64,000 bases of DNA from an uncultured Hyphomicrobiales bacterium (GTDB taxonomy: Bacteria > Bacteroidota > Ignavibacteria > Kapaibacteriales > UBA2268). The first letter of the stretch is position 1, and each line of letters begins with the position of its first letter. The notes beneath the pieces were generated by a model. The model did not search any database and was not told the origin of the DNA. It saw nothing but the letters and a program-made list of their open reading frames with translations. The DNA is taken from the NCBI GenBank assembly GCA_964645005.1, contig CAZXYS010000014.1:4644-68643 (forward strand), in the 5' to 3' direction. Shown here one piece after another: positions 1-64,000 of the stretch. The position numbers were made by a program, and so were the translations under genes.

Positions 1-245
1 TAATAGTTGCCGAAGATCTCTTCATATTCCACCAGCTTGCCGCTCTCAATGCGCTTTTCGAACTCTTCCTTCGAGAGGAAATAATATTCCCTGCCGTCAA
101 GTTCTTTTTTACGGGGCTGGCGTGTCGTCGCGGATATTGAAAATGACAGATTCTTGTACTTGCTCAAGAGGTGGCGGGCAACGGTAGATTTGCCGCCCCC
201 GCTCGGCGATGCCAGACATAAAAGCCTTTTTTTACTTCCATCCAT
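1..245 (-). CDS. gmk: guanylate kinase; N-terminal part only, the C-terminus lies beyond the window start
   Basis: The minus-strand translation reads MDGSKKRLLCLASPSGGGKSTVARHLLSKYKNLSFSISATTRQPRKKELDGREYYFLSKEEFEKRIESGKLVEYEEIFGNY. This contains the guanylate kinase P-loop (SGGGKST) and the ISATTR.PR...G.EY.F signature. The start codon lies 4 bp downstream of the stop of the upstream gene. Confidence 0.85.
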   Translation of the reverse strand, partial: MDGSKKRLLCLASPSGGGKSTVARHLLSKYKNLSFSISATTRQPRKKELDGREYYFLSKEEFEKRIESGKLVEYEEIFGNY

Positions 246-248
246 TTA

Positions 249-2990
249 TCAGCCTCTGTTTTTTAATTCCTTCATAAAATTTGTCAGCAGTTCTTTCAAT
301 GTGCTGTCCTTTTCGTAATGCCTGTAGTACTCGAGCTCTTTTTGCCAATAATTGCTGTCTGAATTTATTATAGCTTCATATATTTTTTCTCTCAATGACG
401 TATCAAGTTCGGGAATAAATTTTCGCAGTTTTTTAGCATTGTTATAATTCGGCTCAATTCGGGGGATAAGCCTTACGAAGCAACTTTTTATGCTGTCAGG
501 ATATTCGCGGGATAGCAAATTTTTTACAAATTCCGCCTCATAAGTAACTCTTCCGCAAACTGCATTGATCGAGGCTTTTCTGACTATATAGCAGCTATCT
601 GCAATAGCGCTATCCAAAACTGCCATTGAATCCGGCAAAGCTTGTTTGAATTTGGAATGAACAGCGCAGGCTCTGACAATTCGATTCTCATCTTTCATTA
701 ATTTATTCAGTTTTATATTCAAAACTGAATCTTTATAAAACCCGGCTGCAACGGCAGAAAACATGCGCTTCTTCCAGTCTTTTGACTCAATATTTTTTAA
801 AATAGGTTTTACACCTTTTTTGATATGATTCTTTCCGGCGATATTAGCAAATAAACCGTAGGTGAAAGGATTCCCGGATTTGAGAGAATCAATGATCAGT
901 TTATTTACTGCGGAACTATCCCTGTTATAAATTTGGGAAATTATATATTCCAAAGTCTGATTTTCCGTGCATGTTTCGAGGGGTATGGCTGTTTTCAGGA
1001 ATAATACGGCGGCATGCCCTTTCGCGGCTATGTTATCGGCTGCCAGCTTTCTTCTATCCGGTCTTAGAGTATTTCTATCGGCAGCCAATTGAAATAATTC
1101 GAAAATATCTGAGGGCAAAGTGAACGTTGTATCTTCTTCACTGCCTTTTTGTGGATAATCTTCTACAACTTCCCCCCTATTTTCAGTTGATTGCCGGGTT
1201 AGATCTGTCGGCGCGATTGTAATTGCAGGTGTATAATCTTTCGAAATAGTTTCAAACACGGGATCAATACTGATTTTTTCAAAATCGAAAGTATTATTAT
1301 TTGTAGTATCCGCAAGAATTGATATTGAATACGCGCAGTTATCCGCAGTTGGCTTTAACTGCGAATACTTGTCTTTTCCGCTTTCATCGGAAAGACATCC
1401 AAAGGAATAATTTGTGCCGGTTCCCATTGAGGAAAAGTCAGCATTATACGCGTCCTTACCCTTATAATCTCGCAGGAAGCCAAGTCCTGCAAAATTGCCA
1501 AATCCCTGAGAATTTTCAAGAGAATTATAAACATCATCGCCTGAATAATCGAATACCATGCCAAGCGAATATCGCTCGGAAGCGCCCTGAGAAAGGTACT
1601 TGCCCTTGTACTCGTCATCTCCGGCAAAGTCGAGCAGGAATCCTATTCCGCCGGAAGCGATATGCTTCAATCCAACCGCAGATCCCTGATTGAAATAAGC
1701 GCTGTCACTATTTCCATTGCCACTTATTGAAGAAACGTAAAGATCATCGCCTGCAAATTCCGCGAGAACGCCTAATCCCTTGGTGAAACCAAATCCCTGA
1801 GAGAAGGAATTGGATTTGTAAATGTCAGATCCCTGATTATCAATTAAAAAGCCATAACCAAATGCCGCAGCGCCAAGACCGAAGTTATTCACTGAATATA
1901 TATCCGATCCGGCAGCATCAAACAACACACCCAATCCAAAGCTGCCAAATCCAAGCGAATAATCACCTGTAGAATAAGTGTCGTTCCCTGCGAGATCGAT
2001 AAGAAAATTGATGCCGAAAACGCCGCTGCCAAAGGCAAAATCACTGCCGCGGTAAACGTCGTCTCCTGAGAAATCCACTATACACCTTATTGGATGAGAA
2101 AGAACGTCGAACTCGTCCATCTCGGGGCAGACATAGGTATCATTGCCGCCAATGTCGATTATCAATGAGAAATTCCCTTTGTAAATATCGTCGCCTTTGC
2201 CGCCGATAGCGAGTTTTCCGTATTCAGTTTCGATTATAGCGGTTTTAGCGCTGTCTTTGTAAATATCCATCAGGTCAATAGTCTGGGCATTTAATTGACG
2301 CAGCGCCTTTAGCAGGGAAAATCCAATTGAGAAAATATCCGAAGATTCAATACTCTCAGCATGTTTGAGGAATTTTTTAAGCTTTTTCAAATCCTTTTTC
2401 TTTTTGATTTCCGGGTTTTTTGTCTCATTTTCCAAATATTCAAAAATTAACTTATAATTTCTCACGAGATAATTAAATGCCTGCGTATTTTGGACGAATG
2501 AATCCTTATCTACCGCATCAGCAGCAAGTATCAAGGACGACACATATTTATGCAGCAGATTCGAAGCTATGAAATTAGCATGTTTCTCTATCTCTACCTC
2601 TAATTTTGCTTCAACGTAATTACCCGGCAGAGATTCGCCGAATCTATAGCTGACATAATCTTTGTTTTTCAAAAGATTAAGAAGCGGCGGGATAGAAGCG
2701 TCAATCGAATTATCCGTAAATCCGGAAATAATGCCGGTCAGCTTTTCCGAAAGATCATAGCATTTTAGCGGGTCGTAAAGCAGGGAATCGATGATCGGCA
2801 GTCTGTGACTTGTATTATCATAATAATCATTTGGAAGCCAAATATCATGACGTTTCAGATCATTTTGCTCAAGAATTCTATTATAAATAAATTTGTCAGT
2901 TTCTGCTTTTTCCTGTGAATGCAGACAAACTGCGGAAAACAGCAATGTTAAAGAGCATATTATATAAATTATTATATTCATATCAAACAA
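249..2990 (-). CDS. secreted 913-aa protein with a central block of ~23-aa tandem repeats (G-x-D-x-Y ... S-x-G-F-G), flanked by HEAT/PBS-lyase-like helical repeats; function unknown
   Basis: A long ORF with an N-terminal signal peptide (MFDMNIIIYIICSLTLLFSAVCLHS). At least 10 degenerate repeats fit the pattern FxGxDxYxxxxxSxGFGxxxGLGxLxD, suggestive of a β-solenoid. The C-terminal third is helical-repeat-like. The gene abuts gmk. Confidence 0.6.
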   Translation of the reverse strand: MFDMNIIIYIICSLTLLFSAVCLHSQEKAETDKFIYNRILEQNDLKRHDIWLPNDYYDNTSHRLPIIDSLLYDPLKCYDLSEKLTGIISGFTDNSIDASIPPLLNLLKNKDYVSYRFGESLPGNYVEAKLEVEIEKHANFIASNLLHKYVSSLILAADAVDKDSFVQNTQAFNYLVRNYKLIFEYLENETKNPEIKKKKDLKKLKKFLKHAESIESSDIFSIGFSLLKALRQLNAQTIDLMDIYKDSAKTAIIETEYGKLAIGGKGDDIYKGNFSLIIDIGGNDTYVCPEMDEFDVLSHPIRCIVDFSGDDVYRGSDFAFGSGVFGINFLIDLAGNDTYSTGDYSLGFGSFGLGVLFDAAGSDIYSVNNFGLGAAAFGYGFLIDNQGSDIYKSNSFSQGFGFTKGLGVLAEFAGDDLYVSSISGNGNSDSAYFNQGSAVGLKHIASGGIGFLLDFAGDDEYKGKYLSQGASERYSLGMVFDYSGDDVYNSLENSQGFGNFAGLGFLRDYKGKDAYNADFSSMGTGTNYSFGCLSDESGKDKYSQLKPTADNCAYSISILADTTNNNTFDFEKISIDPVFETISKDYTPAITIAPTDLTRQSTENRGEVVEDYPQKGSEEDTTFTLPSDIFELFQLAADRNTLRPDRRKLAADNIAAKGHAAVLFLKTAIPLETCTENQTLEYIISQIYNRDSSAVNKLIIDSLKSGNPFTYGLFANIAGKNHIKKGVKPILKNIESKDWKKRMFSAVAAGFYKDSVLNIKLNKLMKDENRIVRACAVHSKFKQALPDSMAVLDSAIADSCYIVRKASINAVCGRVTYEAEFVKNLLSREYPDSIKSCFVRLIPRIEPNYNNAKKLRKFIPELDTSLREKIYEAIINSDSNYWQKELEYYRHYEKDSTLKELLTNFMKELKNRG
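1310..2210 (-). repeat. intragenic tandem ~69-bp (23-aa) repeat array encoding GxDxY/GFG units
   Basis: The protein translation shows periodic GSDIY / GDDVY / GNDTY / GKDAY / GDDLY / GDDEY motifs spaced ~20–25 aa apart. Coordinates are approximate. Confidence 0.5.
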
Positions 2991-3006
2991 AATTAAGCGC
3001 TAATCC

Positions 3007-4224
3007 TCACTTTTCCTTTAAAATCTGACGAATTTTCTCAATATCACCGTCGATATTCCCTGCTTCCTCAATGTCAAAGATCTCGCATAGCAAAGGGTAA
3101 ATATCAATACATCTCAATGTGCCTGTCCGAAAACCTTCTTTAAAAGCCGGACCTTCCGCAAAGAAAATCCCGTGCATATTAATCCATGAATTATCATATC
3201 CGTGAGCGCCTTTCAAAGAATAAGATTTGTTCTCGCTTCCCCTGATGAGCATCCAGCCGGGATCAGCCAGAACAAATATTTCCGAAATGAACGGATGTTT
3301 GGAATAATGCAGGCGCTGAGGGATATTTTCTTTTCTATAAACTGAGTAGTGATCGGCGCAGTTTTTCAGGGAATCCATGATTTGTTCGGAATTTCCATCC
3401 ACGGGACTGATCATGGCAAAAGCGCCGTAGTTCTGCACTTCGTAATCCACATCCTTCAAAATATAGTCCAAATCTACCTGACGAACACTATCCACTTCCG
3501 TCATTCCATGATCTGAAACAACAATAACATTGACGCTGTCCTTCATATTTATCCTGTGCAGCCCTTTGAAAACCTCGCCGACCAGACTGTCTGCGAGAGC
3601 TATTGACGAATCGATTCTCGGGGAATCCGGTCCGTACTGATGACCGCGGGAATCGGTCTCATGAAAATACAGCGTCATGAAATGGGGGCGTTTGTGATAA
3701 GGCAGTTGCAGCCAGTCAAGAACGCCGTTGATCCTATCCATGTAAGGTCTTTCTTCATCATATTTTTCATAATAATCAGGACGGCGGTGTTTTGCCGTAA
3801 GCTCCGAGCCGGGCCAGAAATATGAAGCGGACATAATACCATTGCGTTTAGCTGTAGTCCAGAAAAACTCGCCTAAATACCACTCGGGATTTTGCACCTC
3901 TTTGGAATCTTTGAGAGTATATTCGGTGCCGGTGTATGGATTTTTGAAAGAATTGGCGATAATGCCGTGATTTTCAGGATACATGCCTGTAGCGATCGAG
4001 ACGTGATTGGGAAATGTCGCACTGGGGAAAACCGGCTGCAGGGACAGCGCCGAGGCGCCCTGCTGCATCATCTTTTCCAGATTGGGTGTCAATCTGCGAT
4101 TTGCATAATCATATCGAAATCCGTCCAGCGAGACCAATAATACATACGGCTGCCCGCAGAATATTTCCGCAGGCAGGAACAAAAGGAAAACCAATAGGAC
4201 CGCTTTTTTGAGAAGAGCTTTCAT
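3007..4224 (-). CDS. ectonucleotide pyrophosphatase/phosphodiesterase (type I phosphodiesterase, alkaline-phosphatase superfamily), secreted
   Basis: Signal peptide present. It carries LLVSLDGFRYDY...VFPSATFPNHVSIATGMYPENHGII...VVSDHGM, the canonical ENPP/AP-superfamily metal-binding motifs. Confidence 0.85.
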   Translation of the reverse strand: MKALLKKAVLLVFLLFLPAEIFCGQPYVLLVSLDGFRYDYANRRLTPNLEKMMQQGASALSLQPVFPSATFPNHVSIATGMYPENHGIIANSFKNPYTGTEYTLKDSKEVQNPEWYLGEFFWTTAKRNGIMSASYFWPGSELTAKHRRPDYYEKYDEERPYMDRINGVLDWLQLPYHKRPHFMTLYFHETDSRGHQYGPDSPRIDSSIALADSLVGEVFKGLHRINMKDSVNVIVVSDHGMTEVDSVRQVDLDYILKDVDYEVQNYGAFAMISPVDGNSEQIMDSLKNCADHYSVYRKENIPQRLHYSKHPFISEIFVLADPGWMLIRGSENKSYSLKGAHGYDNSWINMHGIFFAEGPAFKEGFRTGTLRCIDIYPLLCEIFDIEEAGNIDGDIEKIRQILKEK

Positions 4225-4227
4225 TTT

Positions 4228-6147
4228 TTACCTGTTTTTATTTAAAATTTCAATTATTTCCTGTGGAAGATCGCCGCCTTTTTGCGCAAGCTCGACAGCA
4301 TAAAGCCGCCCCTGCTTGAAATCACCCTGCCTGATGTTAATGCCGATCAACTGCCGGTAGCCGCGCAGGTGATCAGGCTTGATCCCGACAGCTTTTTTGA
4401 GACTTTTTTCGGCTTTTTCAAGGTCATTTTTCTGCATATAAAATGTTCCTAAAATATTATATGCATGGAAATTCGTAGTGTCAATAGCAAGGATCTTGTT
4501 GCAGGCTTCTATGCCTTTGTCGAATTTTTCCTGCTTGGCGTAAACTCCTGTCAGGACTATGTATGTATCAATATTATCCGGCTTTATTTCGGCATGTTTT
4601 TCAAGATGTTTTTGCGCCTCCTTGTAATATTTTTGATCGTAGAGCATTTTTCCAAGGAAATATCGGTATTCAGGTTTGTCGGGATCAAGTTCAATAGCTT
4701 TCTCAGCCATATCTATAGCTTTGTCATATTCTTTTAGTTTTTTATAGACAACTGCCAGATTATTATAAAAATCGGGATCGTGATTGACAGTCAATTCTAC
4801 GGCTTTTCCCCAGTATTCCTTAGCTTCTCTGTAGCTGTTGCGGTCGTAATAGACTTTGCCGAGGACGGAATAGAAATTTGCTCTGCCGGGTGCGTCTTCT
4901 ATCGCAGCTTTCCAAAAAGTCTCGGCATCCTTGTATTCACGGCTGTAAGCGAGGGTAATTATTGAAAACAGGGTTATAAGCGCTATCAGGATATTTCTCG
5001 CTGAGGTAGAAATATTCTTCCTATCGCCCTGAAGAAAGCCAAGAAGCATCATAAGCATTCCAAACATCGGCAGGTAGAGCCTGTGCTCGAGATAATCGAA
5101 GAAGTCCGTCGCTATGTGCATCCGAGCAAAGAATCCCGGCAGCAGAAACACAAGAAACCATATAGCGCCGAATATAACCATCTTATTATTCGATTTAACT
5201 AAAAATGGAATGACAATCAGAAGCAAGATCAATACTATCCCCGCTGCCGTGTGCATAGTGTGAGTGACGGCAAGCCCGGACATATTTATCGGCAGGATGA
5301 TCTTCCCCAGCATATCCGGGAAAGCGGATATATTGGCGAAGAATGCCTCGAAGCCGGTTATATCGCGTGTCTGGGTGTTTGCGAGGGCGTTTTCCCTCAG
5401 CAAAAACCAGACTATCCCTATTGCAAGCCACCCTGCGAATATTATGAAATTGTCAATTTTGAATATTTTATCTTTTTTTATCAACGCTGCATATAAAACT
5501 ATCATCAGGGGCAAAAGAGCAGCAGTCTCTTTTGTGAAAATTGCAAGAGCGAACAGAGATAAATGCAGAATTATGTATTGAATCTTTTTTGTATCAAAAT
5601 AATTGATTATGCTGATGAATGACAGCAGTGTGAAGATTGCAAGCAGGGAATCATTCCTGCCGGGGATCCATGCCACTGCCTCAGTCAGTACAGGATGCAC
5701 CGTAAATACGAAAGAGAGAAGCACCGCCGGCGTCCGCCGGAACTTAAATTTGAGCAATGTCATAAAAACAAGAACCGAAGCAATAATATGTAAGATAACA
5801 TTTGTGAAATGGTACATTCCGGGGGATTTGCCACTGATTTGGGAATCGAATATCCAGGAAATTTTTAGAACCGGACGGTAAAGATTGCCGAAGGCATCAG
5901 TGAAAGCCTCGGGAATCTTTGACAGGCTCTCGATTTGCTCGTGCTGCTGAACTATTATCTTGTGATCGTCGAAATGCACAAAATCGAAAGTTAGAGCCTG
6001 CAAATAGATAACGAAAGCAAGAAAAACAATCAGAAAATAAGGCTGCCAGCGCCCGCCGAGGAATTCATCAACAGCCGATCGTCTCTGCGGTTCGGCAGTT
6101 TTCTTCTGTTTGCTCGATTTATTTACCTTCTTTTTTTTCTTACTCAT
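4228..6147 (-). CDS. polytopic membrane protein with C-terminal TPR repeats (TMTC/PMT-like glycosyltransferase-family architecture)
   Basis: 639 aa with a Lys-rich N-terminus and ~10 predicted TM helices (FDFVHFDDHKII-type N-terminal region typical of bacterial TMTC-like proteins). The C-terminal ~220 aa contain repeated TPR-like Y/A/L patterns (YYDRNSYREAKEYWGKAVEL...). Confidence 0.65.
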   Translation of the reverse strand: MSKKKKKVNKSSKQKKTAEPQRRSAVDEFLGGRWQPYFLIVFLAFVIYLQALTFDFVHFDDHKIIVQQHEQIESLSKIPEAFTDAFGNLYRPVLKISWIFDSQISGKSPGMYHFTNVILHIIASVLVFMTLLKFKFRRTPAVLLSFVFTVHPVLTEAVAWIPGRNDSLLAIFTLLSFISIINYFDTKKIQYIILHLSLFALAIFTKETAALLPLMIVLYAALIKKDKIFKIDNFIIFAGWLAIGIVWFLLRENALANTQTRDITGFEAFFANISAFPDMLGKIILPINMSGLAVTHTMHTAAGIVLILLLIVIPFLVKSNNKMVIFGAIWFLVFLLPGFFARMHIATDFFDYLEHRLYLPMFGMLMMLLGFLQGDRKNISTSARNILIALITLFSIITLAYSREYKDAETFWKAAIEDAPGRANFYSVLGKVYYDRNSYREAKEYWGKAVELTVNHDPDFYNNLAVVYKKLKEYDKAIDMAEKAIELDPDKPEYRYFLGKMLYDQKYYKEAQKHLEKHAEIKPDNIDTYIVLTGVYAKQEKFDKGIEACNKILAIDTTNFHAYNILGTFYMQKNDLEKAEKSLKKAVGIKPDHLRGYRQLIGINIRQGDFKQGRLYAVELAQKGGDLPQEIIEILNKNR

Positions 6148-6289
6148 ACAAATTCAGAGAATGTGCTGAAATTAATTAGCGAAAATAATCAATTTCGATA
6201 GAATTAGCATAAGAGAAAAAAGCAAGAAAATTGTTAGGATAATTTTACTTTTTCGGAATGATAGAATTAATAATGGGATATAATCCCGG

Positions 6290-6440
6290 ATTTTTCATTG
6301 AACATAAACAATCTCTTATTCCCCTTCATCCCCAGCCCTTCTCTCCCGGCGGGATAAGGGGGAAAGAAATTATTTTTACACTGAAAGTCCCTTCTCCACT
6401 TGGGAGAAGGGATTTAGGGATGTGGGAATTCTTCTAATGA
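6290..6440. repeat. G/C-rich palindromic intergenic repeat elements (REP-like)
   Basis: It contains the hairpins cccttctcc-acttg-ggagaaggg and ctcccggcgggat, followed by gggatgtggg. The same hairpin + G-run architecture recurs near 12.7 kb, 26.25 kb and 9.6 kb. Confidence 0.5.
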
Positions 6441-6479
6441 ATTTCCCGGGATGAATAATTAGGCGCTGTTTCAACTGTT

Positions 6480-7121
6480 CTATTCATCGAACATGGAATA
6501 CTGTCTGGCAAAGTATTTCCTCAGAAATGTTTTTCTATGCAATGGACAGGGACCGAGTTTATCGATCATGTCGAAATGTTTTTTAGTTCCATAGCCTTTG
6601 TTGTTTTTGAAATCGTATTCGGGATGTTTGGTTGCAGCGTGTTCAACCATCCATCTGTCACGGGTAACTTTGGCAATTATGGATGCTGCCGCAATCGAAA
6701 GGCATGATGCATCACCGTCTATAATAGTTTCATACGGAATACCCATGTCCAAAAAGCTGCTGCCATCTATAAAAATTTTCCCGGGCTGGGGATCAAGCGC
6801 TTCAATAGCCTTATGCATAGCTTTATAAGCTGCCTGAAGGATATTTATCTCATCTATCTGTTCGTTGTCAATAATGCCAACACCGATCGAAACGGAATTG
6901 TCTCTTATATAATGATAGATCACTTCCCGTCTTGCAGGGGAGAGGACCTTGGAATCCGCTATCCCGGATTGTGAGAGATCCGTATCTTTTAATATCACTG
7001 CTGCAGCTACAACCGGACCGGCAATACAGCCGCGTCCGGCTTCATCTACACCGGCTATAAGTGTATTTCTTTCTTTGTAATATTTCTCTAATTTATTATT
7101 CGGAAAATTGTTTGCTGTCAA
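6480..7121 (-). CDS. rnhB: ribonuclease HII
   Basis: The AGVDEAGRGCIAGPVVAAAVIL active-site region (DEAGRG) and its overall length are typical of RNase HII. Confidence 0.9.
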   Translation of the reverse strand: MTANNFPNNKLEKYYKERNTLIAGVDEAGRGCIAGPVVAAAVILKDTDLSQSGIADSKVLSPARREVIYHYIRDNSVSIGVGIIDNEQIDEINILQAAYKAMHKAIEALDPQPGKIFIDGSSFLDMGIPYETIIDGDASCLSIAAASIIAKVTRDRWMVEHAATKHPEYDFKNNKGYGTKKHFDMIDKLGPCPLHRKTFLRKYFARQYSMFDE

Positions 7122-7143
7122 GTTTTATCCGATATTTGTGAAA

Positions 7144-7899
7144 TTACTCTTCTATTAATTTAAGGAATTCATTTCTCAAATTAAAATCATCCAATAGCAA
7201 TCCACGCATAACTGAGGTGACCATGAAAGATTCTTCCTCCGAACCTTTAACTCCGCGTGCAATCATACAATAATGGCGGGCTTTGATAACTACACCTAAA
7301 GCCCTCGGCTTCAGCAGGTTTTCAAGGTAATCAGCAATTTGTTCCCCCAATTCTTCCTGTATCTGCCCACGACGGGAGAACCAGTCTACTATCCTGGACA
7401 TTTTGGACAATCCTATAACATAATCCCCCGGAATATATCCAATAGCGCACCGTCCTGAGATAGTGCTCCAGTGATGCGAGCAAACCGACATTATCTCAAT
7501 CCCCCTGCTGATAATTAGCTCATCAACATTGTGCCGATTCGGAAATACCGTAAGCTTTGGAGCTTTCTCGAATCTACCTCTGAAAAGTTCATTAACATAC
7601 ATTTTTGCTAAACGGCGGGGAGTATGCGTAGAATTTGGATCATTCTTTGATATTCTGAGTATATCAAGCACTTCACTGAATTTTTTTTCAAGAAGTTCAA
7701 CTATCTCTTCTTTTTCCTGCTCGTTCAGAGCCTGATTTCCATTGGCATCAAATACCTTGTAACCGAGATAATTAGTATCCGGATATTTCTCCGTCTCAAC
7801 ATCGTTGAATTCATTTTCCATCTCATCATCATCCAAATCGTATGTACCTTTAAGATTGGATCTCTGAGGATTTATGTCTTGAGCTCTTTCCTTGTCCAT
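7144..7899 (-). CDS. folE: GTP cyclohydrolase I with an acidic ~60-aa N-terminal extension
   Basis: The zinc-ligand motifs C-S-H-H-W (the CEHH equivalent) and HYCMIARGV are present. The N-terminal region LAKMYVNELFRG matches the FolE helix. The start overlaps the queD stop by 1 nt. Confidence 0.88.
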   Translation of the reverse strand: MDKERAQDINPQRSNLKGTYDLDDDEMENEFNDVETEKYPDTNYLGYKVFDANGNQALNEQEKEEIVELLEKKFSEVLDILRISKNDPNSTHTPRRLAKMYVNELFRGRFEKAPKLTVFPNRHNVDELIISRGIEIMSVCSHHWSTISGRCAIGYIPGDYVIGLSKMSRIVDWFSRRGQIQEELGEQIADYLENLLKPRALGVVIKARHYCMIARGVKGSEEESFMVTSVMRGLLLDDFNLRNEFLKLIEE

Positions 7900-8360
7900 T
7901 AGTTACTTCCCTCATTTTGTTGAAAATTCTTGATTTCGACCGGTTCACCGTAATAGTCCACCCAGCTTGATTCAGTCTCAAATATTCTAATATGATGTAG
8001 CTCCGCTCCGTCCAGCTTTTGCTCGAGTATTTCCCAGAACTTGACTGCCAGATGCTCAACTGTAGGAATTATACCCTGCATGAATTCAACATCAAAATTC
8101 AGGTTTTTATGATCTACCTTTTTGATAATCTCTTCATTCATGATCTTCTTTAATTTCTTAAGGTCCATTACATAACCCGTATTAATATCCGGCTTACCCT
8201 TAACTGTTACCTGAAGCACATAATTATGACCATGACCATTTGGGTTATTACATTTGTCGAATATTTCCTCATTTTTCTCAAAGGAAAATTCCGGATTATA
8301 TAGCCTGTGTGATGCTGAAAAAGTCATTCGCTTTGTTAAATAAAGCATGTTTATTTCCAT
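7899..8360 (-). CDS. queD: 6-carboxy-5,6,7,8-tetrahydropterin synthase (QueD / PTPS family)
   Basis: 153 aa with the C-x(3)-H-G-H motif (CNNPNGHGHNY) and TFSASHRL near the N-terminus. It is co-oriented with folE and overlaps it. Confidence 0.85.
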   Translation of the reverse strand: MEINMLYLTKRMTFSASHRLYNPEFSFEKNEEIFDKCNNPNGHGHNYVLQVTVKGKPDINTGYVMDLKKLKKIMNEEIIKKVDHKNLNFDVEFMQGIIPTVEHLAVKFWEILEQKLDGAELHHIRIFETESSWVDYYGEPVEIKNFQQNEGSN

Positions 8361-8500
8361 GATTTGTATATAAATTGATTACTTACAAACCGGATTAAAA
8401 TTATCCGATTTCTCAATATTCGTTTATCTTTGACGTGTTTTTACTTTTAATATTTCGTATATTGTTTAATCGAAATTGTTGTTATAAATATATTTAATTT

Positions 8501-9265
8501 ATGAAAAAAATAAAATTATCATTTGCTTTCATTTTTATCCTGACCCTCGTTTTTGCAGGGTGTTCTACAGTTAAAGAATCAACTGAATTGCAATCACTAT
8601 CAAAACTGCCTGATAGAAAGACCGACCTGAAAACACTCCGATTCAAAGCCAGTTTATCGGTTGATTTCCCTCAGATGAATCAAAACGTAGTTTCCGACGT
8701 AATGCTTTCAGGGGCTGACTCCGCGAAGATAGATCTGACAGGTCCATTTGCGGTTCCTGTAGGGAAATTCTATTCTAACCATAATAAATTTTACTTTTAC
8801 AATACTATGCAAAATGTAATAATAGAAGGTGAACCCACCAGCAGCAATCTGCAACAAACCACGATGATACCTCTATCCTTTTCCGATTTCGCACGGCTTA
8901 TGCGTGTGGAAACACCGGGCGATCCGTCAAAATTCCATCCTGTTGAGAGATATCCCGACAAGAAAAACATCCTTTTCAGAAATAATGAGTATAGCGACAT
9001 AATTGAATACGCTGTTTATTCATTAGAGCAAAATAATATCGTGCAATATCAAAGAAAAGACAGTCAGGGCAACCTGATACTTAACTGCTATTACCGCGGC
9101 TTCAAAAAGCAAGATGGTTTCAGCATGCCCGAAAGGATCATCCTTAATTTCGAACAGATTGAAGGAAAAATAGAGATAAATGTTAAAAGTTTCGGTGTTA
9201 ATGATTTCAATCCAAAAGAAATAGCACCTATACTACCCGATGGCGTAAGAAGGGTCAAAATGTAA
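8501..9265 (+). CDS. hypothetical lipoprotein
   Basis: It has a lipoprotein signal peptide with lipobox LVFAGC|S. At 254 aa it has the size and composition of LolB-like/DUF4292-type outer-membrane lipoproteins, but the family is not confirmed. Confidence 0.55.
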   Translation: MKKIKLSFAFIFILTLVFAGCSTVKESTELQSLSKLPDRKTDLKTLRFKASLSVDFPQMNQNVVSDVMLSGADSAKIDLTGPFAVPVGKFYSNHNKFYFYNTMQNVIIEGEPTSSNLQQTTMIPLSFSDFARLMRVETPGDPSKFHPVERYPDKKNILFRNNEYSDIIEYAVYSLEQNNIVQYQRKDSQGNLILNCYYRGFKKQDGFSMPERIILNFEQIEGKIEINVKSFGVNDFNPKEIAPILPDGVRRVKM

Positions 9266-9532
9266 CAAAATGACATAAAATAAACTTTCAAATCATTTAT
9301 TAATAATCATGCTATTCATCACACTCATTCATCTTGTACTTAGCCTGTAAACGTACATTCCTGAAGGAACATCATTTAAATCCATATTTTTCATTAGAAC
9401 TCTTCAGTACTACTAACAAATTACAATTCATCATTTTAGAAGAACCGCCCCGTAAAGCCTTCGGCTTCATTGAGGCTGACTCATAAGCACTAAATTTTGT
9501 GTAACATTCTTTTTAGCTCAGTGAGGAAACCA

Positions 9533-9692
9533 GTATTCATCAGATTCCTGCCCTGCTAAAGCAGGATCTAAAGACATTCGCAGGAATGACTTTTCTATAC
9601 TTTTGGGTCAGCCTCATACAGGGGTGGTTAATTTCTTAGGGTTAAATTGTTTATGCTAATGAAAGAATAATCTGATGAAATATCCGGGTTTA
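9533..9692 (+). repeat. composite intergenic repeat (REP/MITE-like); modules shared with 52800-52907 (inverted) and 26298-26375
   Basis: attcatcagattcctgccctgctaaagcaggatctaaagacattcgcaggaatgac...cagcctcatacaggggtggtt aligns at ~85–90% over ~105 bp with the reverse complement of 52800-52907. The following ggtggtt...aatgaaa...tgaaatatccgggtt module matches 26298-26375. Confidence 0.7.
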
Positions 9693-9715
9693 TAAAGACA
9701 GCTAATAATTTGTTA

Positions 9716-10387
9716 TCAATTATTAGGATCCGTATATTTTTTTTTGGATAAGGCATATCTCACCAGCGAGGCAGTATTATTTACGCCCAATTTCTGCATT
9801 AAATTATAGCGATGCGATTCCACAGTGCGGACGCTGATAAACAGCTTCTCTGCTATTTCCGGGCTGGACTTGCCATCTGCGACAAGGTCGAGGATTTCCT
9901 GCTCACGCTTGGTGATTACCACCGGCGTATTATCCGGTTCAGTCTCAGGCAGGACTTTCTTCCGCAATGTATTTATTATTGATCGGCTCAGCACTCTTTC
10001 GCCGCTGATCACGGATTTTATAGATTCATTTAATTCTTTTGCGGAGATATCTTTGGATAGGTAGCCGTTGGCGCCCGCTTCCAGTGCCTGTTCTATATGC
10101 TTATAATCTTCAAAGGCTGTTAACATAATAATATACACTTCCGGCATTTCCTGCTTAATTATCTTCGTAACTTCTATGCCGTTCATTTTCGGCATAAGAA
10201 TATCCAGCAGTACAACATCCGGCTCGTGGTATTTGATAAGATCGACTGCATCCTTGCCATTTGCCGCTTCATCCACGATCTTTATATTCTTATTCACATT
10301 CAATAGCCGCCTGATGCCGCTTCTGACGATTTCGTGATCGTCGGCGAGTAATATCGTCACATCCCTGTCGAAATCAAAATTTGCCAT
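9716..10387 (-). CDS. two-component response regulator, NarL/FixJ (LuxR-type HTH) family
   Basis: A receiver domain (ILLADDHEIVRSG...VVLLDILMPKMNG) is followed by a LuxR HTH (LTKREQEILDLVADGKSSPEIAEKLFISVRTVESHRYNLMQKLG). Confidence 0.9.
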   Translation of the reverse strand: MANFDFDRDVTILLADDHEIVRSGIRRLLNVNKNIKIVDEAANGKDAVDLIKYHEPDVVLLDILMPKMNGIEVTKIIKQEMPEVYIIMLTAFEDYKHIEQALEAGANGYLSKDISAKELNESIKSVISGERVLSRSIINTLRKKVLPETEPDNTPVVITKREQEILDLVADGKSSPEIAEKLFISVRTVESHRYNLMQKLGVNNTASLVRYALSKKKYTDPNN

Positions 10388-10450
10388 AATTTTCTATATT
10401 TTTTATTTTTAATTATAATTTACAATTATAACAAAATCAAGAGTAAAATA

Positions 10451-12394
10451 CTATAAATTTTCGATTTCTCTAAGCCATATCATTGGTTCTGCATCGCTCG
10501 GCATTCGCAAATCGCCGCGTGGCGACATCGCCACCGTTCCTATCTTCACCCCGTCGGGCATAGCAGAACGCTTGTACTGCTGCGAGAAAAACCGCTTATA
10601 GAATATCTTAAGCCATTTTTTGATCTGCTCATCTTTAAAAGTGTCTTTAAATGCCATTTTAGCAAGGAAATATATTTTTGCGGGCGTATAACCATTCCTG
10701 AACATATTATATAGAATAAAATCATGGAAAATGTACGGACCAAGTTCTTCTTCGGTTTCCTGGAGTAATTCTCCGCTGTCGCTAGTCGGAAGCAATTCAG
10801 GTGAAATCGGCGTTTCGGCTATATCTTTCAATAGTTTCGACAAATCGCCGGTATAAACATCTTCCGCACACCATTTGATAATATATTTCACAAGTGTTTT
10901 TGGAATGCCGCTATTGATACCGTACATCGACATTTGATCGCCATTATAAGTCGACCAGCCAAGCGCTGTCTCGGACATATCCCCCGTGCCGATGACTATA
11001 GCCTTGTATTTATTAGCCAGGTCCATAAGAATCTGCGTCCGCTCTCGCGCCTGCGCATTTTCATAGACAATATCATGAGTTTCCGGGTCATGCCCTATAT
11101 CTTTAAAATGCTGCTCGACAGCTCTTTTAATAGGAATTAGCAGATTAGTCGTTCCAAGCGCTTCGACAAGCTTTTCTGCGTTGGATCTCGTCCGATCGGT
11201 AGTACCAAACCCGGGCATATTCACGGTATAGATATTTTTCATATCATACCCGAGTCTCTCAAAAGCCTGCACAGTTGCAAGAAGCGCCAGCGTAGAGTCC
11301 AGCCCGCCGGAAATACCGATTACAGCCCTTTCGCAGCCAATATACTTCATTCTCTTGAGCAGTCCCGTAGTCTGGATCGAAAGAATCTCATTGCAGGTCT
11401 GTTTCCGCTTCGAAATATTTTCCGGTATAAAAGGCTTCTCGTCAATTTTTCTAAAGAATTTATCCGTTTCACTCTCATTTATCTCAACATTTACCACACG
11501 AAATCCCTGCAGCGGCATTGCGGCGCCATAGGTGTTATTCCGGACACGCTGAGTGTTCAGATAGCCAATATCAATGTCACTGTAAATTATCTGCGTATCA
11601 AAGCGAAATCGTTCCGTTTGAGTGAGCAGCGAACCATTCTCAGCAATCATTGAGTGACCGGAGCAGACGATATCCGTCGAAGATTCCCCCGGTCCCGCCG
11701 ATGAATACACATAAGCCGCCATACACCGCGCCGACTGCGACTGCACGAGCTGCATACGATAATCCGTCTTACCCAGGAATTCATCGCTGGCGGAAAGATT
11801 GAGTATTATATTTGCCCCTGCGGAAGCCATATTCAGACTTGGCGGGATCACCGCCCACAGATCCTCGCACATCTCGACGCCGAACGAGCAATCAGGCATA
11901 TTCTCAATATTAAACAAAATGTCCGCGCCGAACGGGGTCAGATCACCGCCGATATTTATCATATCATCGATGCGGTCGGTTTCGCCGGAAAACCACCTTT
12001 CCTCGTAAAATTCGCCCGAATTATCGAGAAAAGTCTTCGGCACGGCGCCTTTAATCTGTCCCTGCGAGATAATAACTGCGCAGTTATATAGCTTCCCTTT
12101 CGACTTAAGCGGCGCGCCAACTGCTACGGTGGACTTTGTCGCTTCGGTTTTGTCAGCAATAGCGAACAAACCGTTGACAACGCTGTCCAGCAGCTTTTGC
12201 TGAAAGAACAGGTCGGCGCAGCTATAGCCGGTAAGGCACAATTCGGGGAAAACCATGAAATAGCAGTCATTTTCAACCCCTTTATTTATTGCTTCGACGA
12301 TCTTTTCGACGTTAAAATCCACATCGGCAGCCTTCATCTCAGGTGTTACCGAGCCGATGCGAACATAATCCATGTCGTTCAATTTGAATTTCAT
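10451..12394 (-). CDS. nadE: glutamine-dependent NAD+ synthetase
   Basis: 647 aa with an N-terminal CN-hydrolase (nitrilase) domain and a C-terminal NAD synthetase domain carrying the PP-loop SGGLDS (GISGGLDSTLALL). Confidence 0.9.
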   Translation of the reverse strand: MKFKLNDMDYVRIGSVTPEMKAADVDFNVEKIVEAINKGVENDCYFMVFPELCLTGYSCADLFFQQKLLDSVVNGLFAIADKTEATKSTVAVGAPLKSKGKLYNCAVIISQGQIKGAVPKTFLDNSGEFYEERWFSGETDRIDDMINIGGDLTPFGADILFNIENMPDCSFGVEMCEDLWAVIPPSLNMASAGANIILNLSASDEFLGKTDYRMQLVQSQSARCMAAYVYSSAGPGESSTDIVCSGHSMIAENGSLLTQTERFRFDTQIIYSDIDIGYLNTQRVRNNTYGAAMPLQGFRVVNVEINESETDKFFRKIDEKPFIPENISKRKQTCNEILSIQTTGLLKRMKYIGCERAVIGISGGLDSTLALLATVQAFERLGYDMKNIYTVNMPGFGTTDRTRSNAEKLVEALGTTNLLIPIKRAVEQHFKDIGHDPETHDIVYENAQARERTQILMDLANKYKAIVIGTGDMSETALGWSTYNGDQMSMYGINSGIPKTLVKYIIKWCAEDVYTGDLSKLLKDIAETPISPELLPTSDSGELLQETEEELGPYIFHDFILYNMFRNGYTPAKIYFLAKMAFKDTFKDEQIKKWLKIFYKRFFSQQYKRSAMPDGVKIGTVAMSPRGDLRMPSDAEPMIWLREIENL

Positions 12395-12539
12395 ATTTCC
12401 CCGAAAGATATTCTTTATAATGACAATTTAACGAATAATTGTCAAAAGTGGAAATATAATAAATTTAATAATAGCAACGCTGTTGATCGGTCTTTATTTT
12501 CGGATCGAGGTACAGCCAAACAACCCCAATAATCAGAAA

Positions 12540-12790
12540 CGGCAGCCTGCTTACGGAATTCCGATTACGTAAGCACGAGTTCCCGCAAAGTTGCACTTCG
12601 CTTCATAATCACAGTAAATAGGGCATGTGAAGTACCGTTCAGAATGCAAAAAGCGAGGTAGAGACAGACCTCTGGTCTGTCAAAACAAAAACTTCTCCCT
12701 CAGGAAGAGGACAGTGTGAGGATTCTTATCCCCCCTCCTTGAATAAAGAGGGGGCTAGGGGGTGGTTAAAATGAACAAAATTGAAACACC
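12540..12790. repeat. cluster of G/C-rich palindromic intergenic repeats in the 570-bp nadE upstream region
   Basis: It contains hairpins gcttacg-N11-cgtaagc, gacagacc-tct-ggtctgtc and cccccctcc-ttgaataaag-agggggc, followed by gggggtggtt. This matches the architecture of the 26262-26300 and 6380-6420 repeats. Confidence 0.5.
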
Positions 12791-12966
12791 CACTACCCCA
12801 TACAAAAAGTTGCAGAAAGTTTAAATCGTTCCTTGAAAACTCAGTCAGATATAACAAAACTCATTGAAAAAAAAGGTTACCCCTGTTTTAACAAAGGCAA
12901 CCTAATCTTATCTTATAATACATTTTACTGTCAGATATAACATTTGACAGTACGAAAAGTAGAGAA

Positions 12967-15900
12967 CTACTCTATAATCAGCTTATGCGTTGTTATCTGG
13001 TCTCCGCTCTGCATCTTAAGCATGTACATGCCTGCCGGCAGATCTTCCGGCGTCCAGGTAAATTCATAAACGTTAGCTTCGAGAGTTTTATCGATCAGAG
13101 TTTCGATAGCCTGACCCATCGAATTGTAAACAGTAATGTTTACATCCGAGTAATTGGAAACGAAGAACTGGATCTTCGTTGAACCCGTGAACGGATTCGG
13201 ATAGGACTTGATCATCTTATCACCGTCGCCGGCAATCGCGCCGAATTCTTCGACAGATTGTACCTCGCCCGCAAGTCCGGATTTGGAGAGGAATGTCCAT
13301 CCGGAGAGCCACATATCATCGCCGAAAGCGCCTATATGATTTACCTGTGTGAAGAAGCCGCCGGCTGGGAGGTCAGCTTTATCATTCGTGAATGCCGGAC
13401 CATCTGGTGCAGGTCTCGGATCGAGAACATTGTTTTCTGTCTGATTGAACAGGCGTCCTACACCTCTGATTTGCGGATTCTGCAGCCAGTTATTGTTAGC
13501 TTTCATGTGAGTTTGAACATAACCCTGATCGGATTTTGTCAGTTCAGCCCAGGAAGTGCTGCCGACGCCGAATTCGTACCACAGATTGTTTGCAAATACC
13601 AGATCGCCCGCTTCCATTCTGTCACGGCTGTCGGGATCATCTTTATCTTCTACGTCAATGATTACACCGGAGCTTGTGCCGGGGAAATCATAGAAAATGC
13701 TGTTTTTATAAGTTGGGGAAGAGTTTTGACGGATCTTGAATACCATATTTTCATATTTCGGATATGCATTGGCTCCTGCCCCGATATACGTAGCATTGTA
13801 AATTATTGGCATCGAAGTCGGCTGGGCGCCAACGACATCATCATGACCGTCATGTTCGCCTGCGCGGTCGCCCGCTTTGACCGTATCTTGTATAGCAAAG
13901 AAGAACTGTCCTTTTCCCTGCCAGCCTTGATCGAGGTCAAATGCATCGTCTTTACAGAATGCCGCAACAAGATACTTACAGCTAACCGTGCCGCCGAACC
14001 ATTCGAAGCCGTCGTCATTATTTGCATAAACTTCGACATGCTCGACAGTGGTTCCGCTGCCGACTGCGCCGAATGTAACGCCATTGATCTCGTCGCCGTC
14101 GCCGAGGTCGGTGCCGCCATGCCGTACGGAAACATAACGAAGAACACCGGAATTATCCGCATCATCAGGATTGTTTCCGCCGCCATAGCTTCCTCGCTCT
14201 TCCGTACTTGGAATACCTTCGATATGACCTTCACCGCCTTCGAGGTTGGTTGTGGCATTACCGAGAATTATCAATCCGCCCCACAAGCCGCGTGTACCGG
14301 CTGGGAGGTCGTTAGGATCGTTAGTATCATCAGCTTCCGCTGTGAATATGATAGGATCGTTAGCTGTTCCTTCAGCCATGATCTTACCGCCGCGGGCGAT
14401 GACTAACGCGCTGGCATTTGCGCCTTGTCCGGGCATACCTTTGATAACCGTACCGGCTTCGATATTCAGCACAGCGCCGTCTTCAACGAAAACGAAGCCG
14501 TTAAGGTGATAGGTGTTATTTCTTGTCCAATTATAAGTTTGACCCGATTTGATGTCGCTGTCGAATACCTGAACATCGTTGCCAACTTCGATCGGACGTG
14601 CAATACCGCTCTGATAGAGCATTGTCCAGTTTCCGATCCAGTAGTTGTTCGGTCCAAATGCTCCAAGATAATCTACATCATCATAAAATTTATTATCGTA
14701 TGTGGCTTTGGCTTTGGACATTGCCGGGCTTCCAGCTTTAGGTCTGGGATCAAGGATGTTATCCTTAGTTTTGTTAAACAATCGTCCAACACCTCTGAGC
14801 ATGGGATCTTCAATCCAGTTATTGTTAGCTTCCATGTGAGTTTGAACATAACCCTGATCGGATTTTGTCAGTTCAGCCCAGGAAGTGCTGCCGACGCCGA
14901 ATTCGTACCACAGATTGTTTGCAAATACCAGATCGCCCGCTTCCATTCTGTCACGGCTGTCGGGATCATCTTTATCTTCTACGTCAATGATTACACCGGA
15001 GCTTGTGCCGGGGAAATCATAGAAAATGCTGTTTTTATAAGTTGGGGAAGAGTTTTGACGGATCTTGAATACCATATTTTCATATTTCGGATATGCATTG
15101 GCTCCTGCCCCGATATACGTAGCATTGTAAATTATTGGCATCGAAGTCGGCTGGGCGCCAACGACATCATCATGACCGTCATGTTCGCCTGCGCGGTCGC
15201 CCGCTTTGACCGTATCTTGTATAGCAAAGAAGAACTGTCCTTTTCCCTGCCAGCCTTGATCGAGGTCAAATGCATCGTCTTTACAGAATGCCGCAACAAG
15301 ATACTTACAGCTAACCGTGCCGCCGAACCATTCGAAGCCGTCGTCATTATTTGCATAAACTTCGACATGCTCGACAGTGGTTCCGCTGCCGACTGCGCCG
15401 AATGTAACGCCATTGATCTCGTCGCCGTCGCCGAGGTCGGTGCCGCCATGCCGTACGGAAACATAACGAAGAACACCGGAATTATCCGCATCATCAGGAT
15501 TGTTTCCGCCGCCATAGCTTCCTCGCTCTTCCGTACTTGGAATACCTTCGATATGACCTTCACCGCCTTCGAGGTTGGTTGTGGCATTACCGAGAATTAT
15601 CAATCCGCCCCACAAGCCGCGTGTACCGGCTGGGAGGTCGTTAGGATCGTTAGTATCATCAGCTTCCGCTGTGAATATGATAGGATCGTTAGCTGTTCCT
15701 TCAGCCATGATCTTACCGCCGCGGGCGATGACTAACGCGCTGGCATTTGCGCCTTGTCCGGGCATACCTTTGATAACCGTACCGGCTTCGATATTCAGCA
15801 CAGCGCCGTCTTCAACGAAAACGAAGCCGTCGAGATGGTAAACATTATCAGAAGTCCAGGTTACTTGTTGTCCGGCTTGAATGTCATCATCGGTGACGTT

Positions 15901-15972
15901 TATATCAGCGGACAAAGCTGCAAAGGGGGCAAAAAGAATGATTATAAGGATCGCATAGAGTTTGTAATTCAT
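12967..15972 (-). CDS. secreted T9SS-cargo protein with two tandem ~443-aa repeated domains (possible β-helix) and a C-terminal Por secretion sorting domain
   Basis: Signal peptide MNYKLYAILIIILFAPFAALSA. The C-terminus KSYPNPFTGSTKIQFFVSNYSDVNITVYNSMGQ...LKMQSGDQITTHKLIIE has the YPNPF T9SS C-terminal domain pattern. The internal domain is duplicated. Confidence 0.8.
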   Translation of the reverse strand: MNYKLYAILIIILFAPFAALSADINVTDDDIQAGQQVTWTSDNVYHLDGFVFVEDGAVLNIEAGTVIKGMPGQGANASALVIARGGKIMAEGTANDPIIFTAEADDTNDPNDLPAGTRGLWGGLIILGNATTNLEGGEGHIEGIPSTEERGSYGGGNNPDDADNSGVLRYVSVRHGGTDLGDGDEINGVTFGAVGSGTTVEHVEVYANNDDGFEWFGGTVSCKYLVAAFCKDDAFDLDQGWQGKGQFFFAIQDTVKAGDRAGEHDGHDDVVGAQPTSMPIIYNATYIGAGANAYPKYENMVFKIRQNSSPTYKNSIFYDFPGTSSGVIIDVEDKDDPDSRDRMEAGDLVFANNLWYEFGVGSTSWAELTKSDQGYVQTHMEANNNWIEDPMLRGVGRLFNKTKDNILDPRPKAGSPAMSKAKATYDNKFYDDVDYLGAFGPNNYWIGNWTMLYQSGIARPIEVGNDVQVFDSDIKSGQTYNWTRNNTYHLNGFVFVEDGAVLNIEAGTVIKGMPGQGANASALVIARGGKIMAEGTANDPIIFTAEADDTNDPNDLPAGTRGLWGGLIILGNATTNLEGGEGHIEGIPSTEERGSYGGGNNPDDADNSGVLRYVSVRHGGTDLGDGDEINGVTFGAVGSGTTVEHVEVYANNDDGFEWFGGTVSCKYLVAAFCKDDAFDLDQGWQGKGQFFFAIQDTVKAGDRAGEHDGHDDVVGAQPTSMPIIYNATYIGAGANAYPKYENMVFKIRQNSSPTYKNSIFYDFPGTSSGVIIDVEDKDDPDSRDRMEAGDLVFANNLWYEFGVGSTSWAELTKSDQGYVQTHMKANNNWLQNPQIRGVGRLFNQTENNVLDPRPAPDGPAFTNDKADLPAGGFFTQVNHIGAFGDDMWLSGWTFLSKSGLAGEVQSVEEFGAIAGDGDKMIKSYPNPFTGSTKIQFFVSNYSDVNITVYNSMGQAIETLIDKTLEANVYEFTWTPEDLPAGMYMLKMQSGDQITTHKLIIE
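13506..14500. repeat. copy 2 of a ~995-bp perfect tandem repeat inside the T9SS gene (1329-bp period)
   Basis: The nucleotide sequence 13506-14500 is identical to 14835-15829 (for example ccctgatcggattttgtcagttcagcccaggaagtgctgccgacgcc at both). Antisense ORFs 13258..14406 and 14425..15735 translate identically over this span. Confidence 0.9.
14835..15829. repeat. copy 1 of the ~995-bp perfect tandem repeat
   Basis: See 13506-14500. The flanks diverge (HMEANNNWIEDPMLRG... versus HMKANNNWLQNPQIRG...). Confidence 0.9.
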
Positions 15973-16002
15973 ATAATAAAACCTCCATTATATTTTAAAA
16001 AA

Positions 16003-18918
16003 TTAATTTATACTATAAGAAATACCTATCGAAAATGTTCTGCCATAGTTATATTGATAATATATATAGTCTTTGCCTTTGAATTCCTGGGCTTTTTTAA
16101 CTCCGGCATTCAGTAAGTTCTTTGCGGAAGCTTTTACCTTGAATCCATCAAAGAGTCGCTGCGAAACGACAATATTCAGATCCGGCTCCGGAAACTGATA
16201 TACGTCGGGTGCTCCCAACGGACTGACCTCAGAGAGTCTCTTCCCGAACACATAGTAGTGTAGGGTTGCCGTAGTACCCCAATCGGGATTTACATAACCA
16301 AGATCGAAGTTTACGATATAGGGTGATTGCCCTTGAAGGGGTCTGTAAGCTGACGCATTCGGGTCGTACTCTCTGATTATCTTGAGTTCATCTTCAGCGA
16401 TCTTAACTTCCGAGTGGATCAATGTTACATTGAATCCTGTCTGAAAATATTTCAACGGTTCGTAGAATGTTCCGAGATTCTTTCTGAATTCGAACTCCAG
16501 ACCGTAAACTGTGGCATCATCAACGTTCTGGAAGTTAATCTCACCGTTTTCGTTTTTAATAACTCTTTCGATGGAATTTTTGAATGATTTGTAAAAGCCG
16601 CTGACAGCAATGATCTCGCCTGGATTCAAGAACCATTCCCATCTTATATCATAATTATCTACAATAGTTCTCTTAAGATTAGGATTCCCGAGGAATATGA
16701 AACTGCCGATAAAATCAAGTGAGGGATACGGCGCCAACTCGCGCATGGTCGGTCTGGCAACGGTTTTACCGTAAGCTGCCCTCAAATTCATATTGCTAAA
16801 TAATTGATAGACAAGATTCACCGATGGCAGCAGATCAAATTGCTCGACTTCTCCTGTGTCAAGTCCGGGATCATGTGAAGCAACCCAAAGATCCGTAGTT
16901 TCGTATCTTGCGCCGCCGATTATTCTTAGATTGTCATAGATGTACCAGTCGATCATACCGTATAGAGCCTGAATATTTCTTTCGCCGTCGTAGCTGCTTC
17001 GTTTTTCTGTCGCGTCGACAACGTGGACGCCCCATTGATAAGTCTGAAGAAGAGAATCATAACCGACTATTCCCATATTATCCTGGCTGAAGTATGCGAA
17101 TGGATCGCCGTAATATCCTTTATCATTGCCCTGATACTTGAATAGGTAGCGTTTCTCTCTGAATTCTCTGAATTTATCCTGATATGAAAATCCTGTCTTG
17201 AATTTGAGTTGTGCTCCAATAACTTCTTTAAGAGGAATTTCAAAATTAACATTGAAATTATATAATTTTTCCTCTAACTGTCTGTAATATCGGGTGGGTG
17301 CAGAATAAAGATTCGTATGAATATAATGTGTGGTTCCGCTGACTGTATCGCCTTTTTCCTTATCGTAGTATGACCAGTGGTGAAAATCATTATTGAAAAA
17401 TCTCATGTCCGGCTCATCCTGAGAGGTCACATTATACGCAAAGTTCCAGTCTAATTTAGAATTCAACAACCACGGGAAGAAATGCTCGCCTTTAAGCTGA
17501 TTTGATGAAATAGACCGCTCCGTGTATTTTAAAGCTCTTGTCTGCATTGTGTCATGAATATCATTCAGATCGTCGGGGAAGATTCCTTCCATGTACCGCG
17601 CCTGAGAAAGCCCGCTCTGATTTCTCATATAATTATATGTTATCTGATGATTTTCATGGAAATTATATGCTGCGTTTACCATCGAACCCCAGAGCGCCTC
17701 ATCTTCTCCTTTATTATCGGCATAATCGTAGGAAACCCGAAGGGAATCAATATTATTTCCTTCGCCTTTTCTAACATATTTATTGTAATCGCCGTTATTA
17801 TAAAGTTTGTATTTTCTGTCATAGCTGAGAGTAGCAAAGAACCCAAGGCTGTTTCCAAACAACTCGAACTGATCGCCGGCGGAAAGTGAGAAGCCGGAAT
17901 TCATTGGGACATGTTTTCTTTTAGGCGCCATTTCGTTATTAAAAGCTTTTGACATTTTGTCTAATTTGTGAGCTGCTTCATCATCCGCATAGGTCATCCC
18001 GTAGTCTGGGACTTCATTGTTCTTGACAATTCCCGGTAATGAGCGCTTACCATTGTCAAAACCAACCCAGTCGGTGCTGCTGTTTGAATATCCGAGAAAA
18101 TCATCGGAAAATGAAGTCTGATCATTATAAGAAGAAGACAGTGAAAAGTTCAGGCTGAATTCCTCAGGGTAAGACCTTGTGGAAATATTAACCGTACCGC
18201 CGGTAAAGCTTCCCGGTTTGTCGGGAGTAGCTGTTTTTACGGTAGTGATGTTCTCGATAAGATTTGTTGGAAAAAGATCGAGATGAACGGATTTTTTATC
18301 CGGGTCGGCGGTAGGAAGATCAGCGCCGTTCAACTGGGTATTACTGTATCTGTCGCCCAAGCCGCGGATATATACGTGTTTGCCTCCGACTGTGGCAGCG
18401 CCGGTAAGCTGCTTGATGGCGTCGGCAGCGTTGCCGCCGCCGGTTCTGGATATTTCTTCCGCGCCAATGGCATCACTGAAAGCTTCCGCTTTCTGACGTT
18501 CTTTGAGCAAAGCGGCGCCGGTTTCCTTAACAGATTTTGCAGTAACTACAACCTCATCTTTTTCCAGAACTTCTTCCTGCATGGAAATATTTATTTTAGT
18601 CACATCATTAGGTTCCACTACTACATTGGTGACTTCCTTTTTGGCATAACCTACATAAGAGAATACCAGCGTATATTCGCCCGGTGGCACATTCTTGATT
18701 AAATAGCTGCCGTCGAATTTACTTACAGCTCCCATTTTCGTGTCTTTTATCATTACACGGGCTCCGATCATATCGCCGCCTGTCTTTTTCTCCACTATTT
18801 TGCCGGAAATTCGCCCTTTTTCTTTACTGTCCTGAGCATAAGTTGATATGCTTAAGAAAACAGTGAACATTAATGCAAAAATGAAAAGAATTCTCATGTT
18901 TTGAATTACCTTTTTCAT
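16003..18918 (-). CDS. TonB-dependent outer-membrane receptor (SusC-like, carboxypeptidase-regulatory-like N-terminal domain)
   Basis: It has a signal peptide, an N-terminal CarbopepD_reg-like β-sandwich (GKIVEKKTGGDMIGARVMIKDTKMGAVSKFDGSYLIKNVPPGEYTLVFSYVGYAKK), a plug region, and a 971-aa barrel ending ...GRTFSIGISYSIN. Confidence 0.8.
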   Translation of the reverse strand: MKKVIQNMRILFIFALMFTVFLSISTYAQDSKEKGRISGKIVEKKTGGDMIGARVMIKDTKMGAVSKFDGSYLIKNVPPGEYTLVFSYVGYAKKEVTNVVVEPNDVTKINISMQEEVLEKDEVVVTAKSVKETGAALLKERQKAEAFSDAIGAEEISRTGGGNAADAIKQLTGAATVGGKHVYIRGLGDRYSNTQLNGADLPTADPDKKSVHLDLFPTNLIENITTVKTATPDKPGSFTGGTVNISTRSYPEEFSLNFSLSSSYNDQTSFSDDFLGYSNSSTDWVGFDNGKRSLPGIVKNNEVPDYGMTYADDEAAHKLDKMSKAFNNEMAPKRKHVPMNSGFSLSAGDQFELFGNSLGFFATLSYDRKYKLYNNGDYNKYVRKGEGNNIDSLRVSYDYADNKGEDEALWGSMVNAAYNFHENHQITYNYMRNQSGLSQARYMEGIFPDDLNDIHDTMQTRALKYTERSISSNQLKGEHFFPWLLNSKLDWNFAYNVTSQDEPDMRFFNNDFHHWSYYDKEKGDTVSGTTHYIHTNLYSAPTRYYRQLEEKLYNFNVNFEIPLKEVIGAQLKFKTGFSYQDKFREFREKRYLFKYQGNDKGYYGDPFAYFSQDNMGIVGYDSLLQTYQWGVHVVDATEKRSSYDGERNIQALYGMIDWYIYDNLRIIGGARYETTDLWVASHDPGLDTGEVEQFDLLPSVNLVYQLFSNMNLRAAYGKTVARPTMRELAPYPSLDFIGSFIFLGNPNLKRTIVDNYDIRWEWFLNPGEIIAVSGFYKSFKNSIERVIKNENGEINFQNVDDATVYGLEFEFRKNLGTFYEPLKYFQTGFNVTLIHSEVKIAEDELKIIREYDPNASAYRPLQGQSPYIVNFDLGYVNPDWGTTATLHYYVFGKRLSEVSPLGAPDVYQFPEPDLNIVVSQRLFDGFKVKASAKNLLNAGVKKAQEFKGKDYIYYQYNYGRTFSIGISYSIN

Positions 18919-19195
18919 AAACCCTACATCTTTTTTTATGAAAAAATGATTATGTAAAAATTGACTTATTTAACAATCTCAAAATTCGCTTGATATTATG
19001 AATTAGATATAAATGGTATGTTAATGTTAAGTTAAATGTAAGAATAGGGTATTTGTATTGCTAATGGTGCTGATGATAAGAAGTTTGCAAAGAGTGTTAA
19101 TTAGGTGTTAAGAAAAGGAAGAAATATTAAGTTTTGCAGAAAATTATCTGTAAATCTAACAAATTTTGAATAGTTTAATAATTTAAGGTAGAATT

Positions 19196-19636
19196 TTAAT
19201 ATTGGTATTGGATTCCAGCTCTGAAAAATCTAAGAGATGACAAAAGCAAAGGGATGCCCATAACAATTAAATAAGTGTACAGCCATACCGGATTGATAAT
19301 CTCAAGATTTTTGATTACTATACTCATAGTGATCATTGTACCTACCAATATGTAGCTTTTAAAATCGAAAAAGGAAAAAAGGCAAGGTCTCTTGATCTTA
19401 ATATTTTTTATCCGCTTGATGTGGCGCGGCGTTATCCTGCGGAACATGCCAAAGTAAAATAATCCGCCGCCGGCAATGCCTATCGTTATATTTATGATGA
19501 TCTGGTCAACATGTTCAGTCAGAAACGATAATGATCTATATAGCAGCATTGAACCCGCGAAAGACCAAAATATCCCTGCTGCGAAGAATAACCCTTTTTT
19601 TGGCACTGCCGGTTTGAATTTTTTTAGAATATTCAT
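19196..19636 (-). CDS. hypothetical small membrane protein
   Basis: A 146-aa ORF with ~4 hydrophobic segments and no recognisable motif. Confidence 0.4.
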   Translation of the reverse strand: MNILKKFKPAVPKKGLFFAAGIFWSFAGSMLLYRSLSFLTEHVDQIIINITIGIAGGGLFYFGMFRRITPRHIKRIKNIKIKRPCLFSFFDFKSYILVGTMITMSIVIKNLEIINPVWLYTYLIVMGIPLLLSSLRFFRAGIQYQY

Positions 19637-19839
19637 AATTACCCTTTTTAATTTTTTATTTTCATAACGAGAATAAACGATAAAAATTATATCCGGCTAA
19701 TATTAATTCTTGGGAATACTAAATTCGTTGAAATTATCTGGCTGCCCGATTGCTAAGGACAAACTAAAAGAATGTATGGGGTAATTCGTTTATGGATTAA
19801 GCTTTTAGTAAAATTAGTAAATTAATAAAAAGGTATATT

Positions 19840-20457
19840 ATGCAGAATCAATTAGTTCCGATTGTTGTTGAACAAACCAGCCGAGGCGAGAGATCTTATG
19901 ATATATATTCTCGCTTATTAAAAGAAAGAATTATATTTTTAGGCATGCCGATCGACGACCATGTCTCTAGTCTTGCAATAGCACAGATGCTATTCTTAGC
20001 AAGCGAAGACCCTGAAAAGGATATTCATCTATATATCAATACACCGGGCGGCAGTGTAAGTGCTGGATTAGCTATATACGACACAATGCAGTTTGTTAAA
20101 CCGGATATAAGCACCATTGCCATTGGGCTGGCAGCTTCTATGGGGCAGCTATTGCTTAGCGCCGGTACAAAAGGGAAGCGTTTTGCACTCCCCAATTCAA
20201 ATATACTTATGCATCAACCTATCGGTGGAACACAGGGACAGGCTACGGATATTGAAATATATACAAAACAAATGTTGAAAACCCGCGAGCGCTTATTCGA
20301 GATAATCGCCAAACATACTGAGAGGGATATAAAGAAGATCAGAAAAGATGCGGACAGAGATAATTATATGAGCGCTGAGGAAGCTCTGGATTACGGAATC
20401 GTCGATAAAATACTTACATATGCACCGGATATGTCCGGCGGGAAAAAAGAAGAATGA
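19840..20457 (+). CDS. clpP: ATP-dependent Clp protease proteolytic subunit
   Basis: [25 protein letters not shown]...[20 protein letters not shown]...MHQP are the canonical ClpP Ser/His motifs. Confidence 0.95.
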
Positions 20458-20484
20458 TTTTAAAAATAATTAATTAATATAAAT

Positions 20485-21753
20485 ATGTCAAAAGATAGTA
20501 ATCACAAAAATTATCAAATAAGATGTTCTTTTTGTGGGAGGAGTTCTCAAGAGGTGTCCAACCTTATTGAAGGTCCCAACAATGTATACATTTGCGATAT
20601 ATGCGTGAATAATTCTGTGGAGATCATTGAGCAAAATGCAAAAAAATCCCTGACACTTGAAGGTGAATCAAGATTACCCCATCCTTCGGAACTTAATCAG
20701 ATGTTGGATGAATATGTCATAAGTCAGGATTATGCCAAAAGAGTGATATCAGTAGCGGTATATAACCATTACAAAAGGATTGGAAACAGCCGCAATACTG
20801 AGGAATTCCCTGATGTGGAATTGGAGAAGAGCAATATTCTGCTCATGGGACCCACTGGAACCGGAAAGACACTGCTGGCACGGACTTTAGCGAGAATTCT
20901 AAAAGTACCTTTCGCTATAGCAGATGCCACGACTATTACGGAAGCAGGCTATGTCGGTGATGATGTGGAAACTATCCTTGTAAATCTGCTTCAGAATGCC
21001 AATTACAATGTCAAGCTTGCGGAAAGAGGTATAGTCTATATTGATGAACTCGACAAAATTGGCAGGAAAAGCGAATCAACAAGCATAACCAGAGATGTTT
21101 CAGGTGAAGGCGTCCAACAGGCTCTGCTTAAGATCCTCGAAGGAACCAAATGCGGAGTACCTCCCAAAGGCGGACGCAAGCATCCGGAACAACCGCTTAT
21201 CTACATTGACACTTCGAATATATTATTTATCTGCGGCGGAGCATTTGATGGCTTGGAGAAAACTATTGCTCAGCGCCTTAGAACCTCTACCATAGGATTT
21301 ACAGCTAAAACAGAGCATGCTATTGAAGACAATGATGAACTCTTAAAACATGTTGAGCCTGAAGATCTTCTTAAGTTCGGTTTCATTCCGGAACTCGTCG
21401 GTAGACTGCCGGTTCTGGCTCCGCTTGAAGATCTGGACACCGAAGCTATGCTGATAATTCTTCAGGAACCCAAAAATGCCCTTGTTAAGCAGTACAAAAA
21501 ACTTTTCAAGATAGAAGGAGTTGATCTGGAATTTGAAGAGGATGCTCTCAGAGCTATTGTAGAAAAAGCGAAAGCAAGAAAAACTGGTGCTCGGGGCTTA
21601 AGATCCATTCTCGAAGAAGTCATGCTGCCGATAATGTATACTCTGCCTGATATTCCGAATCTTGAGAAGTGTATTGTTCACAAAAAAACTGTTACCGAAA
21701 AGGCAGAACCATACTATGAATTTGCTTCAGGTAAAAAGCAAAGGTATGCTTAG
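20485..21753 (+). CDS. clpX: ATP-dependent Clp protease ATP-binding subunit ClpX
   Basis: An N-terminal C4 zinc finger (CSFCGRS...CDIC), Walker [12 protein letters not shown] and Walker [11 protein letters not shown] are present. It lies immediately downstream of clpP. Confidence 0.95.
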
Positions 21754-21787
21754 TCTTTAATATAGAACATAAGTATATTAACCAATT

Positions 21788-21819
21788 AAAGCCAATCGAT
21801 TGATATCTCGATTGGCTTT
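21788..21819 (+). terminator. intrinsic terminator-like perfect palindrome after clpX
   Basis: aaagccaatcga-ttgatatc-tcgattggcttt is a 12-bp perfect stem, followed by aatatttta. Confidence 0.6.
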
Positions 21820-21992
21820 AATATTTTATAATAAACATAATTATTTAATTGAATTTTTTTGAAACTTTTTATAAAAAATTACGAATATAGTCATTGTGAA
21901 TATGCATAAGGTTTTATCACTGTATTTGGCGGATAACTCCTTAAATAAAAATAATATATTTAGTTACATTAATTTAAAGAAGGGTAGTAATA

Positions 21993-22664
21993 ATGTTAAG
22001 AGTTTTTGTATTTATAAGTACTATAATTTTGTTATCAGTGACGGCATTAGCTCAAAATAACGGAGATGACGAGATTGAAACTTTTTTTGGCGGAAAGGAT
22101 TTCAAAAGCTCTGGTTACGGAGGACCTCATATTAAATTCACACAATTCAATGATGATTTCTCTATAATGGTTGGCGGCAGAGGCGGTTGGACAATTAACA
22201 AAATTTTTACAATTGGGCTTTCCGGTTCAGGCCTTGTAACATTGCCGCAGATTGATTACTATGATGAGGTTGAAAGAGAAAATATCAACGCAGACCTGGT
22301 TTTTGGATACGGCGGTTTATATCTCGAGTATATTAATAAACCCCAAAGTATGGTACACTTCTCGGGCAACTGTCTTTTTGGTTTTGGTGGTTCAGCGCTA
22401 GCAGATAGAAGAGACTACCTGCATAACGGACACGATTACGACTATGATGGAAATCATGAACCGTGGGCTGCTTATTTCGTACTGGAACCGGCACTGGCAG
22501 TAGAATTTAACGTAACAAGTTTTTTCAGGATCGGTGTTGAGGCGAGCTATAGGATTGTCGAAGAAATCAGAAGCAGCGATTCATTTAAAAATGTGGATGA
22601 ATTGAAAGATTTCCAGCCCAGTGGATTTAGCGGCGGGCTGGTATTCCAGTTTGGCTCTTTTTGA
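21993..22664 (+). CDS. hypothetical secreted / outer-membrane β-barrel-like protein
   Basis: Signal peptide (MLRVFVFISTIILLSVTALAQ). It is Gly/aromatic-rich with alternating patterns and ends in a C-terminal Phe (...GGLVFQFGSF), as in small OMPs. Confidence 0.5.
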   Translation: MLRVFVFISTIILLSVTALAQNNGDDEIETFFGGKDFKSSGYGGPHIKFTQFNDDFSIMVGGRGGWTINKIFTIGLSGSGLVTLPQIDYYDEVERENINADLVFGYGGLYLEYINKPQSMVHFSGNCLFGFGGSALADRRDYLHNGHDYDYDGNHEPWAAYFVLEPALAVEFNVTSFFRIGVEASYRIVEEIRSSDSFKNVDELKDFQPSGFSGGLVFQFGSF

Positions 22665-22714
22665 TTGATTTAATCCTATTATCAAATCAATTAATTTTGA
22701 TTTAAATATCTAAT

Positions 22715-22759
22715 GCTCCCTCAAACTCTTTGCAATAGGGTGGAGGGAGCATTTTTTTT
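22715..22759 (+). terminator. rho-independent terminator
   Basis: gctccctc-N19-gagggagc is followed by a T8 run. Confidence 0.7.
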
Positions 22760-22768
22760 CCGTACAGA

Positions 22769-23314
22769 TCATTTGACCAGCTTGGAAATAGCCTTGAATT
22801 CATCTGTACCCGAATAGACAAGCAGTTCAAACAAAATTGATTCATAAGTCGAAATTCTCGCACCTTCTTGTCTCATTCTTTCGATAGCCACAGCTTTATC
22901 ATTTGGATTCCTGGACGATACACAATCCTCGATTACAACAGGCAGGTAATTCTTTTCTATGAGGTCTATCACTGTCTGCAGAACACAAACATGAGCTTCA
23001 ATTCCAGCCACTATTACAAATTCCTTGTTTTGTTTTTCAAATTCGTTCATAAAATTAATATCATCACAGCAACTGAAAGCCATTTTTTCCAGTGGTTTAT
23101 AATCTCTCGCAAGGGCTTTTTGCACATGGGGTATAGTTTGTCCCAGACCTTTAGTATATTGTTCTGTCACTGTTATAGGTAATTCGAGGATCTTCAATCC
23201 TTCTATCAATTTTGAAATTTTTTGTTCCAGTTCAATATTTTCATAAATATGAGGGAAAAGCTTGCTTTGAATATCAATCATCAAAGATGTTGTATTTTCT
23301 CTGTTGATTCTCAT
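22769..23314 (-). CDS. isochorismatase-family cysteine hydrolase
   Basis: A conserved Asp lies in LMIDIQ, and the catalytic Cys is in VIVAGIEAHVCVLQTVIDL. Confidence 0.8.
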   Translation of the reverse strand: MRINRENTTSLMIDIQSKLFPHIYENIELEQKISKLIEGLKILELPITVTEQYTKGLGQTIPHVQKALARDYKPLEKMAFSCCDDINFMNEFEKQNKEFVIVAGIEAHVCVLQTVIDLIEKNYLPVVIEDCVSSRNPNDKAVAIERMRQEGARISTYESILFELLVYSGTDEFKAISKLVK

Positions 23315-23370
23315 GATTTTCCTTTCAAAAAACTAAAATTAATGATATCAATTTTTCAAATTATAAATTT

Positions 23371-24099
23371 TTACGCTCTTGCCAAAGTGGCTCCGTCCAC
23401 TCTGCGAGCGCCCATTTCAAGAAGAGCTTCTGCACAGGCATTAATTGTTGATCCAGTTGTTAACACGTCATCTATGAGTAAGAAGGCTCTGCCAGCAACG
23501 TCCACTTTTTTGGAAGCTTTTCGAAAAGCGCCTGTGACATTCTTTTTTCTTTGTGATGCATCAAGAGCTGTTTGAGTCTGAGTGTAGCGTACTCTTTTTA
23601 AGATTTGTTTGTCAAATGGTATATTCAGGGCTTTGCTGACACCTTCCGCTATGAAATCGGATTGATTGAATCCCCGCTCTCTTTGCTTTACTTTATGGAT
23701 AGGAACGGGAATGATAGCACTATAATCAGTGCTTTCCACAGTAGATATTAATTTGCCGAGCAATTTTCCCAATTCTTTTCCAATGTCATGTAATTTGCGG
23801 TATTTCATTGTGTGGATGATCTGCATGTAGTCAAAATCCTCCTTCAGGTACATCAAAGAAAATATCTTTGTAAGGGCAATTTCATCAGCGGGAAAATTTA
23901 GAAGAAGTTCCGCGTGAAGCTCGTCCGGTTGAGGTGCCAGGGGCATCGAATCTATGCACTTAGTGCAGATGTAGGAAAAATCTGCTCCCTGAGCAATCCT
24001 GTCCCGGCATATCTCGCAGTGTTTGGGCGCTATGGTGTCAAATATGGAATTATAGATGGATTTGGTAAATCCTGATAAAATATTTTGCTGCAATGGCAT
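23371..24099 (-). CDS. comF: ComF-family protein (zinc-ribbon + phosphoribosyltransferase domain)
   Basis: An N-terminal double Cys pair (CEICRDRI...CTKC) is followed by the C-terminal PRTase motif FLLIDDVLTTGSTI. Confidence 0.8.
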   Translation of the reverse strand: MPLQQNILSGFTKSIYNSIFDTIAPKHCEICRDRIAQGADFSYICTKCIDSMPLAPQPDELHAELLLNFPADEIALTKIFSLMYLKEDFDYMQIIHTMKYRKLHDIGKELGKLLGKLISTVESTDYSAIIPVPIHKVKQRERGFNQSDFIAEGVSKALNIPFDKQILKRVRYTQTQTALDASQRKKNVTGAFRKASKKVDVAGRAFLLIDDVLTTGSTINACAEALLEMGARRVDGATLARA

Positions 24100-24111
24100 T
24101 TGAATTTGTCT

Positions 24112-24561
24112 TTATATTTCTCTTTTAATCAGATTTTCCAATGTAAGTTTTTTTACCGGAAAATAAAAGATATAAATTGAACAAATCAGCAAAGCTATGT
24201 CTTCAATGATCTTTTCCCAGCCTATCTTGCCGCCTGTACCACAACCACAATCTGCGTTTATACCCTTCAAAGTTGCTATTAATAAAGCTGCGATGAATAT
24301 TATAAGTAAAATACCCGAAAGAACGGCGCTGGTTTTTAATCTTATACCCAAAACAAGGAAGACACCGATCACCAGTTCCAACCAGGGGAGAACCAATGCC
24401 ATCAGATTTATGGAACTGTCAAACAGTATTCCGTAATTCTCTATCTGGTTTGCAAATTCCAGTGGATTAAGAATTTTATCTACCGATGCAATCAGAAAAA
24501 CAACACCTAAAATCAGCCGGGCTAAAAGGCTCAAAAACGGGTTCTCCAGTATCTTTTTCAT
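24112..24561 (-). CDS. DoxX/MauE-family small membrane protein
   Basis: It has four TM helices and a C-terminal CGCG motif (GINADCGCGTGG), typical of the MauE/DoxX-like family. Confidence 0.55.
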   Translation of the reverse strand: MKKILENPFLSLLARLILGVVFLIASVDKILNPLEFANQIENYGILFDSSINLMALVLPWLELVIGVFLVLGIRLKTSAVLSGILLIIFIAALLIATLKGINADCGCGTGGKIGWEKIIEDIALLICSIYIFYFPVKKLTLENLIKREI

Positions 24562-24796
24562 AATCTCTATGTTAAAAATTTATCAGTCACTTTAAAATAA
24601 TTTATAAAGACTATTGAGACCTTTTTATATTTGATTATTTACAAACAGACGGACTCTCTATATATGATAAAGCACTTAGTCATAATGAAGTAAAATCACT
24701 TTACGAAAAGTAATATCATGTATTATCTGTAAATGACTTTGTAACTTCTATAAAAAATTATAATTTGCAAAGTTATTAATTTACAATTAACAAAAT

Positions 24797-26155
24797 TTGG
24801 CGGATTATAAAATGTCATTTATAAGATCAATATCGGGTATCAGAGCAACTCTTGGGGATGGGCTGATACCCGATTTAATTGCTAAATATGCTGCGGGCTT
24901 TGCTAATTATCTTCCTGAAGGTCAAATCATTATTGGCAGAGACGGCAGACCGTCAGGTATCTGGATGGAACATTTGGTTGCCGGTACTCTTGCAGCTTGC
25001 GGAAGAGAAGTCACCATTATTGGTGCAGTTCCCACACCAACCGTACAATTAACTGTCGAAAAAAGTGACGCAGCGGGAGGTATATCAATTACTGCATCTC
25101 ATAATCCGCAGGAATGGAACGGACTTAAATTTCTCAATGGGAATGGTGTTTTTCTTAACAAAGAGGAAAATCTTGAATTCTGGAATCATATTGATAAGAA
25201 TAAACTGCTCTATTCCCTAAATCCATCGGAAACAAAAATTACGTATGACCTTAAAGCCGTTGATAGACATATTATCTCAGTGATAAATATCCTGGAAGAT
25301 ATTAAAATTATCCGTAAGAAAAACTATTTTGCAGTCGTCGATGCTGTCAATGCTTCAGGTTCGATAGCTGTGCCGGAGCTGCTTAATGCACTTGGCTGTA
25401 GAATCAACTGCCTTCACTGCGATGCTTCGGGAATTTTCCCGCATACACCTGAGCCGGTTCCCGATAATTTGACCGAGCTGGCTAAAACAGTTAAATCCGT
25501 CTCTGCTCATATCGGGATAGCTGTTGATCCCGATGCCGATCGACTTGTGCTGATTGATGAAAAAGGGAATTCAATTGGAGAGGAGAAGACTATTGCCCTG
25601 GCTGTTAAATCAGTTTTAAGTTCGGAAGAAGTTGGTGATGAACCGAATGTGGTTGTGAATTACTCTACCAGCAGAATGGTTGACGATGTATGTGAAGAAT
25701 TTGGTGCCAAGCTATATCGCTCGCCGGTAGGAGAAATAAACGTAGTGGAAAAAATGAAGCAAACTGAAGCTGTCATCGGTGGCGAAGGCAGCGGGGGAGT
25801 GATATATCCCGAATGTCATTACGGACGGGATTCTCTTGTAGGGATAGCGCTTATCATGAAACTAATGGCTGAGTCAGATAAAACGCTCACTCAATTATCC
25901 GCAGAATTTACGGATTACAAGATGATAAAGCTTAAAAGAGAATTCCACGGCGATATAAGGGAGACTTCGGACAAAATTGAGAACGAATTTCCAAGAGACA
26001 GCATAACACGTGATGACGGCATAAAAATAGATCTTGAAGAAGGCTGGGTTCAACTGCGCACCTCAAATACAGAACCTATTGTCAGAATAATCGCCGAAGC
26101 CCGAACACAGGAAGAAGCTCGGCAATTAACTGACAAGATTATAGCTTTATTGTAA
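24797..26155 (+). CDS. phosphohexomutase (phosphoglucosamine / phosphomannomutase family)
   Basis: The active-site Ser loop is TASHNP (SITASHNPQEWNGLKF), and the Mg-binding DPDADR (GIAVDPDADR) is present. Confidence 0.85.
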   Translation: MADYKMSFIRSISGIRATLGDGLIPDLIAKYAAGFANYLPEGQIIIGRDGRPSGIWMEHLVAGTLAACGREVTIIGAVPTPTVQLTVEKSDAAGGISITASHNPQEWNGLKFLNGNGVFLNKEENLEFWNHIDKNKLLYSLNPSETKITYDLKAVDRHIISVINILEDIKIIRKKNYFAVVDAVNASGSIAVPELLNALGCRINCLHCDASGIFPHTPEPVPDNLTELAKTVKSVSAHIGIAVDPDADRLVLIDEKGNSIGEEKTIALAVKSVLSSEEVGDEPNVVVNYSTSRMVDDVCEEFGAKLYRSPVGEINVVEKMKQTEAVIGGEGSGGVIYPECHYGRDSLVGIALIMKLMAESDKTLTQLSAEFTDYKMIKLKREFHGDIRETSDKIENEFPRDSITRDDGIKIDLEEGWVQLRTSNTEPIVRIIAEARTQEEARQLTDKIIALL

Positions 26156-26249
26156 TGTCCTCTTAGTCAGCGTAAAAGTATTAAACCCAATTTTTGCATT
26201 AGAAAAACATCTATCAGAATAAATAGCTTAACTTTAAGAACTTAACCAC

Positions 26250-26375
26250 CCCTTCTTTTCCCCTCCTTAGTAAGGAGGGGAGTGAAGCCGGAGGCTTTAC
26301 CGGGTGGTTCTTATAATTTACCAAATTGTAATATTTTAGTAGGATTGATGATTTCTAATGAAATATCCGGGTTAA
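26250..26375. repeat. intergenic REP-like repeat (hairpin cccctcctta-gtaaggagggg plus gggtggtt module)
   Basis: aaccaccccttcttttcccctccttagtaaggaggggagtgaagccggaggctttaccgggtggtt contains nested palindromes. gtgaagccggaggctttac is the inverted match of 9446-9465, and 26298-26375 matches 9618-9692. Confidence 0.65.
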
Positions 26376-26502
26376 AGCAAGGTATCATTGCGAGGAGCAT
26401 AGCGACGAAGCAATCTCAAGCTAATGTGACTGCATCGCATTAAACGATACCTGGCTAATTTTTATCTTCAATACAAAATCAGATATTGATGATATCAATA
26501 AG

Positions 26503-27228
26503 TTAAATTTCAATTTTTTCATTAACATCTAACTCATAAGGCTCTTTATTTTTTTGAAATATTCGTGCCCCATTTATTCCGACCAATTTTATAGTTTCAC
26601 CCTCTGTCCGGATCGAGCAACCTTCCCGCAATCCAATAACTACAGTATCGTTGTATGCGTGAAATTCATTTATCCTTGTTTCGCGTGTCTCTCCTTTATG
26701 TGTTGAACCGTGTTCCGGATCAAGATAATGAGGATTTATCTGATATGGGAAAACATCTATGGCTTTGAAACTGCTGATCTCCATTATGGGCATATCGTTT
26801 GTAGTCATTATTGAAGGACAGGCAGCATTTGAACCAGCGCTGGTTCCTATATATGGCATACCTTTATTTACTTTATCCCTGATGGCATCAAGCAAATTGT
26901 ATTTCTGCAATTGACCGAGTAGTACAAAGGAATTGCCGCCCCCGATGAAAACAGCTTCCGCATTCTCTCCAGCCTGTTTGGGATCGTCGTATTCATGAAC
27001 AGAGTCAAGCTGATAGCCCATTTTTTCAAATCGTTCCCTTGCCTTTGACGTATATTCATCATGGCTTATTCCGCTGGGTCTGGCAAATGGTACGAAAGTT
27101 ACCTTTTTTACATCTTTGCCGAGGAAATCCGTTATTTCATCTGCACAATGATCCAAATAACCGCTGCCGTGAAGCGTGGAATTGCTAATCAATAGTAATC
27201 GTTTCATATCTTCTTCCGTTTTTTTCAA
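26503..27228 (-). CDS. pepE: dipeptidase E (S51 family, α-aspartyl dipeptidase)
   Basis: MKRLLLISNSTLHGSGYLDHC at the N-terminus and IGTSAGSN (nucleophile Ser) are typical of PepE. The true start is probably the internal Met at 27204. Confidence 0.8.
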   Translation of the reverse strand: MKKTEEDMKRLLLISNSTLHGSGYLDHCADEITDFLGKDVKKVTFVPFARPSGISHDEYTSKARERFEKMGYQLDSVHEYDDPKQAGENAEAVFIGGGNSFVLLGQLQKYNLLDAIRDKVNKGMPYIGTSAGSNAACPSIMTTNDMPIMEISSFKAIDVFPYQINPHYLDPEHGSTHKGETRETRINEFHAYNDTVVIGLREGCSIRTEGETIKLVGINGARIFQKNKEPYELDVNEKIEI

Positions 27229-27375
27229 AATTTTCTTTACAAATTTCTAAAAATTTACTTACAATTTTAAAAGCGTTTCAGAGATTTTGCTAAATTGGTT
27301 ATTTTGTAATTTACAAAAAAATGAAAATGTTACTTTTTATCATTTTTTCAGTCATTTTATTAACTGGAGCAAGCT

Positions 27376-27804
27376 TTGATCGATCTTAATAATTTAGAGT
27401 CTTTAATAGCATTATTCTGGTTCATCATCATATTGACGATGTATAATTCATGGCGGCTGGCTGTGTTAATTTACAGATTGAAATTTAATTTTTGGAAAAA
27501 GTTAAAATATAAGATGAAACGAAAAAATCTGGTTATATTTATTATAGGTCTGATCTTATTTTTCTTAGGCTGGTATTTCCTGACTACTCGAGAATATATG
27601 CCAACGTATTCATATCTTACAATTGGCTTAAGCATTATCCTTTCGGGTTATCATGTATATCAGCAGCTGCTTCGTTTTAAATGGGCGCCTTGGCGGGTTC
27701 TTTTAACCAGGATAGGTATATTGAAGCACGTTATAGCTGCTTTTGCGGCTGTTTTTTTTACGGGAGTACCGATCTTAATTATATTTTATGGCATAATTTC
27801 ATGA
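27376..27804 (+). CDS. hypothetical membrane protein
   Basis: 142 aa with 4 hydrophobic helices and no motif. Confidence 0.4.
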   Translation: MIDLNNLESLIALFWFIIILTMYNSWRLAVLIYRLKFNFWKKLKYKMKRKNLVIFIIGLILFFLGWYFLTTREYMPTYSYLTIGLSIILSGYHVYQQLLRFKWAPWRVLLTRIGILKHVIAAFAAVFFTGVPILIIFYGIIS

Positions 27805-27820
27805 GCAATACGGACTGATT

Positions 27821-29962
27821 TTGAAGAATGAAAGAATAAACGGAAAAAACGCTATGACTAATGCTGAATACTCAGCTAAATATATACATATCATTTTCTT
27901 AGCTCTTTTGCTAATAATTTTTTTAAAAAATGATCTTCATTCACAGACAAAAAAAAAGCATCGGCTTCCCGGAACCACTGAGAAAAGCGATTCCCTGATT
28001 ATTGCTCCAAAGGACAGTCTGATGACGGCGGATTCATTGAATCAAATCTCCGATACAACCGCTGCTGCTGACACAACCATAAAGAAAGACACTATCCCTT
28101 TATATACTCCGCTTTACACACATGGAAGCATTTCTCTTACGCCTATGACCAAGTTTAGGAATATAAGAAAAGAAGATCTGCTCAAAGTGAATTATGTTTC
28201 TATATCTGAAATATTAAATAAAAAGCTTCCGATATATCCACTTTCGCTTGATGGTCATATACTTTACAATCATTTTTCTATCATGGGCGCGGCGCCAACA
28301 AATACGGCATTTACTTTCAATGGAAGAACATTGAACGATCCGGAGTTCGGCACGCTCAATCCCGAACAAATACCCCCTGAATTTCTGGAAAGTGCTGAAA
28401 TTCTTGTTGGCAGTGATGCTGTTATTTTTGGAGATAATTCATCAGGAGCCCTTATTAACATCCAGGAGATAAGATACAACACAGGGCAGCCGTATACACG
28501 GATGTGGTTAGGGGAAGCCGGTTATAAATTCTTAGGTGTTGATGGAATTTACAGTCAGAATTTCAAGAAGAACTGGAATTTTAATTTTGGCTTCAGGAGA
28601 TTAGCCGGCGATAATAGATTTGAAAATTCAGCCGCGGACAATTGGAATGTAAGGGGAATTTTAAGATGGAATCCATCCAACAGAACAAGTATATCCTTTG
28701 TCGAAAATTTTACAAATTTCGGAATGGGATTAAATGGCGGTGTTGATGAAACGGCAACGCCGAGCGAATTCTACTGCGATGAGATCCGCGCTCAAACACT
28801 ATATACAACGATGGCTGAAAGAATTTTCCGCCATGATATGACGATGACCTTCAGTCATTATCTCGCCGAGGATTCAATATCAGCGGTTTCAGGGACGCTT
28901 TATCTGACAAGAACGTACTGGGACAGAGACCGTTCTGAAGGCATTCTCTTTGCCGAACCAAAAGCTGAGACAAATTACAGCTACATTAATTTCTTCACTG
29001 GAGCCACAGGTAAGTACGAGCAGAATATAACAAAATATTTCAACTTAAATGCAGGTGGAGAGATAAATTATAATGAAATCCCATCCTCTCCATATACAGA
29101 TGAATGGTTCGGAATTAATATGACTGGCTTCGGCAGGCTTGAAATAGACAATCTCCTGCCCCATACGAAGCTTAGTGGTGGTATCAGATTAGGAGCGTTG
29201 TATGGGCAAATAAAAAATTCCTTTGGTGCCAAAGCGATTTTCAATATCACTGACAGCTTTTTAATTACCGCAGATGTATCCCGCTCTGAGAGAATTCCGT
29301 CTTTATCGGAAATAAAAACTGCCAACAAGGAGAATAACACTTTGTTTTATCTTGATGCCAAACTTAATAAGAAGTATTTTAGTATTAATGGTGGTATATT
29401 CACAAGGTTAGTTGGTTCGCCAATATTACATGATACACTCCAAAATGATCGTGGTACGGTTATCGGCACCAGAGCATACAATGGAGATTCAAGAAAGGCT
29501 CTGGGAGCTTATTTCGGTTTGAGTTGGAAAATTCTCAAACATTTCAAAATTCTACCGGTTTATGATGACGGAAATTTGAATATAGCATTCAAAGGTCAAA
29601 CGAATCTAACATTTACAGATGAAGAAAGAGATTATCGTCTTCCATTGTTATTTGGTAATCTGGAAATTTTCTATCAGGGGCTTGCCGGGCACAGCTTAAT
29701 GAATATTGGGATTAGCACATCTGTTACTACTATTTTTGAAGGTGAACGATATATCCCCTCTAGCAGAGCTTATGTCCCGTATTATATCAGGGACAACTTT
29801 TCGTTTAACGGGATCGATATATTTGCCGAATTGAAACTCGGAAATGCTTATCTCCGGTTAATGCTTGAAAATGCACTATCCCAGTGCTATTACTATGTCC
29901 CTATCTATCCTCAATTCGACAGAAACATAAGATTGATGGTCTCGTGGTCATTTTTCGAATAA
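27821..29962 (+). CDS. TonB-dependent receptor-like outer-membrane protein
   Basis: A plug-like region (ILVGSDAVIFGDNSSGALINIQ) is followed by a ~550-aa β-rich region. A signal-peptide-like segment follows the Met at 27854, which is the likely true start. Confidence 0.6.
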   Translation: MKNERINGKNAMTNAEYSAKYIHIIFLALLLIIFLKNDLHSQTKKKHRLPGTTEKSDSLIIAPKDSLMTADSLNQISDTTAAADTTIKKDTIPLYTPLYTHGSISLTPMTKFRNIRKEDLLKVNYVSISEILNKKLPIYPLSLDGHILYNHFSIMGAAPTNTAFTFNGRTLNDPEFGTLNPEQIPPEFLESAEILVGSDAVIFGDNSSGALINIQEIRYNTGQPYTRMWLGEAGYKFLGVDGIYSQNFKKNWNFNFGFRRLAGDNRFENSAADNWNVRGILRWNPSNRTSISFVENFTNFGMGLNGGVDETATPSEFYCDEIRAQTLYTTMAERIFRHDMTMTFSHYLAEDSISAVSGTLYLTRTYWDRDRSEGILFAEPKAETNYSYINFFTGATGKYEQNITKYFNLNAGGEINYNEIPSSPYTDEWFGINMTGFGRLEIDNLLPHTKLSGGIRLGALYGQIKNSFGAKAIFNITDSFLITADVSRSERIPSLSEIKTANKENNTLFYLDAKLNKKYFSINGGIFTRLVGSPILHDTLQNDRGTVIGTRAYNGDSRKALGAYFGLSWKILKHFKILPVYDDGNLNIAFKGQTNLTFTDEERDYRLPLLFGNLEIFYQGLAGHSLMNIGISTSVTTIFEGERYIPSSRAYVPYYIRDNFSFNGIDIFAELKLGNAYLRLMLENALSQCYYYVPIYPQFDRNIRLMVSWSFFE

Positions 29963-29963
29963 T

Positions 29964-32900
29964 CTATCGATTAATCATTAAAGAACCTGTCACGGGTTCG
30001 ACGTAAAGCACATTTTCAACGTTAATTCTATAATAATACGCTCCAACAGGTACTTTTCTGCCTTTTTTGTCAAAGCCGTCCCAATAAATCTCATTTTCAC
30101 CAAGGGATAGGTCTTTTTCCAGAGTCCTGATATGCTGTCCAACAGGATTATAGATCCGAATAACAGCAGTTCCGGCGTTTTCCGGTGCTTTATAAGTTAG
30201 ATTGAATGTCGTATTTTGTTCAAAAGGGTTGGGATAGTTCTTGTATTCAGTTATTTCATAGTTCCTGTTGATATTGAATCTATAAAGCACTGTATCCTTG
30301 TTTCCTGTTGCATCTTCTGCAGTAACCTGTATCCAGTGTTCCGTGAACTCGCTTGTTTGATCAAGTGAATCAGGTCTTAGTCTTAACAACAACTTGTATG
30401 ACGGATTCTGAGGATCCGGCTCTTTTATAAAATTATATTCTTTTGTATTATCCTGATTTTGATAATAACCGTTTATCTTAACTCTGATATTATCATTCGG
30501 TATCTCCAGTGGTGAATTATCATATATATTTATTTCGAACAGCGGGTTTTTAGGCAAATAAATACCTTCGTATAATTCCTGGCTGCCCGAGATAACCACA
30601 ATTTGAGGTTGTTCCTGATCTTCTCTGACATTTAAGATCGATTTTGCGGAATTATTAAATTTGTAAATGTCCATATCGGTACCATCCGGAGATAGTTGGA
30701 AGTTAACATCGTTTTCCGGATTATAACTCTTTGTGTTTACTATGAACTTTTCTTCAACTCTTTCATCAGGAAGCAAATGACTCTTTGAAAAATCAAATTG
30801 ATCAATTACAACATCTTCGGAGGATACTTCAGTATTGACTTTTACCTGATCGGCAGTTGTTCTAAGAGAAATATTCCGTATGGCAAAACCTATCTCCGTT
30901 TCTAAACCTCGCAGAACGGGAGTCTGTGATATTTTTATACTGCTCCTGGGGATTGCAAGTTCCGGTTGAGGAATAAATTCTGATCGTATCTCCGAAATAT
31001 AAGGCTCTTCTTTTATATTTTCGCCTCTGTTAAGAGTAATATCAATATCTATATAAGGATAATTCCCTGCTGATATTCTTGATAGATCTACCTTTCCGAA
31101 TTCATCAAACTCCAGTAATAAGTCCTTTTGGCTGCCGGAGACATTGTAACCTTGTACTATACCTTTAAGTTCGGTTAGATTGGGGGCAGTACTTCCGTCA
31201 ATACTGAAATTCTTCCATTCTTTAGCAGGTCCGATTCTGATGGTTTGCACACTTGCGGCTGTATCGTAAATAGGAACTTTTCCGTCGATTACAGCATCCC
31301 TGCCTTCGGGATCATGAGCTTCCACAACTTCATCCGGTACTGCATCTTTGAATGAAAACATTGCGTAGGAGGAGGATTTTTTAACGGAATCAAACAATGT
31401 TGTTGAAAATTCTTCTCTGAATACTTTTTTAAGTGTATCTATTGAACCAATGCTGGGAGGTGTACGCTTTGAAATGGGTACTTCGAAAGACCTGTCACAG
31501 GTAGCTATGAACACGTAATGGTTATTATTTATTGAATCTCTGATAAAATTAACCAGCTTTATCGATGAGGAATCATCCTTCCATGTGTCAAAGCCATGTA
31601 TCTTTCCTTCACCTGTATTTTTGGAGATAGTTACTACGCTGAAGCCCCTTGCATATTCGGTGTTTACATAAACATCAGAGTTTATTTCAATATTAGCCCA
31701 TCTTTTAGAAGGCGGAGTTCCCTTTGATGAAAGGCAGTAATAATCCACTTGTTTGTCAGGAATTTTATATTTGCCATGATTTTCATTGGTCAAATTGAAA
31801 TTATGTTTGTTCGATGATAATTCCTCAGCAGTATTTTGACTCCAATGTACAATTTCGCTGCCGCCTGTTTCAGAAGCATAAAAAGGTACTTTTAGCCATG
31901 TACTGAATTCTTGCTCATTCATGTTTCTTAATCTTGCGAAGAACCAGTAAGATGTACCATTTTCCAGTTCAATATCCGGTTTCCACTGGATGAAGGATTC
32001 ATCAATATCAAGGTCATCCGTATTTGCGCTGATAAGTGCATTCGCGCTGTCGACAGATGAAGTTTTTAGATGCATCTCGTATTCAAATTCACCTTCCTCA
32101 GCAAAGAGGTTTAATACCCTGAAGATCGGTTCACTGGAATTCACATCCCAGAATGCCATGGGATCAAGGACTGATACTCCCGGGGCGAACACATCTATGG
32201 TAGCTGAGACAGCATTATTTTCTCGATGAATCTCATTAGTTTCCTTCTCCGGGTCAATAATAACATCGATCACATGCTGCCCGGGCATATCTTTCACAGG
32301 TATTTTAAATGAGAAATTCTCATTATAGCAGGTACCGTTAATTTCAAAATCATAAATATCAGTTTTTCCATTGTAAATCCTTATAACCCTGACGATGTAT
32401 GGCTCCGGCAGTGATGTCCCGGCATTATAAATCGAACCGGAAATGGTCACCGAGTCATTTTCTGTGGTGATTATACTTGAACCTTCCTCAGATGCTAATT
32501 GAAAGTCACCTTTAAGGAAATATAGATCGGGAACTGTATCAATTTTAATTCTGGTATATGGATCGCCCAGATACAGATAGTGTTCCAGAGCCCTTAATTC
32601 CAGGTCATTTTTTGTTGATAAGGAAGCCTTGCCTGCAAAGAAAATCTCACCAAGTTCTCTTTTAGCATCTTGTTCCATACCCTGAAGCATGTAATACATT
32701 ATCTTTTTCTCAATAAGGGCACTGCTTACGGCTGTAGCACCCATAGACGCTATAGCCCCTTTCTCCGGAGCCATCAGATAAGATTCATTTCGGGAGTAAA
32801 CTTTTGGATTGGCAAATTCACCTGAATTACAGGAAAGCGTAGAAAAAATAAAATACTTGCCGTAATTATTCAGGGTCTGCACCTGCCAACCATCCAAATC

Positions 32901-35783
32901 AAAATATTCTGCTGAACCATGACCAAGGAAATTAGCCCATACTACCCCATCATTTATGATCTTGCGGACTCTACCAGCGTCTTTTTGCCCGATATTGGCT
33001 TCTTCGCTTTTGCACACCGATTCCGTAATACCACAGATCTCAGGACCTTCTATGTATGGAATGAATAATTCCTTGTCTTTGCAGAAGCCTCTTATCTCAG
33101 CAGGACCGTATCCACCCGAAATAAAGAAAAATTTCTTATGCCAGGGGGATATTTTTGAGGTGTCGTATTGAATCAGCTTATCAACAAAGTTTTCCGCAGT
33201 GTCGCTATTCCTGGCAGGAATTCTTCCGACTATAAAGTTGTTAACCTGCTTATCGTTGGATAATCCGTACCATGTATCACTGGTTGGAAGACCAAAGGTT
33301 GGAACAAGATCTTCGTATTGGGAATTCTTCCAGTTTAATTTAGGATCCCAGCTCGCATCGCCAAACATTATAGCATGTGTCGGTGCTTGTTTCCAATTAT
33401 CAAGTGTATATCTCAGAAAATTCCTTATGGCGTGAGGAGATTTCTTGCCATAGTTAAATTCTTTGTAAATGTCATCAACATTTACAACTTCAATATCGAT
33501 ATCTTGAAAATCTTTTCTGTGTTTAGCAAGTCTTTGTGCCTGATTTAATAAATTTTCATGAGAAATTATCAAGCCGTCGGCAGCGTTATTAGTGTCAGTC
33601 AGGTTAGACGAATTGGTCTTTTTTATCACAGCTTCTTCAACGGTTTTAGAATCATTCATGAAGAATTTGTAAGATGTCTGCTCCTTTATTTTAAGTTCAG
33701 CTTTGTAAGAAATCCCGGCATTGTCCTGAACAAATTTGGAAATTGCTGTCATACCGCTGTTTAATTGATCTCCACTGACAGATGTGCCTTTGCGGAAATA
33801 AAATGCATAGACATCACCCGCAGAATGAGAAGAAGCCCTGTTTAAACCGGCTGCCTTTAATTTATTCAGAAGTCCCTGATGTCCTATAGAGTTCTCGCCG
33901 TTATATACTCCTGATATAAATGTATTGTCAGGCAGGGCATCTATCAATGAAGAAACGTCACCCGGATTTTCATAAGTTTGTACTTTGGGAGTCCCCGGTG
34001 ATTCTACGGGTAGATACATAATGTGAAATCCTCTTTTCTTAGAGATCATACCGGAATCATTGATAACGACAGTAGCTGTAGGTTTATCGCCTGCAATACC
34101 ACCCATGTGAACTGTTGTACCATTCGATGCTTGTAGAAATTTAATGGTTTTGTTTAAGCTGTCAATAGCTGCTATATCAGGGGATTTGAAGCCTGTTACC
34201 TCAATTGAAGAGTTTTCATCAAGATATCCCGGATCAAATATGATATTACCTTTGTATGCCACCGGCTTTGAATTACCTTCCACAGCGTAATAGTCTATAC
34301 CTGCTTTTTTGGTCTTGAATGTATCGGTTGCCATTAACCGCAAACCTACATAATTCAAACCCGGCAGGATTGAGTTTTTTGTAAACTTACCTGTAAACTT
34401 TTTTTCTCTTATAAGGTCGAATCTTTGGATGTCCGCAGTGTCATAATTAACAAGAAAACGCAGTTCATATGAAGGTATGTGCCATGTTCCGTCAATAAAA
34501 ATTGAGTCCAATAAAGTCGTGGCTGCGGTGCTGACATCTATTGATTCCGAAGGATCATCAGATGGAAATACAAAAACAGGCTGTTGAAATTCTTTATCAA
34601 AGCTCTGGTCTATTATTGTCTGGTACCAACCTTCCGGGAAAATATTTTCAGTCTTAAGTAAATATTTGCCAATATAATATATCTTGTCATATTCGATTCT
34701 TTGGTTTATCTTAACCGAGCTAACTTTCTCGACAGTATTTACAGGATCGACATGCGAACTCAACCTGATTCCCCCGGAATTTTGATCATAATACAAATAG
34801 AAAGGCTCATTTTCAGTGTAATGATCAAACCAAGTTGAATCTCCAGCAGCCCGCCTGCCTAGAAAGTAGATTTTCTCATTTCCATCTATGGTATTATTAT
34901 CATCTGATATGTAGCATGGATATTCTTCTCCTTTATAAATCAGATGTAAGTTACTGGTTTTTTTGTTGTTCCATTCAGGGGCGTGCTTCAGGATATCCGT
35001 GACGTCAATCCTGGCTGCTCCGTCGGTAGTAGTCATGACTTTAAGATATTTCCTGTTAGGATCATACCAATCCGGAGCTGATAATATCTCAGGTGTTGTC
35101 TCCCCCTTATTGATCTTAACTTTTGAGTTAGAAACAAGATATCTAAGATGTTTCTTATTTACCACTCCCGAGAATAGTGCCCTTTCACCATTTGAAAAAG
35201 CTGCATCGGACATCGCTGCTTCCTTACCAAAGTCAATATCGACGGTGGATTGATCTAATACAGCTAAATCTCCGGACAGAGGATCATATCTAAAGGGCTG
35301 TATCGTAATCAAATATTCAGGCACTCCGCGCTGCTCACCTAAGTATTCGTAACTTACTGATGGTTCAATTATTTCTTTTGTAATTTGAATATCACTTCCG
35401 TTAATGAACCTTTTTCGTATGGAATCTTGCAGTAGATTACTGTACAAAGGTAAGTTTTTCTTACCGAGTGATTTAATGTTAAACTCGTCAATTTTAGTAT
35501 TTAAATTTGCGTTATGAGGTACTGCAGCAATGAATTTAATTACAGGAATTGCATAACCCGAAAAATTAACAAAAGGATCAACATGATCAGCATTATTGAT
35601 TGTTAACAGCTCAGTTTGATCATGGGTTAAGTATGAGGAAGTGCCAATGTCAGTTTGATTTAATTTTACTCTTAAACCTTCCGGCTTCTCAATTATTTCA
35701 ATGTTTTTGGCAAATAACGTATTTATTGCAAAAAACATTACAAGTATGAATGCGAGTTGTCTCTTCATTTGTATTCCATTCAA
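29964..35783 (-). CDS. gingipain-like cysteine peptidase (MEROPS C25 family) with a T9SS C-terminal sorting domain, 1939 aa
   Basis: A signal peptide is present. The His/Cys catalytic pair is in C25 order and spacing: ANFLGHGSAEYF ... FIFSTLSCNSGEF (compare gingipain GHGS ... CVNGDF). The C-terminus NYPNPFEQNTTFNLTY...AVIRIYNPVGQHIRTL...YYYRINV matches the Por secretion tail. Confidence 0.75.
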   Translation of the reverse strand: MNGIQMKRQLAFILVMFFAINTLFAKNIEIIEKPEGLRVKLNQTDIGTSSYLTHDQTELLTINNADHVDPFVNFSGYAIPVIKFIAAVPHNANLNTKIDEFNIKSLGKKNLPLYSNLLQDSIRKRFINGSDIQITKEIIEPSVSYEYLGEQRGVPEYLITIQPFRYDPLSGDLAVLDQSTVDIDFGKEAAMSDAAFSNGERALFSGVVNKKHLRYLVSNSKVKINKGETTPEILSAPDWYDPNRKYLKVMTTTDGAARIDVTDILKHAPEWNNKKTSNLHLIYKGEEYPCYISDDNNTIDGNEKIYFLGRRAAGDSTWFDHYTENEPFYLYYDQNSGGIRLSSHVDPVNTVEKVSSVKINQRIEYDKIYYIGKYLLKTENIFPEGWYQTIIDQSFDKEFQQPVFVFPSDDPSESIDVSTAATTLLDSIFIDGTWHIPSYELRFLVNYDTADIQRFDLIREKKFTGKFTKNSILPGLNYVGLRLMATDTFKTKKAGIDYYAVEGNSKPVAYKGNIIFDPGYLDENSSIEVTGFKSPDIAAIDSLNKTIKFLQASNGTTVHMGGIAGDKPTATVVINDSGMISKKRGFHIMYLPVESPGTPKVQTYENPGDVSSLIDALPDNTFISGVYNGENSIGHQGLLNKLKAAGLNRASSHSAGDVYAFYFRKGTSVSGDQLNSGMTAISKFVQDNAGISYKAELKIKEQTSYKFFMNDSKTVEEAVIKKTNSSNLTDTNNAADGLIISHENLLNQAQRLAKHRKDFQDIDIEVVNVDDIYKEFNYGKKSPHAIRNFLRYTLDNWKQAPTHAIMFGDASWDPKLNWKNSQYEDLVPTFGLPTSDTWYGLSNDKQVNNFIVGRIPARNSDTAENFVDKLIQYDTSKISPWHKKFFFISGGYGPAEIRGFCKDKELFIPYIEGPEICGITESVCKSEEANIGQKDAGRVRKIINDGVVWANFLGHGSAEYFDLDGWQVQTLNNYGKYFIFSTLSCNSGEFANPKVYSRNESYLMAPEKGAIASMGATAVSSALIEKKIMYYMLQGMEQDAKRELGEIFFAGKASLSTKNDLELRALEHYLYLGDPYTRIKIDTVPDLYFLKGDFQLASEEGSSIITTENDSVTISGSIYNAGTSLPEPYIVRVIRIYNGKTDIYDFEINGTCYNENFSFKIPVKDMPGQHVIDVIIDPEKETNEIHRENNAVSATIDVFAPGVSVLDPMAFWDVNSSEPIFRVLNLFAEEGEFEYEMHLKTSSVDSANALISANTDDLDIDESFIQWKPDIELENGTSYWFFARLRNMNEQEFSTWLKVPFYASETGGSEIVHWSQNTAEELSSNKHNFNLTNENHGKYKIPDKQVDYYCLSSKGTPPSKRWANIEINSDVYVNTEYARGFSVVTISKNTGEGKIHGFDTWKDDSSSIKLVNFIRDSINNNHYVFIATCDRSFEVPISKRTPPSIGSIDTLKKVFREEFSTTLFDSVKKSSSYAMFSFKDAVPDEVVEAHDPEGRDAVIDGKVPIYDTAASVQTIRIGPAKEWKNFSIDGSTAPNLTELKGIVQGYNVSGSQKDLLLEFDEFGKVDLSRISAGNYPYIDIDITLNRGENIKEEPYISEIRSEFIPQPELAIPRSSIKISQTPVLRGLETEIGFAIRNISLRTTADQVKVNTEVSSEDVVIDQFDFSKSHLLPDERVEEKFIVNTKSYNPENDVNFQLSPDGTDMDIYKFNNSAKSILNVREDQEQPQIVVISGSQELYEGIYLPKNPLFEINIYDNSPLEIPNDNIRVKINGYYQNQDNTKEYNFIKEPDPQNPSYKLLLRLRPDSLDQTSEFTEHWIQVTAEDATGNKDTVLYRFNINRNYEITEYKNYPNPFEQNTTFNLTYKAPENAGTAVIRIYNPVGQHIRTLEKDLSLGENEIYWDGFDKKGRKVPVGAYYYRINVENVLYVEPVTGSLMINR

Positions 35784-35930
35784 AATTTACAAATAATAAA
35801 AAGAGTAAAAAAAATCAATAAGAGCCCCGCATTATGTCGACTAATTTTTAATTTGAAAATTAAAACTAAATACTATAAAATCTTAAATGTAAGACTGAGT
35901 ATTATGATTAAAATTGTATTTAAATAAACA

Positions 35931-35980
35931 AAAATATTAAAAAATAAAAAAGCCGTATTAGTAATGACACTAATACGGCT
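35931..35980 (-). terminator. rho-independent terminator for the 36005-37369 gene
   Basis: On the minus strand, agccgtattagt-gtcatt-actaatacggct is followed by ttttttatttttt. Confidence 0.75.
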
Positions 35981-36004
35981 AAAAGGTCTCAAAATTATTT
36001 AAAA

Positions 36005-37369
36005 TTATTGATTCTGCCTTCTTGTGTTATCGCCTTTTTTGACATCTTCTCTGACGCCGACCATGATCTTCTCGGCAATTTCCTGAGCTATTACCTTTCT
36101 GATGTTATCATCGCTGGTCATGTATTCAGAGATAGCATTTTCAACTCTGTTCCGGATAATTTCAGCAGTTTGACCAACCAGTGCATTTGCAAGCTGGTGA
36201 ATATCACTCTGCTGCCCTTTAAGAGTCTCAAGCTGGCTTCTGTTGGCGTCTTCCATCTTCTTGAGCATCTTATCCATACGTTCTTCTTCTTCGGTGTAGA
36301 ACATAGTCACCGCAAGCAGGGTAAGCATAGTAAACTCAAGGAAAATAGCGAGCAGAATGAAAGAAGGTTTTGCTGCCGGGATAAACTTCAGACCACGAAT
36401 ACCAACAGCCACGATAAGGAATGCCGCACCGCCGTATGCCATACCTGTTACATTATTGGCATAACGCTCTGTGAAGTGGTGCGCCATGTAAAGACGCAGC
36501 CCTTTTCCAAAATAAAGGTGATTTCTGCGCCACATTAAGCCATCCTTGGTATCCTGGATTTCTTTTACGACAAAGTCTGAAAAGAATTCCTTGATCCTGC
36601 CGTAAAGTATGTCATTTCTAAAGCGAACCAAATCTACACTTTCGTCAAACAGATCATCAAAATTGACGTGATGTTTGGCGGAAGCAAGCTCTTCAGTTTC
36701 AGTTCTGTCCCAAATATTGATGAATGAATTCTCGACTTCGAATACTTCTTTCTCTGCCAGTGTATCATCAGGCATAATAAGAAGCTCGACGATTTCATCT
36801 GAGAATCCCGTTTGTAGTCGAATTTTGGTTTTGGTTTCATCCACTTGTTTCTCAAAGAACACTGCCATTAGTCCAAGACTTGATGGAAACAGGCTGGTTA
36901 AGAAAACACATAAGAAAAGAGCAATGACCATGGATATCCACCAAAACCCAACCCAGGGTTGCAAGATAATCGGATGCTCTCCAAGGGTTGGTGACTTAGC
37001 GTACCAGTCAATGGATGATTTAACATATCCATGTTCATCTGATGTTCTTTCTTTGAATGTGAAATCAAAAACATAATCGGGATTGATCAAATCTTTTTTG
37101 ATTTCAAGGTTTTTTCCTTTTAACTTAGGCTCTTCTTCTTTTGGAACCGATGCCCAAGCTAATCCTTCAAATTCAACAAACCCGATTTTTTCCAATTGTT
37201 CCCCGCTGGGCATAAACAACGGAACAACAAATTGCGCAGATATAAAGGGTATTACTTTAAACTGAAAAAGAACAAAAAACGCTGCAAAAAGTACCACAAA
37301 AACCAGTATGTGCTGGGCTCCCATTTTATACTTTTTACTTGCTGATTGGGATAGAGATGTTGTTGCCAT
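36005..37369 (-). CDS. hypothetical polytopic membrane protein with a C-terminal coiled coil
   Basis: 454 aa with an N-terminal TM cluster, a second TM cluster, and a C-terminal heptad-rich segment (MLKKMEDANRSQLETLKGQQSDIHQLANALVGQ). Confidence 0.5.
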   Translation of the reverse strand: MATTSLSQSASKKYKMGAQHILVFVVLFAAFFVLFQFKVIPFISAQFVVPLFMPSGEQLEKIGFVEFEGLAWASVPKEEEPKLKGKNLEIKKDLINPDYVFDFTFKERTSDEHGYVKSSIDWYAKSPTLGEHPIILQPWVGFWWISMVIALFLCVFLTSLFPSSLGLMAVFFEKQVDETKTKIRLQTGFSDEIVELLIMPDDTLAEKEVFEVENSFINIWDRTETEELASAKHHVNFDDLFDESVDLVRFRNDILYGRIKEFFSDFVVKEIQDTKDGLMWRRNHLYFGKGLRLYMAHHFTERYANNVTGMAYGGAAFLIVAVGIRGLKFIPAAKPSFILLAIFLEFTMLTLLAVTMFYTEEEERMDKMLKKMEDANRSQLETLKGQQSDIHQLANALVGQTAEIIRNRVENAISEYMTSDDNIRKVIAQEIAEKIMVGVREDVKKGDNTRRQNQ

Positions 37370-37603
37370 ATTTACCCTTACTCCTTAGTTATTTGAATTA
37401 ATTATTTTTTTCATCGGTTGTGTTGAATTTAAGTCCGCTCCGATCCGAAATTTACAAAAAAAAATTTATATTATTGTATAATCCTTAAATATTTTTTGTT
37501 ATTTATACTATTCTTCAAATTTAAAACATAGTTCAAAATAATCCAATTATAATTTTAAAATCAATTAAAATTTGTCGTTTTTAACTATTATACGTTTAAA
37601 TTT

Positions 37604-39457
37604 TTATTTTATATACAGTTTGAAGTTCTTGGGATTATACCATTTTTCCAACAGTTCAACAAATTCTTTGTAATTAGGAGGTTTAATAAAGTCACCGCTA
37701 ATACTAAGACTCCCTTTTATCGTAAAATATTGTACGTCTTCAATCACTGAAATATTAACTTTACCGGCTTCATTGGAAAAATCAATGTTTCCTATGTTAT
37801 GAACAATACTGCTGTTTTCGGGTATCTTGATCTTAAAGTGATATGATTCATTGACATTCCTATGTAATTTGACCGGTGTCTTTCTATCTGACTTAATTGC
37901 CGGAAAATCGAGAGTGTTGAAATCACCGGGATTAAAAGGGATGCTGACTTCCTTAAGATTTCCGGTATTTTGTGGCGGATTTTGGTCATTAATTTTAAAT
38001 TTCGCAGCGAAAGGAGCAAAATCTCCCGCTATGAAGTCGGGATTTTGAAGTTCCGCATCATAAGAATGTTTTGAGAAAGTGCTTTTGACTAATTTTTCAT
38101 TTTCCGATCTCTTTAATCCAGCCTGATAATGCCCGCCAATTTTCACTATACCATTGCCGGAAAATTTGCCTGTAGAGTCAATTTCCAGATTACATGATAA
38201 CTCAAAAATTCCCTTTTGAGCTTTTATCTTGTCTGTTTGCTTCCGAATTTCCGGCTCCCAAGGAGCAAAAAATTTCTTCCCATATAAATATTCAGGTGTA
38301 AAGCTGCTCTGATGTTTGTTTGGATCGAGATACACCTTCTTACCACCTTTTTCGCTGGGCGAGGCTATAACAATGGGATTTTCCAATTCCCCAAGAAACA
38401 ACTTATCATCCGGCATTGAAGCATCTTGCGAGAAAATTGCAGGATAAGCGCCAATATCCAGCGCTTTAAGCATTGCTGCAAATAGAATAGCCCTGTCGAG
38501 ATGATTCCCGACATTTCTGTCGAAGGCTTCCTGCGCCGGCATGGGTGTGCAGCCGGTTTTTAGCGGATCGCAGTTTCCCGTGCCTACATTATTATGGATA
38601 TGATCATAGATTTTGATGATCTTATCCATAGCCGTAAGTTCGTCGGTGGTGAGTTCTTTCACCGATTCTACCGCTTTGTCGTTAAGTGCGAATATATCTT
38701 CTGACTTACTTTTTATATGATCGATTATTTCGTTCTTTTTGGCAGATGAAAAATACAGTGCAGGGACAAATTTCTCGAAATCCGGCTGCTGCGTTTCCTG
38801 TGCCACAAGAGGAACATTTTTAAATTGCCATGTATAAACGTGGAAGCCCTCTTCATTTGTTTTGACCGGGGATTGTGAGCTATTTGCGAGATGGTGCTCA
38901 AAATATTGTCCGTTTGGCACTTTCACGATTACATTAAATTCTCTAACGGGGCTGCGCTTGCCTAAGACCACCTTCCCCTGCAAGCCTGGCAGAAAGTCCT
39001 TCTCTGATGTCAGGGTATAAGCAAATTCCACCGTGCAGCCAAACTCGAGCCCGGTATGTGTGACTACCATTTCCCTTAGATTCATCTCTGGAACATTATC
39101 GGACGCACATCTCGGCAGCACCTCGTTGAATGCATTTTCCGGCGAATGAACAATCTCGCCGGTGGTCATCTTAGTTGCCGACCGTTGGATTTCCAGTTCC
39201 TGATAGTCGGGATTGTAAACAATGAAAGATTCGCCCGACTTTCGATTAAGCGCATAGCTCGTAAGCACTTTTAATTCATGGGAATAGGTGAATTCAGTCG
39301 TGCCGTCCGGCTTCAACACGTAAACATGCGTTATCTTCTTATAGACTTCGTCGGCATTCTCTTCGGAATAACCGGCAGCATGTAAATTGCCGGCTAATAT
39401 TAATGCTAATAAGATTGTAAAAAAATTAGATTTCGATTTGTTCATTGATAATTCCAT
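37604..39457 (-). CDS. secreted transglutaminase-like-fold protein, predicted catalytically inactive (DUF3858-like)
   Basis: Signal peptide present. In the core motif VGNHLDRAILFAAMLKALDIGAYPAIF, His sits where transglutaminase-like enzymes carry the Cys. It is the last gene of an apparent three-gene operon. Confidence 0.55.
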   Translation of the reverse strand: MELSMNKSKSNFFTILLALILAGNLHAAGYSEENADEVYKKITHVYVLKPDGTTEFTYSHELKVLTSYALNRKSGESFIVYNPDYQELEIQRSATKMTTGEIVHSPENAFNEVLPRCASDNVPEMNLREMVVTHTGLEFGCTVEFAYTLTSEKDFLPGLQGKVVLGKRSPVREFNVIVKVPNGQYFEHHLANSSQSPVKTNEEGFHVYTWQFKNVPLVAQETQQPDFEKFVPALYFSSAKKNEIIDHIKSKSEDIFALNDKAVESVKELTTDELTAMDKIIKIYDHIHNNVGTGNCDPLKTGCTPMPAQEAFDRNVGNHLDRAILFAAMLKALDIGAYPAIFSQDASMPDDKLFLGELENPIVIASPSEKGGKKVYLDPNKHQSSFTPEYLYGKKFFAPWEPEIRKQTDKIKAQKGIFELSCNLEIDSTGKFSGNGIVKIGGHYQAGLKRSENEKLVKSTFSKHSYDAELQNPDFIAGDFAPFAAKFKINDQNPPQNTGNLKEVSIPFNPGDFNTLDFPAIKSDRKTPVKLHRNVNESYHFKIKIPENSSIVHNIGNIDFSNEAGKVNISVIEDVQYFTIKGSLSISGDFIKPPNYKEFVELLEKWYNPKNFKLYIK

Positions 39458-39462
39458 TATTG

Positions 39463-40689
39463 TTAATTCATCTTTTTCATTGGTAAAGTAAAGTAAAATG
39501 TAGTGCCTTTATTCTCTTCGCTTTCAACCCAGATCGAGCCTCCGTTTTTCTCAACGAATTCTTTGCAAAGGATCAATCCAAGCCCGGTTCCCTTTTCTTC
39601 TTTCGTTCCGGGTCTCGAGGATTGCTCTTCAATTTTGAACAGCTTATTTTTAATACTCTCATTCATGCCCATACCGCTGTCGTTTACGGACATAATGATC
39701 TTCTCATGGTTCTTCTCAGCTCGAATAGTGATATTATCATCTTTTCCACAGAATTTTATACTATTCGAAACAAGATTCCGTAAAACCGTGGCAATCATAT
39801 TTCTATCTGCGTAAGCCTGAATTTTTTCATCTATTTCATTTTTTACTATTACACCCTTAGAATTCGCAAAGTTTTTTAAAGTATAAGTGATTTGATTTGC
39901 CACTTCATTAAGATCAAGATCTTCAGGGTTGAAATCCACTTTTCCAAGCTGAGATCGTGCCCATCCCAATAAATTGGTTAGCAAATTATATGTTTGTCGG
40001 GAAGATTCGTTAATCATACTGATAAGTTCTTTTCTATCTTCTTCGGAAATTTCGTCGGATGCTTCTAATAGCTCTTTCGAAGCATTCAAAAGCACATTGA
40101 ACGGATTACGCAGATCATGCGCTATTATGGAAAAGAACTTATCTTTCCTCGTGTTCAGCTCTTTGTATTTTTCTTTCGATTCTTTTAGCGCAATTTCAGC
40201 TCTTTTTTTCTCGTCTATATCGAAAACTATTCCGGCAAGCTTCAGCGGATTACCGTTCTCATCTCTCTTAGTAACTATTCCCCGATCATAATACCATTTC
40301 CAGTTACCATCTTTCGTGCGGATTCGGTATTCTGTTTCGTAGGCGGGTTTTCTCATTTCGAGGTGGTCGCGCATATTCTGCATGGTATTTTCATAGTCAT
40401 CCGGATGAAGCATTTCCGTAAAACCCCAGACATCAGGATCGATTTCGCCCTCTTTATATCCAAGAGTTTCAATTTTTCTTTTGTTATAAATAACTTTGCC
40501 GGTGGGAACATCCCATTCCCAGCGCCCCAGATTACCTGCCCAGGCTAAATTGATGTCATCGTCTCTTAAAGAGAACTCTTCTTCCTGTCTTTTCTGCTCG
40601 AATTCAAGCACCTCGAGCTCTTTGATACGATTTTTCAGCCGCTCGTTTTCTTCGATAAGTTCTTGTTTGGTTCTTTTATCATCAGCCAT
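39463..40689 (-). CDS. cytoplasmic sensor histidine kinase (coiled-coil – PAS – HisKA – HATPase)
   Basis: No TM segment. PAS features (EWDVPTGKVIYNKRKIETLGY), H-box FSIIAHDLRNPFN, and the ATP lid GTGLGLILCKEFVEKNGGSIWVES are present. Confidence 0.9.
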   Translation of the reverse strand: MADDKRTKQELIEENERLKNRIKELEVLEFEQKRQEEEFSLRDDDINLAWAGNLGRWEWDVPTGKVIYNKRKIETLGYKEGEIDPDVWGFTEMLHPDDYENTMQNMRDHLEMRKPAYETEYRIRTKDGNWKWYYDRGIVTKRDENGNPLKLAGIVFDIDEKKRAEIALKESKEKYKELNTRKDKFFSIIAHDLRNPFNVLLNASKELLEASDEISEEDRKELISMINESSRQTYNLLTNLLGWARSQLGKVDFNPEDLDLNEVANQITYTLKNFANSKGVIVKNEIDEKIQAYADRNMIATVLRNLVSNSIKFCGKDDNITIRAEKNHEKIIMSVNDSGMGMNESIKNKLFKIEEQSSRPGTKEEKGTGLGLILCKEFVEKNGGSIWVESEENKGTTFYFTLPMKKMN

Positions 40690-40700
40690 AGTGAAAATCC

Positions 40701-42779
40701 TTACCTTTTTAATATAACCGGTTTATCAGAAAGTTTTTTCCTCTGCACAAGCGCCGCTTTGAATTTATCCCAATCTTCCGGCTTATATATTCTTTTTTCC
40801 ATTCTGTGTTCGACGGAAAATTTAAGATTATTTCCTTCAATCTTATATTCAGACTCAAAGCTCGCCGGATCGCCTTTTTCATAAGAACCTTCGATAACTT
40901 CGAATTCAGGAACTTTATCAGCATTTTGGTAATCCGGCAATTTCATTGTCTCATTTATCTTCACCAGTTTTGAGCATCTGATGCGAAAGCCGTATTCTCT
41001 TTCTTGCAAGTTAGTGTCAATCTCTAATTCATATCCGAAAAAATAATCGTCAAACGGATTCTCGGCAGTGATCGGTTTGAACATTAGCTTATCTTCTGTC
41101 ACAAAAGCGTAGTCGGGTATTCTAAAGCTTAGTTCAATATTGAACGGCTCGCTGATGTCGGACGGATCGGTATGCGTCAAACTTGTGATTTCAGCCTTAG
41201 GTGATATATCTGCGAATAACTGCGGGAAATATTCATCGCGCGAACTCTTGAAGCTGCGCAGGAATGCCCTTCTTATCAGGGCGCCGGTCTGACCTTCGGC
41301 TTCGATGGTTATTTTTCCTTTGAGCGTGCCATCCTTTTTGAGTTCAGTATCAGCACTGATATTGAGATAATGATTTTCCGCAGGTGATACCGGTGTCGTC
41401 ATCAAATCGGCGCCGCCGGGAATACCCATAAGCAATTGCTGCTGCTGTTCGGCGCTGGACCATAGTTCTCTAACGCCGGGCACCCAGGTCGGATCGAGCA
41501 ATATCCAGTCACCATCAGATAGTTTAGCTAAAGTCACACTGTGATTGAACTGATCGGCGGGAATTCTGTCTATCCGCGAGCCAGCCATAGTCATCGCCGG
41601 ATAGGACTCGAAACCGGCTGCGCGAAGCATTGTCACCAGCATACCGGCTTTGTCCTTGCATACACCGCAGCGGTCAGTGAAAGTCATTTTACCTGTGTGC
41701 AGGGTATATCCTTCGCCTTCGCCCATCGACAAGCCGGAATAGCGAATATTTTCCGCCACCCAGTGAGTCAATATCTTGATTTTTTCCATTTCGTCATCAA
41801 CGCCTTTCAGCAGTTCATCAGTCTTTTCCTGAACATCCTGTGTAACTTCGAAACTGCCGAAATCCTCGTTCACATTATGAAACCAGACCGCTTTGGCGTA
41901 CCAGTCCGGGGATGTGGACATGAGCAGCTTCGGCGCTACGTTTGATGCATTTACCATATTCGGCTCGCTGCTGAAAGGCTGCATATCCTTCTTGTACCAG
42001 CAATATTCGGTCTTGCCCGAGCGGTTAATTTCTTCTTTATGAGCGATTTTCGCAGTGCCGTAAGTTTTCTTATGCGGATTTACCTGAAGTGTAATATCTT
42101 TGTCTTTTTCTTGGTGGAAACGTATGTACGAAGTCAATTCCCCATTATAAACTTCGTATTGCAGCGGTTTATCCTTCGGCATGAAAATCCTGTAAACTTT
42201 TTCTTCAACAGGTGCCGATGAACGAAAATGAACTATATCGTAATAATGCCCCTTCATCGGCGGAACGAAGCGCTGTTCTTCGCCTTCGCTGTCGCCGAGA
42301 AGCGCGTAAGTGAAACCTTTGCGGTGGATGACAGTCTCGATGGCATCGCCCGGCTCGAGCCGCCCGAATTCCAACGTTTTATTTCTCATGCCCCAGTAAA
42401 TCATGCGCGCAGGGGCTGTATAATCGAGAATGCTCGAGGTATCTGTTTTTTCTACAGAACCATCCTTTCTGTAGATCTTTGCCGAGATTATATCTATCGC
42501 GGCGGATTGCGGATCGTAGTTATAGTGGCGATGCCTGTATTGTTTGGCGCCTTTCCACGTGAGAATTTTCGTCAATTTATGCATTTCCACGCGGCTAAGC
42601 CCGGATTCCTTGACATCCACTTCTGTGCTGTCGTACAGCACGACTACATCTGCATTGGGATATTCTTTCGTTTTTTCGATCAGTTCTCTATTTGGGTCTT
42701 TATTCTGCGAAAAACTTGTATAACAAAACAACAATATTAATATTATTGCCAGAGGAAAGTTCAATTTTAATGCGCTCAT
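40701..42779 (-). CDS. secreted transglutaminase-like cysteine protease superfamily protein (DUF3857-like N-terminus + TGase core)
   Basis: Signal peptide present. The core motif is DRCGVCKDKAGMLVTMLRAAGFESYPAM (the G-x-C...A...LR..G..A pattern of the transglutaminase-like core). Confidence 0.7.
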   Translation of the reverse strand: MSALKLNFPLAIILILLFCYTSFSQNKDPNRELIEKTKEYPNADVVVLYDSTEVDVKESGLSRVEMHKLTKILTWKGAKQYRHRHYNYDPQSAAIDIISAKIYRKDGSVEKTDTSSILDYTAPARMIYWGMRNKTLEFGRLEPGDAIETVIHRKGFTYALLGDSEGEEQRFVPPMKGHYYDIVHFRSSAPVEEKVYRIFMPKDKPLQYEVYNGELTSYIRFHQEKDKDITLQVNPHKKTYGTAKIAHKEEINRSGKTEYCWYKKDMQPFSSEPNMVNASNVAPKLLMSTSPDWYAKAVWFHNVNEDFGSFEVTQDVQEKTDELLKGVDDEMEKIKILTHWVAENIRYSGLSMGEGEGYTLHTGKMTFTDRCGVCKDKAGMLVTMLRAAGFESYPAMTMAGSRIDRIPADQFNHSVTLAKLSDGDWILLDPTWVPGVRELWSSAEQQQQLLMGIPGGADLMTTPVSPAENHYLNISADTELKKDGTLKGKITIEAEGQTGALIRRAFLRSFKSSRDEYFPQLFADISPKAEITSLTHTDPSDISEPFNIELSFRIPDYAFVTEDKLMFKPITAENPFDDYFFGYELEIDTNLQEREYGFRIRCSKLVKINETMKLPDYQNADKVPEFEVIEGSYEKGDPASFESEYKIEGNNLKFSVEHRMEKRIYKPEDWDKFKAALVQRKKLSDKPVILKR

Positions 42780-43151
42780 AAATATCGTTCCGGTATTCTT
42801 AGTAAAGCTATTTTAATTATAATTTTTACAATTTAATTAAAAATAATTTAATTTAAAAAAACAGACATATAAAAAACACTTATTTATCATCATTGATTTC
42901 AAATTTATTGATTTATGACTTATTAAAAAAACTAGTATTTTAAATTTTTAATTTGAAAAAAAACAAATTTTGTTCGTAGTTTATTATTATGAAAAATAAT
43001 TAATCTATCTTTAAAAATTTAGATTTACAAAAAAAAGACTTGATATTTTAGCAAAATTATTTTATATTTTCAACTAATTTCCTTTTCGGCATTACCTCAA
43101 AAATTTGAACTTAAAAACAAATTTTTATTAACAACTTTTCGGGAAAATATT

Positions 43152-46100
43152 ATGTTAACAAATGATACCTCTCACAGCAGTAGATTGCATACTACACTGT
43201 TGACAATTGTATTAATGTTCTTTGCTTTCAGCCAAAATGCATTGTCGCAGGACGCAGCCTACACCGGAAATCCGCGCCCTTTTCATCAGGGATATGTTAA
43301 CCACCCGGTAACAGTTGAAGCCGGAATTGCAAATTTAGAAAACATACCCGTCCGGAATATTAGAATACACTTTCGAATTATTTACATTGATGGGGATCAG
43401 GTTGTTTTCGAACATCGGGATACGCTGGAATCCCTTGATGGTAATTCTTCCGTTAGAATTAAAGCGCCGGAAAGATGGGCGCCGCAAAATGAAGGGCAAT
43501 ATCTTGCTCAATTCTATTTTGAGGCGGATAATGATCAGGAACCGGCTAATAACGCTGTAAACAATGAATTGAGAATCACAGAATGGCCCATGCCATTTGA
43601 TTTGACAATAGAGCAAATAAATTTCACCAGACCATTCGAACAGTTTAACTCAAATATCGGCTTTTTCACATTTACTTATGAGCCGTCTGATAATGTTCAA
43701 TTCGTAAATATCATGGCTGCTCTTCCAAACAGCTCAGAGCCGCCTGTTTGGATTGTTAAGAATTTCCCGATAAGTCCATTCCAATCAAAGCAGACAGTCT
43801 CTGTCTGGGCGGATTTTAAGCCACTGCAAATTGAAAATGGCACCGACATCCATGATTTGATGATTGATTACCAGGTAACCGACGAGATCATCACCGAAGG
43901 ATTCACGATGGATAACGACTATCCTTTGGAAGTCGAGGATGTAGAATACAATGTGGACAGCGATATAACAGAAGTAATCCCGTCCGAAATTCCCACTGAC
44001 ATTCCCGAAATAATGTGGGATCCCGGGGAAATTTACTGGGATTATCGCGGATGCGAAGTTCCTAACATCGATCTGGATTCTTCCGAACATAATCCAGACG
44101 ATGAGCCGGGCTATGAAGGCGACTGGAACGCATGCGGTCCTGCAAGTACCGCAAACAGTATGCAATGGCTCGAGGATAACAACGATAATATTCCCAGCTC
44201 CGGCACAACACACCGCGAAAAAATGAAAGAAATGAGCGGAATGATGGAGCGCGGCAATGAAGACGGCGTCACCACTAACCAGATGCTAAAAGGAAAGCTC
44301 GGCTATATTGACAAGCATAAGCTGCCTATAAAAGTCAAATTCCAGAGTTATTTCGAAAGGGCTGATTCAGTGGAATCACCAAATGATAAATACGGGCATT
44401 CGGCTGAAAACCAGAGTGAATCAACCGGCGCCCCGCCAACTTTCGAATGGATTAAAGAAGAGATGGCAAACGGCGAAGATGTTGAGATAATGTTCGGCTG
44501 GTACGACCGCTCTGGCAACAGACACGGCGGACACTGGGTTGTTCTGACTGGCGTCAGTCAGGTTGGCAATAATACTAAAGGTCTGTACTTCAAAGATGAC
44601 CTGCATCAAGACAGAGAAGGCGGCACGCGCCAGCAATATGTCAACTGGGTCGAAGGCGATGACGGATGGTCGCGCCTTGTCGGTTTGGAAGGACCCAACA
44701 ACTACTGCTGGGTGGAAAGCGCCATTTCCGAAAGCTATGATCCGACAGTAACTCACGATATACAGGATATTCAAATCAATCAGTTGAATTACGACTCATT
44801 CTTCGATGTGTTCACATCTCTCAAATCCCACTTCAAATTCGATTTTGTTCCTGAAGATTATCCGCGATATCTGAATGTATTTGCAAATGATGTTGACGGC
44901 GATAGAGAATGGATACTGCGGAATATTCTGCTGCCGCCATTCGAAGTGAGAAGTGAACTCGCCGTTTGGTGGGATATGAGCGTTCTCGGATACGAAGAAG
45001 GCGACGAGATAGATGAACTTGAAATAGGATTCAAAGTAGATACTGATTATATCAACGAGGAAACTTCTCAAACTTACACTGTCGGCAATTGGCAGCCTAT
45101 ACCCGTCAATGATGTTGAATACAATAAAAAATTGAACACAGTTGAGCAAGACGACGAAAAGCTTGATATAGACATCGAAGTGACATACCTTAGAGATTTC
45201 GAACTCGGCGAAGATATAAAATGGCATTACCGCGGGTGCGAGGTTCCGAACATCGATCTTGACTCTGCCCGAAACAATCCGAATACCGATACAAGCTATG
45301 CCGGTGATGCAAACGCCTGCGGGCCTGCCGGCGCAGCCAACAGCCTTCACTGGCTCGAGACCACGCATCCCAAGCTCAGTGAGAACACCACTCACAGAGA
45401 AAAGCTGAAAGAACTAAGCGATATGATGGATCGCGAGGATAATGGGGGCGTATTCAGAAGAAATTTCATAGAAGCAAAGCTTGAATATATCGATAAATAC
45501 AAGCTTCCAATAAAAGTCAAATTCCGGAGCTGGAAGTTCGGCACCGATTCAATACCTTCACCTGATGATAAATACGGTCATTCGGCAGACAATCAGAATG
45601 ATTCGGCAAATTCATTCCCAAGTTTTGACTGGATGATGAACGAAATGAGAAACGGTGAAGACGTTGAGCTTGAGCTGGGCTATTATGATTCCACAGGCAG
45701 CCGCGGCGGCGGACACTGGGTCACGATCACCGGCGCCAGCGATGTCGGCACTGCACAGGGGTTTTATTTCAAAGATGATATAGATCAATCGGACAGCGGC
45801 GGAACTGAACAGGAATACTGCAACTGGGAAACTTATGAAGGTATGCCATACCTGCCACAACTCTCAACTAAAGACGAAGTTGCGGTTGTCGAGACTGTCG
45901 TTTCCGAAAGCTATGACGCAACTGTATCTCATGATATTAAGGATGTTAAGATTGAGAAGATCAATTACGACATCGGACCCTCGATGTTCGAAGATCAACC
46001 GGGCAAAGGATTGATCACGTTTAAATTCATTCCCGAAGAGGACGATCTTCGCTATGTAAATATGAAGGCGAAAACCAAAAATGACGAAGAATTCTGGGTT

Positions 46101-48638
46101 TGCAGGAATGTATTGCTGCCGCCATTCCAGGATACGAGTGATCTGTCAGTCTGGTTTGATTACGGCTGGCTGGAATATGATCGCGGCGAAATTGATGAAC
46201 TCAGTTTCCTCGACCTGGCTTACAAGATCACTGAAATACCTCTGGCAGAGAGTGAACTTAACTTCAAGGATTATAGAGAAATAGAAGTTTTCGAACTCAA
46301 TTACAATAAGAAATTGAACACTCTTGACGAAGATATAACAAAGTTAGATTTAGCTGAACCCGAACTTAAACCTATAACACCGTTTAAAGAAGTTACCTGG
46401 CATTACAGAGGCTGCGAGGTTCCGAACATCGATCTTGACTCGTCGAAGAATAATCCTTCTACTGTTACGGGTTACGCAGGCGACAGAAATGCCTGCGGAC
46501 CGGCGGCGGCGGCAAACAGCCTGCAATGGCTTGATGATGAGGACGACAACATCGATGATGACAACTCGCACCGTGACAAGCTCAAAGAACTGAGCAAAAT
46601 GATGAAACGCGAGGATAACGGCGGTGTTTACAGGAAGGACTTCATTGAAGCCAAGCTTGAATATATCGACAAGCATAAACTGCCGATCAAGGTCAAATTC
46701 CAGGGATGGAAATTCGGCGCTGACGACGTCGACTCGCCAAATTCCAAATACGGACATAAGGCTCATAATGAGAATGATTCGGCAAAAATGCCTCCCAAAT
46801 GGGATTGGATCATTAGTGAAATGAAGAATGACGAAGACGTCGAACTCGAATTCGGCTACTACGATTCAACCGGTACCCGCCGCGGCGGTCACTGGGTAAC
46901 CGTTACCGGCGTCAGCGATAATGGCAATTACAGAGGAATATATATCAAGGATGACGGCGATCAATTGGATTCCGGCGGAACCCGCCAGCAGTACGTAAAT
47001 CTGGATACTGCTCACGGATATACTTATCTCAAGCAGATTTCATCGAGCAAATATACGTGCTATGTAGAAACGGTGGTCTCCGAAAGCTATGATTCCACTA
47101 TGACATTCGAGGAACCGGAAGACCCCGTCAATATAGAAATTGTGGAATTGAATCTCAGAGGTCGAGGTGACTTTCATATAGATTCTTTCTTCGATATCTA
47201 CACAGAGATCACATTGCCGGATTCCAACGGCAAAGATAAAGATAAATTCCTGAATATGTTTGCAAGATCGCCGGGAAGTGACAGCTTCACGAGGCTCTTC
47301 CCGCTGAAGTTCCCGGCATCTAAGAAGGATACAAACGATCCTGTGCTTGAAGAACGCTTTACTTTCAAACCTATTCGCGTTGAAGGATCAACTAAGAAAA
47401 ACAAAGACGAAATACTCTCATCTCATCAGTTAGAAATTGCTTATGTCCTGGCGGACAGCCTGCTGTCCGACGATTACGAGCCTGCTGACTGGGAAACCTA
47501 CACGGCTGCCGGCAGCAATACCATAACACTGCCGAATGATGCGCTCAGCGATGAATCATACAATCTCAACCGCGTTCAGCCAAGACGGATAAGACTCGAC
47601 GCTTCGGCCTCTCAATTCTCTATGAGGCATGATAAGCCGTCTCTTGATCCGGATAATACTCAGTATAATCCGAGCACGGTTGACGGCTACGCAGGCGATA
47701 TGAACGCCGGCGGTCCCGCCGCAGCCGCTAACGGCATGGGTTGGCTCGAAATGACCCATGACGCGGTAGACACCGAGCACAGCGACAGGATCAAAATGTA
47801 CAGATATAGCAATTATGCTGGCAGAGAAGATGAACTGGGCGTTTACACCAACGACATGATCAAATCGCTGCTCAGCTTCATAGATAATAACAAAGTACCG
47901 GTAGGAGTGGAATTCCGGAGCTTCAAGCTCGGTACGGATAATATAGCCTCACCTGTCGAGCTTTACGGGCATGAAGCGAAGAACATGAATGATGCACCGG
48001 ACGACGGTCCTGATTGGAACTGGGTCAAAGAGAAGCTCGACAACGGTTACGACTTAATGCTCGAATACGGCATCTACGACTCTACCGGTCAGAGAATCGC
48101 CGGTCATTGGGTAAATGTCACAGGCTACGCAGATTACGAGACGGCTCAGGCTATCTACTTCAACTATGATCTCGACCAGCAGAATGAAAGCGATGACAGA
48201 GATTTCGTATCCGAATGGCGCACCGATCAGGACCACGCTTACCTGATGCAGTTCACTTCGGATAATCTTGTTTGCTGGGTCGAGAGTGTTATAGCTAGCA
48301 AGTATGATGAGACTGTTGAATTTGAACCGGGAGATGTTCAGGAACTGCTTAACAGCAAAGATAAACTAAATCTTTCGGTTTACAGGAATCCGAGCGCTGT
48401 CACGGAAGAGATAAACATAAACTTCATTCTTCCTGAGGCAGAGTTTGTCTCGATCGATTTGTACGACCTGAACGGCAGACTGATACACCACATCTACGAC
48501 GGCTACAAGAATTCCGGCGAAGCCACCATTAAATGGGACGGCAGAAATTCGAAGGGCGCCAGAGTATCCAACGGCGCCTATCTGATAATAGTGACAGCCA
48601 ACGATTATCAGTCAGCAGTGAAGATCATACGCGAATAA
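43152..48638 (+). CDS. 1828-aa T9SS-cargo protein with four tandem ~395-aa modules, each carrying a papain-fold-like Cys…His domain (fourth module Cys→Gly); novel architecture
   Basis: Signal peptide present. The motif YRGCEVPNIDLDS..NP....GYAGD.NACGPAAAANSLQWLE ... GGHWVTVTG.SD recurs four times at ~1185-bp spacing (Cys sites at ~44128, 45318, 46494, 47709). The C-terminus LSVYRNPSAVTEEININFILPEAEFVSIDLYDLNGRLI...GAYLIIVTANDYQSAVKIIRE is T9SS-tail-like. Confidence 0.8.
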   Translation: MLTNDTSHSSRLHTTLLTIVLMFFAFSQNALSQDAAYTGNPRPFHQGYVNHPVTVEAGIANLENIPVRNIRIHFRIIYIDGDQVVFEHRDTLESLDGNSSVRIKAPERWAPQNEGQYLAQFYFEADNDQEPANNAVNNELRITEWPMPFDLTIEQINFTRPFEQFNSNIGFFTFTYEPSDNVQFVNIMAALPNSSEPPVWIVKNFPISPFQSKQTVSVWADFKPLQIENGTDIHDLMIDYQVTDEIITEGFTMDNDYPLEVEDVEYNVDSDITEVIPSEIPTDIPEIMWDPGEIYWDYRGCEVPNIDLDSSEHNPDDEPGYEGDWNACGPASTANSMQWLEDNNDNIPSSGTTHREKMKEMSGMMERGNEDGVTTNQMLKGKLGYIDKHKLPIKVKFQSYFERADSVESPNDKYGHSAENQSESTGAPPTFEWIKEEMANGEDVEIMFGWYDRSGNRHGGHWVVLTGVSQVGNNTKGLYFKDDLHQDREGGTRQQYVNWVEGDDGWSRLVGLEGPNNYCWVESAISESYDPTVTHDIQDIQINQLNYDSFFDVFTSLKSHFKFDFVPEDYPRYLNVFANDVDGDREWILRNILLPPFEVRSELAVWWDMSVLGYEEGDEIDELEIGFKVDTDYINEETSQTYTVGNWQPIPVNDVEYNKKLNTVEQDDEKLDIDIEVTYLRDFELGEDIKWHYRGCEVPNIDLDSARNNPNTDTSYAGDANACGPAGAANSLHWLETTHPKLSENTTHREKLKELSDMMDREDNGGVFRRNFIEAKLEYIDKYKLPIKVKFRSWKFGTDSIPSPDDKYGHSADNQNDSANSFPSFDWMMNEMRNGEDVELELGYYDSTGSRGGGHWVTITGASDVGTAQGFYFKDDIDQSDSGGTEQEYCNWETYEGMPYLPQLSTKDEVAVVETVVSESYDATVSHDIKDVKIEKINYDIGPSMFEDQPGKGLITFKFIPEEDDLRYVNMKAKTKNDEEFWVCRNVLLPPFQDTSDLSVWFDYGWLEYDRGEIDELSFLDLAYKITEIPLAESELNFKDYREIEVFELNYNKKLNTLDEDITKLDLAEPELKPITPFKEVTWHYRGCEVPNIDLDSSKNNPSTVTGYAGDRNACGPAAAANSLQWLDDEDDNIDDDNSHRDKLKELSKMMKREDNGGVYRKDFIEAKLEYIDKHKLPIKVKFQGWKFGADDVDSPNSKYGHKAHNENDSAKMPPKWDWIISEMKNDEDVELEFGYYDSTGTRRGGHWVTVTGVSDNGNYRGIYIKDDGDQLDSGGTRQQYVNLDTAHGYTYLKQISSSKYTCYVETVVSESYDSTMTFEEPEDPVNIEIVELNLRGRGDFHIDSFFDIYTEITLPDSNGKDKDKFLNMFARSPGSDSFTRLFPLKFPASKKDTNDPVLEERFTFKPIRVEGSTKKNKDEILSSHQLEIAYVLADSLLSDDYEPADWETYTAAGSNTITLPNDALSDESYNLNRVQPRRIRLDASASQFSMRHDKPSLDPDNTQYNPSTVDGYAGDMNAGGPAAAANGMGWLEMTHDAVDTEHSDRIKMYRYSNYAGREDELGVYTNDMIKSLLSFIDNNKVPVGVEFRSFKLGTDNIASPVELYGHEAKNMNDAPDDGPDWNWVKEKLDNGYDLMLEYGIYDSTGQRIAGHWVNVTGYADYETAQAIYFNYDLDQQNESDDRDFVSEWRTDQDHAYLMQFTSDNLVCWVESVIASKYDETVEFEPGDVQELLNSKDKLNLSVYRNPSAVTEEININFILPEAEFVSIDLYDLNGRLIHHIYDGYKNSGEATIKWDGRNSKGARVSNGAYLIIVTANDYQSAVKIIRE

Positions 48639-48651
48639 TTGCTGAAGATGT

Positions 48652-48683
48652 AAAAAAAAGGCGCCTTTCGGGCGCCTTTTTTG
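48652..48683 (+). terminator. strong bidirectional rho-independent terminator
   Basis: aaaaaaaaggcgcc-tttc-gggcgcctttttt is a GC stem flanked by an A-run and a T-run. Confidence 0.85.
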
Positions 48684-48721
48684 ATATCGAAATCTATTTC
48701 ATTTTACCATTAATCCTGATA

Positions 48722-48768
48722 CTATTTAAAAAAGCTCTTGTAGTAAATTATTTAACTACAAGAGCTTA
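48722..48768 (-). terminator. terminator downstream of tRNA-fMet
   Basis: On the minus strand, aagctcttgtagt-N11-actacaagagctt is followed by ttttttaaat. Confidence 0.65.
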
Positions 48769-48782
48769 ATTGTATTTCTCAG

Positions 48783-48855
<73 letters not shown>

Positions 48856-48985
48856 ATCATTTGTCTTACAAAATTAACGAATATTCTCTGTTTTAAAAAA
48901 ACTTTTTGTTAAAACTGTGAATTTTTCGTTAATTTATAATTTCGATTTCAACGACGTAAAGAGGTCTATCATTATTTGAAATTTT

Positions 48986-51900
48986 ATGGAAACTCATGAA
49001 CAAAAATTAGCACGCGGACTCGACAGACATCTCGTCGTTACTGCCAATGCCGGTTCCGGTAAAACACGGGCGCTCGTCAGCCGATACGTCGATCTCGTGC
49101 TGCAGGGTGTCGATCCCAAGGAAATTGTCGCAATCACTTTCACCCGGAAAGCAGCCGCAGAAATGCAGACCCGCGTCGCCGAAGAACTAGAAAAAATCGC
49201 CTCTGCCGGCGATAGCAAGACTATCGCCCGCATCAAGCGTATCCGCGAGAAGCTAACCTCATCCCGCATTTCCACCATTCACAGCTTCTGCTCAACTTTG
49301 CTGAGGGATTATCCTGTGGAAGCCGGCGTCGATCCTGGCTTCTCGGAATTGACCAATGCGGATAAGCTTAGGATCGAAACAGATGCCGTCAACAACGTCA
49401 TGGAACAGTGGCTGCAACCGGAAAATGAGAGCCGGAAAGCTAAAGCACAGGACTTATTCTCGAAGTTCGGTTTCTATTTCGTCGAGAATATATTGAAGCA
49501 GTTGCTGAACCGCACAGATATTTACGAGAATCTGAAAAAGGTCTATTCAAGCGATTTTAAAAAGATAGAAACTGTCCGCGACGGCTATATCGCCGAGATG
49601 CTCCTGCCGCCTCTGCTCGACGGATTAAGAGAATTGTTGATAATACTGAATTCCGTGGATACGAGCAAATTGAAGAAACCCGATCAGGACTTTCTTATCA
49701 ACTTGTCGGAATCAGTCAATAGCATGATTACTAAGATGAGAAGCGGAGCGTCTCTCAGCCAGGATACCATGTTCGAACTGAAAAATGAGCTTGAGGCTTT
49801 GAAGGAAAGTCCATTTATCACCAAAAAATTTACAATTAATAAAACTAAACTCAAGAATAAATTAATAGGTATTGACGCTGACGAAGCGAACGAAAGGCTC
49901 ATAGGGCTGAACGGGACTTCCGACTTCTTCAATGCTTATGGAAATGTCAACCTGGACGCCGAGCTTTTCGGCTATGCGCACACTTTCTGGGAAATGGCGC
50001 GGGACGTTATTACCTCTGTTGAGGATGAAAAGCAGGAACTGCGCGCCGTCGATTACGGCGACATGCTCATCAAAGCCCGTAATCTGCTGGATGATATTTC
50101 CATCCGCCGCAAGCTGCGGCATAAGATAAAGCATATTCTCGTCGATGAGTTCCAGGATACTAACCCATTGCAATATGAGATAGTTAAGAGCCTCGTACCA
50201 GAAATGAAGCACGTCCGGAATTACGAGCATAATGTTTTTCTTTTCATCGTCGGCGATGCCAAGCAGAGTATCTACGGCTTTCGCTATGCCGATGTGCGCG
50301 TGTTCCTCAAAGCTGCCAATGAATTATCCGAAATAAATCAGCAAAAACTTAGAAACAATGAGCTATCCCGCGAATTTACAGTTCTGTCCGAAAAAACGAC
50401 TGCCCGCACCGGTAAGGAAGCAGCCGGACAGATAGAGCTTTCCGCTACATTTCGTCTGCTGCCCGTGCCGGCTGCGTTCGTGAATGCGATTTTCGACGGA
50501 ATTCCCGAAGAAAGCAGGACAGAATTCGATGTTAATTACTCGCCGCTGGTCTGCGCCCGAAGTGCCGAATACTTGCTGAGCGCGGATGAAAAGCCGATTA
50601 TCAATGAAAACGGCAAAACAGATAATTCGGAAATCAGCTTCGGCTCTGCGAAATTACTTCTCGTTAAGGAAGATAAGAAAAATACAGCCGCCGAAACCGA
50701 AGCAGAACTTCTCGCTAAATACATCAAAAAAGTTGTCAGTGATACAGACGGAATCACTGTTCAGGATAAGGATGGAACTTACCGGCACCCAGGATTTGGC
50801 GATATAAGCATCCTTGCGCGAAAGAAAGCCGATTTGAATGACTTGGCGTCGGTCTTTCAGAAGATGGGAATCCCTTATGCGCTGCACGCCGGCAACAGTT
50901 TCTTCGAGTCGCAGGAAATTGTTGATATTTTTTCATATCTCAAATTCCTGCATAATCGAAATGACGACATCGCGCTTGCGGGCATACTCAAATCGCCGTT
51001 CTTCGGTCTAAGCGACGCTGAATTGCTGAATATCAGCGTCTATGACGGTAATTCCTTCTATGAAAAATTCCTGAATTACTGTGCTGATCTTGAGAAAGAC
51101 GGATCAAACGGCTCTGTCGGGAAAGAGATAGAGCTCTATGCGAGAAGCACTCTATCTGAATTAATAACACTTGCGCCGCGGCTGACGATTTCCCGATTGA
51201 TAGCGAAGATCATTGAGGAAAGCGGCTGGTACGGTGCCGTTGCGGCGAATCCAGCCCGCAGCCAGATGAAAGCCAATATGGACAAGTTCATCCAATATGC
51301 GCGGGACTTTGAAACGCGCGGCTTCCGCAATCTGTACGACTTCGTCGAGGAAATCAATTTTCTGATAACCAAAGGCGCCGACGAGGAAGAAGCCGTCTTC
51401 ATGCCCGGCGGCGACGCAGTCAATCTTATGACTGTCCACGCGGCTAAGGGCTTGGAATTCCCCATCGTGACTATCTATAAGTCCAATTTTTCAACGCGGA
51501 ATCAGGGTGGAACTATTGTGTCGCCGGAACTGGGCATTACTTTCAACACGCCCGATAGCACCGGTGATGCACTGATATCTAAAGAGACGCCGCTGCATTA
51601 CCTGAATAAAAAGAGAGCTGCCCTCGCCGATGAAGCCGAGGAAAAGCGCATTCTCTATGTTGCTCTTACACGCGCACAGGATCATCTCATCGTTAGCGGC
51701 ACTATAACTAATACTCTCAATGGTTTTCTACCGCTGATCCTGGAATCTCTCGGGCTGGACAGCGTCGAGGTGAAAAAATCATCAGCTGTCCTGAACCAAA
51801 GCCTGACATTAGACAAAGAGGTCGGACTGCTGACTGACAGCGGTGTTCAAAATATCGAGCTGTCTTTCCCCGTAGAAATTATCGGCAGTGTGGAAGATAC

Positions 51901-52732
51901 ACAGCCGATAGAAACCGCTGGCGCAGATGATTACGCCGGCGTCAAATTCCTGCTCGACGAAATCCCCGGCAGCATCAACAAAGAGATATTCTCTGCCAGC
52001 AAGCTCACTGCTTACGAAGATAATTTCGACGAATATCTGCTCAAATACAGGCTCGGGCTGAGCACGCTTGAATCCGGCATGAAAATGACCGAGTTCGACC
52101 ACATGGCTAACGAAGACCGTGAAACTGCCACTGTAACCGGAACTTTGATCCACGGCGTAATGGAACGAGTCGCTGAATGGTTCGATGCCGACGGAAAAGT
52201 CGATGAGGAAGAATTGCAGCGAACTGTCCGTCGTGTTATGGAACAGAACAACGCCCCTTTCGAACAGGAAATTGTCGAACAAGTGCTGGAAGAGTGTATA
52301 AATACAGTATCCACGACTCTTATTCAAAAATTGTCAAAAAACATCATCAAGGGCGAACCCGAAAAAGAGCTAATCATGCCTGCCAGCGATGATTATCTTG
52401 TCGGCTCGATGGACCTGCTGCTCAAGAACGAATCCGGCGAATACGAAATCTGGGACTGGAAAACGAACAAGATCGACTATTTCAAGCGCATGGACGAGCA
52501 CGCCGAACATTACAAACTGCAGCTTTCGGTTTACGCATACATGACGGCTCTGCTAAATCCCAGCCAGCAAAAAATTACCGCCAGACTTCTTTTCACCAAA
52601 CAAGCCGGTAAAAATGCCGGCGAGAATGAATGGACCCGCGCTTTCACCTGGAATCGGGAAGAGATAATCGCCCGCGGCGAAAAGCTGATCGAAAGATTAA
52701 GTGAAATAAAGAATAGGACGTATTTTGAGTGA
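48986..52732 (+). CDS. UvrD/REP-type helicase fused to a C-terminal PD-(D/E)xK (RecB-family) nuclease domain (AddA/RecB-like helicase–nuclease)
   Basis: Walker A TANAGSGKT, motif II DEFQDTN, motif III GDAKQSIYGFRYAD, motif V TVHAAKGLEFP and motif VI VALTRAQDHLIV are present. The C-terminal nuclease motifs are GTLIHGVMERV, MDLLLKNESGEYEIWDWKTNK and YKLQLSVYAY. Confidence 0.85.
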   Translation: METHEQKLARGLDRHLVVTANAGSGKTRALVSRYVDLVLQGVDPKEIVAITFTRKAAAEMQTRVAEELEKIASAGDSKTIARIKRIREKLTSSRISTIHSFCSTLLRDYPVEAGVDPGFSELTNADKLRIETDAVNNVMEQWLQPENESRKAKAQDLFSKFGFYFVENILKQLLNRTDIYENLKKVYSSDFKKIETVRDGYIAEMLLPPLLDGLRELLIILNSVDTSKLKKPDQDFLINLSESVNSMITKMRSGASLSQDTMFELKNELEALKESPFITKKFTINKTKLKNKLIGIDADEANERLIGLNGTSDFFNAYGNVNLDAELFGYAHTFWEMARDVITSVEDEKQELRAVDYGDMLIKARNLLDDISIRRKLRHKIKHILVDEFQDTNPLQYEIVKSLVPEMKHVRNYEHNVFLFIVGDAKQSIYGFRYADVRVFLKAANELSEINQQKLRNNELSREFTVLSEKTTARTGKEAAGQIELSATFRLLPVPAAFVNAIFDGIPEESRTEFDVNYSPLVCARSAEYLLSADEKPIINENGKTDNSEISFGSAKLLLVKEDKKNTAAETEAELLAKYIKKVVSDTDGITVQDKDGTYRHPGFGDISILARKKADLNDLASVFQKMGIPYALHAGNSFFESQEIVDIFSYLKFLHNRNDDIALAGILKSPFFGLSDAELLNISVYDGNSFYEKFLNYCADLEKDGSNGSVGKEIELYARSTLSELITLAPRLTISRLIAKIIEESGWYGAVAANPARSQMKANMDKFIQYARDFETRGFRNLYDFVEEINFLITKGADEEEAVFMPGGDAVNLMTVHAAKGLEFPIVTIYKSNFSTRNQGGTIVSPELGITFNTPDSTGDALISKETPLHYLNKKRAALADEAEEKRILYVALTRAQDHLIVSGTITNTLNGFLPLILESLGLDSVEVKKSSAVLNQSLTLDKEVGLLTDSGVQNIELSFPVEIIGSVEDTQPIETAGADDYAGVKFLLDEIPGSINKEIFSASKLTAYEDNFDEYLLKYRLGLSTLESGMKMTEFDHMANEDRETATVTGTLIHGVMERVAEWFDADGKVDEEELQRTVRRVMEQNNAPFEQEIVEQVLEECINTVSTTLIQKLSKNIIKGEPEKELIMPASDDYLVGSMDLLLKNESGEYEIWDWKTNKIDYFKRMDEHAEHYKLQLSVYAYMTALLNPSQQKITARLLFTKQAGKNAGENEWTRAFTWNREEIIARGEKLIERLSEIKNRTYFE

Positions 52733-52799
52733 GATTGACTGATTTAAAAAAGTTTTAAGTTTTGAGTTAAAATTAACTGTTTTACTGAATGTCTCTATG

Positions 52800-52907
52800 A
52801 AGATAATTACACCTGTTTAGAGGCTGTCTCAAAAGTCAGTAAATGTCATTCCTGCGAATGACTTTAGATCCTGCTTTAGCAGGGCAGGAATCTGATGAAT
52901 AGCGGAT
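52800..52907 (-). repeat. inverted copy of the 9533-9640 intergenic repeat
   Basis: The reverse complement ctattcatcagattcctgccctgctaaagcaggatctaaagtcattcgcaggaatgac...cagcctctaaacaggtg matches 9533-9640 at ~85–90% identity. Confidence 0.7.
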
Positions 52908-53075
52908 TGTTTACTGCATTCAGCATGACGTTTCAAGATTTTAGTACTATGTTACACTCTCGATGAAGATGTATTCCAGTATTGATTTTAAAGAATTCAA
53001 TAAATATCAAAATAATTTAGGATTTTAACTGATCTTAATATAAATTAGCAAAGTTATAAACTTTATTGAGGAAAA

Positions 53076-53333
53076 ATGGCGGATTTAATTTTAAATATAA
53101 AAATTGAAAAACTCGAAGAAGGTGGATATCTTGCTTTATCTGAGGATTTGCCGGGTTTATTAGCCGAAGGACGCTCATATCAGGGAACACTTGAAATAGC
53201 TCATGATGTCGCAAAAAAGCTAATAGAATCCTATATCGAGCATAATGATCCTTTACCTGAAAAAATAAAGAAACAACTAAAGCAGCCGCAAAAAAGTCAT
53301 AAATTTAAAATTCCTATTTCTGTAGAGTTATGA
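53076..53333 (+). CDS. hicB: HicB-family antitoxin (UPF0150)
   Basis: 85 aa, LEEGGYLALSEDLPGLLAEGRSYQGTLEIAHDVAKKLIES. Its stop overlaps the hicA ATG (ATGA). Confidence 0.7.
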   Translation: MADLILNIKIEKLEEGGYLALSEDLPGLLAEGRSYQGTLEIAHDVAKKLIESYIEHNDPLPEKIKKQLKQPQKSHKFKIPISVEL

Positions 53334-53556
53334 GCAAGCTGCCTGAGGTCTCTTATAAAGATTTAATCAAAAAGCTAAGAAGAGCAGGTTTTATCTTTGA
53401 CAGGCAGGCAAAAGGCAGTCATGAAATCTGGTATAATCCGAAGACAAAAAGAAGAACTACAATACCTACCCCCCCCCTAAACCTATTTCTAAAGGCACGT
53501 TAAATGCCATTATCAAACAAATCAGTTTAACTGTTAAAGAATTTCAAGAATTGTGA
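53331..53556 (+). pseudogene. hicA: HicA-family mRNA interferase toxin, frameshifted in a C9 homopolymer (53469-53477)
   Basis: The N-terminus MSKLPEVSYKDLIKKLRRAGFIFDRQAKGSHEIWYNPKTKRRTTIP is HicA-like. After the C9 tract the +1 frame reads PKPISKGTLNAIIKQISLTVKEFQEL*, the conserved HicA C-terminus. The in-frame reading terminates early (…PLNLFLKAR*). Confidence 0.7.
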
Positions 53557-53759
53557 TATGATACTATTTTAGCTAATTCACTGATTCAACAAAAAAAATA
53601 TTAATTCCAAATTATCTAGAGCTTCTTTATAAGGTATAATAAAGAAAGCCCTTTCCATCGACGATATAAAGCACTTCCTTTTCAAAGTAAATTGTGTTAA
53701 GTTAACACCCTAATTCTTTGCAATTTATACTGGTTCAGGTTGATTTCCTCCATCCTCAG

Positions 53760-54500
53760 CTACAACTCTACCTGAAATTTAATAAACATATCATAATCCG
53801 CAGCTACGAACGGGAATTTTCTTTTTTCTTCAGTTTGCCCGAAAGCTTTGCTGTATTCCGTGATTATCCAAAAAGCCGGCTTATTTCTTACCGCCTCGGA
53901 AATGATCGCTGCAATCTCCGAATCCACCTTGATTATGTGGTGCGATTTGCGGAAATAATCATTTACCCGAACATTTCTATATTCTCCTAGTAGATACTTA
54001 TTGGTGTCTAATTGATCGAATCGCCAGTGCGCCGAATCCAGATCATTGCGATCGGTGTAACCAGGTCTTAACTCCGCAAAACGCAGAAAGAACTTAATGT
54101 ATTCAAACCCGAGAGTATCATTAGGATCATCCCCGGGCTCGAAATAAAGTTCTTGTTGCGGATCCCAGTTTGCTATGCTGTCTGCCGAGAAATTTTTCAT
54201 CACCGGAGGTATAGTATCACCGGTAATTTTTACATGTCTAATTCTGTAGTTAAATTCCTTGATGACAGCCTTAAGTATGCGATCTTTGTTATCCCTATAT
54301 TCTTTGTATTCCAACATATTAACAAAATCCCTCGATGTATCCGGCGAAGCCTTATCGAAATGTGTCGAGCGGAAAAATATTGGAAGCCTGAATTCAAATG
54401 TACTCAGCTTGTCTATCGTTTCAGTATAACAGCCGCCGAAAAACTGCGACGACAGTGCGATTCCCGCAAGCACCAGTGGTATTATCAATAATCTTTTCAT
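53760..54500 (-). CDS. hypothetical secreted protein / lipoprotein
   Basis: Signal peptide MKRLLIIPLVLAGIALSSQFFGGC with a possible lipobox. 246 aa with no recognised domain. Confidence 0.5.
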   Translation of the reverse strand: MKRLLIIPLVLAGIALSSQFFGGCYTETIDKLSTFEFRLPIFFRSTHFDKASPDTSRDFVNMLEYKEYRDNKDRILKAVIKEFNYRIRHVKITGDTIPPVMKNFSADSIANWDPQQELYFEPGDDPNDTLGFEYIKFFLRFAELRPGYTDRNDLDSAHWRFDQLDTNKYLLGEYRNVRVNDYFRKSHHIIKVDSEIAAIISEAVRNKPAFWIITEYSKAFGQTEEKRKFPFVAADYDMFIKFQVEL

Positions 54501-54555
54501 TTTTTTTAATGACCTTTAATTTATTTATAATATTCTTTTCAAATTTTGGTGTTAC

Positions 54556-55776
54556 TTATTTTTTCTTAGCTTGTTCTCCTTCATCTTCTTCGCGGGTTTT
54601 CTCATCTTCCTCACGTTTCCTTATTCTTTCGATTCTTTCGATATCTTCGAATTGTTCGATAGTTTCTTGCTCGCGTTTTTCTCCCCAAGAAGCTATCCAC
54701 CATGTAATCCCGAATGTTAGCATTGGCTGGGAAGCCCAGGCTGCGTCCCCGTGGAATTCAAAATTATCAAGTCTGTATGACAGCCCTGCTAAAAACCTGA
54801 AGCTGGTGAATGATTCAATGTCGAATTGTATATCTTCAAAATTTCTTACTTCCAGATACGGACTATTAGCGTAATCATCCGGCTCTGCACTCTCAGCGTC
54901 TTTGACAGCTTCAAATTCACCGCTGAGCGTTTCAAATTGTAATCCGGTAAATAAAGTCAATCCATTTTCCCATGACTTGCTGGCATGAAGCCCTCCAACA
55001 AAAGAATTCATACTAAGACCTTCCGATCTGCTAACCATGTGATAACCCAGATGCGCTGCCAGCCCGAAGGTTGTATCTTCGCCAAATAAATTGACAAATC
55101 TATCGAGCTGCTGATTTGCCATTATTCCGAAATAGGAGGTAAATTCATCTTGAACCGGCACTCCCCAGAAACGCAATCTTAGCTGAGTGCGCGTTGGGAA
55201 ACCAACAATAATCTGCGGTACAATTGGAATCCCGGGCATAAAGCTGATATTATTGCCTTCTGCGAACCCAAGAGATTTAAATGATGAATCCGGTACAAGT
55301 TTACCATTTTCGTCATATTTTCTTTCCCTGTATGGATTATTGGCAGCGGAAAAAATTGACCATGATCTGCCGCCGTATATAGTTGGTTCTTCGTAGCTGC
55401 CGCCGATCTGCCGCAGTGTATCTCCGCCGCGCAGCCCCGCATTATCGACAATATCAGTGTTCCCGTAAGCGGCGGGCAGCACAGCGTCGTAGCTTTTCTG
55501 AGCATCAGGGATGAACATTCCGCTAATCGATATATCCAGAGCCACATTCCAGTGATCTTCATATCTTGCGGTAGTAAAGATATTGGAATTGAAGCTCTGT
55601 TCGATCGTGGTAAAAAGAGGTTTTGTATACCCCTGCAACTGTTGAGAGGTAAATAAAGTAAAATCTTTACTAATTTCAATTGGCTCTGCTGATGAGGCAC
55701 CCTCGTATGCAAGGCAAAAAGTCAACATAATCGCGCTGATATGCCCGATAATTTTTATTCTCTTAAAATTTATCAT
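54556..55776 (-). CDS. hypothetical secreted β-rich (outer-membrane-like) protein with a highly charged C-terminal tail
   Basis: It has a signal peptide and is Gly/aromatic-rich. The last 45 aa are EKREQETIEQFEDIERIERIRKREEDEKTREEDEGEQAKKK. Confidence 0.5.
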   Translation of the reverse strand: MINFKRIKIIGHISAIMLTFCLAYEGASSAEPIEISKDFTLFTSQQLQGYTKPLFTTIEQSFNSNIFTTARYEDHWNVALDISISGMFIPDAQKSYDAVLPAAYGNTDIVDNAGLRGGDTLRQIGGSYEEPTIYGGRSWSIFSAANNPYRERKYDENGKLVPDSSFKSLGFAEGNNISFMPGIPIVPQIIVGFPTRTQLRLRFWGVPVQDEFTSYFGIMANQQLDRFVNLFGEDTTFGLAAHLGYHMVSRSEGLSMNSFVGGLHASKSWENGLTLFTGLQFETLSGEFEAVKDAESAEPDDYANSPYLEVRNFEDIQFDIESFTSFRFLAGLSYRLDNFEFHGDAAWASQPMLTFGITWWIASWGEKREQETIEQFEDIERIERIRKREEDEKTREEDEGEQAKKK

Positions 55777-55995
55777 TTATATGACCCCTTTGTGAAAATT
55801 ATAAATTTTGATTCCATATTTGATATAATATGTAAGGAATAAATTAACCTATGTGATTTAGAAGATATGATACAATATAAGGAATTTTAAGAAATAAATA
55901 AAAGTATTTTAAGGTTATACAAAATTTAGATTCATTAAAAAAGTATTGATTATTACACATAAAATAATTATTTTTATATCTCGTAAAGAAAAAAC

Positions 55996-56067
55996 GGCGC
56001 ATTCGTCTAGCGGTTAGGACGCCGGCCTCTCACGCCGGTAACAGGGGTTCGAGTCCCCTATGCGCTG
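55996..56067 (+). tRNA. tRNA-Glu (anticodon CUC)
   Basis: GGCGCATTCGTCTAGCGGTTAGGACGCCGGCCTCTCACGCCGGTAACAGGGGTTCGAGTCCCCTATGCGCTG folds as a cloverleaf: acceptor GGCGCAT/ATGCGCT, anticodon stem CCGGC/GCCGG, loop CTCTCAC, and T-arm AGGGG-TTCGAGT-CCCCT. Confidence 0.85.
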
Positions 56068-56226
56068 CTATTTCTTCCTGTCGCAAATTCCTCGACACAT
56101 TTTTCGCAAATTTTGCTATTTTTCTTTATAAAATAATTGATTTTATTGTTTATAGGTAAAATCCCTGCATCAACATCTCTGAGTTATGAGACATGATAGC
56201 AGCGCTTTTAAATATAAATATCACTC

Positions 56227-56646
56227 ATGTTTAATATACATAATACAGGAGATACCATGAATTTAAACTTATACCACATGCTTCTCGAAAATTATTATTC
56301 AGACCATTTGACATATATTATTGATCGTAATACCTGCGAAATAATATATATGGAAGGGATCGATGAAAATATCAACTCGCAGATGATCGGCGAGAAATGC
56401 TATGAGGTGATTTACGGCAAAAACAAGCCGTGCGAGTTCTGCAATTACGGCTGTCCTAAAGGTGGACATTCGAAGATAAAAGAATGGGATTTCCACAATC
56501 TCTATTCCGGCAAATGGTACATGTCCTACGAGAAAAAGATCCACTGGTTGAAAAGGAAAAACCTTACACTGAAAATGCTCATCGACGTTACCGATCTCAA
56601 GAAGATGGAACTCAAGAACTATCACCTTCTTTTCTCAAAAAATTAA
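56227..56646 (+). CDS. small Cys-rich PAS-like domain protein (hypothetical sensor module)
   Basis: The PAS-like core is YIIDRNTCEIIYMEG...DVTDLKKMELKNYHL, with an inserted Cys cluster CEFCNYGCPKGGH. The likely start is the Met at 56257. It sits immediately upstream of the PAS-HK cluster. Confidence 0.45.
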   Translation: MFNIHNTGDTMNLNLYHMLLENYYSDHLTYIIDRNTCEIIYMEGIDENINSQMIGEKCYEVIYGKNKPCEFCNYGCPKGGHSKIKEWDFHNLYSGKWYMSYEKKIHWLKRKNLTLKMLIDVTDLKKMELKNYHLLFSKN

Positions 56647-56726
56647 GGTATGGTATTTGCACTGATAGTTCTTAATATTTTACTATTATAGTTTATATTT
56701 TGATTTCTAATGACAATTAATTCAAT

Positions 56727-58736
56727 ATGAAAAATCAGAAAAATTTGAAATACAAACAGAAAAGCATTTCGGAAAAAGTATCAGGCAAATTTCCGAAAAA
56801 TTCAAAGTACTTTGAAGAAGCTTTGAAAGCAAGTGAAAGAAAGTATAGTGATCTTTTCAATAGTATTCGGGATGCTATTCTCGTTGCCGATACGGACAGA
56901 AATATTGTTGACTGTAACCCTGCCTTTGAACAATTTTTTGGCTATTCGCTGGAAGAGATTAAAGGGAAAAAGACCAGATTTGTTTATGAAAATGATGAAG
57001 ATTTCAAAAACATGGGTGAATACTTAAAAAATCATTTTGGAGACCCGAATTTTTTCTATACGGTTAACTACCAAAAAAAATCCGGTGAAGTATTCCCCGG
57101 AGAAACCAATGTTTTCTATTTATTTGATGAAAAAGATAATATTTGCGGTTTCATAGGTCTCATAAGAGATGTTTCCGAAAGGAAAAAAGCCGAGGAAGAA
57201 AAAGACAAATTAATCCACGGCATGGGCGAAAGAATAAAAGAACTGAACTGCATATATAACGCAGCCAATACTATCAACAACAGTGATTCCATTGATGAGA
57301 TTTTACGGAAAACGGCTGATTCCATTCCTCCCGGCTGGCATTATCCTGAGATTACCCGTGGTAAAGTAATTTTTGACGGAAAAGAATATGTCTCGGAACC
57401 GTTTAGTGAAACCCAATGGAAACAGCAGTCTGATATTATTATCAATGGTGTCAAAAGGGGCAGCGTTGAAGTTTATTATCTCGAGGAAAAACCGGAATTA
57501 GATGAAGGCCCTTTCGTGAAAGAAGAAAGAGATCTTATCAACAATCTCTCGCAAAAAGTCAGTTGGGCAATTGAGAGAATAGAAACTGTCGAACAACTTA
57601 TAGAAAGTGAAACAAAGCTGCGGCAATCTCAACTTATAGCCGGGATCGGGAACTTTACCTGGGATATAAAAACAGGAGAAGTTAAATGGTCCGAAGGATT
57701 GCACAAATTACTTAAATATGATCCGGAGGAAGAAATTGACTATGACAGGGTTAATAGGTATATCTGCCATCCTGAAGATTTAGGAGAATTAACCCAGTGG
57801 CTTAATGACGCTATTAATTCAGGCAAAAAAAAGCTTCCGCCGAATGATTATCGACTTGTTTGCAAGGACGGGGAAGTTAAAGAAGTACACGCCGAAGGAA
57901 TCATTGAATATGAAAATGACAAACCAGTGAAAGTTTTCGGTACTTTACTCGATATTACCGAACGGAAAAAAAATGAAATCGAACTCCGCGAATTAAATAA
58001 CGAACTCGAAAAAAGAGTACGAGAGCGCACCATCAAACTGGAAAACTCCAACAAAGAACTCGAAGCCTTCGCCTATTCCGTATCCCACGACCTGCGGGCG
58101 CCTCTGCGTCATATCGGCGGTTTCGCCAATTTACTGGAGAAAAAGTTAGCGGATAAATTAGACGAAAAAGAAAAACACTACATGGATACTATCAATGAAT
58201 CCGCGAACAAAATGAGCGAACTGATCGATCATCTTCTCGCCTTTTCACGGATGAGCAGAAGTAAACTGAACAAAATAAATATTGATACAAACAGACTTGT
58301 AAATGACATTGTCCGGGAGTTAGAGCCGGAAATCAGCAACAGAAATATCAATTGGAATATAGACCGGCTGCCCGAAGTTTATACGGATAAAATGCTGCTC
58401 TGGCAGGTGTTTTATAATTTGATATCAAACGCCGTTAAATTTACTGCAGACAGAAATCCCGCCGAGATTTCCATTGGCTGCGAAGAAAATAAAGACAAAT
58501 TTGTATTCCATATCAGCGATAATGGTATAGGATTTGATATGCAATATGCAGAGAAGTTATTTGGCGTTTTCCAGCGCCTGCATAGCGATGAAGATTACGA
58601 AGGCACGGGCATCGGACTTGCCAATGTCAGGCGGATTATCCACCGCCATGGCGGCAGGACATGGGCTGTAGGCGAAGTTGACAGGGGAGCGGCTTTTTAT
58701 TTTTCAATACCAAAGGCGGAGGATAATAATGGATGA
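56727..58736 (+). CDS. multi-PAS sensor histidine kinase (cytoplasmic)
   Basis: It has PAS domains, the H-box AYSVSHDLRAPLRHIGGFANLL, an N-box and G-boxes (GTGIGLANVRRI). Confidence 0.9.
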   Translation: MKNQKNLKYKQKSISEKVSGKFPKNSKYFEEALKASERKYSDLFNSIRDAILVADTDRNIVDCNPAFEQFFGYSLEEIKGKKTRFVYENDEDFKNMGEYLKNHFGDPNFFYTVNYQKKSGEVFPGETNVFYLFDEKDNICGFIGLIRDVSERKKAEEEKDKLIHGMGERIKELNCIYNAANTINNSDSIDEILRKTADSIPPGWHYPEITRGKVIFDGKEYVSEPFSETQWKQQSDIIINGVKRGSVEVYYLEEKPELDEGPFVKEERDLINNLSQKVSWAIERIETVEQLIESETKLRQSQLIAGIGNFTWDIKTGEVKWSEGLHKLLKYDPEEEIDYDRVNRYICHPEDLGELTQWLNDAINSGKKKLPPNDYRLVCKDGEVKEVHAEGIIEYENDKPVKVFGTLLDITERKKNEIELRELNNELEKRVRERTIKLENSNKELEAFAYSVSHDLRAPLRHIGGFANLLEKKLADKLDEKEKHYMDTINESANKMSELIDHLLAFSRMSRSKLNKINIDTNRLVNDIVRELEPEISNRNINWNIDRLPEVYTDKMLLWQVFYNLISNAVKFTADRNPAEISIGCEENKDKFVFHISDNGIGFDMQYAEKLFGVFQRLHSDEDYEGTGIGLANVRRIIHRHGGRTWAVGEVDRGAAFYFSIPKAEDNNG

Positions 58737-59178
58737 TCATAAAACTCTTCTACTTGCTGACGATAATGCCAAAGATATCGAATTAACTCTGGCAGCATTC
58801 GAGGAGATGAACCTTGCAAACAGAGTTATTATTGTCAAAGATGGCGGACAGGTACTGGATTTTCTCTACAGACGCGGTGAATACGTTGGTCGTACCGAAC
58901 CGGACCCTGACGTAATACTTCTTGATATAAAAATGCCTAAAGTCAGCGGGATAGAGATACTAAAACAAATTAAGTCCGATGAGCATCTCAAATACATACC
59001 CGTTGTTATGCTGACATCCTCGAGAGAAGAGAATGACCTTGTAGAAAGCTATAAATACAGCGCAAATTCATACATTGTAAAGCCTATAGATTACAAGGAT
59101 TTTATTAACACAATCAAAAATCTTGGCTTTTACTGGGCTTTTTTGAATGTAACCCCAAAAGAAGAAAAGAAAGATTGA
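58729..59178 (+). CDS. single-domain response regulator (CheY-like receiver)
   Basis: MDDHKTLLLADDN...VILLDIKMPKVSG...VVMLTSS...IVKP. It overlaps the upstream HK stop by 8 bp. The ORF-track start at 58678 is probably too long. Confidence 0.85.
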   Translation: MDDHKTLLLADDNAKDIELTLAAFEEMNLANRVIIVKDGGQVLDFLYRRGEYVGRTEPDPDVILLDIKMPKVSGIEILKQIKSDEHLKYIPVVMLTSSREENDLVESYKYSANSYIVKPIDYKDFINTIKNLGFYWAFLNVTPKEEKKD

Positions 59179-59218
59179 TTGAAATTATAAATTTTGAAAT
59201 TACACATTTTGATTTAAT

Positions 59219-62200
59219 ATGAAAGAATATATAAAAATATTACATCTCGAAGATGATCCCACTGATAAGGAGCTTATCAAAGAGACCCTCGGAGGAGATA
59301 ACTGGCACTGCAACTTTGATTATGCCGAGACGGAAGAGGAATTTACTGCTCACTTAAAAAAAGCGGATTTCGATATTATCCTTGCTGACCTTAAATTGCC
59401 GGATTATGACGGTTTTCAGGCTCTGGAATTAGCTAAAGAGTTGTGTCCTGACAAACCATTTGTATTCGTATCAGGCGAAATGGGTGAGGAAACAGCCGTT
59501 GAAGCAATTAAAAAAGGCGCTACGGACTATGTCCTGAAGCATAATCTGTTCAAATTACCTACGGTTATTAAACGAGTACTAATCGAATACGATGAAAAAG
59601 AAAAAGTCAACAAAGCAGAAAAACATATAGAGCACCTCAACAGGGTGTTAAAATCCGTCAGGAATGTAAATCAGCTTATTGTTAAAGAGAAAGATGTCCG
59701 TAAATTAATACAGCAGTCCTGCAATAATCTTATTGAAAACAGAGGATATAACCACGCATATATTGGCTTGTTCGACAATAAAATGCAGCTTACCGATCTG
59801 GTGCACGCCGGTTTGGGGGAGAGTTTTGAAATATTAAAGAAATATCTTGAAACTAATTCATTTCCTACTTGCTGGAAGAATACTTTATCCGCACAAGGAG
59901 CAATCGTAATTGAAGATGTCGAAAATGAATGCCGGCATTGCCCATTGCAGGTAAATGAAGTTATTTCCGGCAATAGTTCTCTATCAATAAAATTGCAGCA
60001 CGAAAACAAATTCTATGGCTTTATGACCGTTTCAATACCACAGGAATTTGTCGAAGAAGAAGAGGAGAAGGACTTATTCGAAGAGGTAGCCGGGGATATA
60101 TCTTATGCCCTTCATAGTATTGAAACTGCCGAAGAAAGGGAATTAGCCGTTAGTTCCCTCATTGACTCCGAGAAGAAGTTCAGATCGATTTTTAATAATG
60201 CCTCCGACTCAATTTTCATTCACGACTATGAAGGAAATCTGATTGAGGTAAATAGAATTGCCTGTGAGCGTATGGGCTATAGTCAACAAGAATTGTATTC
60301 TATGAAAATTGCTGATTTGATTTCGGAAGAAGAAATAGACAAATTTTCAGACTGGATTTCAACAATCAGAACTTATGGAAGAACATTACAAGAAAGTGCA
60401 GCTGTCTCTAAAGCTGGTAATTCGATCCCTATAGAAATAAGCAGCCGAGCAATTGATTTCGAAGGAGAGCAGGCTATTCTCAGTATTGCCAGAGATATTA
60501 CCGAAAGGAAAGAACAGGAAAAACAACTCGCTGATAGAGAAGAGAAATACAGGCTGCTGGCGGAGAATACACTTGATATCATCTGGCAAATCGACCTTAA
60601 TATGATTATTACTTATATAAGTCCTTCCTGCTATGAAGTAACTGGATATACCCCTGAGGAATCCATCGGAAATAATGTGCTGGATTTTACTTCACAGGAA
60701 GAAGCCCGCAAAATAATGGATGAATATCAGGAAACGGTTAATAAATATCCTGATAAAACAAAAAAATATCTGGAAACTTTTTTATACCATAAGGATGGTC
60801 ATATAATACCAATTGAGATTTCAGCAAGAATTCTTGCTGATGAAAATGATATGCCAATAAGTATGCAGGGCATAACCCGCGACATCACAGAGCGTAAAAA
60901 AGCTGAAAGCGCTTTGCGCGAAAGCGAACGCCGCCTGTCAACACTTATGAGCAACCTGCCCGGTATGGCGTATCGATGTAAATTTGATAGACAATACACA
61001 ATGGAATTTGCCAGCGAGGGTGGGTATACGCTGACCGGCTATCAACCCGAAGAACTTATTGACAACAATGTAATAGCTTACGGCGATTTAATTCTACCCC
61101 AATACAGAGATTATGTCTGGGACTCTGTTCAAATAGCTGTGGATAATGACGAACCTTTCAAACTCGAATACAAGATCATCACCAGGGAAGGCGAAGAAAA
61201 ATGGGTCTGGGAAAGAGGCAATGCAATTAATGTTAATGGCAAAGTAGTTCTTGAAGGTTTTATCGCTGATATAACCGACCGCAAGGAAGCCGAAGAAGAG
61301 ATAAGAAAGTCCCGCCACGACCTGCAAATAAAAAATAAAATTTCCAATGCATTTATAAATACTGATGATTTCTACAATGCCATACTGGATGTATTAAAAG
61401 AAGAACTTGACAGTGAATTTGGTTTTGTAGGATTCATAAACGATAATGGCGATTTTGAAAGCCCCTCAATGACAAGAAATGTCTGGGAAGATTGTGAAGT
61501 GGAAGATAAATCCATTGTATTCCCTAAAGATAAATGGGGCGGCATCTGGGGACAGTCGCTGAAAGAGAAGAAAACCTTATTCAAAAATAAAGACCTGAAT
61601 ACACCCGAAGGGCACGTCCCATTGCATTCGGCATTGGTGTCGCCGATTTTACTTAATGATGAACTTATCGGACTAGTCGCAGCAGCTAATAAAGAAGGCG
61701 GCTATACGCAGGAAGATATCAACTTTATCAAATCTATCTGCACATATCTATCGCCGCTATTCCATTCAAAATTGAAGGAAGAGAAATACAAGACCGATCT
61801 GCTCGAAGCAAAAGAAAGAGCCGAGGAAGGCAACAGAATAAAATCCTCATTCCTCGCCAACATGAGCCACGAAATGCGCACGCCGATGGTCGGCATCCTC
61901 GGTTTCGCCGATATTCTCTATAAGGAGATTCATAATGAAGATCAAAAAGAAATGGCGCAGATGATCCTCACCAGCGGCAGGCGCCTGATGGATACTCTGA
62001 ACCTGCTGCTCGATCTATCAAGGGTCGAAGCCGATAAGCAGGAACTTAATTTCGAAGAAATGTCACTTGCTTTCAGCGTTCTCGATGCCGTTGAGCTATT
62101 CAGCCCCTTAGCCCAGCAGAAGAATCTGTCCCTGGAAACAGAGATCCTCGACGAAAACGTTACTGCCTATCTCGATGAAAATATACTTGTAAAAACCGTC

Positions 62201-62974
62201 AACAACCTTGTTAATAATGCTATCAAATATACAAATAAAGGCAAAGTAAAAGTCATTGTCGATTCTGAAGATGGCGACCAACCCAAAGCTGTTATTAAAG
62301 TGATAGATACAGGTATAGGCATATCCGCGGAAAATCAGAAACTTATCTTCGAAGAATTCCGCCAGGTGAGCGAAGGCATTAGCCGCTCATTCGAGGGCGC
62401 CGGTCTCGGCTTGACAATTACCAAAAAATACATCGAAAAAATGAACGGCGAGATATACGTCGAAAGCGAGCCGAATAAAGGCTCTACCTTCACCGTCAAA
62501 TTCCCCGCCATAGAAGTAACCCAACAGGAAGGACAACCCGAATTAATGACTGAAGAGAGAATGGAATCCGAAATGAATTCACAACAGAATGAAGACCTGC
62601 CCCTTGTTCTTTTAGTCGAGGACGACATTTCATCCAGCGTCCTGACCGAGCGCTACATCAAGGGTATGTGCAGAGTCGAACATGCTGCCAACGGCGAAAA
62701 AGCAGTGGAACAAGCCAAGGAAAAAGTTTATGACGCAATCTTAATGGACATTAACCTCGGCGGCGGCATGAGCGGCATGGACTCTGTCCGCGAAATCAGA
62801 AAATTACCCGAATACAAAAATACTCCAATAATGGCGCTCACCGCCTTTGCAATGAAAGGAGATAAAGAAGAATTTCTTGAGGGCGGCTGCACGCATTATC
62901 TTTCGAAGCCATTCGAACGAGAAGATATAATCGACGTACTTAATGAAATGATAGAAGATAATTCACAAAATTAA
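59219..62974 (+). CDS. hybrid sensor histidine kinase (REC – GAF/PAS ×≥3 – HisKA – HATPase – REC)
   Basis: The N-terminal receiver is ILHLEDDPTDKELIKE...ILADLKLPDYDG. There are multiple PAS domains (ITERK boundaries), the H-box FLANMSHEMRTPM, the ATP-binding GAGLGLTITKK, and a C-terminal receiver LVLLVEDD...ILMDINLGGGMSG...YLSKP. Confidence 0.9.
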   Translation: MKEYIKILHLEDDPTDKELIKETLGGDNWHCNFDYAETEEEFTAHLKKADFDIILADLKLPDYDGFQALELAKELCPDKPFVFVSGEMGEETAVEAIKKGATDYVLKHNLFKLPTVIKRVLIEYDEKEKVNKAEKHIEHLNRVLKSVRNVNQLIVKEKDVRKLIQQSCNNLIENRGYNHAYIGLFDNKMQLTDLVHAGLGESFEILKKYLETNSFPTCWKNTLSAQGAIVIEDVENECRHCPLQVNEVISGNSSLSIKLQHENKFYGFMTVSIPQEFVEEEEEKDLFEEVAGDISYALHSIETAEERELAVSSLIDSEKKFRSIFNNASDSIFIHDYEGNLIEVNRIACERMGYSQQELYSMKIADLISEEEIDKFSDWISTIRTYGRTLQESAAVSKAGNSIPIEISSRAIDFEGEQAILSIARDITERKEQEKQLADREEKYRLLAENTLDIIWQIDLNMIITYISPSCYEVTGYTPEESIGNNVLDFTSQEEARKIMDEYQETVNKYPDKTKKYLETFLYHKDGHIIPIEISARILADENDMPISMQGITRDITERKKAESALRESERRLSTLMSNLPGMAYRCKFDRQYTMEFASEGGYTLTGYQPEELIDNNVIAYGDLILPQYRDYVWDSVQIAVDNDEPFKLEYKIITREGEEKWVWERGNAINVNGKVVLEGFIADITDRKEAEEEIRKSRHDLQIKNKISNAFINTDDFYNAILDVLKEELDSEFGFVGFINDNGDFESPSMTRNVWEDCEVEDKSIVFPKDKWGGIWGQSLKEKKTLFKNKDLNTPEGHVPLHSALVSPILLNDELIGLVAAANKEGGYTQEDINFIKSICTYLSPLFHSKLKEEKYKTDLLEAKERAEEGNRIKSSFLANMSHEMRTPMVGILGFADILYKEIHNEDQKEMAQMILTSGRRLMDTLNLLLDLSRVEADKQELNFEEMSLAFSVLDAVELFSPLAQQKNLSLETEILDENVTAYLDENILVKTVNNLVNNAIKYTNKGKVKVIVDSEDGDQPKAVIKVIDTGIGISAENQKLIFEEFRQVSEGISRSFEGAGLGLTITKKYIEKMNGEIYVESEPNKGSTFTVKFPAIEVTQQEGQPELMTEERMESEMNSQQNEDLPLVLLVEDDISSSVLTERYIKGMCRVEHAANGEKAVEQAKEKVYDAILMDINLGGGMSGMDSVREIRKLPEYKNTPIMALTAFAMKGDKEEFLEGGCTHYLSKPFEREDIIDVLNEMIEDNSQN

Positions 62975-63108
62975 AAATATAATAAAATGATGATGTAAAT
63001 TTTAATCTAATTTAAAATTCATATCAGTTTTTTAGTTTAACTTACAATTTTTAGTAAGTTTGTACTTGGTTATTCAAGTATTTAACATGAACGAAATTGT
63101 GAAATATA

Positions 63109-64000
63109 TGAGCAAACTAAAATTAAATCTGATCGTTATATTTATCATTGGATTAAGCATAAGCCCGCTAAAAGGAGAGTTAACGGAGGAATCATCCACT
63201 GTGACAGAGGACAAAAAAGACACCGTTTGCATAAAATATGAATTCCACCCCGGTGATACATTATATTACAGACTTGAAGCCCATGACAGCATAACTATAG
63301 AGTACAACCCGCCTATACTTAAGAAGCGTTACCAGAGATTGAGAATTGTTTGCGACTCGGTTAATGAAGCAAAACACTTTTTCCTTTCATTGCAAATGAC
63401 CGATTATATTTCCAAACAGAGAGTCCTTGACAGCCAACAGGTCACTCGTAAGAACAATCCCTGGTTGAGCAGAAAAGTTTCTGTCGAAATCGACTCCCTT
63501 GGCAAACGCTGTTCGTACTCGTTAGGAAATGATTCTACTGCTTCCCTTGCCCCGGGTGGAGCATTTCAACCATATTTGATCGTTCCTTTCGGAACATCCT
63601 GCAAAGAAATATCGGAAACATGGATAGTTGAAGACTCAATGTTTATACCGGAGAATGGAATCCCAATGCCGGCAGTAAGACATACCTACTTATATAGAAT
63701 GAAGGAACCTATAGACACCTTGGATAAAACATGCTATAATTTTGAATTTATTAATACAGGGCAGGGGAGCATTGAAATAATCTCCGAAGAAACAAATATG
63801 AAAGTTACATCTGTAATGAATGGTCATGGGACGATGAAAATAGATACGGCAAATTTCATTCCCGTCCACATGTTCGCTGCTTTGGAACAAAAGTTGAAAA
63901 TAAGCTCTCCCGGCAGCGGCACTCAACCGGGCTGGCATTATATAAGTCTGGATTATACTCTCGACAGATATATCCCCGCCAAAAAGCGAGAAGAGGATTA
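63109..64000 (+). CDS. hypothetical secreted protein (3'-partial, runs off the window)
   Basis: The open frame starts MSKLKLNLIVIFIIGLSISPLKGE with a signal peptide and has no stop before the window end. Confidence 0.4.

Follow-up and report, generated by a model that had tools for sequence, protein, structure and literature searches.

The spacer at positions 9266-9715 of the window, the 64-kb stretch of DNA analysed here, contains palindromes that recur in other intergenic regions of the same stretch and raises the question of what these repeats are and where they come from. A preliminary description had assigned them to a G/C-rich, REP- or MITE-like family present at five or more loci and built from three module types, A, B and C. 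The palindromes are very probably MITEs and fragments of MITEs that come from a clade within the IS1380 family of insertion sequences. The sequence shared between the five loci is real and beyond chance, but the boundaries of the modules and the list of what each locus shares need revision. Modules A, B and C are not three independent types: they are nested layers of one element family, in which module C is the terminal inverted repeat (TIR), module B is an inner hairpin and module A belongs to a segment replacing that hairpin. The window holds three complete copies (elements 1, 2 and 3) and two fragments (Table 1). The five loci do not all share modules as had been thought. Element 1 has its TIRs and hairpin architecture in common with elements 2 and 3 and nothing else, while the fragments at 12725-12769 and 52761-52968 lack TIRs and are assigned to the family because parts of elements 2 and 3 are homologous to them.

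Table 1. Elements of the repeat family in the window, their internal parts and the fragments, in order of position.
Feature	Positions	Strand	Description and basis
Element 1	6285-6450	.	166-nt MITE; TIR matches and fold z = -5.4
Element 2	9380-9688	.	309-nt composite MITE; fold z = -5.7; homology to element 3
Replacement segment in element 2	9470-9619	.	150 nt; aligned with element 3 in reverse complement
Module A core, copy 1	9535-9590	+	56 nt; identity to copy 2; fold z = -3.6
Solo module B fragment	12725-12769	-	45 nt, without TIRs; pairwise test against element 3
Element 3	26185-26371	.	187-nt MITE; fold z = -5.9; TIR match
Module B in element 3	26242-26309	.	Hairpin z = -4.2
Inner part of an element-2-type MITE, partial, without TIRs	52761-52968	-	Homology to 9465-9665
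Module A core, copy 2	52845-52900	-	Identity to copy 1

The complete copies have a common anatomy, with an inverted repeat of ~20 bp at each end, A+T-rich arms and one or two inner G+C-rich hairpins whose 5' arm is pyrimidine and whose 3' arm is purine. Each folds as a long hairpin closed by its own ends (z = -5.4 to -5.9). They have no coding capacity, their only ORFs (≤59 aa) being spurious, and all three are, as expected of MITEs, under about 600 bp and without a transposase ORF. The richness in G/C ascribed to the repeats is found in the inner hairpins (44-56% G+C, compared with 16-30% in typical intergenic DNA here) but not in the whole elements, which have 35-44% against a window mean of 40.6%.

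Module C had been described as a one-sided tail. Its sequence does recur, CCCGGATATTTCATTAGAA having three matches in the window with up to three mismatches where 0.01 are expected, but it is a TIR, CCCGGATATTTCAT(C/T)AGA. A search for terminal inverted repeats had been suggested earlier, and they are present at both ends of the three elements. The looser pattern CCCGGNNNTTTCAT picks up the left end of element 1 too. The ends of element 1, CCCGGATTTTTCATTGAAC (6285-6303) and CCCGGGAAATTCATTAGAA (reverse complement of 6432-6450), enclose two hairpins, of which that at about 6336-6360 is degraded and that at 6386-6414 is strong (z = -4.8 for 6384-6416). In elements 2 and 3 only one TIR is intact, its partner being degraded with 5-6 differences. 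The degraded TIR is on the left in both, ATCCATATTTTTCATTAGAA at 9380-9399 and ACCCAATTTTTGCATTAGAA at 26185-26204, and the intact one on the right, CCCGGATATTTCATCAGAT in element 2 (reverse complement of 9670-9688) and CCCGGATATTTCATTAGAA in element 3 (reverse complement of 26353-26371). With one badly degraded TIR apiece these two elements may be immobile relics. TTAA stands on either side of element 3 (26181-26184, 26372-26375), and element 2 lies between TTAA (9376-9379) and TTTA (9689-9692); the tetranucleotides flanking element 1, TAAT and ATGA, do not match. The TIR pattern gave no match in IMG/VR.

The TIR identifies the source family. The pattern AACCCGGATATTTCATYAGA has 48 exact matches in the GTDB representatives (one genome per species), for which a rough estimate of the chance expectation, for a 20-mer with one two-fold degenerate position, is a few hits in ~1.2e12 positions; at least one of the 48 loci (L021) looks like a coding coincidence. 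One locus (L043) contains a 1537-bp element that has the motif at one end and an inverted counterpart at the other; its single ORF of 451 aa scores 269.6 bits on the model NF033539, 'IS1380 family transposase' (cutoff 180), and matches PF13701 with E = 3e-54. The left end of this insertion sequence is identical to the right TIR of element 3 over 18/18 nt. On a Phycisphaerales chromosome (L022) the amino terminus of an IS1380 transposase is encoded about 90 nt after the TIR, where the start of the ORF aligns with the transposase model over its positions 2-57 (E = 1.5e-11), and a Pseudomarimonas locus (L047) begins likewise with the TIR followed by the start of an IS1380 transposase. An annotated IS1380 element of an Aliarcobacter plasmid, whose protein is 38% identical, has the ends ATCCCGCATTATGCAATAG, which fit the pattern CCCG..AT....CA.TAG, as the TIR does.

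Most of the other loci matching AACCCGGATATTTCATYAGA are short elements lying between two copies of the motif. MITEs with the same TIR measure 186 nt in Bdellovibrionales MAGs, 242-245 nt in Pseudomonadota, Gallionellales and Desulfoluna, and 69 nt in Noviherbaspirillum; a 93-nt element was also found. One Bdellovibrionales MAG has 24 loci, many of them 75-99 nt from contig ends; copies close to contig ends are the usual signature of a high-copy repeat. The family ranges over Bdellovibrionales, Pseudomonadota, Desulfobacterota, Planctomycetota and FCB-group bacteria, with a TIR that is identical among lineages and interiors that differ. The tetranucleotide YTAR adjoins 12 of the 14 partner ends that the search pattern left unconstrained, and 61 of all 74 distinct ends (TTAA 30, CTAA 19, CTAG 8, TTAG 4). 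Identical flanks are found in 6/11 complete MITEs outside the window, a count in which duplication, target preference and extension of the TIR are inseparable without empty sites because TTAA is palindromic.

Closer relatives of the window elements are found in metagenomes. Metagenome contigs scanned with CCCGGATATTTCATTAGAA yielded 10 loci, including two MITEs of 163-164 nt (L067 and L070) from an organism of 32% G+C. Element 1 is a full-length homologue of both, with alignment scores of 66 to L070 and 54 to L067 against a null of 10.5 +/- 1.5, and with a blastn E of 2.7e-14 to L070. The parts follow the same order in the three sequences: TIR, hairpin CCCTAAATCCCTTCTCC/GGAGAAGGGA, second hairpin followed by CTGGGG(G/A)TGAGG, TIR. 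A family HMM (nhmmer) built from element 1, L067 and L070 covers element 3 from end to end (E = 0.002) and found no copies in the window past elements 1-3. A resemblance between the L070 flank and positions 9693-9742 of the window was rejected as homology, all that they have in common being two A+T-rich hairpins and T-runs.

Module B corresponds to the second hairpin and tail of MITEs of the L067/L070 type. In element 3 it reads TTAACCACCCC, hairpin CCCCTCCTTA/TAAGGAGGGG, hairpin AAGCCGGAGGCTT and CGGGTGGTT; on the minus strand of 12725-12769 it reads TTAACCACCCCCTAG followed by hairpin CCCCCTCTTT/AAGGAGGGGG. The match proposed earlier between these two loci is confirmed: 26242-26287 aligns to the reverse complement of 12725-12769 with a score of 22.5 (null 13.8 +/- 1.9), reached in 0/300 shuffles, the common part being TTAACCACCCC plus hairpin CCCCTCCTT/AAGGAGGGG. 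Note that the support for the solo fragment is this pairwise test, nhmmer giving only E = 7. The second hairpin occupies a constant position in L070, L067, element 3 and 12725-12769, with stems that differ yet remain complementary (CCCCTCTCC/GGAGAGGGG, CCTCTTC/GAAGAGG, CCCCTCCTTA/TAAGGAGGGG). It has decayed in element 1, and element 2 keeps of module B only the flanking AACCGCCCC...GGGGTGGTT. An independent TTAA-flanked module B element was considered and rejected: TTAACCACCCC...GGGTGGTT retrieved five unrelated hairpins from IMG/VR, and GGGGTGGTTAA was not found in the fetched loci. Module B is therefore treated as an inner hairpin and not as a transposon in its own right.

Elements 2 and 3 are homologous and lie in opposite orientation. 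Comparison of the window with itself aligns 9376-9469 to the reverse complement of 26283-26376 (94 nt, 78% identity) and 9620-9692 to that of 26182-26253 (71%), so that the homology runs through both arms and the AACCRCCC...GGGTGGTT stem. Between these two blocks, where element 3 has a hairpin region of 29 nt, element 2 carries the replacement segment, which is palindromic, is bounded by a 9-bp inverted repeat, GAGGCTGAC / GTCAGCCTC, folds with z = -4.1 and contains module A.

The module A pair put forward in the preliminary description stands, the two core copies being reverse complements at 55/56 positions and including a 40-nt exact repeat (9534-9573 / 52862-52901). The core opens with the TIR-like ATTCATCAGATT (z about 4), after which come the nested hairpins ATTCCTGC[CCTGC-TAAA-GCAGG]...GCAGGAAT. 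The similarity extends beyond it: 9465-9639 aligns to the reverse complement of 52795-52968 over 176 nt with 76% identity (E = 5e-28), and the arms of 52761-52968 beyond the core are 56-70% identical to 9465-9665. The contrast between the core and these homologous flanks is strong (Fisher p about 1e-10). With n = 2 copies, this extreme conservation may reflect selection, gene conversion or recent replacement. The module A pattern CAGATTCCTGCCCTGCNNNNGCAGGATC has no match in the GTDB representative genomes or in JGI metagenomes, and peptides read through module A and element 1 had no candidates in a database of 5.8 billion proteins.

The copies occupy varied genomic settings. The preliminary description placed all of them in convergent or long intergenic regions, which is correct for the convergent spacers 9266-9715 and 26156-26502, but the spacers 6148-6479 and 12395-12966 are co-directional and the locus 52761-52968 has an AddA-like gene on one side and a hicBA-like pair on the other instead of sitting in an empty spacer of 1 kb. 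Every copy is downstream of at least one gene. The flanking genes are unrelated housekeeping genes that code for RNase HII, a TPR protein, a DUF4292 protein, a LuxR-type regulator, NadE, PGM, an S51 peptidase and AddA. T9SS sorting domains are encoded in the window, which derives from an uncultured FCB-group bacterium. The databases contain no close relative of it: the next-best homologue of NadE is 58% identical, and the organism-named NadE homologues include Kapabacteria-like MAGs. The copies are situated 28-115 nt past stop codons and are therefore probably co-transcribed with the upstream genes; their inner hairpins would be transcribed in 3' UTRs.

The first alternative is that the repeats, irrespective of how they arose, are exapted cis-acting RNA or DNA structures now maintained for the host, above all the module A core and the G+C hairpins. 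They could protect 3' UTRs from 3' exonucleases, attenuate transcription, form a small RNA or bind a protein. Such a role is unlikely. The conservation of the module A core relative to its flanks, the strong folds (z -3.6 to -5.9), the constancy of hairpin position despite differing stem sequences and the probable co-transcription would all agree with it. However, Rfam has no match to the elements, the whole window giving two tRNAs only at gathering score and the five spacers, at E up to 5, giving chance eukaryotic models with a best E of 0.16. The terminator scans detected no T-tract after the element hairpins, and the one strong terminator in the vicinity (12903-12874, minus strand) is outside the repeat. 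Palindromic elements fold in a strand-neutral manner, as expected of any MITE, and elements 2 and 3 are inserted in opposite orientation. The core is present in two copies, for which gene conversion or a recent common source accounts equally well, and its absence from the other genomes and metagenomes searched also speaks against such a role. A host function, regulatory or other, is possible but unsupported. For the host, MITEs of this kind are most likely neutral passengers within 3' UTRs, any effect on the neighbouring genes being conjectural.

The second alternative is an origin of the REP/REPIN type, i.e., short extragenic palindromes moved by a Y1 (RAYT) transposase, which is very improbable. 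As in REP/BIME sequences and REPINs with RAYT, the window elements are intergenic, G+C-rich imperfect palindromes in a nested mosaic layout, but they end in the same sequence as DDE-type IS1380 elements. They are 166-309 nt long with 20-bp TIRs, unlike the much shorter REP units, 20-40-nt palindromes with a conserved 5' tetranucleotide that are without such TIRs and depend on a Y1 and not a DDE transposase. No transposase or RAYT/Y1 domain was found among the 30 window ORFs scanned, with two very large ORFs outside the scan. The REP-like half of the preliminary description is not upheld, and its suggestion of a remnant of a miniature mobile element proves right for the TIR-bounded copies, whose ends are those of the IS1380 family. 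The last alternative, terminators or 3' UTRs conserved among paralogous genes, which the preliminary description had named as its refuting case, or chance likeness among G+C-rich hairpins, has a practically negligible probability: every copy does lie downstream of a gene, but the flanking genes come from unrelated families, the hairpin-plus-T-tract signature is missing, the similarity statistics are far above chance and the same TIR occurs in many phyla.

An IS1380-derived MITE family can account for the distribution and the structure of the repeats as follows. An IS1380-family DDE transposase encoded elsewhere (tblastn found no IS1380 transposase in the 64-kb window) would bind both TIRs and move the element in trans. 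Insertion would occur into YTAR tetranucleotides, mostly TTAA, which are plentiful in the A+T-rich spacers of the source genome, and may duplicate the target. Because such targets are common in these spacers, copies would be found just past stop codons and between genes. The common ancestor of elements 2 and 3 would already have borne the module B hairpin, which in the lineage of element 2 would have been swapped for the 150-nt palindromic segment carrying module A. The sequences 12725-12769 and 52761-52968 would be decayed or partial copies whose TIRs were lost. The family may still be active.

Additional copies in the source genome are suggested by Logan contigs (k=31 assemblies of four runs, with contigs from 3-4 samples that are 100% identical to the window), which break at all of the loci. 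These contigs are unbroken over 10-22 kb of unique sequence. Three contig ends (15801, 52872 and 52891) lie precisely 30 nt within exact repeats of the window, one a duplication internal to a gene and the other the 40-nt repeat of module A at 52862-52901, as predicted for a k=31 graph, which calibrates the reading of contig ends. The ends at 6393/6400, 9430, 9644, 12629, 26221 and 26386/26387 are accounted for by no repeat within the window and therefore point to exact matches of ≥31 nt outside it. The stretches matched in this way would span roughly 6371-6422, 9401-9673 and 26192-26416, together with sequence from about 12600 onward, which would fit further copies of elements 1-3 at other places in the genome.

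The assignment can be set beside what is described for the IS1380 family (IS1247, ISEcp1, IS1380; NF033539, PF13701). The inverted repeats of published members measure 13-16 bp and are accompanied by a short direct repeat, of 5 bp in the 1672-bp IS1247, and members of the family use imperfect surrogate right ends and mobilise adjacent DNA (PMC3281130). The window elements carry the same 18-20-nt ends as the transposase-encoding L043 and L022, and their ends start with CC(C)G, as do those of the annotated Aliarcobacter element. They differ in having no transposase, in being 5-10 times shorter and in their YTAR/TTAA flanks, which give an apparent 4-bp target, possibly duplicated, instead of the 5 bp reported for IS1247. 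It might be speculated that the use of surrogate ends has to do with the pairing, in both element 2 and element 3, of a perfect end with a poor one.

Both MITEs as a kind and IS1380 as a family are already well known. MITEs are catalogued alongside insertion sequences (PMC2779907) and mosaic MITEs have been described (PMC4133298). The bacterial examples (Correia/NEMIS of Neisseria, RUP, ERIC, Nezha, MaeMITEs of Microcystis and Tn3-derived TIMEs) are likewise small, non-coding, bounded by TIRs and able to form a long hairpin, and are likewise intergenic, often co-transcribed, multi-copy and assembly-breaking. They differ in parent family, and the type found here has a 20-bp TIR that is identical over several phyla around a lineage-specific interior. 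In the literature searched, titles, abstracts and passages of papers mentioning both IS1380 and MITEs contain no IS1380-derived MITE, which is weak negative evidence. The elements are selfish DNA of an ordinary kind from a source family that is poorly documented.

A further likeness is to the eukaryotic piggyBac, of which CCC...GGG ends and TTAA are hallmarks (PMC7351741, PMC10140906) and of which IS1380 transposases are regarded as distant prokaryotic relatives and an outgroup (PMC10140906, PMC10813416). A piggyBac element also duplicates its TTAA target and leaves by seamless excision. The TIR-bounded elements have CCC...GGG ends adjoining TTAA in the same way, although the target is here relaxed to YTAR and the likeness is one of ends and flanks. 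The bolder proposal that this IS1380 clade is the true prokaryotic counterpart of piggyBac (TTAA/YTAR-specific, with CCC...GGG ends kept identical over several phyla), and that its MITEs are partly domesticated in this bacterium, with the module A core, its TIR-like half-site and nested hairpins included, preserved by selection as a protein-binding site or small structured RNA and not through recent copying, is quite unlikely.

Recognition of the family gives the hitherto unexplained intergenic palindromes an identity as mobile elements that can be searched for by one signature, YTAR and then CCCGGATATTTCAT(C/T)AGA. The elements break short-read assemblies and create spurious small ORFs, and their recognition improves the annotation of MAGs. 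The conservation of a 20-bp end across phyla, together with TTAA-like targets, makes this IS1380 clade a convenient test system for comparison with piggyBac transposition.

A 186-nt MITE bounded by the ~20-bp terminal inverted repeat of the window elements occurs at 24 or more loci (among L010-L053) in a single MAG of Bdellovibrionales, JAYVXS01. Many contigs of this assembly terminate within the MITE, 75-99 nt inside. Its first 35 nt or so are similar to the left end of the IS1380 element found in a Phycisphaerales chromosome (L022).

In the window, the second module A copy (52845-52900, minus strand) lies in a region (52733-53759) that was described as long and intergenic. Note that this region holds two small overlapping plus-strand ORFs (53076-53503), one HicB-like and the other overlapping a call tagged HicA_toxin (see Table); the module A copy thus sits on the upstream side of a putative toxin-antitoxin pair of the hicBA type.

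Features with coding potential (window coordinates)
Feature	Position	Strand	Length	Remark
Por_Secre_tail (T9SS-sorted) protein gene	12967-15972		1001 aa	contains 1.18-kb tandem duplication
HicB-like ORF	53076-53333	+	85 aa	
57-aa ORF	53330-53503	+	57 aa	overlaps shorter Logan gene call tagged HicA_toxin

The spacer upstream of NadE has one Logan contig (k=31 short-read contigs identical to the window) ending at 12629, which implies an exact repeat starting near 12600. The implied repeat, positioned left of the solo module B fragment (12725-12769) in the stretch 12600-12724, has no counterpart within the window and may represent another element type. The fold of 12519-12767 has z = -3.4.

Repeats are also found inside protein genes. 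The two copies of the Por_Secre_tail gene duplication (13376-14556 and 14705-15885) share 94% identity, and this duplication breaks short-read assemblies at 15801. An 1828-aa ORF (43152-48638) carries three to four diverged ~1.18-kb repeats (44028-48178) of 58-64% identity. tRNA-Met (48782-48855) is closely followed by a near-perfect palindrome of 65 nt (48871-48935; 82% self-complementary), which in turn lies upstream of an AddA-like gene.

The motif (GTC/ATC)ATTGCGAGGAGCNNAGCGACGAAGCAATC at 26384-26416, 8 nt past the right-hand TTAA flank of element 3 (the 187-nt MITE), is a conserved and widespread palindromic element. The pattern of its 26 specified bases has 90 exact matches, distributed over 78 IMG/VR stretches, and GTC precedes this pattern in nearly all of them. 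In many cases GGATTGCTTCG..CTCGCAATGAC, an inverted partner, is present after a further 10-25 nt, and in some cases (loci L115 and L148) the motif is organized in arrays with a spacing of ~157 nt. In three samples, Logan contigs break off precisely at the edge of the motif in the window, indicating that the source organism likewise carries multiple copies of it.

Follow-up and report, generated by a model that had tools for sequence, protein, structure and literature searches.

We found that a gene for a 1001-aa secreted protein (12967..15972, minus strand) carries two tandem modules with identical 1-kb cores and diverged ends. The gene lies in a 64,000-nt stretch of DNA that was analysed as a whole and that we refer to as the window. 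Recent intragenic gene conversion acting on an old tandem duplication is in our judgement the likely explanation of the identical cores.

By comparing the window with itself at an offset of 1329 nt, we found that positions 13504-14501 and 14833-15830 match exactly for 998 nt, the period being 1329 nt or 443 codons. The base-for-base identical copies of about 1 kb with this period that had been described in an earlier note are thus confirmed, the measured run reaching slightly further than was first described. BLAST confirmed that the 998-nt repeat has only two copies within the window, and neither the repeat nor the module recurs elsewhere in the window. A general repeat search of the window returned only a 300-nt reference copy, and TRF reported no repeat because its maximum period (500) is shorter than 1329. 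In the ungapped offset comparison, identity drops to 0.74 and then 0.58 beyond one edge of the tract and falls to 0.52 within 50-100 nt at the other edge, reaching about 0.25 farther from the tract. With gapped alignment the flanks are 49% and 55% identical, in agreement with the diverged sequence that the earlier note saw around each copy, and both flank peptides quoted there are present in the translation of the gene. Given the 154 differences in 1332 aligned columns between module 1 and module 2, the probability of a difference-free stretch of 998 columns is approximately 1e-90, which excludes a chance origin of the exact run.

The gene was delineated from the ORF list, its translation and matches to PF28492 and PF18962, and all of its parts are on the minus strand. 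The translation opens with a putative Sec-type signal peptide (aa 1-21, MNYKLYAILIIILFAPFAALS; 15910..15972), whose hydrophobic stretch ends in ...FAALSA and which includes a helix at aa 2-17 in the AlphaFold2 model. Module 1 (aa 22-464; 14581..15909) begins right after the signal peptide, with no other N-terminal domain, and is followed by its paralogue, module 2 (aa 465-907; 13252..14580), with an overall aa identity of 86.8%. The two exact copies form the cores, at aa 48-380 of module 1 (14833..15830) and aa 491-823 of module 2 (13504..14501), with 100% aa identity over 333 aa. Around them lie the diverged N-terminal end of module 1 (15831..15909), paralogous to that of module 2 with 50% nucleotide identity and a dN of 0.49, and the diverged C-terminal tail of module 2 (13252..13503), paralogous to that of module 1 with a pS of 0.76 and a dN of 0.47. 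Between them is a unique inter-module junction (14502..14832) made of the C-terminal tail of module 1 and the N-terminal end of module 2, both diverged.

At the C-terminus is a T9SS type-A sorting domain (aa 924-1001; 12970..13203), matched by Por_Secre_tail PF18962 (E 1.1e-11, 45.2 bits for a cutoff of 27) and TIGR04183 (E 4.2e-13, 49.1 bits for a cutoff of 23), with a weak PDB profile match to the Por CTD chains 8glj_D/8glk_D. Both family matches bear out the earlier reading of the gene as encoding T9SS cargo. FlgD_ig-type C-terminal domains occur in two other products of the window, a Peptidase_C25 protein of 1939 aa and another large ORF, and among the genes of the 64 kb we recognised no core Por/Gld or Spr component. 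The 1001-aa protein is probably secreted by the T9SS to the cell surface, where it would presumably be attached.

Next we examined the nature of the modules. PF28492 (Beta_helix_4) is a precomputed match on the identical protein P0001, which also has a precomputed PF18962 match, and on all 119 homologues; the Pfam set used for hmmscan did not hold the PF28492 model, and the Pfam and NCBIfam scans match the C-terminal sorting domain only. In the AlphaFold2 model of the 1001-aa protein (mean pLDDT 86.6), each module is predicted to be a right-handed parallel beta-helix, and the modules contain many invariant acidic residues and conserved acidic motifs. A PDB profile search matched the sorting domain and gave no sequence-level match of the modules to solved structures, and every Foldseek match against the PDB had E > 1e-3. 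A literature search on PF28492, Beta_helix_4, the run SRR7048219 and the combination of TonB, T9SS and beta-helix found nothing relevant. The 443-aa beta-helix unit is probably the functional part of the protein and not a small stalk domain.

Synonymous sites set the core apart from the flanks. Between the modules, pS is 0 over the 333 codons of the core and ranges from 0.76 to more than 1 (saturated) in the flanks, with dN of 0.47-0.49, which substantiates the older duplication proposed in the earlier note. Its proposal of a recent gene conversion is also supported, conversion being the most economical account of the arrangement n1-R-c1-n2-R-c2 and being backed by the concerted evolution of the family, with analogous tracts of differing endpoints in other lineages. 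We prefer conversion over a fresh duplication of the whole unit because the latter would leave the flanks identical too. We infer the recombination mechanism, as well as the direction and age of the event, as follows. An old tandem duplication produced two modules, the ends of which diverged to saturation. Recently, RecA-type homologous recombination between misaligned modules would have overwritten about 1 kb of one core with the sequence of the other by non-reciprocal gene conversion, erasing all differences between aa 48-380 and aa 491-823. The module ends, probably N- and C-terminal caps or linkers, have retained their position-specific sequences. Recurring across the family, such conversion would make the cores evolve in concert within each lineage. 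GC-biased gene conversion was rejected, the GC3 of the core (0.486) being within the range of the ORFs of the window (mean 0.426, sd 0.059, maximum 0.556). Overall GC content is 50.6% in the core, 42% in the junction and 40.6% in the window, and the excess in the core is at codon positions 1 and 2, reflecting amino-acid composition.

We then examined whether relatives show the same pattern. Among the 119 homologues, within-protein module-to-module aa identity has a median of 80% and a maximum of 98%, and the identity of their modules to the module of the 1001-aa protein is only about 41-60%. Along the module, the core has a within-protein identity of 0.88-0.92 and the ends one of 0.57-0.66. 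In a test for concerted evolution on protein pairs with 80-90% identical cores, core identity is 0.93 within a protein versus 0.85 between proteins (within higher in 95% of pairs). For the tails, identity at the same position between proteins is 0.69 versus 0.59 within a protein (the former higher in 90% of pairs), and in all pairs (100%) tails at the same position are more alike than tails at different positions. Collectively, these results indicate a family-wide concerted pattern, in which cores resemble each other within a protein and tails track the position of the module. At deep divergence the positional signal of the tails is weak (0.464 versus 0.438), and independent re-duplications may therefore contribute beside conversion. 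The grouping of converted parts by genome and of flanks by position is seen in related pairs of the family; the nearest relative of the present locus is about 57% identical in the modules. Many lineages lack recent homogenisation, with core pS of 0.29-0.87, and pN in relatives is 0.03-0.15 in the core and 0.15-0.46 in the tails; accordingly, the contrast between core and tails at the protein level is partly due to stronger purifying selection on the core.

At least 12 other lineages also have exact tracts, 0.3-1.3 kb long, with lengths of 1277, 1257, 1235, 937, 878, 809, 771 and 716 nt, about 660 nt (common to three modules), and 533, 479, 479 and 288 nt. The longest ones are from Melioribacter (L005 and L024), Verrucomicrobiota (L020 and L042) and Kapabacteriales (L084). 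All are centred on the core and their endpoints differ (for example unit aa 24-419, 36-338, 92-388, 145-367 and 63-249), which led us to reject a fixed structural boundary for the tracts. One locus (L109) is a mosaic in which identity is 0.72-0.76, then 0.99-1.0 across about 700 nt, then 0.68. The family is large, with 6762 clusters at 50% identity, and the number of modules per protein varies from 1 to 4 across 101 loci, with two-module genes of equal length as the commonest multi-module form. With the same pattern found in relatives from many phyla, the repeat represents a real but familiar kind of homogenisation.

Other routes to identical cores can be weighed against these data. A recent duplication or unequal crossover in place of conversion, such as growth to three modules and a later deletion, or a new duplication of a segment containing the core, would draw on the variable module number of the family and on three loci (L005, L024 and L020) in which nearly the whole unit is identical (1235-1277 of 1290-1365 nt), as expected for whole-unit duplication. 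A single unequal crossover, however, would give hybrid cores and an altered copy number, not identical cores amid four anciently diverged flanks, and the crossover route to n1-R-c1-n2-R-c2 takes at least two precisely placed events where conversion takes one tract, so that we regard this origin as quite improbable. The strong constraint on the cores of relatives (pN 0.03-0.15) could also suggest that purifying selection alone, without recombination, keeps the cores identical. Selection at the protein level, however, does not keep synonymous sites unchanged; the core has 0 synonymous differences in 333 codons, and relatives with equally constrained cores show the pS of 0.29-0.87 given above. 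The synonymous-site data thus refute the selection-only reading, to which we give practically no credence.

The remaining alternatives concern the assembly, as the earlier note had raised the possibility of an artefact. The part of this concern that falls is a single module: the junction at 14502-14832 is unique and agrees with the inter-module consensus of 33 homologues that have two modules, and at least two modules must therefore exist. The part that stands concerns exact identity and copy number, both taken from an NCBI metagenome-type contig of 97 kb. De Bruijn-type assemblers collapse bubbles and traverse loops minimally. Such an assembler may have collapsed small bubbles between cores that are truly about 96-99% identical and walked the collapsed edge twice; or it may have traversed the loop the minimum number of times in a true gene A-(R-B)n-R-C with three or more modules. 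In line with this, the contig sequence is found at 100% identity in the Logan assembly of run SRR7048219, most of the long exact tracts derive from short-read assemblies, and exact tracts of at least 288 nt occur in 10 of 19 SPAdes-style contigs versus 0 of 9 long-read or isolate loci (hand-calculated Fisher test, approximately 0.007, with the long-read/isolate class assigned from record titles). These counts hint that short-read assemblers sharpen near-identity into identity; cores of about 97-99% identity can come out of an assembly as 100% identical, and copies can be undercounted. Bubble collapse, however, requires common k-mers every few hundred bases, so cores of 75-90% identity would not be made identical and the true identity must already have been high. 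Furthermore, intermediate states with 479-nt exact tracts and near-identical tracts with few mismatches are found at L107, L108 and L109, the last of which is likely a long-read contig judging by a name typical of long-read assemblers, and the genome itself, not the assembler, accounts for the sharp fall to 49-55% identity on either side of the tract. We consider sharpening or undercounting unlikely, though well ahead of the other alternatives; it overlaps with gene conversion as the main explanation, because a recent homogenisation would still be real.

A chimeric misassembly, joining a genome that truly has a single module to a junction segment from a different strain or species, would fit a metagenomic origin and the breaks near the gene in the independent Logan assembly of SRR7048219, where contigs end at window positions 15852 and 12629. 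These contigs match the window at 100% over 15852-19262 and 9644-12629, and their ends fall 22 nt short of the repeat and 338 nt past the gene; being short (3-3.4 kb), with ends that are not at the repeat edges, they are uninformative on this point. A look-up of the predicted C-terminal fragment in the Logan contigs found nothing. With R on both sides of the junction, any carrier genome has at least two modules, and both the fit of the junction to the consensus of homologues and the prevalence of equal-length two-module genes also speak against a chimera, which we hold to be very improbable. Gene conversion between the two modules therefore remains our preferred explanation.

The beta-helix gene has a conserved partner, a TonB-dependent receptor gene (CarboxypepD_reg, Plug and barrel by Pfam and NCBIfam matches; 16003..18918, minus strand) located 30 nt upstream on the same strand. 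Of 80 genome loci, in FCB-group phyla and Verrucomicrobiota, 63 have a receptor homologue next to the beta-helix gene in the same orientation, and one is also adjacent at L082-L084 and L107-L109. The two genes are probably co-transcribed, and a terminator-like hairpin found by consensus scan (13-bp stem then T-run; 12874..12903, minus strand), starting 64 nt past the stop codon of the beta-helix gene, probably marks where the two-gene transcript ends. Housekeeping neighbours, NAD synthase and ClpP/ClpX, flank the cassette. The receptor scores 63.9 bits against the SusC/RagA model TIGR04056 (cutoff 368), with only the N-terminal domain covered, and 234 bits against the TonB-Xanth-Caul model (cutoff 310). 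With TIGR04056 below its cutoff and no adjacent SusD-like gene, a SusC/SusD-type polysaccharide utilisation locus was rejected.

The Xanthomonas and Caulobacter CUT loci and the SusC/D PULs of Bacteroidota combine a TonB-dependent receptor with a secreted glycan-active protein. The present locus resembles them in having an outer-membrane TonB-dependent transporter beside a gene for a secreted pectin-lyase-fold protein on the same strand, and differs in that the cassette has no SusD-like gene, regulator or glycoside hydrolase, its neighbours are housekeeping genes, and the receptor is below both the SusC/RagA and the TonB-Xanth-Caul cutoffs. A putative role of the beta-helix protein would be to capture or cleave a polymeric substrate, probably a glycan, for the receptor. 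Compared by fold similarity only, beta-helix lyases, epimerases and depolymerases (PL9 Pel9A 1ru4, AlgE4 2pyg, PL6, phage tailspikes) have 6-16% sequence identity to the modules, and two identical tandem modules are atypical of right-handed beta-helix enzymes.

Concerted evolution by gene conversion is known between bacterial paralogues such as tufA/tufB and the rRNA operons, where RecA-type non-reciprocal transfer leaves identical tracts bounded by diverged sequence and paralogues within a genome closer than orthologues. Here, in contrast, the partners are neighbouring modules, in frame within a single gene, and the same homology therefore also drives in-frame changes in copy number. Previous studies have described periscope and related Gram-positive surface proteins (SasG/Aap, Rib/alpha C, Sgo_0707 SHIRT) in which tandem domains have very high DNA and protein identity, attributed to and promoting intragenic recombination, and in which repeat number differs between relatives; such identity of adjacent domains is unusual, being far above the usual <50% (PMC8201768). 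The protein studied here is similar in having tandem, highly similar folded domains (modules 86.8%, core 100% identical) in a surface-destined protein. Unlike in periscope proteins, a large beta-helix of 443 aa with numerous invariant acidic residues serves as the unit, in only 2 copies (up to 4 modules in the loci examined), and the 1001-aa protein has no separate N-terminal ligand-binding domain for a stalk to project. Anchoring would be by a T9SS C-terminal domain in a diderm and not by a sortase motif, homogenisation is limited to the module core with position-specific ends, and a TonB-dependent receptor gene accompanies the beta-helix gene.

The earlier note had also suggested that the copy number of the module is unstable in the population. 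We found no sister strain: an exact-protein lookup found no contig, the cluster of the protein has one member, the best of the other homologues shows 52-53% identity along its full length, a metagenome scan for sister alleles gave a best match of at most 52%, and the source genome was not among the results of a genome scan. Instability is nonetheless plausible from sequence comparison, because relatives have 1-4 modules and the core of one 3-module protein is 90% identical to that of a 2-module protein. With a period divisible by three (1329 = 3 x 443), the two 998-nt direct repeats keep the reading frame and are thus also substrates for unequal crossover, which would yield alleles with one module (558 aa) or three modules (1444 aa).

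Taken together, these results mainly provide a clean explanation of the repeat as a conversion tract and not as a mobile element or a new system. They reveal strong concerted evolution of very large tandem modules in a large, functionally uncharacterised family, in which within-protein module identity is poor evidence of recent duplication. The exactness of such repeats needs care in short-read assemblies, and the family is a practical test set for metagenome assemblers on kilobase-scale, near-identical intragenic tandem repeats. In-frame length polymorphism (1, 2 or 3 modules) is predicted in natural populations, and the analysis draws attention to a conserved outer-membrane cassette of two genes, the substrate of which deserves to be identified. 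More speculatively, and in our view rather doubtfully, Beta_helix_4 and the TonB-dependent receptor could form a widespread nutrient-capture cassette that functionally exploits intragenic recombination, across FCB-group phyla, Verrucomicrobiota and some Acidobacteriota, in thousands of sequence clusters. Under this hypothesis, conversion would keep the binding or catalytic cores of 2-4 modules identical, such that a change of specificity spreads to all of them; multivalency would be preserved by conversion while unequal crossover tunes the number of modules, and the position-specific caps would be shielded from conversion.

A self-comparison of the window, offset by 1329 nt, revealed 998 identical bases running uninterrupted from position 13504, with 13504-14501 equal to 14833-15830, and BLAST of this tract found exactly two copies in the 64-kb window. 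The earlier note had placed a perfect tandem repeat at 13506-14500 and 14835-15829, which is right to within two bases, and the diverged flanks it described are matched by a sharp drop in identity at both edges (in 50-nt bins, 0.74 then 0.58 on one side and 0.52 on the other, with background level further out). When the two 1329-nt units are aligned with gaps, all 154 differences are confined to the 79 columns before (49% identity) and the 255 columns after (55% identity) the identical stretch; were these differences randomly placed, a difference-free stretch of 998 columns would have a probability of about 1e-90. TRF overlooked the repeat because its maximum period is 500, and a general repeat search of the window reported just a 300-nt reference pair.

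Both copies lie within a single minus-strand ORF (12967-15972) of 1001 aa, composed of a hydrophobic putative signal peptide (aa 1-21), two 443-residue modules (aa 22-464 and 465-907), a short, low-confidence linker and a type-A sorting domain at aa 924-1001. The latter scores above the cutoffs of both PF18962 (45.2 bits) and TIGR04183 (49.1 bits), which bears out the proposal that the gene encodes a type IX secretion system (T9SS) cargo protein. The assignment of the modules to the Beta_helix_4 family comes from precomputed PF28492 matches on the identical database protein P0001 and on every listed homologue. A TonB-dependent receptor gene (CarboxypepD_reg, Plug and barrel; 16003-18918) lies on the same strand, 30 nt upstream; downstream of the beta-helix gene there is a terminator-like hairpin (12903-12874), and the pair is flanked by housekeeping genes (NAD synthase, a response regulator, ClpP/ClpX). 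The GC content of the beta-helix gene is 48.7% and that of the identical core 50.6%, compared with 40.6% for the window, an excess found at codon positions 1 and 2, reflecting amino-acid composition, and not at GC3. Opposite the gene run antisense ORFs of 382, 436 and 120 aa (13258-14406, 14425-15735 and 15754-16116, plus strand), the first two largely mirroring one another because of the repeat, with no sign that any of the three is a gene.

We compared the two modules by codon alignment in three regions. Synonymous divergence is saturated in the N-terminal 26 codons (pS >1, dN 0.49) and in the C-terminal 83 codons (pS 0.76, dN 0.47), while the central 333 codons have pS 0 and dN of about 0. 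The modules are therefore ancient paralogues, as the older duplication supposed in the earlier note would have it, and their middle parts became identical very recently. A fresh duplication of the whole unit would have left identical ends as well, yet the ends are saturated, and purifying selection alone is unable to hold synonymous sites at a pS of 0 across 333 codons. Between the two routes that had been suggested, gene conversion and unequal crossover, a single unequal crossover predicts hybrid cores and an altered copy number; one non-reciprocal transfer of about 1 kb explains in a single step the observed order, in which an identical core sits between diverged N- and C-terminal ends in each module. 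The junction between the modules (14502-14832) resembles the consensus inter-module junction of 33 homologues (LDPRP...GAFG...W..GWT, then V.VTD.DI), which argues that the two-module arrangement is genuine. The repeat, as assembled, is thus well explained as a recent gene-conversion tract within an old tandem module duplication.

Next to this single case stands a large family. Of 8000 candidates scored in a whole-protein search, 3624 were homologues, with two or three modules in every one of the 120 homologues listed. A single-module search of 1.84 billion representatives returned 6762 clusters at a threshold of E <= 1e-3, of which 2715 also pass E <= 1e-30; each protein has between 1 and 7 stretches that match. 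Among 101 fetched loci, one, two, three and four modules are found in 46, 30, 10 and 3 complete genes, respectively, and a further 9 one-module and 3 two-module genes are truncated where a contig ends. The gene is carried by, among others, Ignavibacteria/Melioribacter, Bacteroidota, Zixibacteria, Latescibacteria, Fibrobacterota/Chitinivibrionales, Gemmatimonadota, Rhodothermia/Balneolales, Verrucomicrobiota and Acanthopleuribacter. One contig, of 97,061 nt, is the known source of the exact window protein, and the closest of its other homologues match it at 52-53% identity over the full length and at up to 57% per module. In 63 of 80 genome loci the beta-helix gene has a receptor homologue next to it on the same strand, and a receptor homologue is also its neighbour in all further loci fetched by protein. 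The pair is conserved but the gene order is not: the receptor lies downstream in Saprospiraceae/Lewinellaceae and other Bacteroidota (L010, L012-L014, L016, L018, L022, L033, L061, L063, L069, L074-L076 and L079) and upstream elsewhere.

Within a homologue the modules are a median of 80% (maximum 98%) identical to each other, and merely about 41-60% identical to the module of the window protein. Followed along their length, modules of one protein share an identity of 0.88-0.92 in the core and of 0.57-0.66 at both ends. A diagnostic test paired two-module proteins with cores 80-90% identical. In 95% of these pairs, the two cores of one protein resemble each other (0.93) more than they do those of the partner protein (0.85). 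Tails behave in the opposite way: in 90% of pairs, a tail is closer to its same-position counterpart in the partner protein (0.69) than to the other tail of its own protein (0.59), and in 100% same-position tail identity exceeds cross-position identity. In the lineages of these pairs the duplication therefore predates the species splits, with homogenisation of the cores coming later, so that concerted evolution is limited to the core. The positional signal of the tails weakens at deeper divergence (0.46 versus 0.44), indicating occasional longer conversions or re-duplications too, and the core of the three-module protein P0002 is 90% identical to that of the two-module P0075, so module number shifts on short time scales. 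Among the loci of long-read, isolate or MEGAHIT type that we examined, core pS is 0.29-0.87 with pN of only 0.03-0.15, compared with a tail pN of 0.15-0.46; constraint therefore underlies part of the contrast between core and ends at the protein level. Recent homogenisation is absent from some lineages, and the process is episodic, not continuous.

Exact DNA tracts recur in other lineages, the longest measuring 1277 and 1257 nt in Melioribacter (L005, L024), 1235 and 937 nt in Verrucomicrobiota (L020, L042), 878 nt in a metagenome scaffold (L083), 809 nt in Saprospiraceae (L016), and 771, 716, 533, 479, 479 and 288 nt in L030, L002, L041, L107, L108 and L001. Their endpoints vary by lineage while always straddling the core (for example aa 24-419, 36-338, 92-388, 112-372, 145-367 and 63-249), as expected of independent conversion events and not of a fixed structural boundary. 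A 1440-aa homologue from Kapabacteriales (L084:1496-5025, NODE_151) carries a tract of about 660 nt at offsets 1329 and 2658, common to all three modules; homogenisation therefore reaches beyond two units. In the Melioribacter MAGs, 1277 of 1290 nt (L005:5001-7567) and 1257 of 1296 nt (L024:5019-7583) of the unit are identical in a shifted register that includes about 100 nt upstream of module 1, a pattern suggestive of either a duplication of the whole unit or a conversion of great length.

De Bruijn graph assemblers can collapse small bubbles between near-identical copies and walk the collapsed edge twice. Such rounding may mean that 100% core identity stands for roughly 97% or more, and that loop traversals are counted at their minimum. 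With assembly technology judged from contig names, exact tracts of at least 288 nt occur in 10 of 19 SPAdes-style contigs and in 0 of 9 loci assigned to the long-read or isolate class, whose longest exact runs span 15-120 nt (Fisher test, about 0.007, calculated by hand), an enrichment that may reflect an assembler effect on near-identical intragenic repeats. However, bubble collapse cannot turn cores that are 75-90% identical into identical ones, so recent homogenisation holds under either reading. A purely technical explanation is weakened by L109, whose name (ctg302702_6.65x_l) is in long-read assembler style and whose identity profile climbs from 0.72-0.76 to 0.99-1.0 for about 700 nt and drops again to 0.68, and by the intermediate states of L107 and L108. 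Two Logan contigs (L081, L085) from an independent assembly of run SRR7048219 are 100% identical to the window on either side of the repeat; being fragmentary and stopping at 15852 (22 nt before the repeat) and 12629 (338 nt downstream of the gene), not at the repeat edges, they are mute on the repeat itself.

Established here are the in-frame exact repeats with their old flanks, the protein's architecture and fold, its conserved pairing with a receptor, and concerted evolution across the family. For gene conversion, we propose that homologous recombination between misaligned modules, on one chromosome or on sister chromosomes, would overwrite one core with the other, the diverged ends limiting where the heteroduplex can start and end. 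These ends probably have position-specific roles, as a cap after the signal peptide, an inter-module joint and a joint to the sorting domain. With 998 nt of identity, unequal crossover would now be efficient, and in-frame variants of 558 and 1444 aa would be expected.

Elsewhere, the window encodes a 1939-aa protein (29964-35783, minus strand) with Peptidase_C25 (E 6e-65) and a C-terminal FlgD_ig-type domain, probably gingipain/PorU-like and T9SS-related, adjoined by a Plug and Porin_10 outer-membrane protein (27821-29962, plus strand). An 1828-aa ORF (43152-48638, plus strand), with a C-terminal FlgD_ig-type domain as its sole Pfam match, may be another large secreted protein, and a 913-aa ORF (249-2990, minus strand) has no Pfam match at E <= 1e-5. 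A 1248-aa UvrD-type helicase fused to a PD-(D/E)XK nuclease (48986-52732, plus strand) is AddA/RecB-like, placing a recombination-initiating enzyme in the same window as the conversion tract.

Export of the beta-helix protein would run through the T9SS, and the protein probably remains at the cell surface. Its modules would there bind or cleave a polymer, for which the fold makes a glycan the likeliest candidate, and the products would enter via the adjacent receptor. The many invariant acidic motifs of the modules (DDGFEWFGG, DDxFDxDxG, GE.DG, NEING) would suit a putative Ca2+-dependent binding or catalysis. The pairing resembles glycan loci based on TonB receptors, yet this is no SusC/SusD locus. 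Gene conversion is classic in bacteria for tuf genes and rRNA operons, and the recombination process here is the same. The closest described class is that of the Periscope surface proteins: in this group and its relatives (SasG, Rib and SHIRT arrays), tandem domains are highly identical at DNA level, a state that both arises from intragenic recombination and favours it, and the number of repeats varies (PMC8201768). The window protein shares with them near-identical tandem folded domains and a surface destination. Unlike them, it has no separate N-terminal functional domain on a thin stalk, their defining architecture; its units are very large and just two (at most four modules in the fetched loci), and probably themselves carry the function. 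Our literature search found no paper on the Beta_helix_4 (PF28492) family and, as far as searched, the concerted evolution of 443-residue modules across the family, together with the conserved receptor pairing, is new. The mechanism is familiar, and the repeat in the window is one instance of a family-wide habit.

What the first reader, a model, noticed from the sequence alone, without database searches (positions are those of the whole stretch)
29964..35783. 1939-aa gingipain-like (C25) peptidase carrying a T9SS tail
The His…Cys dyad in C25 order and spacing (…NFLGHGSAEYF…27 aa…FIFSTLSCNSGEF…) sits about 880–930 aa from the N-terminus of a very large secreted protein that ends in a Por-type C-terminal domain. 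The ~880 aa before the catalytic domain and the ~900 aa after it are unassigned and may hold adhesin or Ig-like modules. Together with the papain-like polyprotein, this locus region encodes a substantial secreted cysteine-peptidase arsenal.
Basis: partly seen in the sequence, partly recalled or inferred. Interest (0 to 1): 0.55.

Follow-up and report, generated by a model that had tools for sequence, protein, structure and literature searches.

The report
Giant PorU-like surface cysteine peptidase
This gene encodes a very large exported cysteine enzyme that is real and probably active, but its closest relative is the "sortase" PorU, which trims and anchors secreted proteins in this bacterial group, not the tissue-degrading gingipains. 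It belongs to an unstudied sister family that sits beside the ordinary sortase in at least one related genome.

Summary
The ORF is real. It runs 29964-35783 on the minus strand, with a likely ATG at 35768, giving 1934 aa. It has a signal peptide, a full-length Peptidase_C25 domain (aa 733-1073, E 6e-65), a His950/Cys980 dyad and a T9SS C-terminal domain.

"Gingipain-like" picks the wrong branch of C25. A profile of the family scores 146 bits against P. gingivalis PorU (6za2) and 44 bits against RgpB. Foldseek also ranks PorU first. In a tree of the catalytic domain, the protein sits in a clade of ~1900-aa proteins (94% bootstrap). That clade is sister to NCBIfam "putative sortase PorU2" (93%) and separate from canonical PorU.

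The protein scores below NCBI's cut-offs for both PorU (228 vs 420) and PorU2 (270 vs 450). The family has at least 227 clusters at 50% identity. The named members come mostly from Ignavibacteria and Kapabacteria MAGs. One MAG carries both a family member and a canonical porU-porV pair, so the two are paralogs.

Compared with PorU and PorU2, the family adds a gingipain-prodomain-like N-terminus, a 200-aa insert and an ILEI/PANDER lectin-like domain. The dyad is invariant in 134 of 134 representatives.

Best reading: a second, PorU-type surface (trans)peptidase linked to the T9SS. A degradative surface protease is the main rival.

The parts
29964..35768 (-). Complete CDS, 1934 aa plus stop. ATG at 35768; the mechanical ORF begins at a TTG at 35783.
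   Evidence: (identical P0001)
35709..35768 (-). Sec signal peptide, aa 1-20 (MKRQLAFILVMFFAINTLFA)
   Evidence: Read directly from the sequence. No predictor was run.
35199..35705 (-). N-terminal domain with a gingipain-prodomain-like fold, aa ~22-190
   Evidence: Foldseek hits to the Kgp prodomain 5mun and the RgpB prodomain 4ief chains A/C/E/G (E 2e-6 to 1e-5, TMt ~0.6). The family profile hits 5mun at E 0.0025. Pfam Propeptide_C25 matches only 3 of 16 members. Not detected in PorU or PorU2.
34269..35081 (-). N-terminal beta-sandwich cluster, aa ~230-500, shared with the PorU2 N-terminus
   Evidence: The region HMM hits PorU2 proteins P0024/P0025 (6e-14, 5e-9). It is present in 119 of 119 full-length family members. 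The AF2 model shows beta strands.
33669..34271 (-). Family-specific insert, aa ~500-700, mostly low-confidence in the model
   Evidence: Absent from P0005, PorU2 and PorU. Present in 94 of 119 members. pLDDT is below 50 for 501-578 and 663-709.
32550..33572 (-). Peptidase_C25 catalytic domain, aa 733-1073
   Evidence: Pfam E 6.3e-65. Foldseek hits PorU, RgpB and Kgp. pLDDT is 75-97.
32919..32921 (-). Catalytic His950 codon (in the GHG motif)
   Evidence: Aligns with RgpB His211 and the PorU GHG motif. Invariant in 134 of 134 representatives.
32829..32831 (-). Catalytic Cys980 codon
   Evidence: Aligns with RgpB Cys244 and with the Cys of the PorU motif TATCD. Invariant in 134 of 134 representatives.
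32205..32468 (-). CARDB-like Ig domain after the catalytic domain, aa 1101-1188
   Evidence: Pfam CARDB is weak (E 0.003) but matches 5 of 16 members, best 4e-9. Foldseek hits 3idu and 2kl6 at TMt 0.72-0.76. Shared with PorU2.
31344..31649 (-). ILEI/PANDER-type (lectin-like) domain, aa 1374-1475
   Evidence: Pfam ILEI scores 31.4 bits (cut-off 27), E 2.7e-7. It matches 14 of 16 members, best 2.3e-17, and 116 of 119 members by region HMM. No hit in PorU or PorU2.
30249..31271 (-). Chain of beta-sandwich domains, aa ~1500-1840. The last one is the PorU-type pre-CTD domain.
   Evidence: AF2 model and generic Ig/MG-domain Foldseek hits. Region HMMs hit PorU2, and the 1700-1840 HMM also hits canonical PorU. 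The profile aligns to PorU residues 930-1153.
29967..30224 (-). T9SS C-terminal domain, aa 1849-1934
   Evidence: FlgD_ig scores 36-39 bits and CHU_C 23-27 bits. It aligns to the PorU CTD. The region HMM's best outside hits are canonical PorU CTDs (up to 60 bits).
35951..35980 (-). Terminator-like hairpin (13-bp stem plus a T run) between the upstream membrane-protein gene and this gene
36005..37369 (-). Conserved upstream neighbour: a 454-aa multi-pass membrane protein of unknown function
   Evidence: It lies directly upstream on the same strand in eight loci, seven of them distinct genomes, at 55-73% identity. No Pfam, NCBIfam or PDB hit. More than 545 homologous clusters, all unnamed.

Best explanation
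The gene encodes a 1934-aa cysteine (trans)peptidase of family C25 that is exported by the T9SS and sits on the cell surface. It belongs to the PorU (T9SS sortase) branch of C25. More precisely, it falls in a distinct clade of ~1900-aa proteins that is sister to NCBIfam's 'putative sortase PorU2'. The named members come mostly from Ignavibacteria and Kapabacteria MAGs.

Inferred mechanism: the Sec signal peptide takes the protein to the periplasm, and its PorU-type C-terminal domain takes it through the T9SS to the cell surface. The N-terminal gingipain-prodomain-like module may keep it latent. Cys980, activated by His950, then attacks the peptide bond in front of the C-terminal domain of a subset of T9SS cargo. 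That forms a thioester, which is resolved either by water (release) or by an amine on a surface glycolipid (anchoring), as in PorU. The built-in ILEI/PANDER lectin-like domain may bind the glycan acceptor or glycosylated cargo.

Shown here: family and branch membership, domain layout, conservation of the dyad, and paralogy with canonical PorU. Inferred: substrates, transpeptidation, retention of the CTD, and the roles of the prodomain-like and lectin-like domains.
For: C25 membership: Pfam E 6e-65. His950 and Cys980 align with RgpB His211 and Cys244.

PorU branch: the only PDB sequence hit is PorU 6za2. The family profile scores 146 bits on PorU, matching both the catalytic domain and the last 220 residues, against 44 bits on RgpB. 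Foldseek ranks PorU first at 6.6e-24. NCBIfam hits are PorU2 at 270 bits and PorU at 228 bits.

Placement: in the NJ tree the giant clade has 94% support, giant plus PorU2 has 93%, and canonical PorU is separate. The protein is colinear with PorU2 from aa 730 to the C-terminus. Its CTD and pre-CTD domain are of the PorU type.

Activity: Gly949, His950 and Cys980 are invariant in 134 of 134 representatives.

Paralogy: the Ignavibacteria MAG SKW44 has both a family member (L013) and a canonical porU-porV pair (L026). Kapabacteria also have canonical porU-porV (L024, L025).

Context: a FadL/PorV-like barrel lies directly downstream in four distinct loci, a PorZ-like protein lies nearby upstream in two, and a PorV/PorQ-family gene is close by in L023. 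The window also encodes other proteins with T9SS CTDs.
Against: No biochemical data exist for this family or for PorU2. The protein scores below NCBI's curated cut-offs for both PorU and PorU2. No porV-, porQ- or porZ-like gene lies next to it in this window, and context varies across the family. The downstream barrel in related loci scores higher on FadL than on PorV_fam, and it is below the PorV_fam cut-off. A canonical PorU already exists in at least one related genome, so sortase activity is not needed from this protein. The prodomain-like N-terminus is a feature of degradative gingipains. Co-occurrence with canonical PorU was seen in only one MAG, and that porU is split by a frameshift.
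Confidence: 0.55

Rival explanations
1. It is a degradative, gingipain-style surface protease. It would be a T9SS cargo made as a zymogen with an N-terminal prodomain, anchored or released after canonical PorU removes its CTD, and used to digest extracellular protein for nutrition. The Ig-like and lectin-like domains would act as adhesin or substrate-binding modules.
For: It has a gingipain-prodomain-like N-terminal fold followed by a catalytic domain and an Ig-like domain, as in RgpB and Kgp. A canonical porU-porV pair exists in a related genome, so the sortase role is already filled there. An oligopeptide:H+ symporter-like MFS gene lies directly downstream in L013, and a similar-sized ORF (not tested) lies downstream in L016. 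The protein evolves fast, at ~30% identity where the neighbouring gene keeps 64-73%, which fits an exposed surface protein.
Against: The catalytic domain is much closer to PorU and PorU2 than to RgpB (146 vs 44 bits; tree). The pre-CTD domain and the CTD match those of PorU. Pfam Propeptide_C25 is not significant in this protein. No residue equivalent to the gingipain S1 aspartate could be assigned.
Confidence: 0.3
2. It is simply this organism's only PorU: a divergent, enlarged ortholog that does the standard sortase job.
For: PorU is the best solved-structure and best-characterised match. No canonical porU is seen in the 64-kb window. In the P0002-type loci it sits between a PorZ-like gene and a FadL/PorV-like gene.
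Against: A canonical porU-porV pair co-occurs with a family member in MAG SKW44 and is present in Kapabacteria. In the tree, the Kapabacteria canonical PorU groups with Bacteroidota PorU and not with this clade. The T9SS_sortase HMM score is 228 against a cut-off of 420. The rest of this organism's genome could not be examined.
Confidence: 0.1
3. It is a catalytically dead scaffold or adhesin that keeps only the C25 fold.
For: Most of the protein consists of Ig-like, lectin-like and other non-catalytic modules.
Against: Gly-His and Cys are invariant in 134 of 134 representatives, which were clustered at 50% identity. The catalytic domain is the best-conserved and most confidently modelled part.
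Confidence: 0.03

Closest known systems
PorU, the T9SS C-terminal signal peptidase/sortase (P. gingivalis PorU, PDB 6za2; NCBIfam NF033707)
   Same: Both have a C25 catalytic domain with a Cys/His dyad and a multi-domain beta-sandwich architecture on both sides. They share a homologous pre-CTD domain and T9SS CTD. PorU is the top hit by sequence profile and by fold. PorU is itself a T9SS substrate that keeps its CTD and works in the PorQ-U-V-Z attachment complex (PMC10202324, PMC8545088).
   Different: This protein scores 228 bits against a cut-off of 420 and is about 650-780 aa longer. It has an extra prodomain-like N-terminus, a 200-aa insert and an ILEI domain. It is not next to porV in this window. 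It forms a separate clade, and a family member co-occurs with a canonical PorU in a related genome.
NCBIfam NF052324 'putative type IX secretion system sortase PorU2' (for example P0024 and P0025, 1629-1651 aa)
   Same: It is the sister clade, with 93% bootstrap support. The two are colinear from the N-terminal beta cluster through the catalytic, CARDB-like, middle, pre-CTD and CTD regions.
   Different: Only 270 bits against a cut-off of 450, matching model positions 365-879 only. Identity is about 22%. The prodomain-like N-terminus, the 500-700 insert and the ILEI region were not detected in PorU2. PorU2 itself is only a 'putative' annotation, and no paper describing it was found.
Gingipains RgpB and Kgp (MEROPS C25; PDB 1cvr, 4ief, 4rbm)
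   Same: Same peptidase family and fold. The dyad aligns with His211/Cys244. An Ig-like domain follows the catalytic domain, the N-terminal fold is prodomain-like, and a T9SS CTD is present.
   Different: Gingipains are far more distant than PorU (44 vs 146 bits). A single-sequence search gives no hit to them, and RgpB serves as the outgroup in the tree. No haemagglutinin/adhesin (Cleaved_Adhesin) domains are present.

Membership tests
Peptidase family C25 (Pfam PF01364) | Full-length match to the family HMM above the gathering score | tested here: met
   220.3 bits against a cut-off of 23, E 6.3e-65, model positions 2-373 of 374
Peptidase family C25 (Pfam PF01364) | His then Cys catalytic dyad at the positions of RgpB His211 and Cys244 | tested here: met
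   The HMM alignment places GH950 on YTGH211 and C980 on VAC244. The dyad is invariant in 134 of 134 relatives.
Peptidase family C25 (Pfam PF01364) | Caspase-like alpha/beta fold of the catalytic domain | tested here: met
   The AF2 model has pLDDT 75-97 over aa 710-1200. Foldseek hits PorU, RgpB and Kgp at probability 1.0, with TMt 0.54-0.65 for the gingipains.
Gingipain subgroup (RgpA/RgpB/Kgp) | Catalytic domain closer to gingipains than to other C25 members | tested here: not met
   PorU 146 bits against RgpB 44 bits. No gingipain hit by phmmer. RgpB was used as the outgroup in the tree.
Gingipain subgroup (RgpA/RgpB/Kgp) | N-terminal inhibitory prodomain (Propeptide_C25) | tested here: inconclusive
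   Fold-level hits to the Kgp and RgpB prodomains (E ~2e-6, TMt ~0.6), and a profile hit to 5mun at E 0.0025. Pfam PF08126 is not significant here and matches only 3 of 16 members. The model confidence there is moderate.
Gingipain subgroup (RgpA/RgpB/Kgp) | Acidic S1 pocket residue that sets Arg or Lys specificity | not tested
   The alignment in that loop is unreliable, and no coordinates were available.
PorU, T9SS sortase (NCBIfam NF033707) | Score at or above the curated cut-off of the equivalog model | tested here: not met
   228 bits against a cut-off of 420. Canonical PorU proteins score 850-1340 bits.
PorU, T9SS sortase (NCBIfam NF033707) | T9SS C-terminal domain of the PorU type, preceded by the PorU pre-CTD domain | tested here: met
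   The profile aligns to PorU residues 930-1153 (51 bits). Region HMMs hit canonical PorU CTDs (up to 60 bits) and pre-CTD domains.
PorU, T9SS sortase (NCBIfam NF033707) | Gene adjacent to porV | tested here: not met
   In the window the downstream gene is a convergent Plug/Porin_10 barrel, and tblastn finds no PorV-like match. Canonical porU-porV pairs were seen in L024, L025 and L026. A FadL/PorV-like gene follows relatives in four distinct loci, but it is below the PorV_fam cut-off.
PorU, T9SS sortase (NCBIfam NF033707) | Cleaves cargo CTDs and transfers cargo to a surface glycolipid; its own CTD is retained | not testable with these tools
   This needs biochemistry or proteomics. The reference behaviour is taken from PMC10202324 and PMC8545088.
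PorU2 (NCBIfam NF052324) | Score at or above the curated cut-off | tested here: not met
   270.5 bits against a cut-off of 450, matching model positions 365-879 only. True PorU2 proteins score 991-1013 bits.
PorU2 (NCBIfam NF052324) | Monophyly and colinear architecture with PorU2 | tested here: met
   93% bootstrap support for the giant plus PorU2 clade. Shared N-terminal cluster, CARDB-like, 1500-1840 and CTD regions.
T9SS substrate | Sec signal peptide plus a recognisable T9SS C-terminal domain | tested here: met
   The signal peptide was read from the sequence. FlgD_ig scores 36-39 bits, above its cut-off, and CHU_C is at threshold. TIGR04183 and Por_Secre_tail are not significant in this protein, but Por_Secre_tail matches 6 of 16 relatives.

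The most novel reading that the evidence does not exclude
The ~1900-aa family would be a self-contained second attachment enzyme in Ignavibacteria and Kapabacteria. It would combine in one chain the transpeptidase of PorU and a glycan-binding module (the ILEI/PANDER domain) that does the job PorZ does in P. gingivalis. It would be kept latent by a gingipain-type prodomain, and it would sort a separate class of T9SS cargo, or use a different surface acceptor, in parallel with the canonical PorU-PorV pathway.
Probability: 0.15. Interest if true: 0.6.

Novelty: new variant of a known kind. Interest (0 to 1): 0.4.

Why it matters
How the T9SS decides whether a cargo is released or anchored, and to what, is still unsettled (PMC10202324). 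Almost all mechanistic knowledge comes from the single PorU of P. gingivalis. This finding points to a large, conserved and apparently active paralog family with its own accessory domains, and one related genome carries it alongside a canonical PorU. That suggests some lineages outside the classical Bacteroidota run two sortase-type enzymes. It also gives a concrete target for testing cargo partitioning. For annotation, the practical point is that proteins like this should not be labelled gingipain-like virulence or degradative proteases on the strength of a Peptidase_C25 hit alone.

Tried and rejected
1. Neighbour as PorV. The upstream 454-aa gene is a multi-pass inner-membrane-type protein with no family hit. 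The downstream gene is a convergent Plug/Porin_10 barrel.

2. tblastn of the PorV-like and PorZ-like proteins from the P0002 locus against the window found nothing.

3. The word-indexed homolog search made the family look tiny, at 5-7 members. The exhaustive search showed at least 227 clusters, so rarity was rejected.

4. Cluster look-up for organism names returned no names.

5. The search for related loci failed twice because the alignments were too divergent. It worked with four sequences.

6. A single-sequence phmmer extraction of the C25 half-domain missed RgpB and some PorUs. It was replaced by an HMM-based extraction.

7. The C-terminal model gave only generic Ig/MG-domain matches, such as complement C3 and alpha-2-macroglobulin, at TM around 0.1-0.17. 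These are not informative beyond "a chain of beta-sandwiches".

8. Literature searches for PorU2, PorU paralogs or PorU in Ignavibacteria found no description. The PorU structure paper PMC8501833 is not held.

9. From memory, the upstream membrane protein's conserved two-helix segment resembles GldL/PorL. A profile search of the PDB and the NCBIfam scan did not support this.

10. Model coordinates are not exposed, so the His-Cys distance could not be measured.
Full report
**Observation.** The ORF at 29964..35783 on the minus strand is present as described. The likely start is the ATG at 35768, which opens a typical signal peptide (MKRQLAFILVMFFAINTLFA). The resulting 1934-aa protein is identical to a public protein, P0001. 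His is at 950 and Cys at 980 in the 1934-aa numbering.

Pfam Peptidase_C25 matches end to end at aa 733-1073 with E 6.3e-65. The C-terminus matches FlgD_ig above threshold and CHU_C at threshold, and it aligns with the C-terminal domain of PorU.

**Which C25 branch.** NCBIfam gives only two substantial hits: 'putative T9SS sortase PorU2' (270 bits, cut-off 450, model positions 365-879) and 'T9SS sortase PorU' (228 bits, cut-off 420). A phmmer search of all PDB sequences finds PorU of P. gingivalis (6za2, 6.7e-18) and no gingipain.

I built a profile from five full-length relatives, with no PorU sequence in it. It scores 146 bits (5.9e-42) on PorU, matching both the catalytic domain and the last ~220 residues. 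It scores 44 bits (3e-11) on RgpB. In that alignment the family's GH and C fall exactly on RgpB His211 and Cys244.

The AlphaFold2 model of aa 1-1200 has pLDDT 75-97 over aa 710-1200. By Foldseek it is most similar to PorU (6.6e-24), then to RgpB and Kgp (TMt 0.54-0.65).

I also built a neighbour-joining tree of the second half of the catalytic domain, with 258 columns, 100 bootstraps and RgpB as outgroup. The ~1900-aa proteins form a clade with 94% support. That clade joins bona fide PorU2 proteins (P0024 and P0025, 991-1013 bits on the PorU2 model) with 93% support. Canonical PorU forms a separate group, which includes P. gingivalis PorU and a Kapabacteria PorU. So the protein is a C25 enzyme of the PorU type. 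"Gingipain-like" names the wrong relatives.

**Size and distribution of the family.** The word-indexed search found only a handful of full-length relatives. An exhaustive phmmer search with the non-catalytic N-terminal 720 aa found 227 clusters at 50% identity with E ≤ 1e-3, most of them 1750-2000 aa long. A scan of GTDB species representatives placed members in MAGs labelled Ignavibacteria, Ignavibacteriota and Candidatus Kapabacteria/Kapaibacterium. A few carried generic or probably wrong labels.

In 134 of 134 representatives that cover the site, Gly949, His950 and Cys980 are invariant. This argues strongly for a working enzyme.

**Architecture.** Region-by-region HMMs built from eight family members, together with Pfam and the two models, give this layout:

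| Region (aa) | Module | Evidence and distribution |
|---|---|---|
| 1-20 | Signal peptide | Read from the sequence |
| ~22-190 | Gingipain-prodomain-like fold | Foldseek 5mun and 4ief prodomain chains, E ~2e-6, TMt ~0.6. Not detected in PorU or PorU2. The region HMM detects it in 54 of 119 full-length members. |
| ~230-500 | Beta cluster | Shared with the PorU2 N-terminus |
| ~500-700 | Family-specific insert | Poorly modelled |
| 733-1073 | C25 catalytic domain | All C25 relatives |
| 1101-1188 | CARDB-like Ig domain | Shared with PorU2 |
| ~1195-1335 | Family-specific stretch | 111 of 119 members; no hit outside the family |
| 1374-1475 | ILEI/PANDER-type domain | Pfam 31.4 bits here, cut-off 27; 14 of 16 members, best 2.3e-17; 116 of 119 by HMM. 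No hit in PorU or PorU2. |
| ~1500-1840 | Beta-sandwich domains | Shared with PorU2. The last one is also shared with canonical PorU. |
| 1849-1934 | T9SS C-terminal domain | Best outside matches are canonical PorU CTDs, up to 60 bits |

The C-terminal model gave only generic Ig/MG-domain fold matches.

**Paralog or ortholog of PorU.** The genome scan also picked up second C25 loci. In the Ignavibacteria MAG SKW44, contig 36 carries a family member (L013, 1880 aa, intact). Contig 11 carries a canonical porU followed by porV. That porU is in two ORFs scoring 357 and 443 bits on NF033707, apparently split by a frameshift. The porV scores 265 bits against a cut-off of 250 (L026).

Intact canonical porU-porV pairs also occur in Kapabacteria (L024, 1323 aa; L025, 853 bits). 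Together with the tree, this indicates that the giant protein is a paralog of the canonical sortase, not its replacement. Direct co-occurrence was seen in only one MAG, and the rest of this window's own genome could not be examined.

**Context.** In the window, the gene converges with a Plug/Porin_10 outer-membrane barrel gene (27821-29962). Upstream, beyond a strong terminator-like hairpin (35980-35951), lies a 454-aa multi-pass membrane protein with no family assignment. That membrane protein lies directly upstream of the giant gene in eight loci, seven of them distinct genomes. It is 55-73% identical there, while the giant is only about 30% identical. It belongs to a very large set of unnamed proteins of ~450 aa; the few members that carry an organism label are mostly Ignavibacteria or Kapabacteria. 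Whether the link is functional is unknown.

In four distinct related loci a FadL/Toluene_X-type barrel follows the giant gene. It has weak PorV/PorQ-family similarity (53.7 bits, cut-off 90; FadL 65 bits). In two loci a PorZ-like protein with a T9SS CTD (134 bits, cut-off 260) lies nearby upstream. L023 has a PorV/PorQ-family gene (104 bits, cut-off 90) three genes away. Other members sit among housekeeping genes, and in L013 a peptide-transporter-like MFS gene follows directly. Context therefore hints at outer-membrane and attachment partners but is not decisive. The window also encodes other proteins with T9SS CTDs (12967-15972 and 43152-48638), so the organism uses a T9SS.

**Mechanism.** From established knowledge of PorU (PMC10202324, PMC8545088, PMC4560394): PorU is a multi-domain surface Cys/His peptidase that is itself a T9SS substrate with an uncleaved CTD. 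It removes cargo CTDs and, through a thioester intermediate, transfers cargo to an amine on A-LPS that PorZ delivers.

By homology, I infer that the window's protein is exported in the same way and uses Cys980 and His950 for the same chemistry. It would act on some subset of cargo or with a different acceptor. The prodomain-like N-terminus is a candidate latency device, and the ILEI lectin-like domain is a candidate glycan-binding element. These last steps are inference.

The main rival is a gingipain-style degradative surface protease. It is supported by the prodomain-like fold, by the presence of a canonical PorU in a related genome, and by one transporter neighbour. It is weakened by the clear PorU/PorU2 affinity of the catalytic, pre-CTD and CTD regions. 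An inactive scaffold is effectively excluded by the invariant dyad.

**Comparison and novelty.** The protein fails the curated thresholds for PorU and for PorU2, and it differs from both in three added modules. It is best described as a new, lineage-specific variant within the PorU/PorU2 group. I found no paper on PorU2-type or giant PorU-like proteins. PorU2 exists only as a 'putative' NCBIfam label. The 'gingipain-like' label and the 'peptidase arsenal' framing do not.

Noticed in passing
window 36005-37369 (-): A 454-aa multi-pass membrane protein with no Pfam, NCBIfam or PDB match. It lies directly upstream of the giant C25 gene in eight loci (seven distinct genomes) at 55-73% identity. 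It belongs to more than 545 clusters of unnamed ~450-aa proteins; the few labelled ones are mostly Ignavibacteria or Kapabacteria. Residues ~300-420 are almost invariant: two TM helices with an invariant Glu345, then EEEERMDKMLKKMEDANRSQLE and a coiled coil. From memory this resembles the GldL/PorL N-terminus, but HMM searches did not support that.
   Followed up: partly
window 35951-35980 (-): A strong terminator-like hairpin (13-bp stem plus TTTTTATTTT) lies between the membrane-protein gene and the C25 gene. The two conserved neighbours are therefore probably transcribed separately here.
   Followed up: no
window 37604-39457 (-) and 40701-42779 (-): Two paralogous DUF3857 / transglutaminase-core proteins (the first also carries DUF3858) flank a PAS histidine kinase at 39463-40689.
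   Followed up: no
window 43152-48638 (+): An 1828-aa protein with a T9SS CTD (FlgD_ig, Por_Secre_tail/TIGR04183) and no other domain hit in Pfam, NCBIfam or the PDB. Only a faint precomputed Peptidase_C39_2 mark exists. A 'papain-like polyprotein' reading is unconfirmed.
   Followed up: partly
window aa 483-617 of the C25 protein (nt ~33918-34322): A marginal phmmer hit (E 0.006) to the staphylococcal serine protease Jep, around a 'GIAGDKP' motif that resembles the 'GYPGNKP' motif of Jep. It lies in the family-specific, poorly modelled insert. The motif is not conserved in relatives, so this is probably chance or a decayed relic.
   Followed up: no
L026 2573-6539 (Ignavibacteria MAG SKW44): The canonical porU upstream of porV is split into two ORFs in different frames (829 aa and 483 aa). 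The orthologous gene in L024 is intact at 1323 aa. This is either an assembly frameshift or a pseudogene. If it is a real pseudogene, it would change how the giant paralog in that genome should be read.
   Followed up: partly
L001/L009 3441-6461 (-) and L020 3472-6492 (-): A 1006-aa PorZ-like protein (134 bits, cut-off 260) with a T9SS type A CTD lies two genes upstream of the giant C25 gene. Downstream lie a FadL/PorV-like barrel and then lpxC-fabZ and lpxA-like lipid A genes.
   Followed up: partly
window 12967-15972 (-): A 1001-aa protein with a clear T9SS type A CTD (Por_Secre_tail 45 bits) and no other domain hit. It sits in a locally GC-rich stretch (0.49 against ~0.39) with long ORFs on the opposite strand.
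   Followed up: no

Follow-up and report, generated by a model that had tools for sequence, protein, structure and literature searches.

The locus described here raises the question of why a gene for a cytoplasmic histidine kinase should lie between two genes for exported transglutaminase-like proteins, and whether this position ties the kinase to the function of its neighbours. A sequence-only reading of the window (the whole 64-kb stretch of DNA that was analysed) had proposed that the three closely spaced minus-strand genes form an operon, and the open reading frames lie exactly where that reading had placed them:

40701..42779, minus strand: TGA, 692 aa
40690..40700, minus strand: spacer of 11 nt between TGA and the kinase gene, read directly from the sequence
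39463..40689, minus strand: soluble histidine kinase, 408 aa
37604..39457, minus strand: TGB, 617 aa

The same coordinates leave 5 nt between the kinase gene and TGB, so both gaps are as small as had been proposed. Gene callers, on the public copies of the contig, start TGB four codons later, at 39445, which gives a protein of 613 aa and a spacer of 17 nt. In the spacer between TGA and the kinase gene an AAGGA motif resembling a Shine-Dalgarno sequence overlaps the stop codon of TGA (TAAGGATTTTCACTATG). Because identical copies of the trio are found on independent public contigs, it is not an assembly artefact. Rfam and tandem-repeat scans gave no match within or around it.

TGA is presumed from its sequence to be the catalytic subunit of the pair, an exported cysteine enzyme with the papain (transglutaminase-like) fold. 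The protein matches DUF3857 (PF12969; E=1.5e-32, 113 bits against a cut-off of 24.6) and Transglut_core (PF01841; E=5e-11, 43.3 bits against a cut-off of 23), and its triad, Cys374-His413-Asp429, is intact and invariant in 87 of 87 homologues. The N-terminus carries a hydrophobic signal-like segment, and hydrophobic N-termini are present in 158 of 165 homologues. Identity across the phyla of the FCB group is 47–65%, with long invariant blocks. Pfam finds no match to DUF3858 (PF12970) in TGA; the AF2 model (pLDDT 79) nonetheless aligns over the whole chain with PDB entry 3KD4 (Foldseek E=8e-29, TM-score normalised to the target 0.74), which is its sole whole-chain match in the PDB. The remaining matches in the fold search were partial and involved beta-sandwich domains (M1 aminopeptidase N-domain, OST subunit), giving no functional lead.

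TGB matches DUF3857 (E=3.9e-29, 102 bits against a cut-off of 24.6) and DUF3858 (PF12970; E=4e-15, 56 bits against a cut-off of 27), and its Transglut_core match, at 21.8 bits, falls below the cut-off of 23. It also begins with a hydrophobic signal-like segment, as do 137 of 143 homologues, and thus the signal peptides and transglutaminase-like cores that had been proposed for both outer proteins are borne out by Pfam and by the N-terminal segments, the core of TGB being sub-threshold. When the two proteins are aligned, Cys374, His413 and Asp429 of TGA lie opposite His319, Asn and Asp of TGB. Since the catalytic Cys has become His319 and the catalytic His is lost, the label "inactive" that had been given to the third gene product is justified. 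The catalytic position is never Cys in TGB homologues (77 of 77), and a TGB that is predicted to be catalytically dead is a feature of the whole family and no local oddity. Paralogue pairs of an enzyme and a pseudoenzyme encoded side by side are a general principle, and the cassette resembles them in that a conserved, triad-bearing TGA adjoins a fast-diverging TGB in which the fold is kept and the catalytic residues are lost.

The structure 3KD4 (BDI_1141 of Parabacteroides distasonis, "putative protease") is itself of the dead type, with Gly-Thr-Pro at the cysteine position, and TGB matches it in sequence with E=4e-42. TGB shares its DUF3857/transglutaminase-like/DUF3858 architecture, and TGA probably does so too, its DUF3858 part being a candidate from the model; the version in the window differs from this family in having a kinase gene between the active and the dead member. 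Proteins with DUF3857 and DUF3858 are present in the outer-membrane-vesicle proteomes of Tannerella forsythia (PMC10682907). Literature searches with DUF3857, DUF3858, 3KD4 and the Pfam accessions returned only incidental mentions with no reported activity or experimental function, and we came across no account of a two-gene pairing of an active with a dead member.

The middle gene encodes an N-terminal coiled coil at approximately residues 1–45, followed by a PAS_3 domain at residues 69–155, HisKA and HATPase_c (Pfam E-values of 7e-21, 8e-9 and 8e-25, respectively). HisKA (PF00512) scores 35.9 bits against a cut-off of 26.9 and contains the H-box IIAH(191)DLRNP, while HATPase_c (PF02518; 88 bits) contains the boxes NLVSNSIKF (305), DSGMGM (337) and GTGLGL (367). 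No hydrophobic segment was found, the highest 19-residue Kyte-Doolittle mean being 0.68, and the earlier description of a soluble coiled-coil–PAS–HisKA–HATPase kinase without a transmembrane segment agrees with both the Pfam matches and the hydropathy. In its domain order, its intact H-box and ATP-binding boxes and its many paralogues the protein resembles the orphan soluble kinases of this type in Bacteroidota and relatives, and its family is large, with 7948 matches at E<1e-20 in a search of 5.8 billion proteins. Further orphan PAS kinases are encoded in this genome, one of them at 56727-58736. A further likeness to the orphan kinases is that no response regulator adjoins the kinase, whose neighbours are TGA and TGB. 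Its absence had been pointed out from the sequence, and the 64-kb window lacks receiver domains from 10.4 kb to 58.6 kb, all those present lying at least 16 kb from the trio. The nearest are:

9716-10387: NarL-type receiver protein
58678-59178: single receiver domain
59219-62974: hybrid kinase

The kinase differs from other orphan PAS kinases in that its gene is enclosed by two genes for exported proteins, neither more than 17 nt away. The close paralogues of the kinase, by contrast, stand alone or beside unrelated genes, and the nearest of them have YfhO, YbeY and DedA/AhpC neighbours. One paralogue, P0123, adjoins the YfhO gene in a MAG that itself carries a TGA–TGB pair, but one without a kinase.

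The outer genes are found together far beyond this organism. TGB directly follows TGA in 76 of 78 loci from species-representative genomes, in 72 of the 73 metagenome loci whose sequence was long enough for a decision, and also in L091, L092 and L093. The cassette occurs in Bacteroidota, Ignavibacteria/Kapabacteria, Calditrichota, KSB1 and Marinimicrobia, all of the FCB group, with a median TGA–TGB spacer of about 20 nt in more than 150 pairs. The kinase is absent from about 150 other cassettes, in which TGA and TGB directly adjoin. The recurrent flanking genes gave no hint of function, as they are only housekeeping genes (pseudouridine synthase, primase, NadA, RpiB) that are conserved within Bacteroidales only.

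The full order TGA–kinase–TGB is found again at L083/L084/L085, with spacers of 13 and 30 nt and identities to the window of 63–65% for TGA, 54% for the kinase and 33% for TGB. At L088, TGA is followed after a 13-nt spacer by a homologous kinase N-terminus, and the contig ends inside the kinase gene, leaving TGB out of view. The kinases of the window and L084, at 54% identity, are reciprocal best hits in the search of 5.8 billion proteins, and in a tree of TGA the window, L083 and L088 are adjacent leaves. The genes that flank the trio are completely different in these lineages. Synteny in related genomes is therefore kept at L083/L084 and, in partial view, at L088. The kinase in the cassette is a real, lineage-restricted operon variant, rare but not unique. 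The sequence-only reading had called the whole combination unusual; the outer genes form a ubiquitous two-gene cassette that is almost everywhere free of the kinase.

Other genes have also entered or joined the cassette. In L089, a Kapabacteriales lineage, the order is TGA–kinase (334 aa)–STAS–TGB, with spacers of 1, 10 and -4 nt. This kinase has no PAS domain and comes 125th of 126 in the ranking against the window kinase; orthology of the two, by one insertion and a loss of PAS, was rejected, as none of 100 bootstraps grouped them in an exclusive clade. In a Bacteroidales clade a receiver–PAS response regulator is encoded -19 to 64 nt upstream of TGA (23 of 25 loci). We found no homologue of this regulator in the 64-kb window, and the similarity of its PAS domain to that of the kinase is only that of a generic motif (E=0.016). 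L058/L059 carry a TPR–His_kinase gene (TPR–LytS-type) after TGB. At L044 an unrelated 336-aa gene has been inserted into the TGA|TGB junction, which indicates that the junction tolerates passengers, and at L004 the same junction holds a 603-bp non-coding insert with a terminator-like hairpin after TGA and GC-rich palindromes. A tblastn search of the L004 insert at E≤10 gave no credible match to a kinase remnant. Of the three kinds of gene that were seen to separate TGA from TGB, two are histidine kinases. Two-component genes make up 3/42 gene clusters among tight neighbours versus 10/589, an odds ratio of 4.5 that is borderline in a post hoc test (one-sided Fisher p=0.049), and a count by gene rank showed signalling genes to be no more frequent beside the pair than further away. 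The cassette is like classical two-component operons in that the kinase gene lies together with genes that are probably its targets or partners and in that the Bacteroidales clade carries a receiver-domain protein instead of a kinase. It is unlike them in that no cassette locus was seen with both a kinase and a regulator, and in that the output domain of the Bacteroidales regulator is PAS and not one that binds DNA.

On balance, we lean towards the view that the trio is a lineage-specific three-gene form of the widespread FCB two-gene cassette, co-transcribed and with the kinase functionally coupled to the enzyme pair. The ancestral unit would be TGA→TGB, a Sec-exported cysteine enzyme with a fast-evolving dead paralogue immediately downstream. 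The two proteins would most likely be made together and act jointly in the periplasm or at the outer membrane, TGB serving as the non-catalytic partner of TGA. In the ancestor shared by this organism and at least two metagenomic lineages, which together make up a small clade, a kinase gene belonging to the large orphan-kinase family may have become fixed between TGA and TGB, and a single transcript starting upstream of TGA would then cover all three genes. The kinase would stay cytoplasmic, sense a cue through its PAS domain and phosphorylate an unlinked response regulator, and its place in the operon would link its dosage with that of the TGA–TGB pair in the envelope. The coupling could be a loop, by feedback or by co-regulation, that links the envelope module to a cytoplasmic phosphorelay. 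Functional coupling is plausible, and we prefer it because different clades have independently added a receiver–PAS regulator, a kinase with STAS and a TPR–LytS-type kinase. Coupled regulation had already been suggested from the sequence, and the attachment of a response regulator or kinase in other clades speaks for it, but the enrichment is borderline (p≈0.05). The case is circumstantial, since the cassette is mostly kinase-free, the kinase paralogues occur in unrelated contexts and the dead member is family-wide.

It is possible, with a lower probability, that the kinase is a passenger that landed by chance in a permissive site, is co-transcribed and functional, and signals for an unrelated process, staying in place since its removal by rearrangement would risk breaking the TGA–TGB linkage. 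The kinase-free cassettes, the inserts at L044 and L004, the neighbours of the closest paralogues, the other orphan PAS kinases of the genome and the gene-rank count are all in keeping with such a history. A chance insertion accounts less well for a tight arrangement that is kept in three lineages with unshared flanks and with sequences as diverged as those of the kinases and TGB, for a non-orthologous kinase and STAS in the same slot of L089, for the response regulator that joined the operon in a 23-member clade, or for the share of histidine kinases among the kinds of gene inserted. A bolder proposal, which we hold to be rather unlikely, is that TGA/TGB could be the periplasmic arm of an undescribed FCB envelope-to-cytoplasm signalling module wired to two-component and partner-switching proteins. 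The clades would then reveal this wiring by adding different parts into the operon: the PAS kinase in the window, a kinase with STAS in the Kapabacteriales lineage, a receiver–PAS regulator in the Bacteroidales clade and a TPR–LytS-type kinase elsewhere.

Both the coupling that we favour and the passenger history presuppose co-transcription of the three genes, which is likely from the signals in and around them:

42780..43151, minus strand: divergent intergenic region upstream of TGA, AT-rich, 372 bp, putative operon promoter
36005..37369, minus strand: multi-pass membrane protein, 454 aa, without family assignment, 234 bp downstream of TGB
35951..35980, minus strand: strong terminator-like hairpin, 13-bp stem then a T run, likely transcript end

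The best minus-strand sigma-70-like match in the intergenic region is TTGAAA-17-TAAAAT with an extended TG (43073-43045). It is only a candidate promoter, as the 23 promoter-like matches are not in excess of the shuffled expectation of 20.1±5 in a scan that models FCB-group promoters poorly. The hairpin at 35951..35980 is the first minus-strand terminator-like one past TGB, apart from a weak 5-pair match (36961-36949) inside the gene for the 454-aa membrane protein. This gene has an AAGGAG ribosome-binding site and may be transcribed with the trio as a fourth member; none of about 170 related loci holds a homologue, and the gene was rejected as part of the conserved unit, being lineage-specific. 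No terminator-like hairpins were found inside the three genes, which, together with spacers of 11 and 5–17 nt and the fact that TGB must be expressed, argues for one transcript. It is improbable that the genes are merely adjacent, with separate internal promoters and an arrangement devoid of regulatory meaning. A promoter-like match within the kinase gene (40013-39985) means that TGB could have its own promoter, further matches lie inside TGB, the scan is poorly suited to these promoters, and the hairpin after TGA in L004 indicates that the pair can be uncoupled. However, these matches are at the shuffled level, the spacers leave no room for intergenic promoters, and the short median spacer kept by the TGA–TGB pairs is typical of co-transcription. 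The suggestion that TGA and TGB release a small envelope-derived product, which is imported and bound by the PAS_3 domain of the kinase to close a loop, is very improbable: a cytoplasmic PAS sensor co-encoded with periplasmic enzymes and the recurrence of PAS-containing signalling proteins in cassette operons are circumstantially in its favour, but the conserved unit encodes no transporter, the PAS domain of the window kinase is only generically similar to that of the Bacteroidales regulator, and the L089 kinase occupies the same slot without one. Of the original interpretation, the operon has thus stood, by its tiny spacers, lack of internal hairpins and synteny, coupled regulation remains circumstantial, and product sensing found no evidence.

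TGA–TGB is among the better-conserved uncharacterised gene pairs of its phyla, and the combination of an active enzyme with a dead paralogue, together with the signalling genes that have joined it in several clades, makes the cassette easier to study. If the link of the kinase to the pair is only a passenger insertion, the locus would be an ordinary example of operon drift. A kinase or regulator embedded in the operon may help to identify the condition that induces the cassette, and its regulon.

Three closely spaced minus-strand genes had been proposed from the sequence alone, and ORFs were found exactly where they had been placed, with spacers of 11 nt (TGA/kinase) and 5 nt (kinase/TGB):

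40701-42779, minus strand: TGA, ORF of 692 aa
39463-40689, minus strand: kinase, ORF of 408 aa
37604-39457, minus strand: TGB, ORF of 617 aa

Identical copies of the trio are present on independent public contigs, so an assembly artefact is excluded and the trio is real; in these copies the gene callers place the TGB start at the second ATG (39445), which shortens the protein to 613 aa and widens the spacer to 17 nt. TGA matches the Pfam families DUF3857 (1.5e-32) and Transglut_core (5e-11), while TGB matches DUF3857 (3.9e-29) and DUF3858 (4e-15), with Transglut_core below threshold. The two proteins are only ~20% identical, and pairwise alignment sets His319/Asn/Asp of TGB against Cys374/His413/Asp429 of TGA. 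Because the Cys and His of the TGA triad align with His319 and Asn, TGB is catalytically dead, in agreement with the sequence-only reading. Both carry a hydrophobic, signal-like segment at the N-terminus, in line with the claim that the outer proteins are secreted. In TGA, two loops that flank the active-site Cys and His, at residues 348-359 and 398-411 (gene 40701-42779), consist of invariant residues (SGLSMGEGEGYTLH and MAGSRIDRIPADQFNH); despite this conservation their pLDDT in the AF2 model is below 50, and these apparently flexible loops could form a lid or a substrate-binding element.

The protein encoded between them matches PAS_3, HisKA and HATPase_c in Pfam and retains the H-box His191 as well as the N, G1 and G2 boxes. 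Its residues 1 to ~45, heptad-rich and charged, are read as a probable coiled coil. It contains no hydrophobic segment (the highest 19-residue hydropathy mean is 0.68), which bears out its description as a soluble kinase lacking a transmembrane segment. The claim that no response regulator lies next to it also stands, since no receiver domain adjoins the trio and those within the window are found only at 9716-10387, 58678-59178 and 59219-62974. The last two belong to a second signalling cluster on the plus strand (56727-62974), whose products are a soluble multi-PAS kinase of 669 aa, a protein consisting of one receiver domain (58678-59178) and a hybrid kinase of 1251 aa that has two receiver domains; all three are possible phosphorelay partners of the orphan kinase.

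A scan of the trio found no terminator-like hairpin inside the three genes, and an AAGGA motif overlapping the TGA stop codon lies 8 nt ahead of the kinase ATG. The flanking features are as follows:

43073-43045, minus strand: best promoter-like site, a candidate, within the AT-rich stretch of 372 bp that precedes TGA
36005-37369, minus strand: gene for a 454-aa membrane protein, with an AAGGAG ribosome-binding site, preceding the hairpin below
35980-35951, minus strand: strong terminator-like hairpin with a 13-bp stem, the first downstream of the trio barring a weak 5-pair match at 36961-36949 inside the 454-aa gene

Promoter-like matches were no more frequent than in the shuffled-sequence control, and we infer co-transcription of the trio from the geometry of the genes and the need to express TGB. 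The transcript may extend to the 454-aa gene as a fourth, lineage-specific member. Its product is a multi-pass membrane protein ending in a coiled-coil-like tail. Pfam and NCBIfam assign this protein to no family at significance (DUF6377 matches only below threshold), and ~170 related loci contain no homologue.

The outer pair belongs to a very widespread cassette. TGA homologues number in the thousands (4360 at E≤1e-10 among 8000 candidates scored), with 47-65% identity across metagenome-assembled genomes (MAGs) labelled Bacteroidales, Marinilabiliales, Ignavibacteria, Melioribacteraceae, Kapabacteriales, Calditrichaceae, KSB1 and Marinimicrobia. In 76 of the 78 species-representative genome loci holding both genes TGB lies directly 3' of TGA, typically after a spacer of 10-30 nt with no intervening gene, and the same adjacency is seen in 72/73 metagenome loci long enough to be judged, as well as in loci L091, L092 and L093. 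The catalytic triad is invariant in 87/87 TGA sequences, and the position matching the catalytic Cys is never Cys in 77 TGB sequences (Pro, Lys, Gln, Glu, Ser, Ala and others occur), that of the Asp being mostly Ser; the pairing of an active with a dead protein is therefore the norm of the family and not a peculiarity of the window. Export signals were predicted at the N-terminus of 158/165 TGA and 137/143 TGB homologues, and some TGBs have a lipobox-like Cys. The sole solved relative, 3KD4 (BDI_1141 of Parabacteroides distasonis), a structural-genomics entry titled 'putative protease', belongs with the dead TGBs, having Gly-Thr-Pro where the Cys would be, and is the only whole-length match to the AF2 model of TGA (pLDDT 79). 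Proteomes of outer-membrane vesicles from Tannerella forsythia include DUF3857 and DUF3858 proteins (PMC10682907); a literature search found no functional study of the family. Seven MAG contigs bearing the FCB-type cassette (L002, L005, L007, L010, L013, L021, L043) are titled Hyphomicrobiales, Chromatiales, Ectothiorhodospiraceae or Phycisphaerales, probably because the source assemblies were wrongly binned or labelled.

The combination had been called unusual, and this holds for the embedded kinase, which is rare and limited to a small clade, but not for the outer pair. In none of the ~150 loci of the wider cassette survey does a kinase separate TGA from TGB. The synteny check found the order of the trio in a single lineage represented by three sequencing runs (L083/L084/L085), where a TGA 63-65% identical to that of the window is followed by a 13-nt spacer, a 412-aa coiled-coil–PAS_3 kinase (54% identity), a 30-nt spacer and a TGB of 33% identity. 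In L088 a TGA of 63% identity is followed after 13 nt by the start of a clearly homologous kinase, of which 36 residues are encoded before the contig stops. The gene order is thus not without synteny in relatives, and it has outlasted divergence to 54% identity in the kinase and 33% in TGB. The kinases of the window and L084 each retrieve the other as best hit when 5.8 billion proteins are searched, and they pair in 63% of bootstraps; in the TGA tree the leaves of the window, L083 and L088 lie side by side, and the genes around the trio differ in each lineage compared.

Other genes also occupy this junction. On a contig labelled Kapabacteriales UBA2268 (L089/L090), whose TGA is 61% identical to that of the window, the order is TGA, kinase, STAS, TGB, with spacers of 1, 10 and -4 nt:

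L089, 12072-13431: kinase (334 aa, coiled-coil–HisKA–HATPase, without PAS) and STAS protein (114 aa) between TGA and TGB

This kinase was rejected as an ortholog of the window kinase, ranking 125th of 126 and forming an exclusive clade with it in 0/100 bootstraps. An ECF sigma factor gene lies 845 bp downstream of the L089 TGB, and together with the kinase and the anti-sigma-antagonist-like STAS protein it looks similar to a partner-switching system. In the wider survey, direct adjacency is broken in L044 and L004. The L044 junction contains an unrelated 336-aa gene (4304-5314) whose product, by eye, appears similar to RhuM-family proteins, and that of L004 a 603-bp non-coding insert (2744-3346) in which a terminator-like hairpin and palindromes rich in GC (CCCCCTTTATTAAGGGGG) are found.

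Signalling genes also attach outside the pair. When the flank ORFs of ~167 loci were clustered for recurrent neighbours, the most frequent tight same-strand gene upstream of TGA (gaps of -19 to 64 nt) encoded a receiver plus PAS-like protein of ~280 aa:

L047, 9009-9854; L135, 5143-5985; and ~20 further loci: receiver–PAS regulator upstream of TGA–TGB

It is confined to one clade of the TGA tree (23/25 leaves; Bacteroidales and Prolixibacteraceae), has no DNA-binding output, and retains the acidic pocket, Thr and Lys of the receiver at identities down to 44%. Loci L058/L059 have a TPR–His_kinase–HATPase gene after TGB. In L154 (469-8225) the pair is preceded, at 205 nt, by the gene for a dCache–GAF–PAS protein that has no kinase domain and followed, at 175 nt, by that for a 449-aa HisKA–HATPase kinase, all on one strand, and it looks as if the cassette had split a sensor from its transmitter. 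All flank ORFs were scored with receiver and kinase-core HMMs; with each gene cluster taken as one independent unit, two-component genes made up 3/42 tight operonic neighbours versus 10/589 other flank clusters (odds ratio 4.5, one-sided Fisher p 0.049, in a post hoc test), and by gene rank positions ±1 were no richer in them than positions ±2 to ±8. The association with the cassette is suggestive but borderline.

Whether the kinase is functionally coupled to TGA and TGB or is a passenger gene, carried in the junction with no specific link to either, is close to evenly balanced. In favour of a passenger, the closest paralogues of the kinase adjoin YbeY, DedA/AhpC and YfhO genes, and one of them, P0123 (60-64% identity over the coiled coil and PAS), comes from the same MAG as L005, where the TGA–TGB pair has no kinase. 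In L175 (622-5198) the gene for P0123, the kinase most like the sensor half of that in the window, overlaps by 4 bp a YfhO-family gene for a membrane protein of envelope glycosylation type. Functional coupling is plausible. The proposal that it senses the product of the enzyme pair received no support.

The surrounding region is rich in exported cysteine-peptidase-like proteins. Divergent from TGA (43152-48638, plus strand) lies the gene for a secreted protein of 1828 aa that ends in a type IX secretion domain and has four internal repeats of ~430 aa, each with the motif set '...RGCEVPNIDLD...GD.NACGPA...GGHWV' and a faint Peptidase_C39_2 (papain-like) signal; repeat 4 reads NAGGPA, the Cys being lost, and the protein is thus a putative further active/dead arrangement within one chain. 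Just downstream of the 35980-35951 hairpin, a 1939-aa gingipain-like Peptidase_C25 protein, also with a type IX secretion C-terminal domain, is encoded at 29964-35783 (minus strand).

The trio is best read as a three-gene form, specific to one clade, of a ubiquitous, uncharacterised cassette for an exported enzyme–pseudoenzyme pair; on this reading the soluble PAS kinase would be co-expressed with the pair and would signal through an unlinked regulator. Its main value is that it draws attention to a very widespread envelope module of uncharacterised role, on which the embedded kinase offers a regulatory handle.
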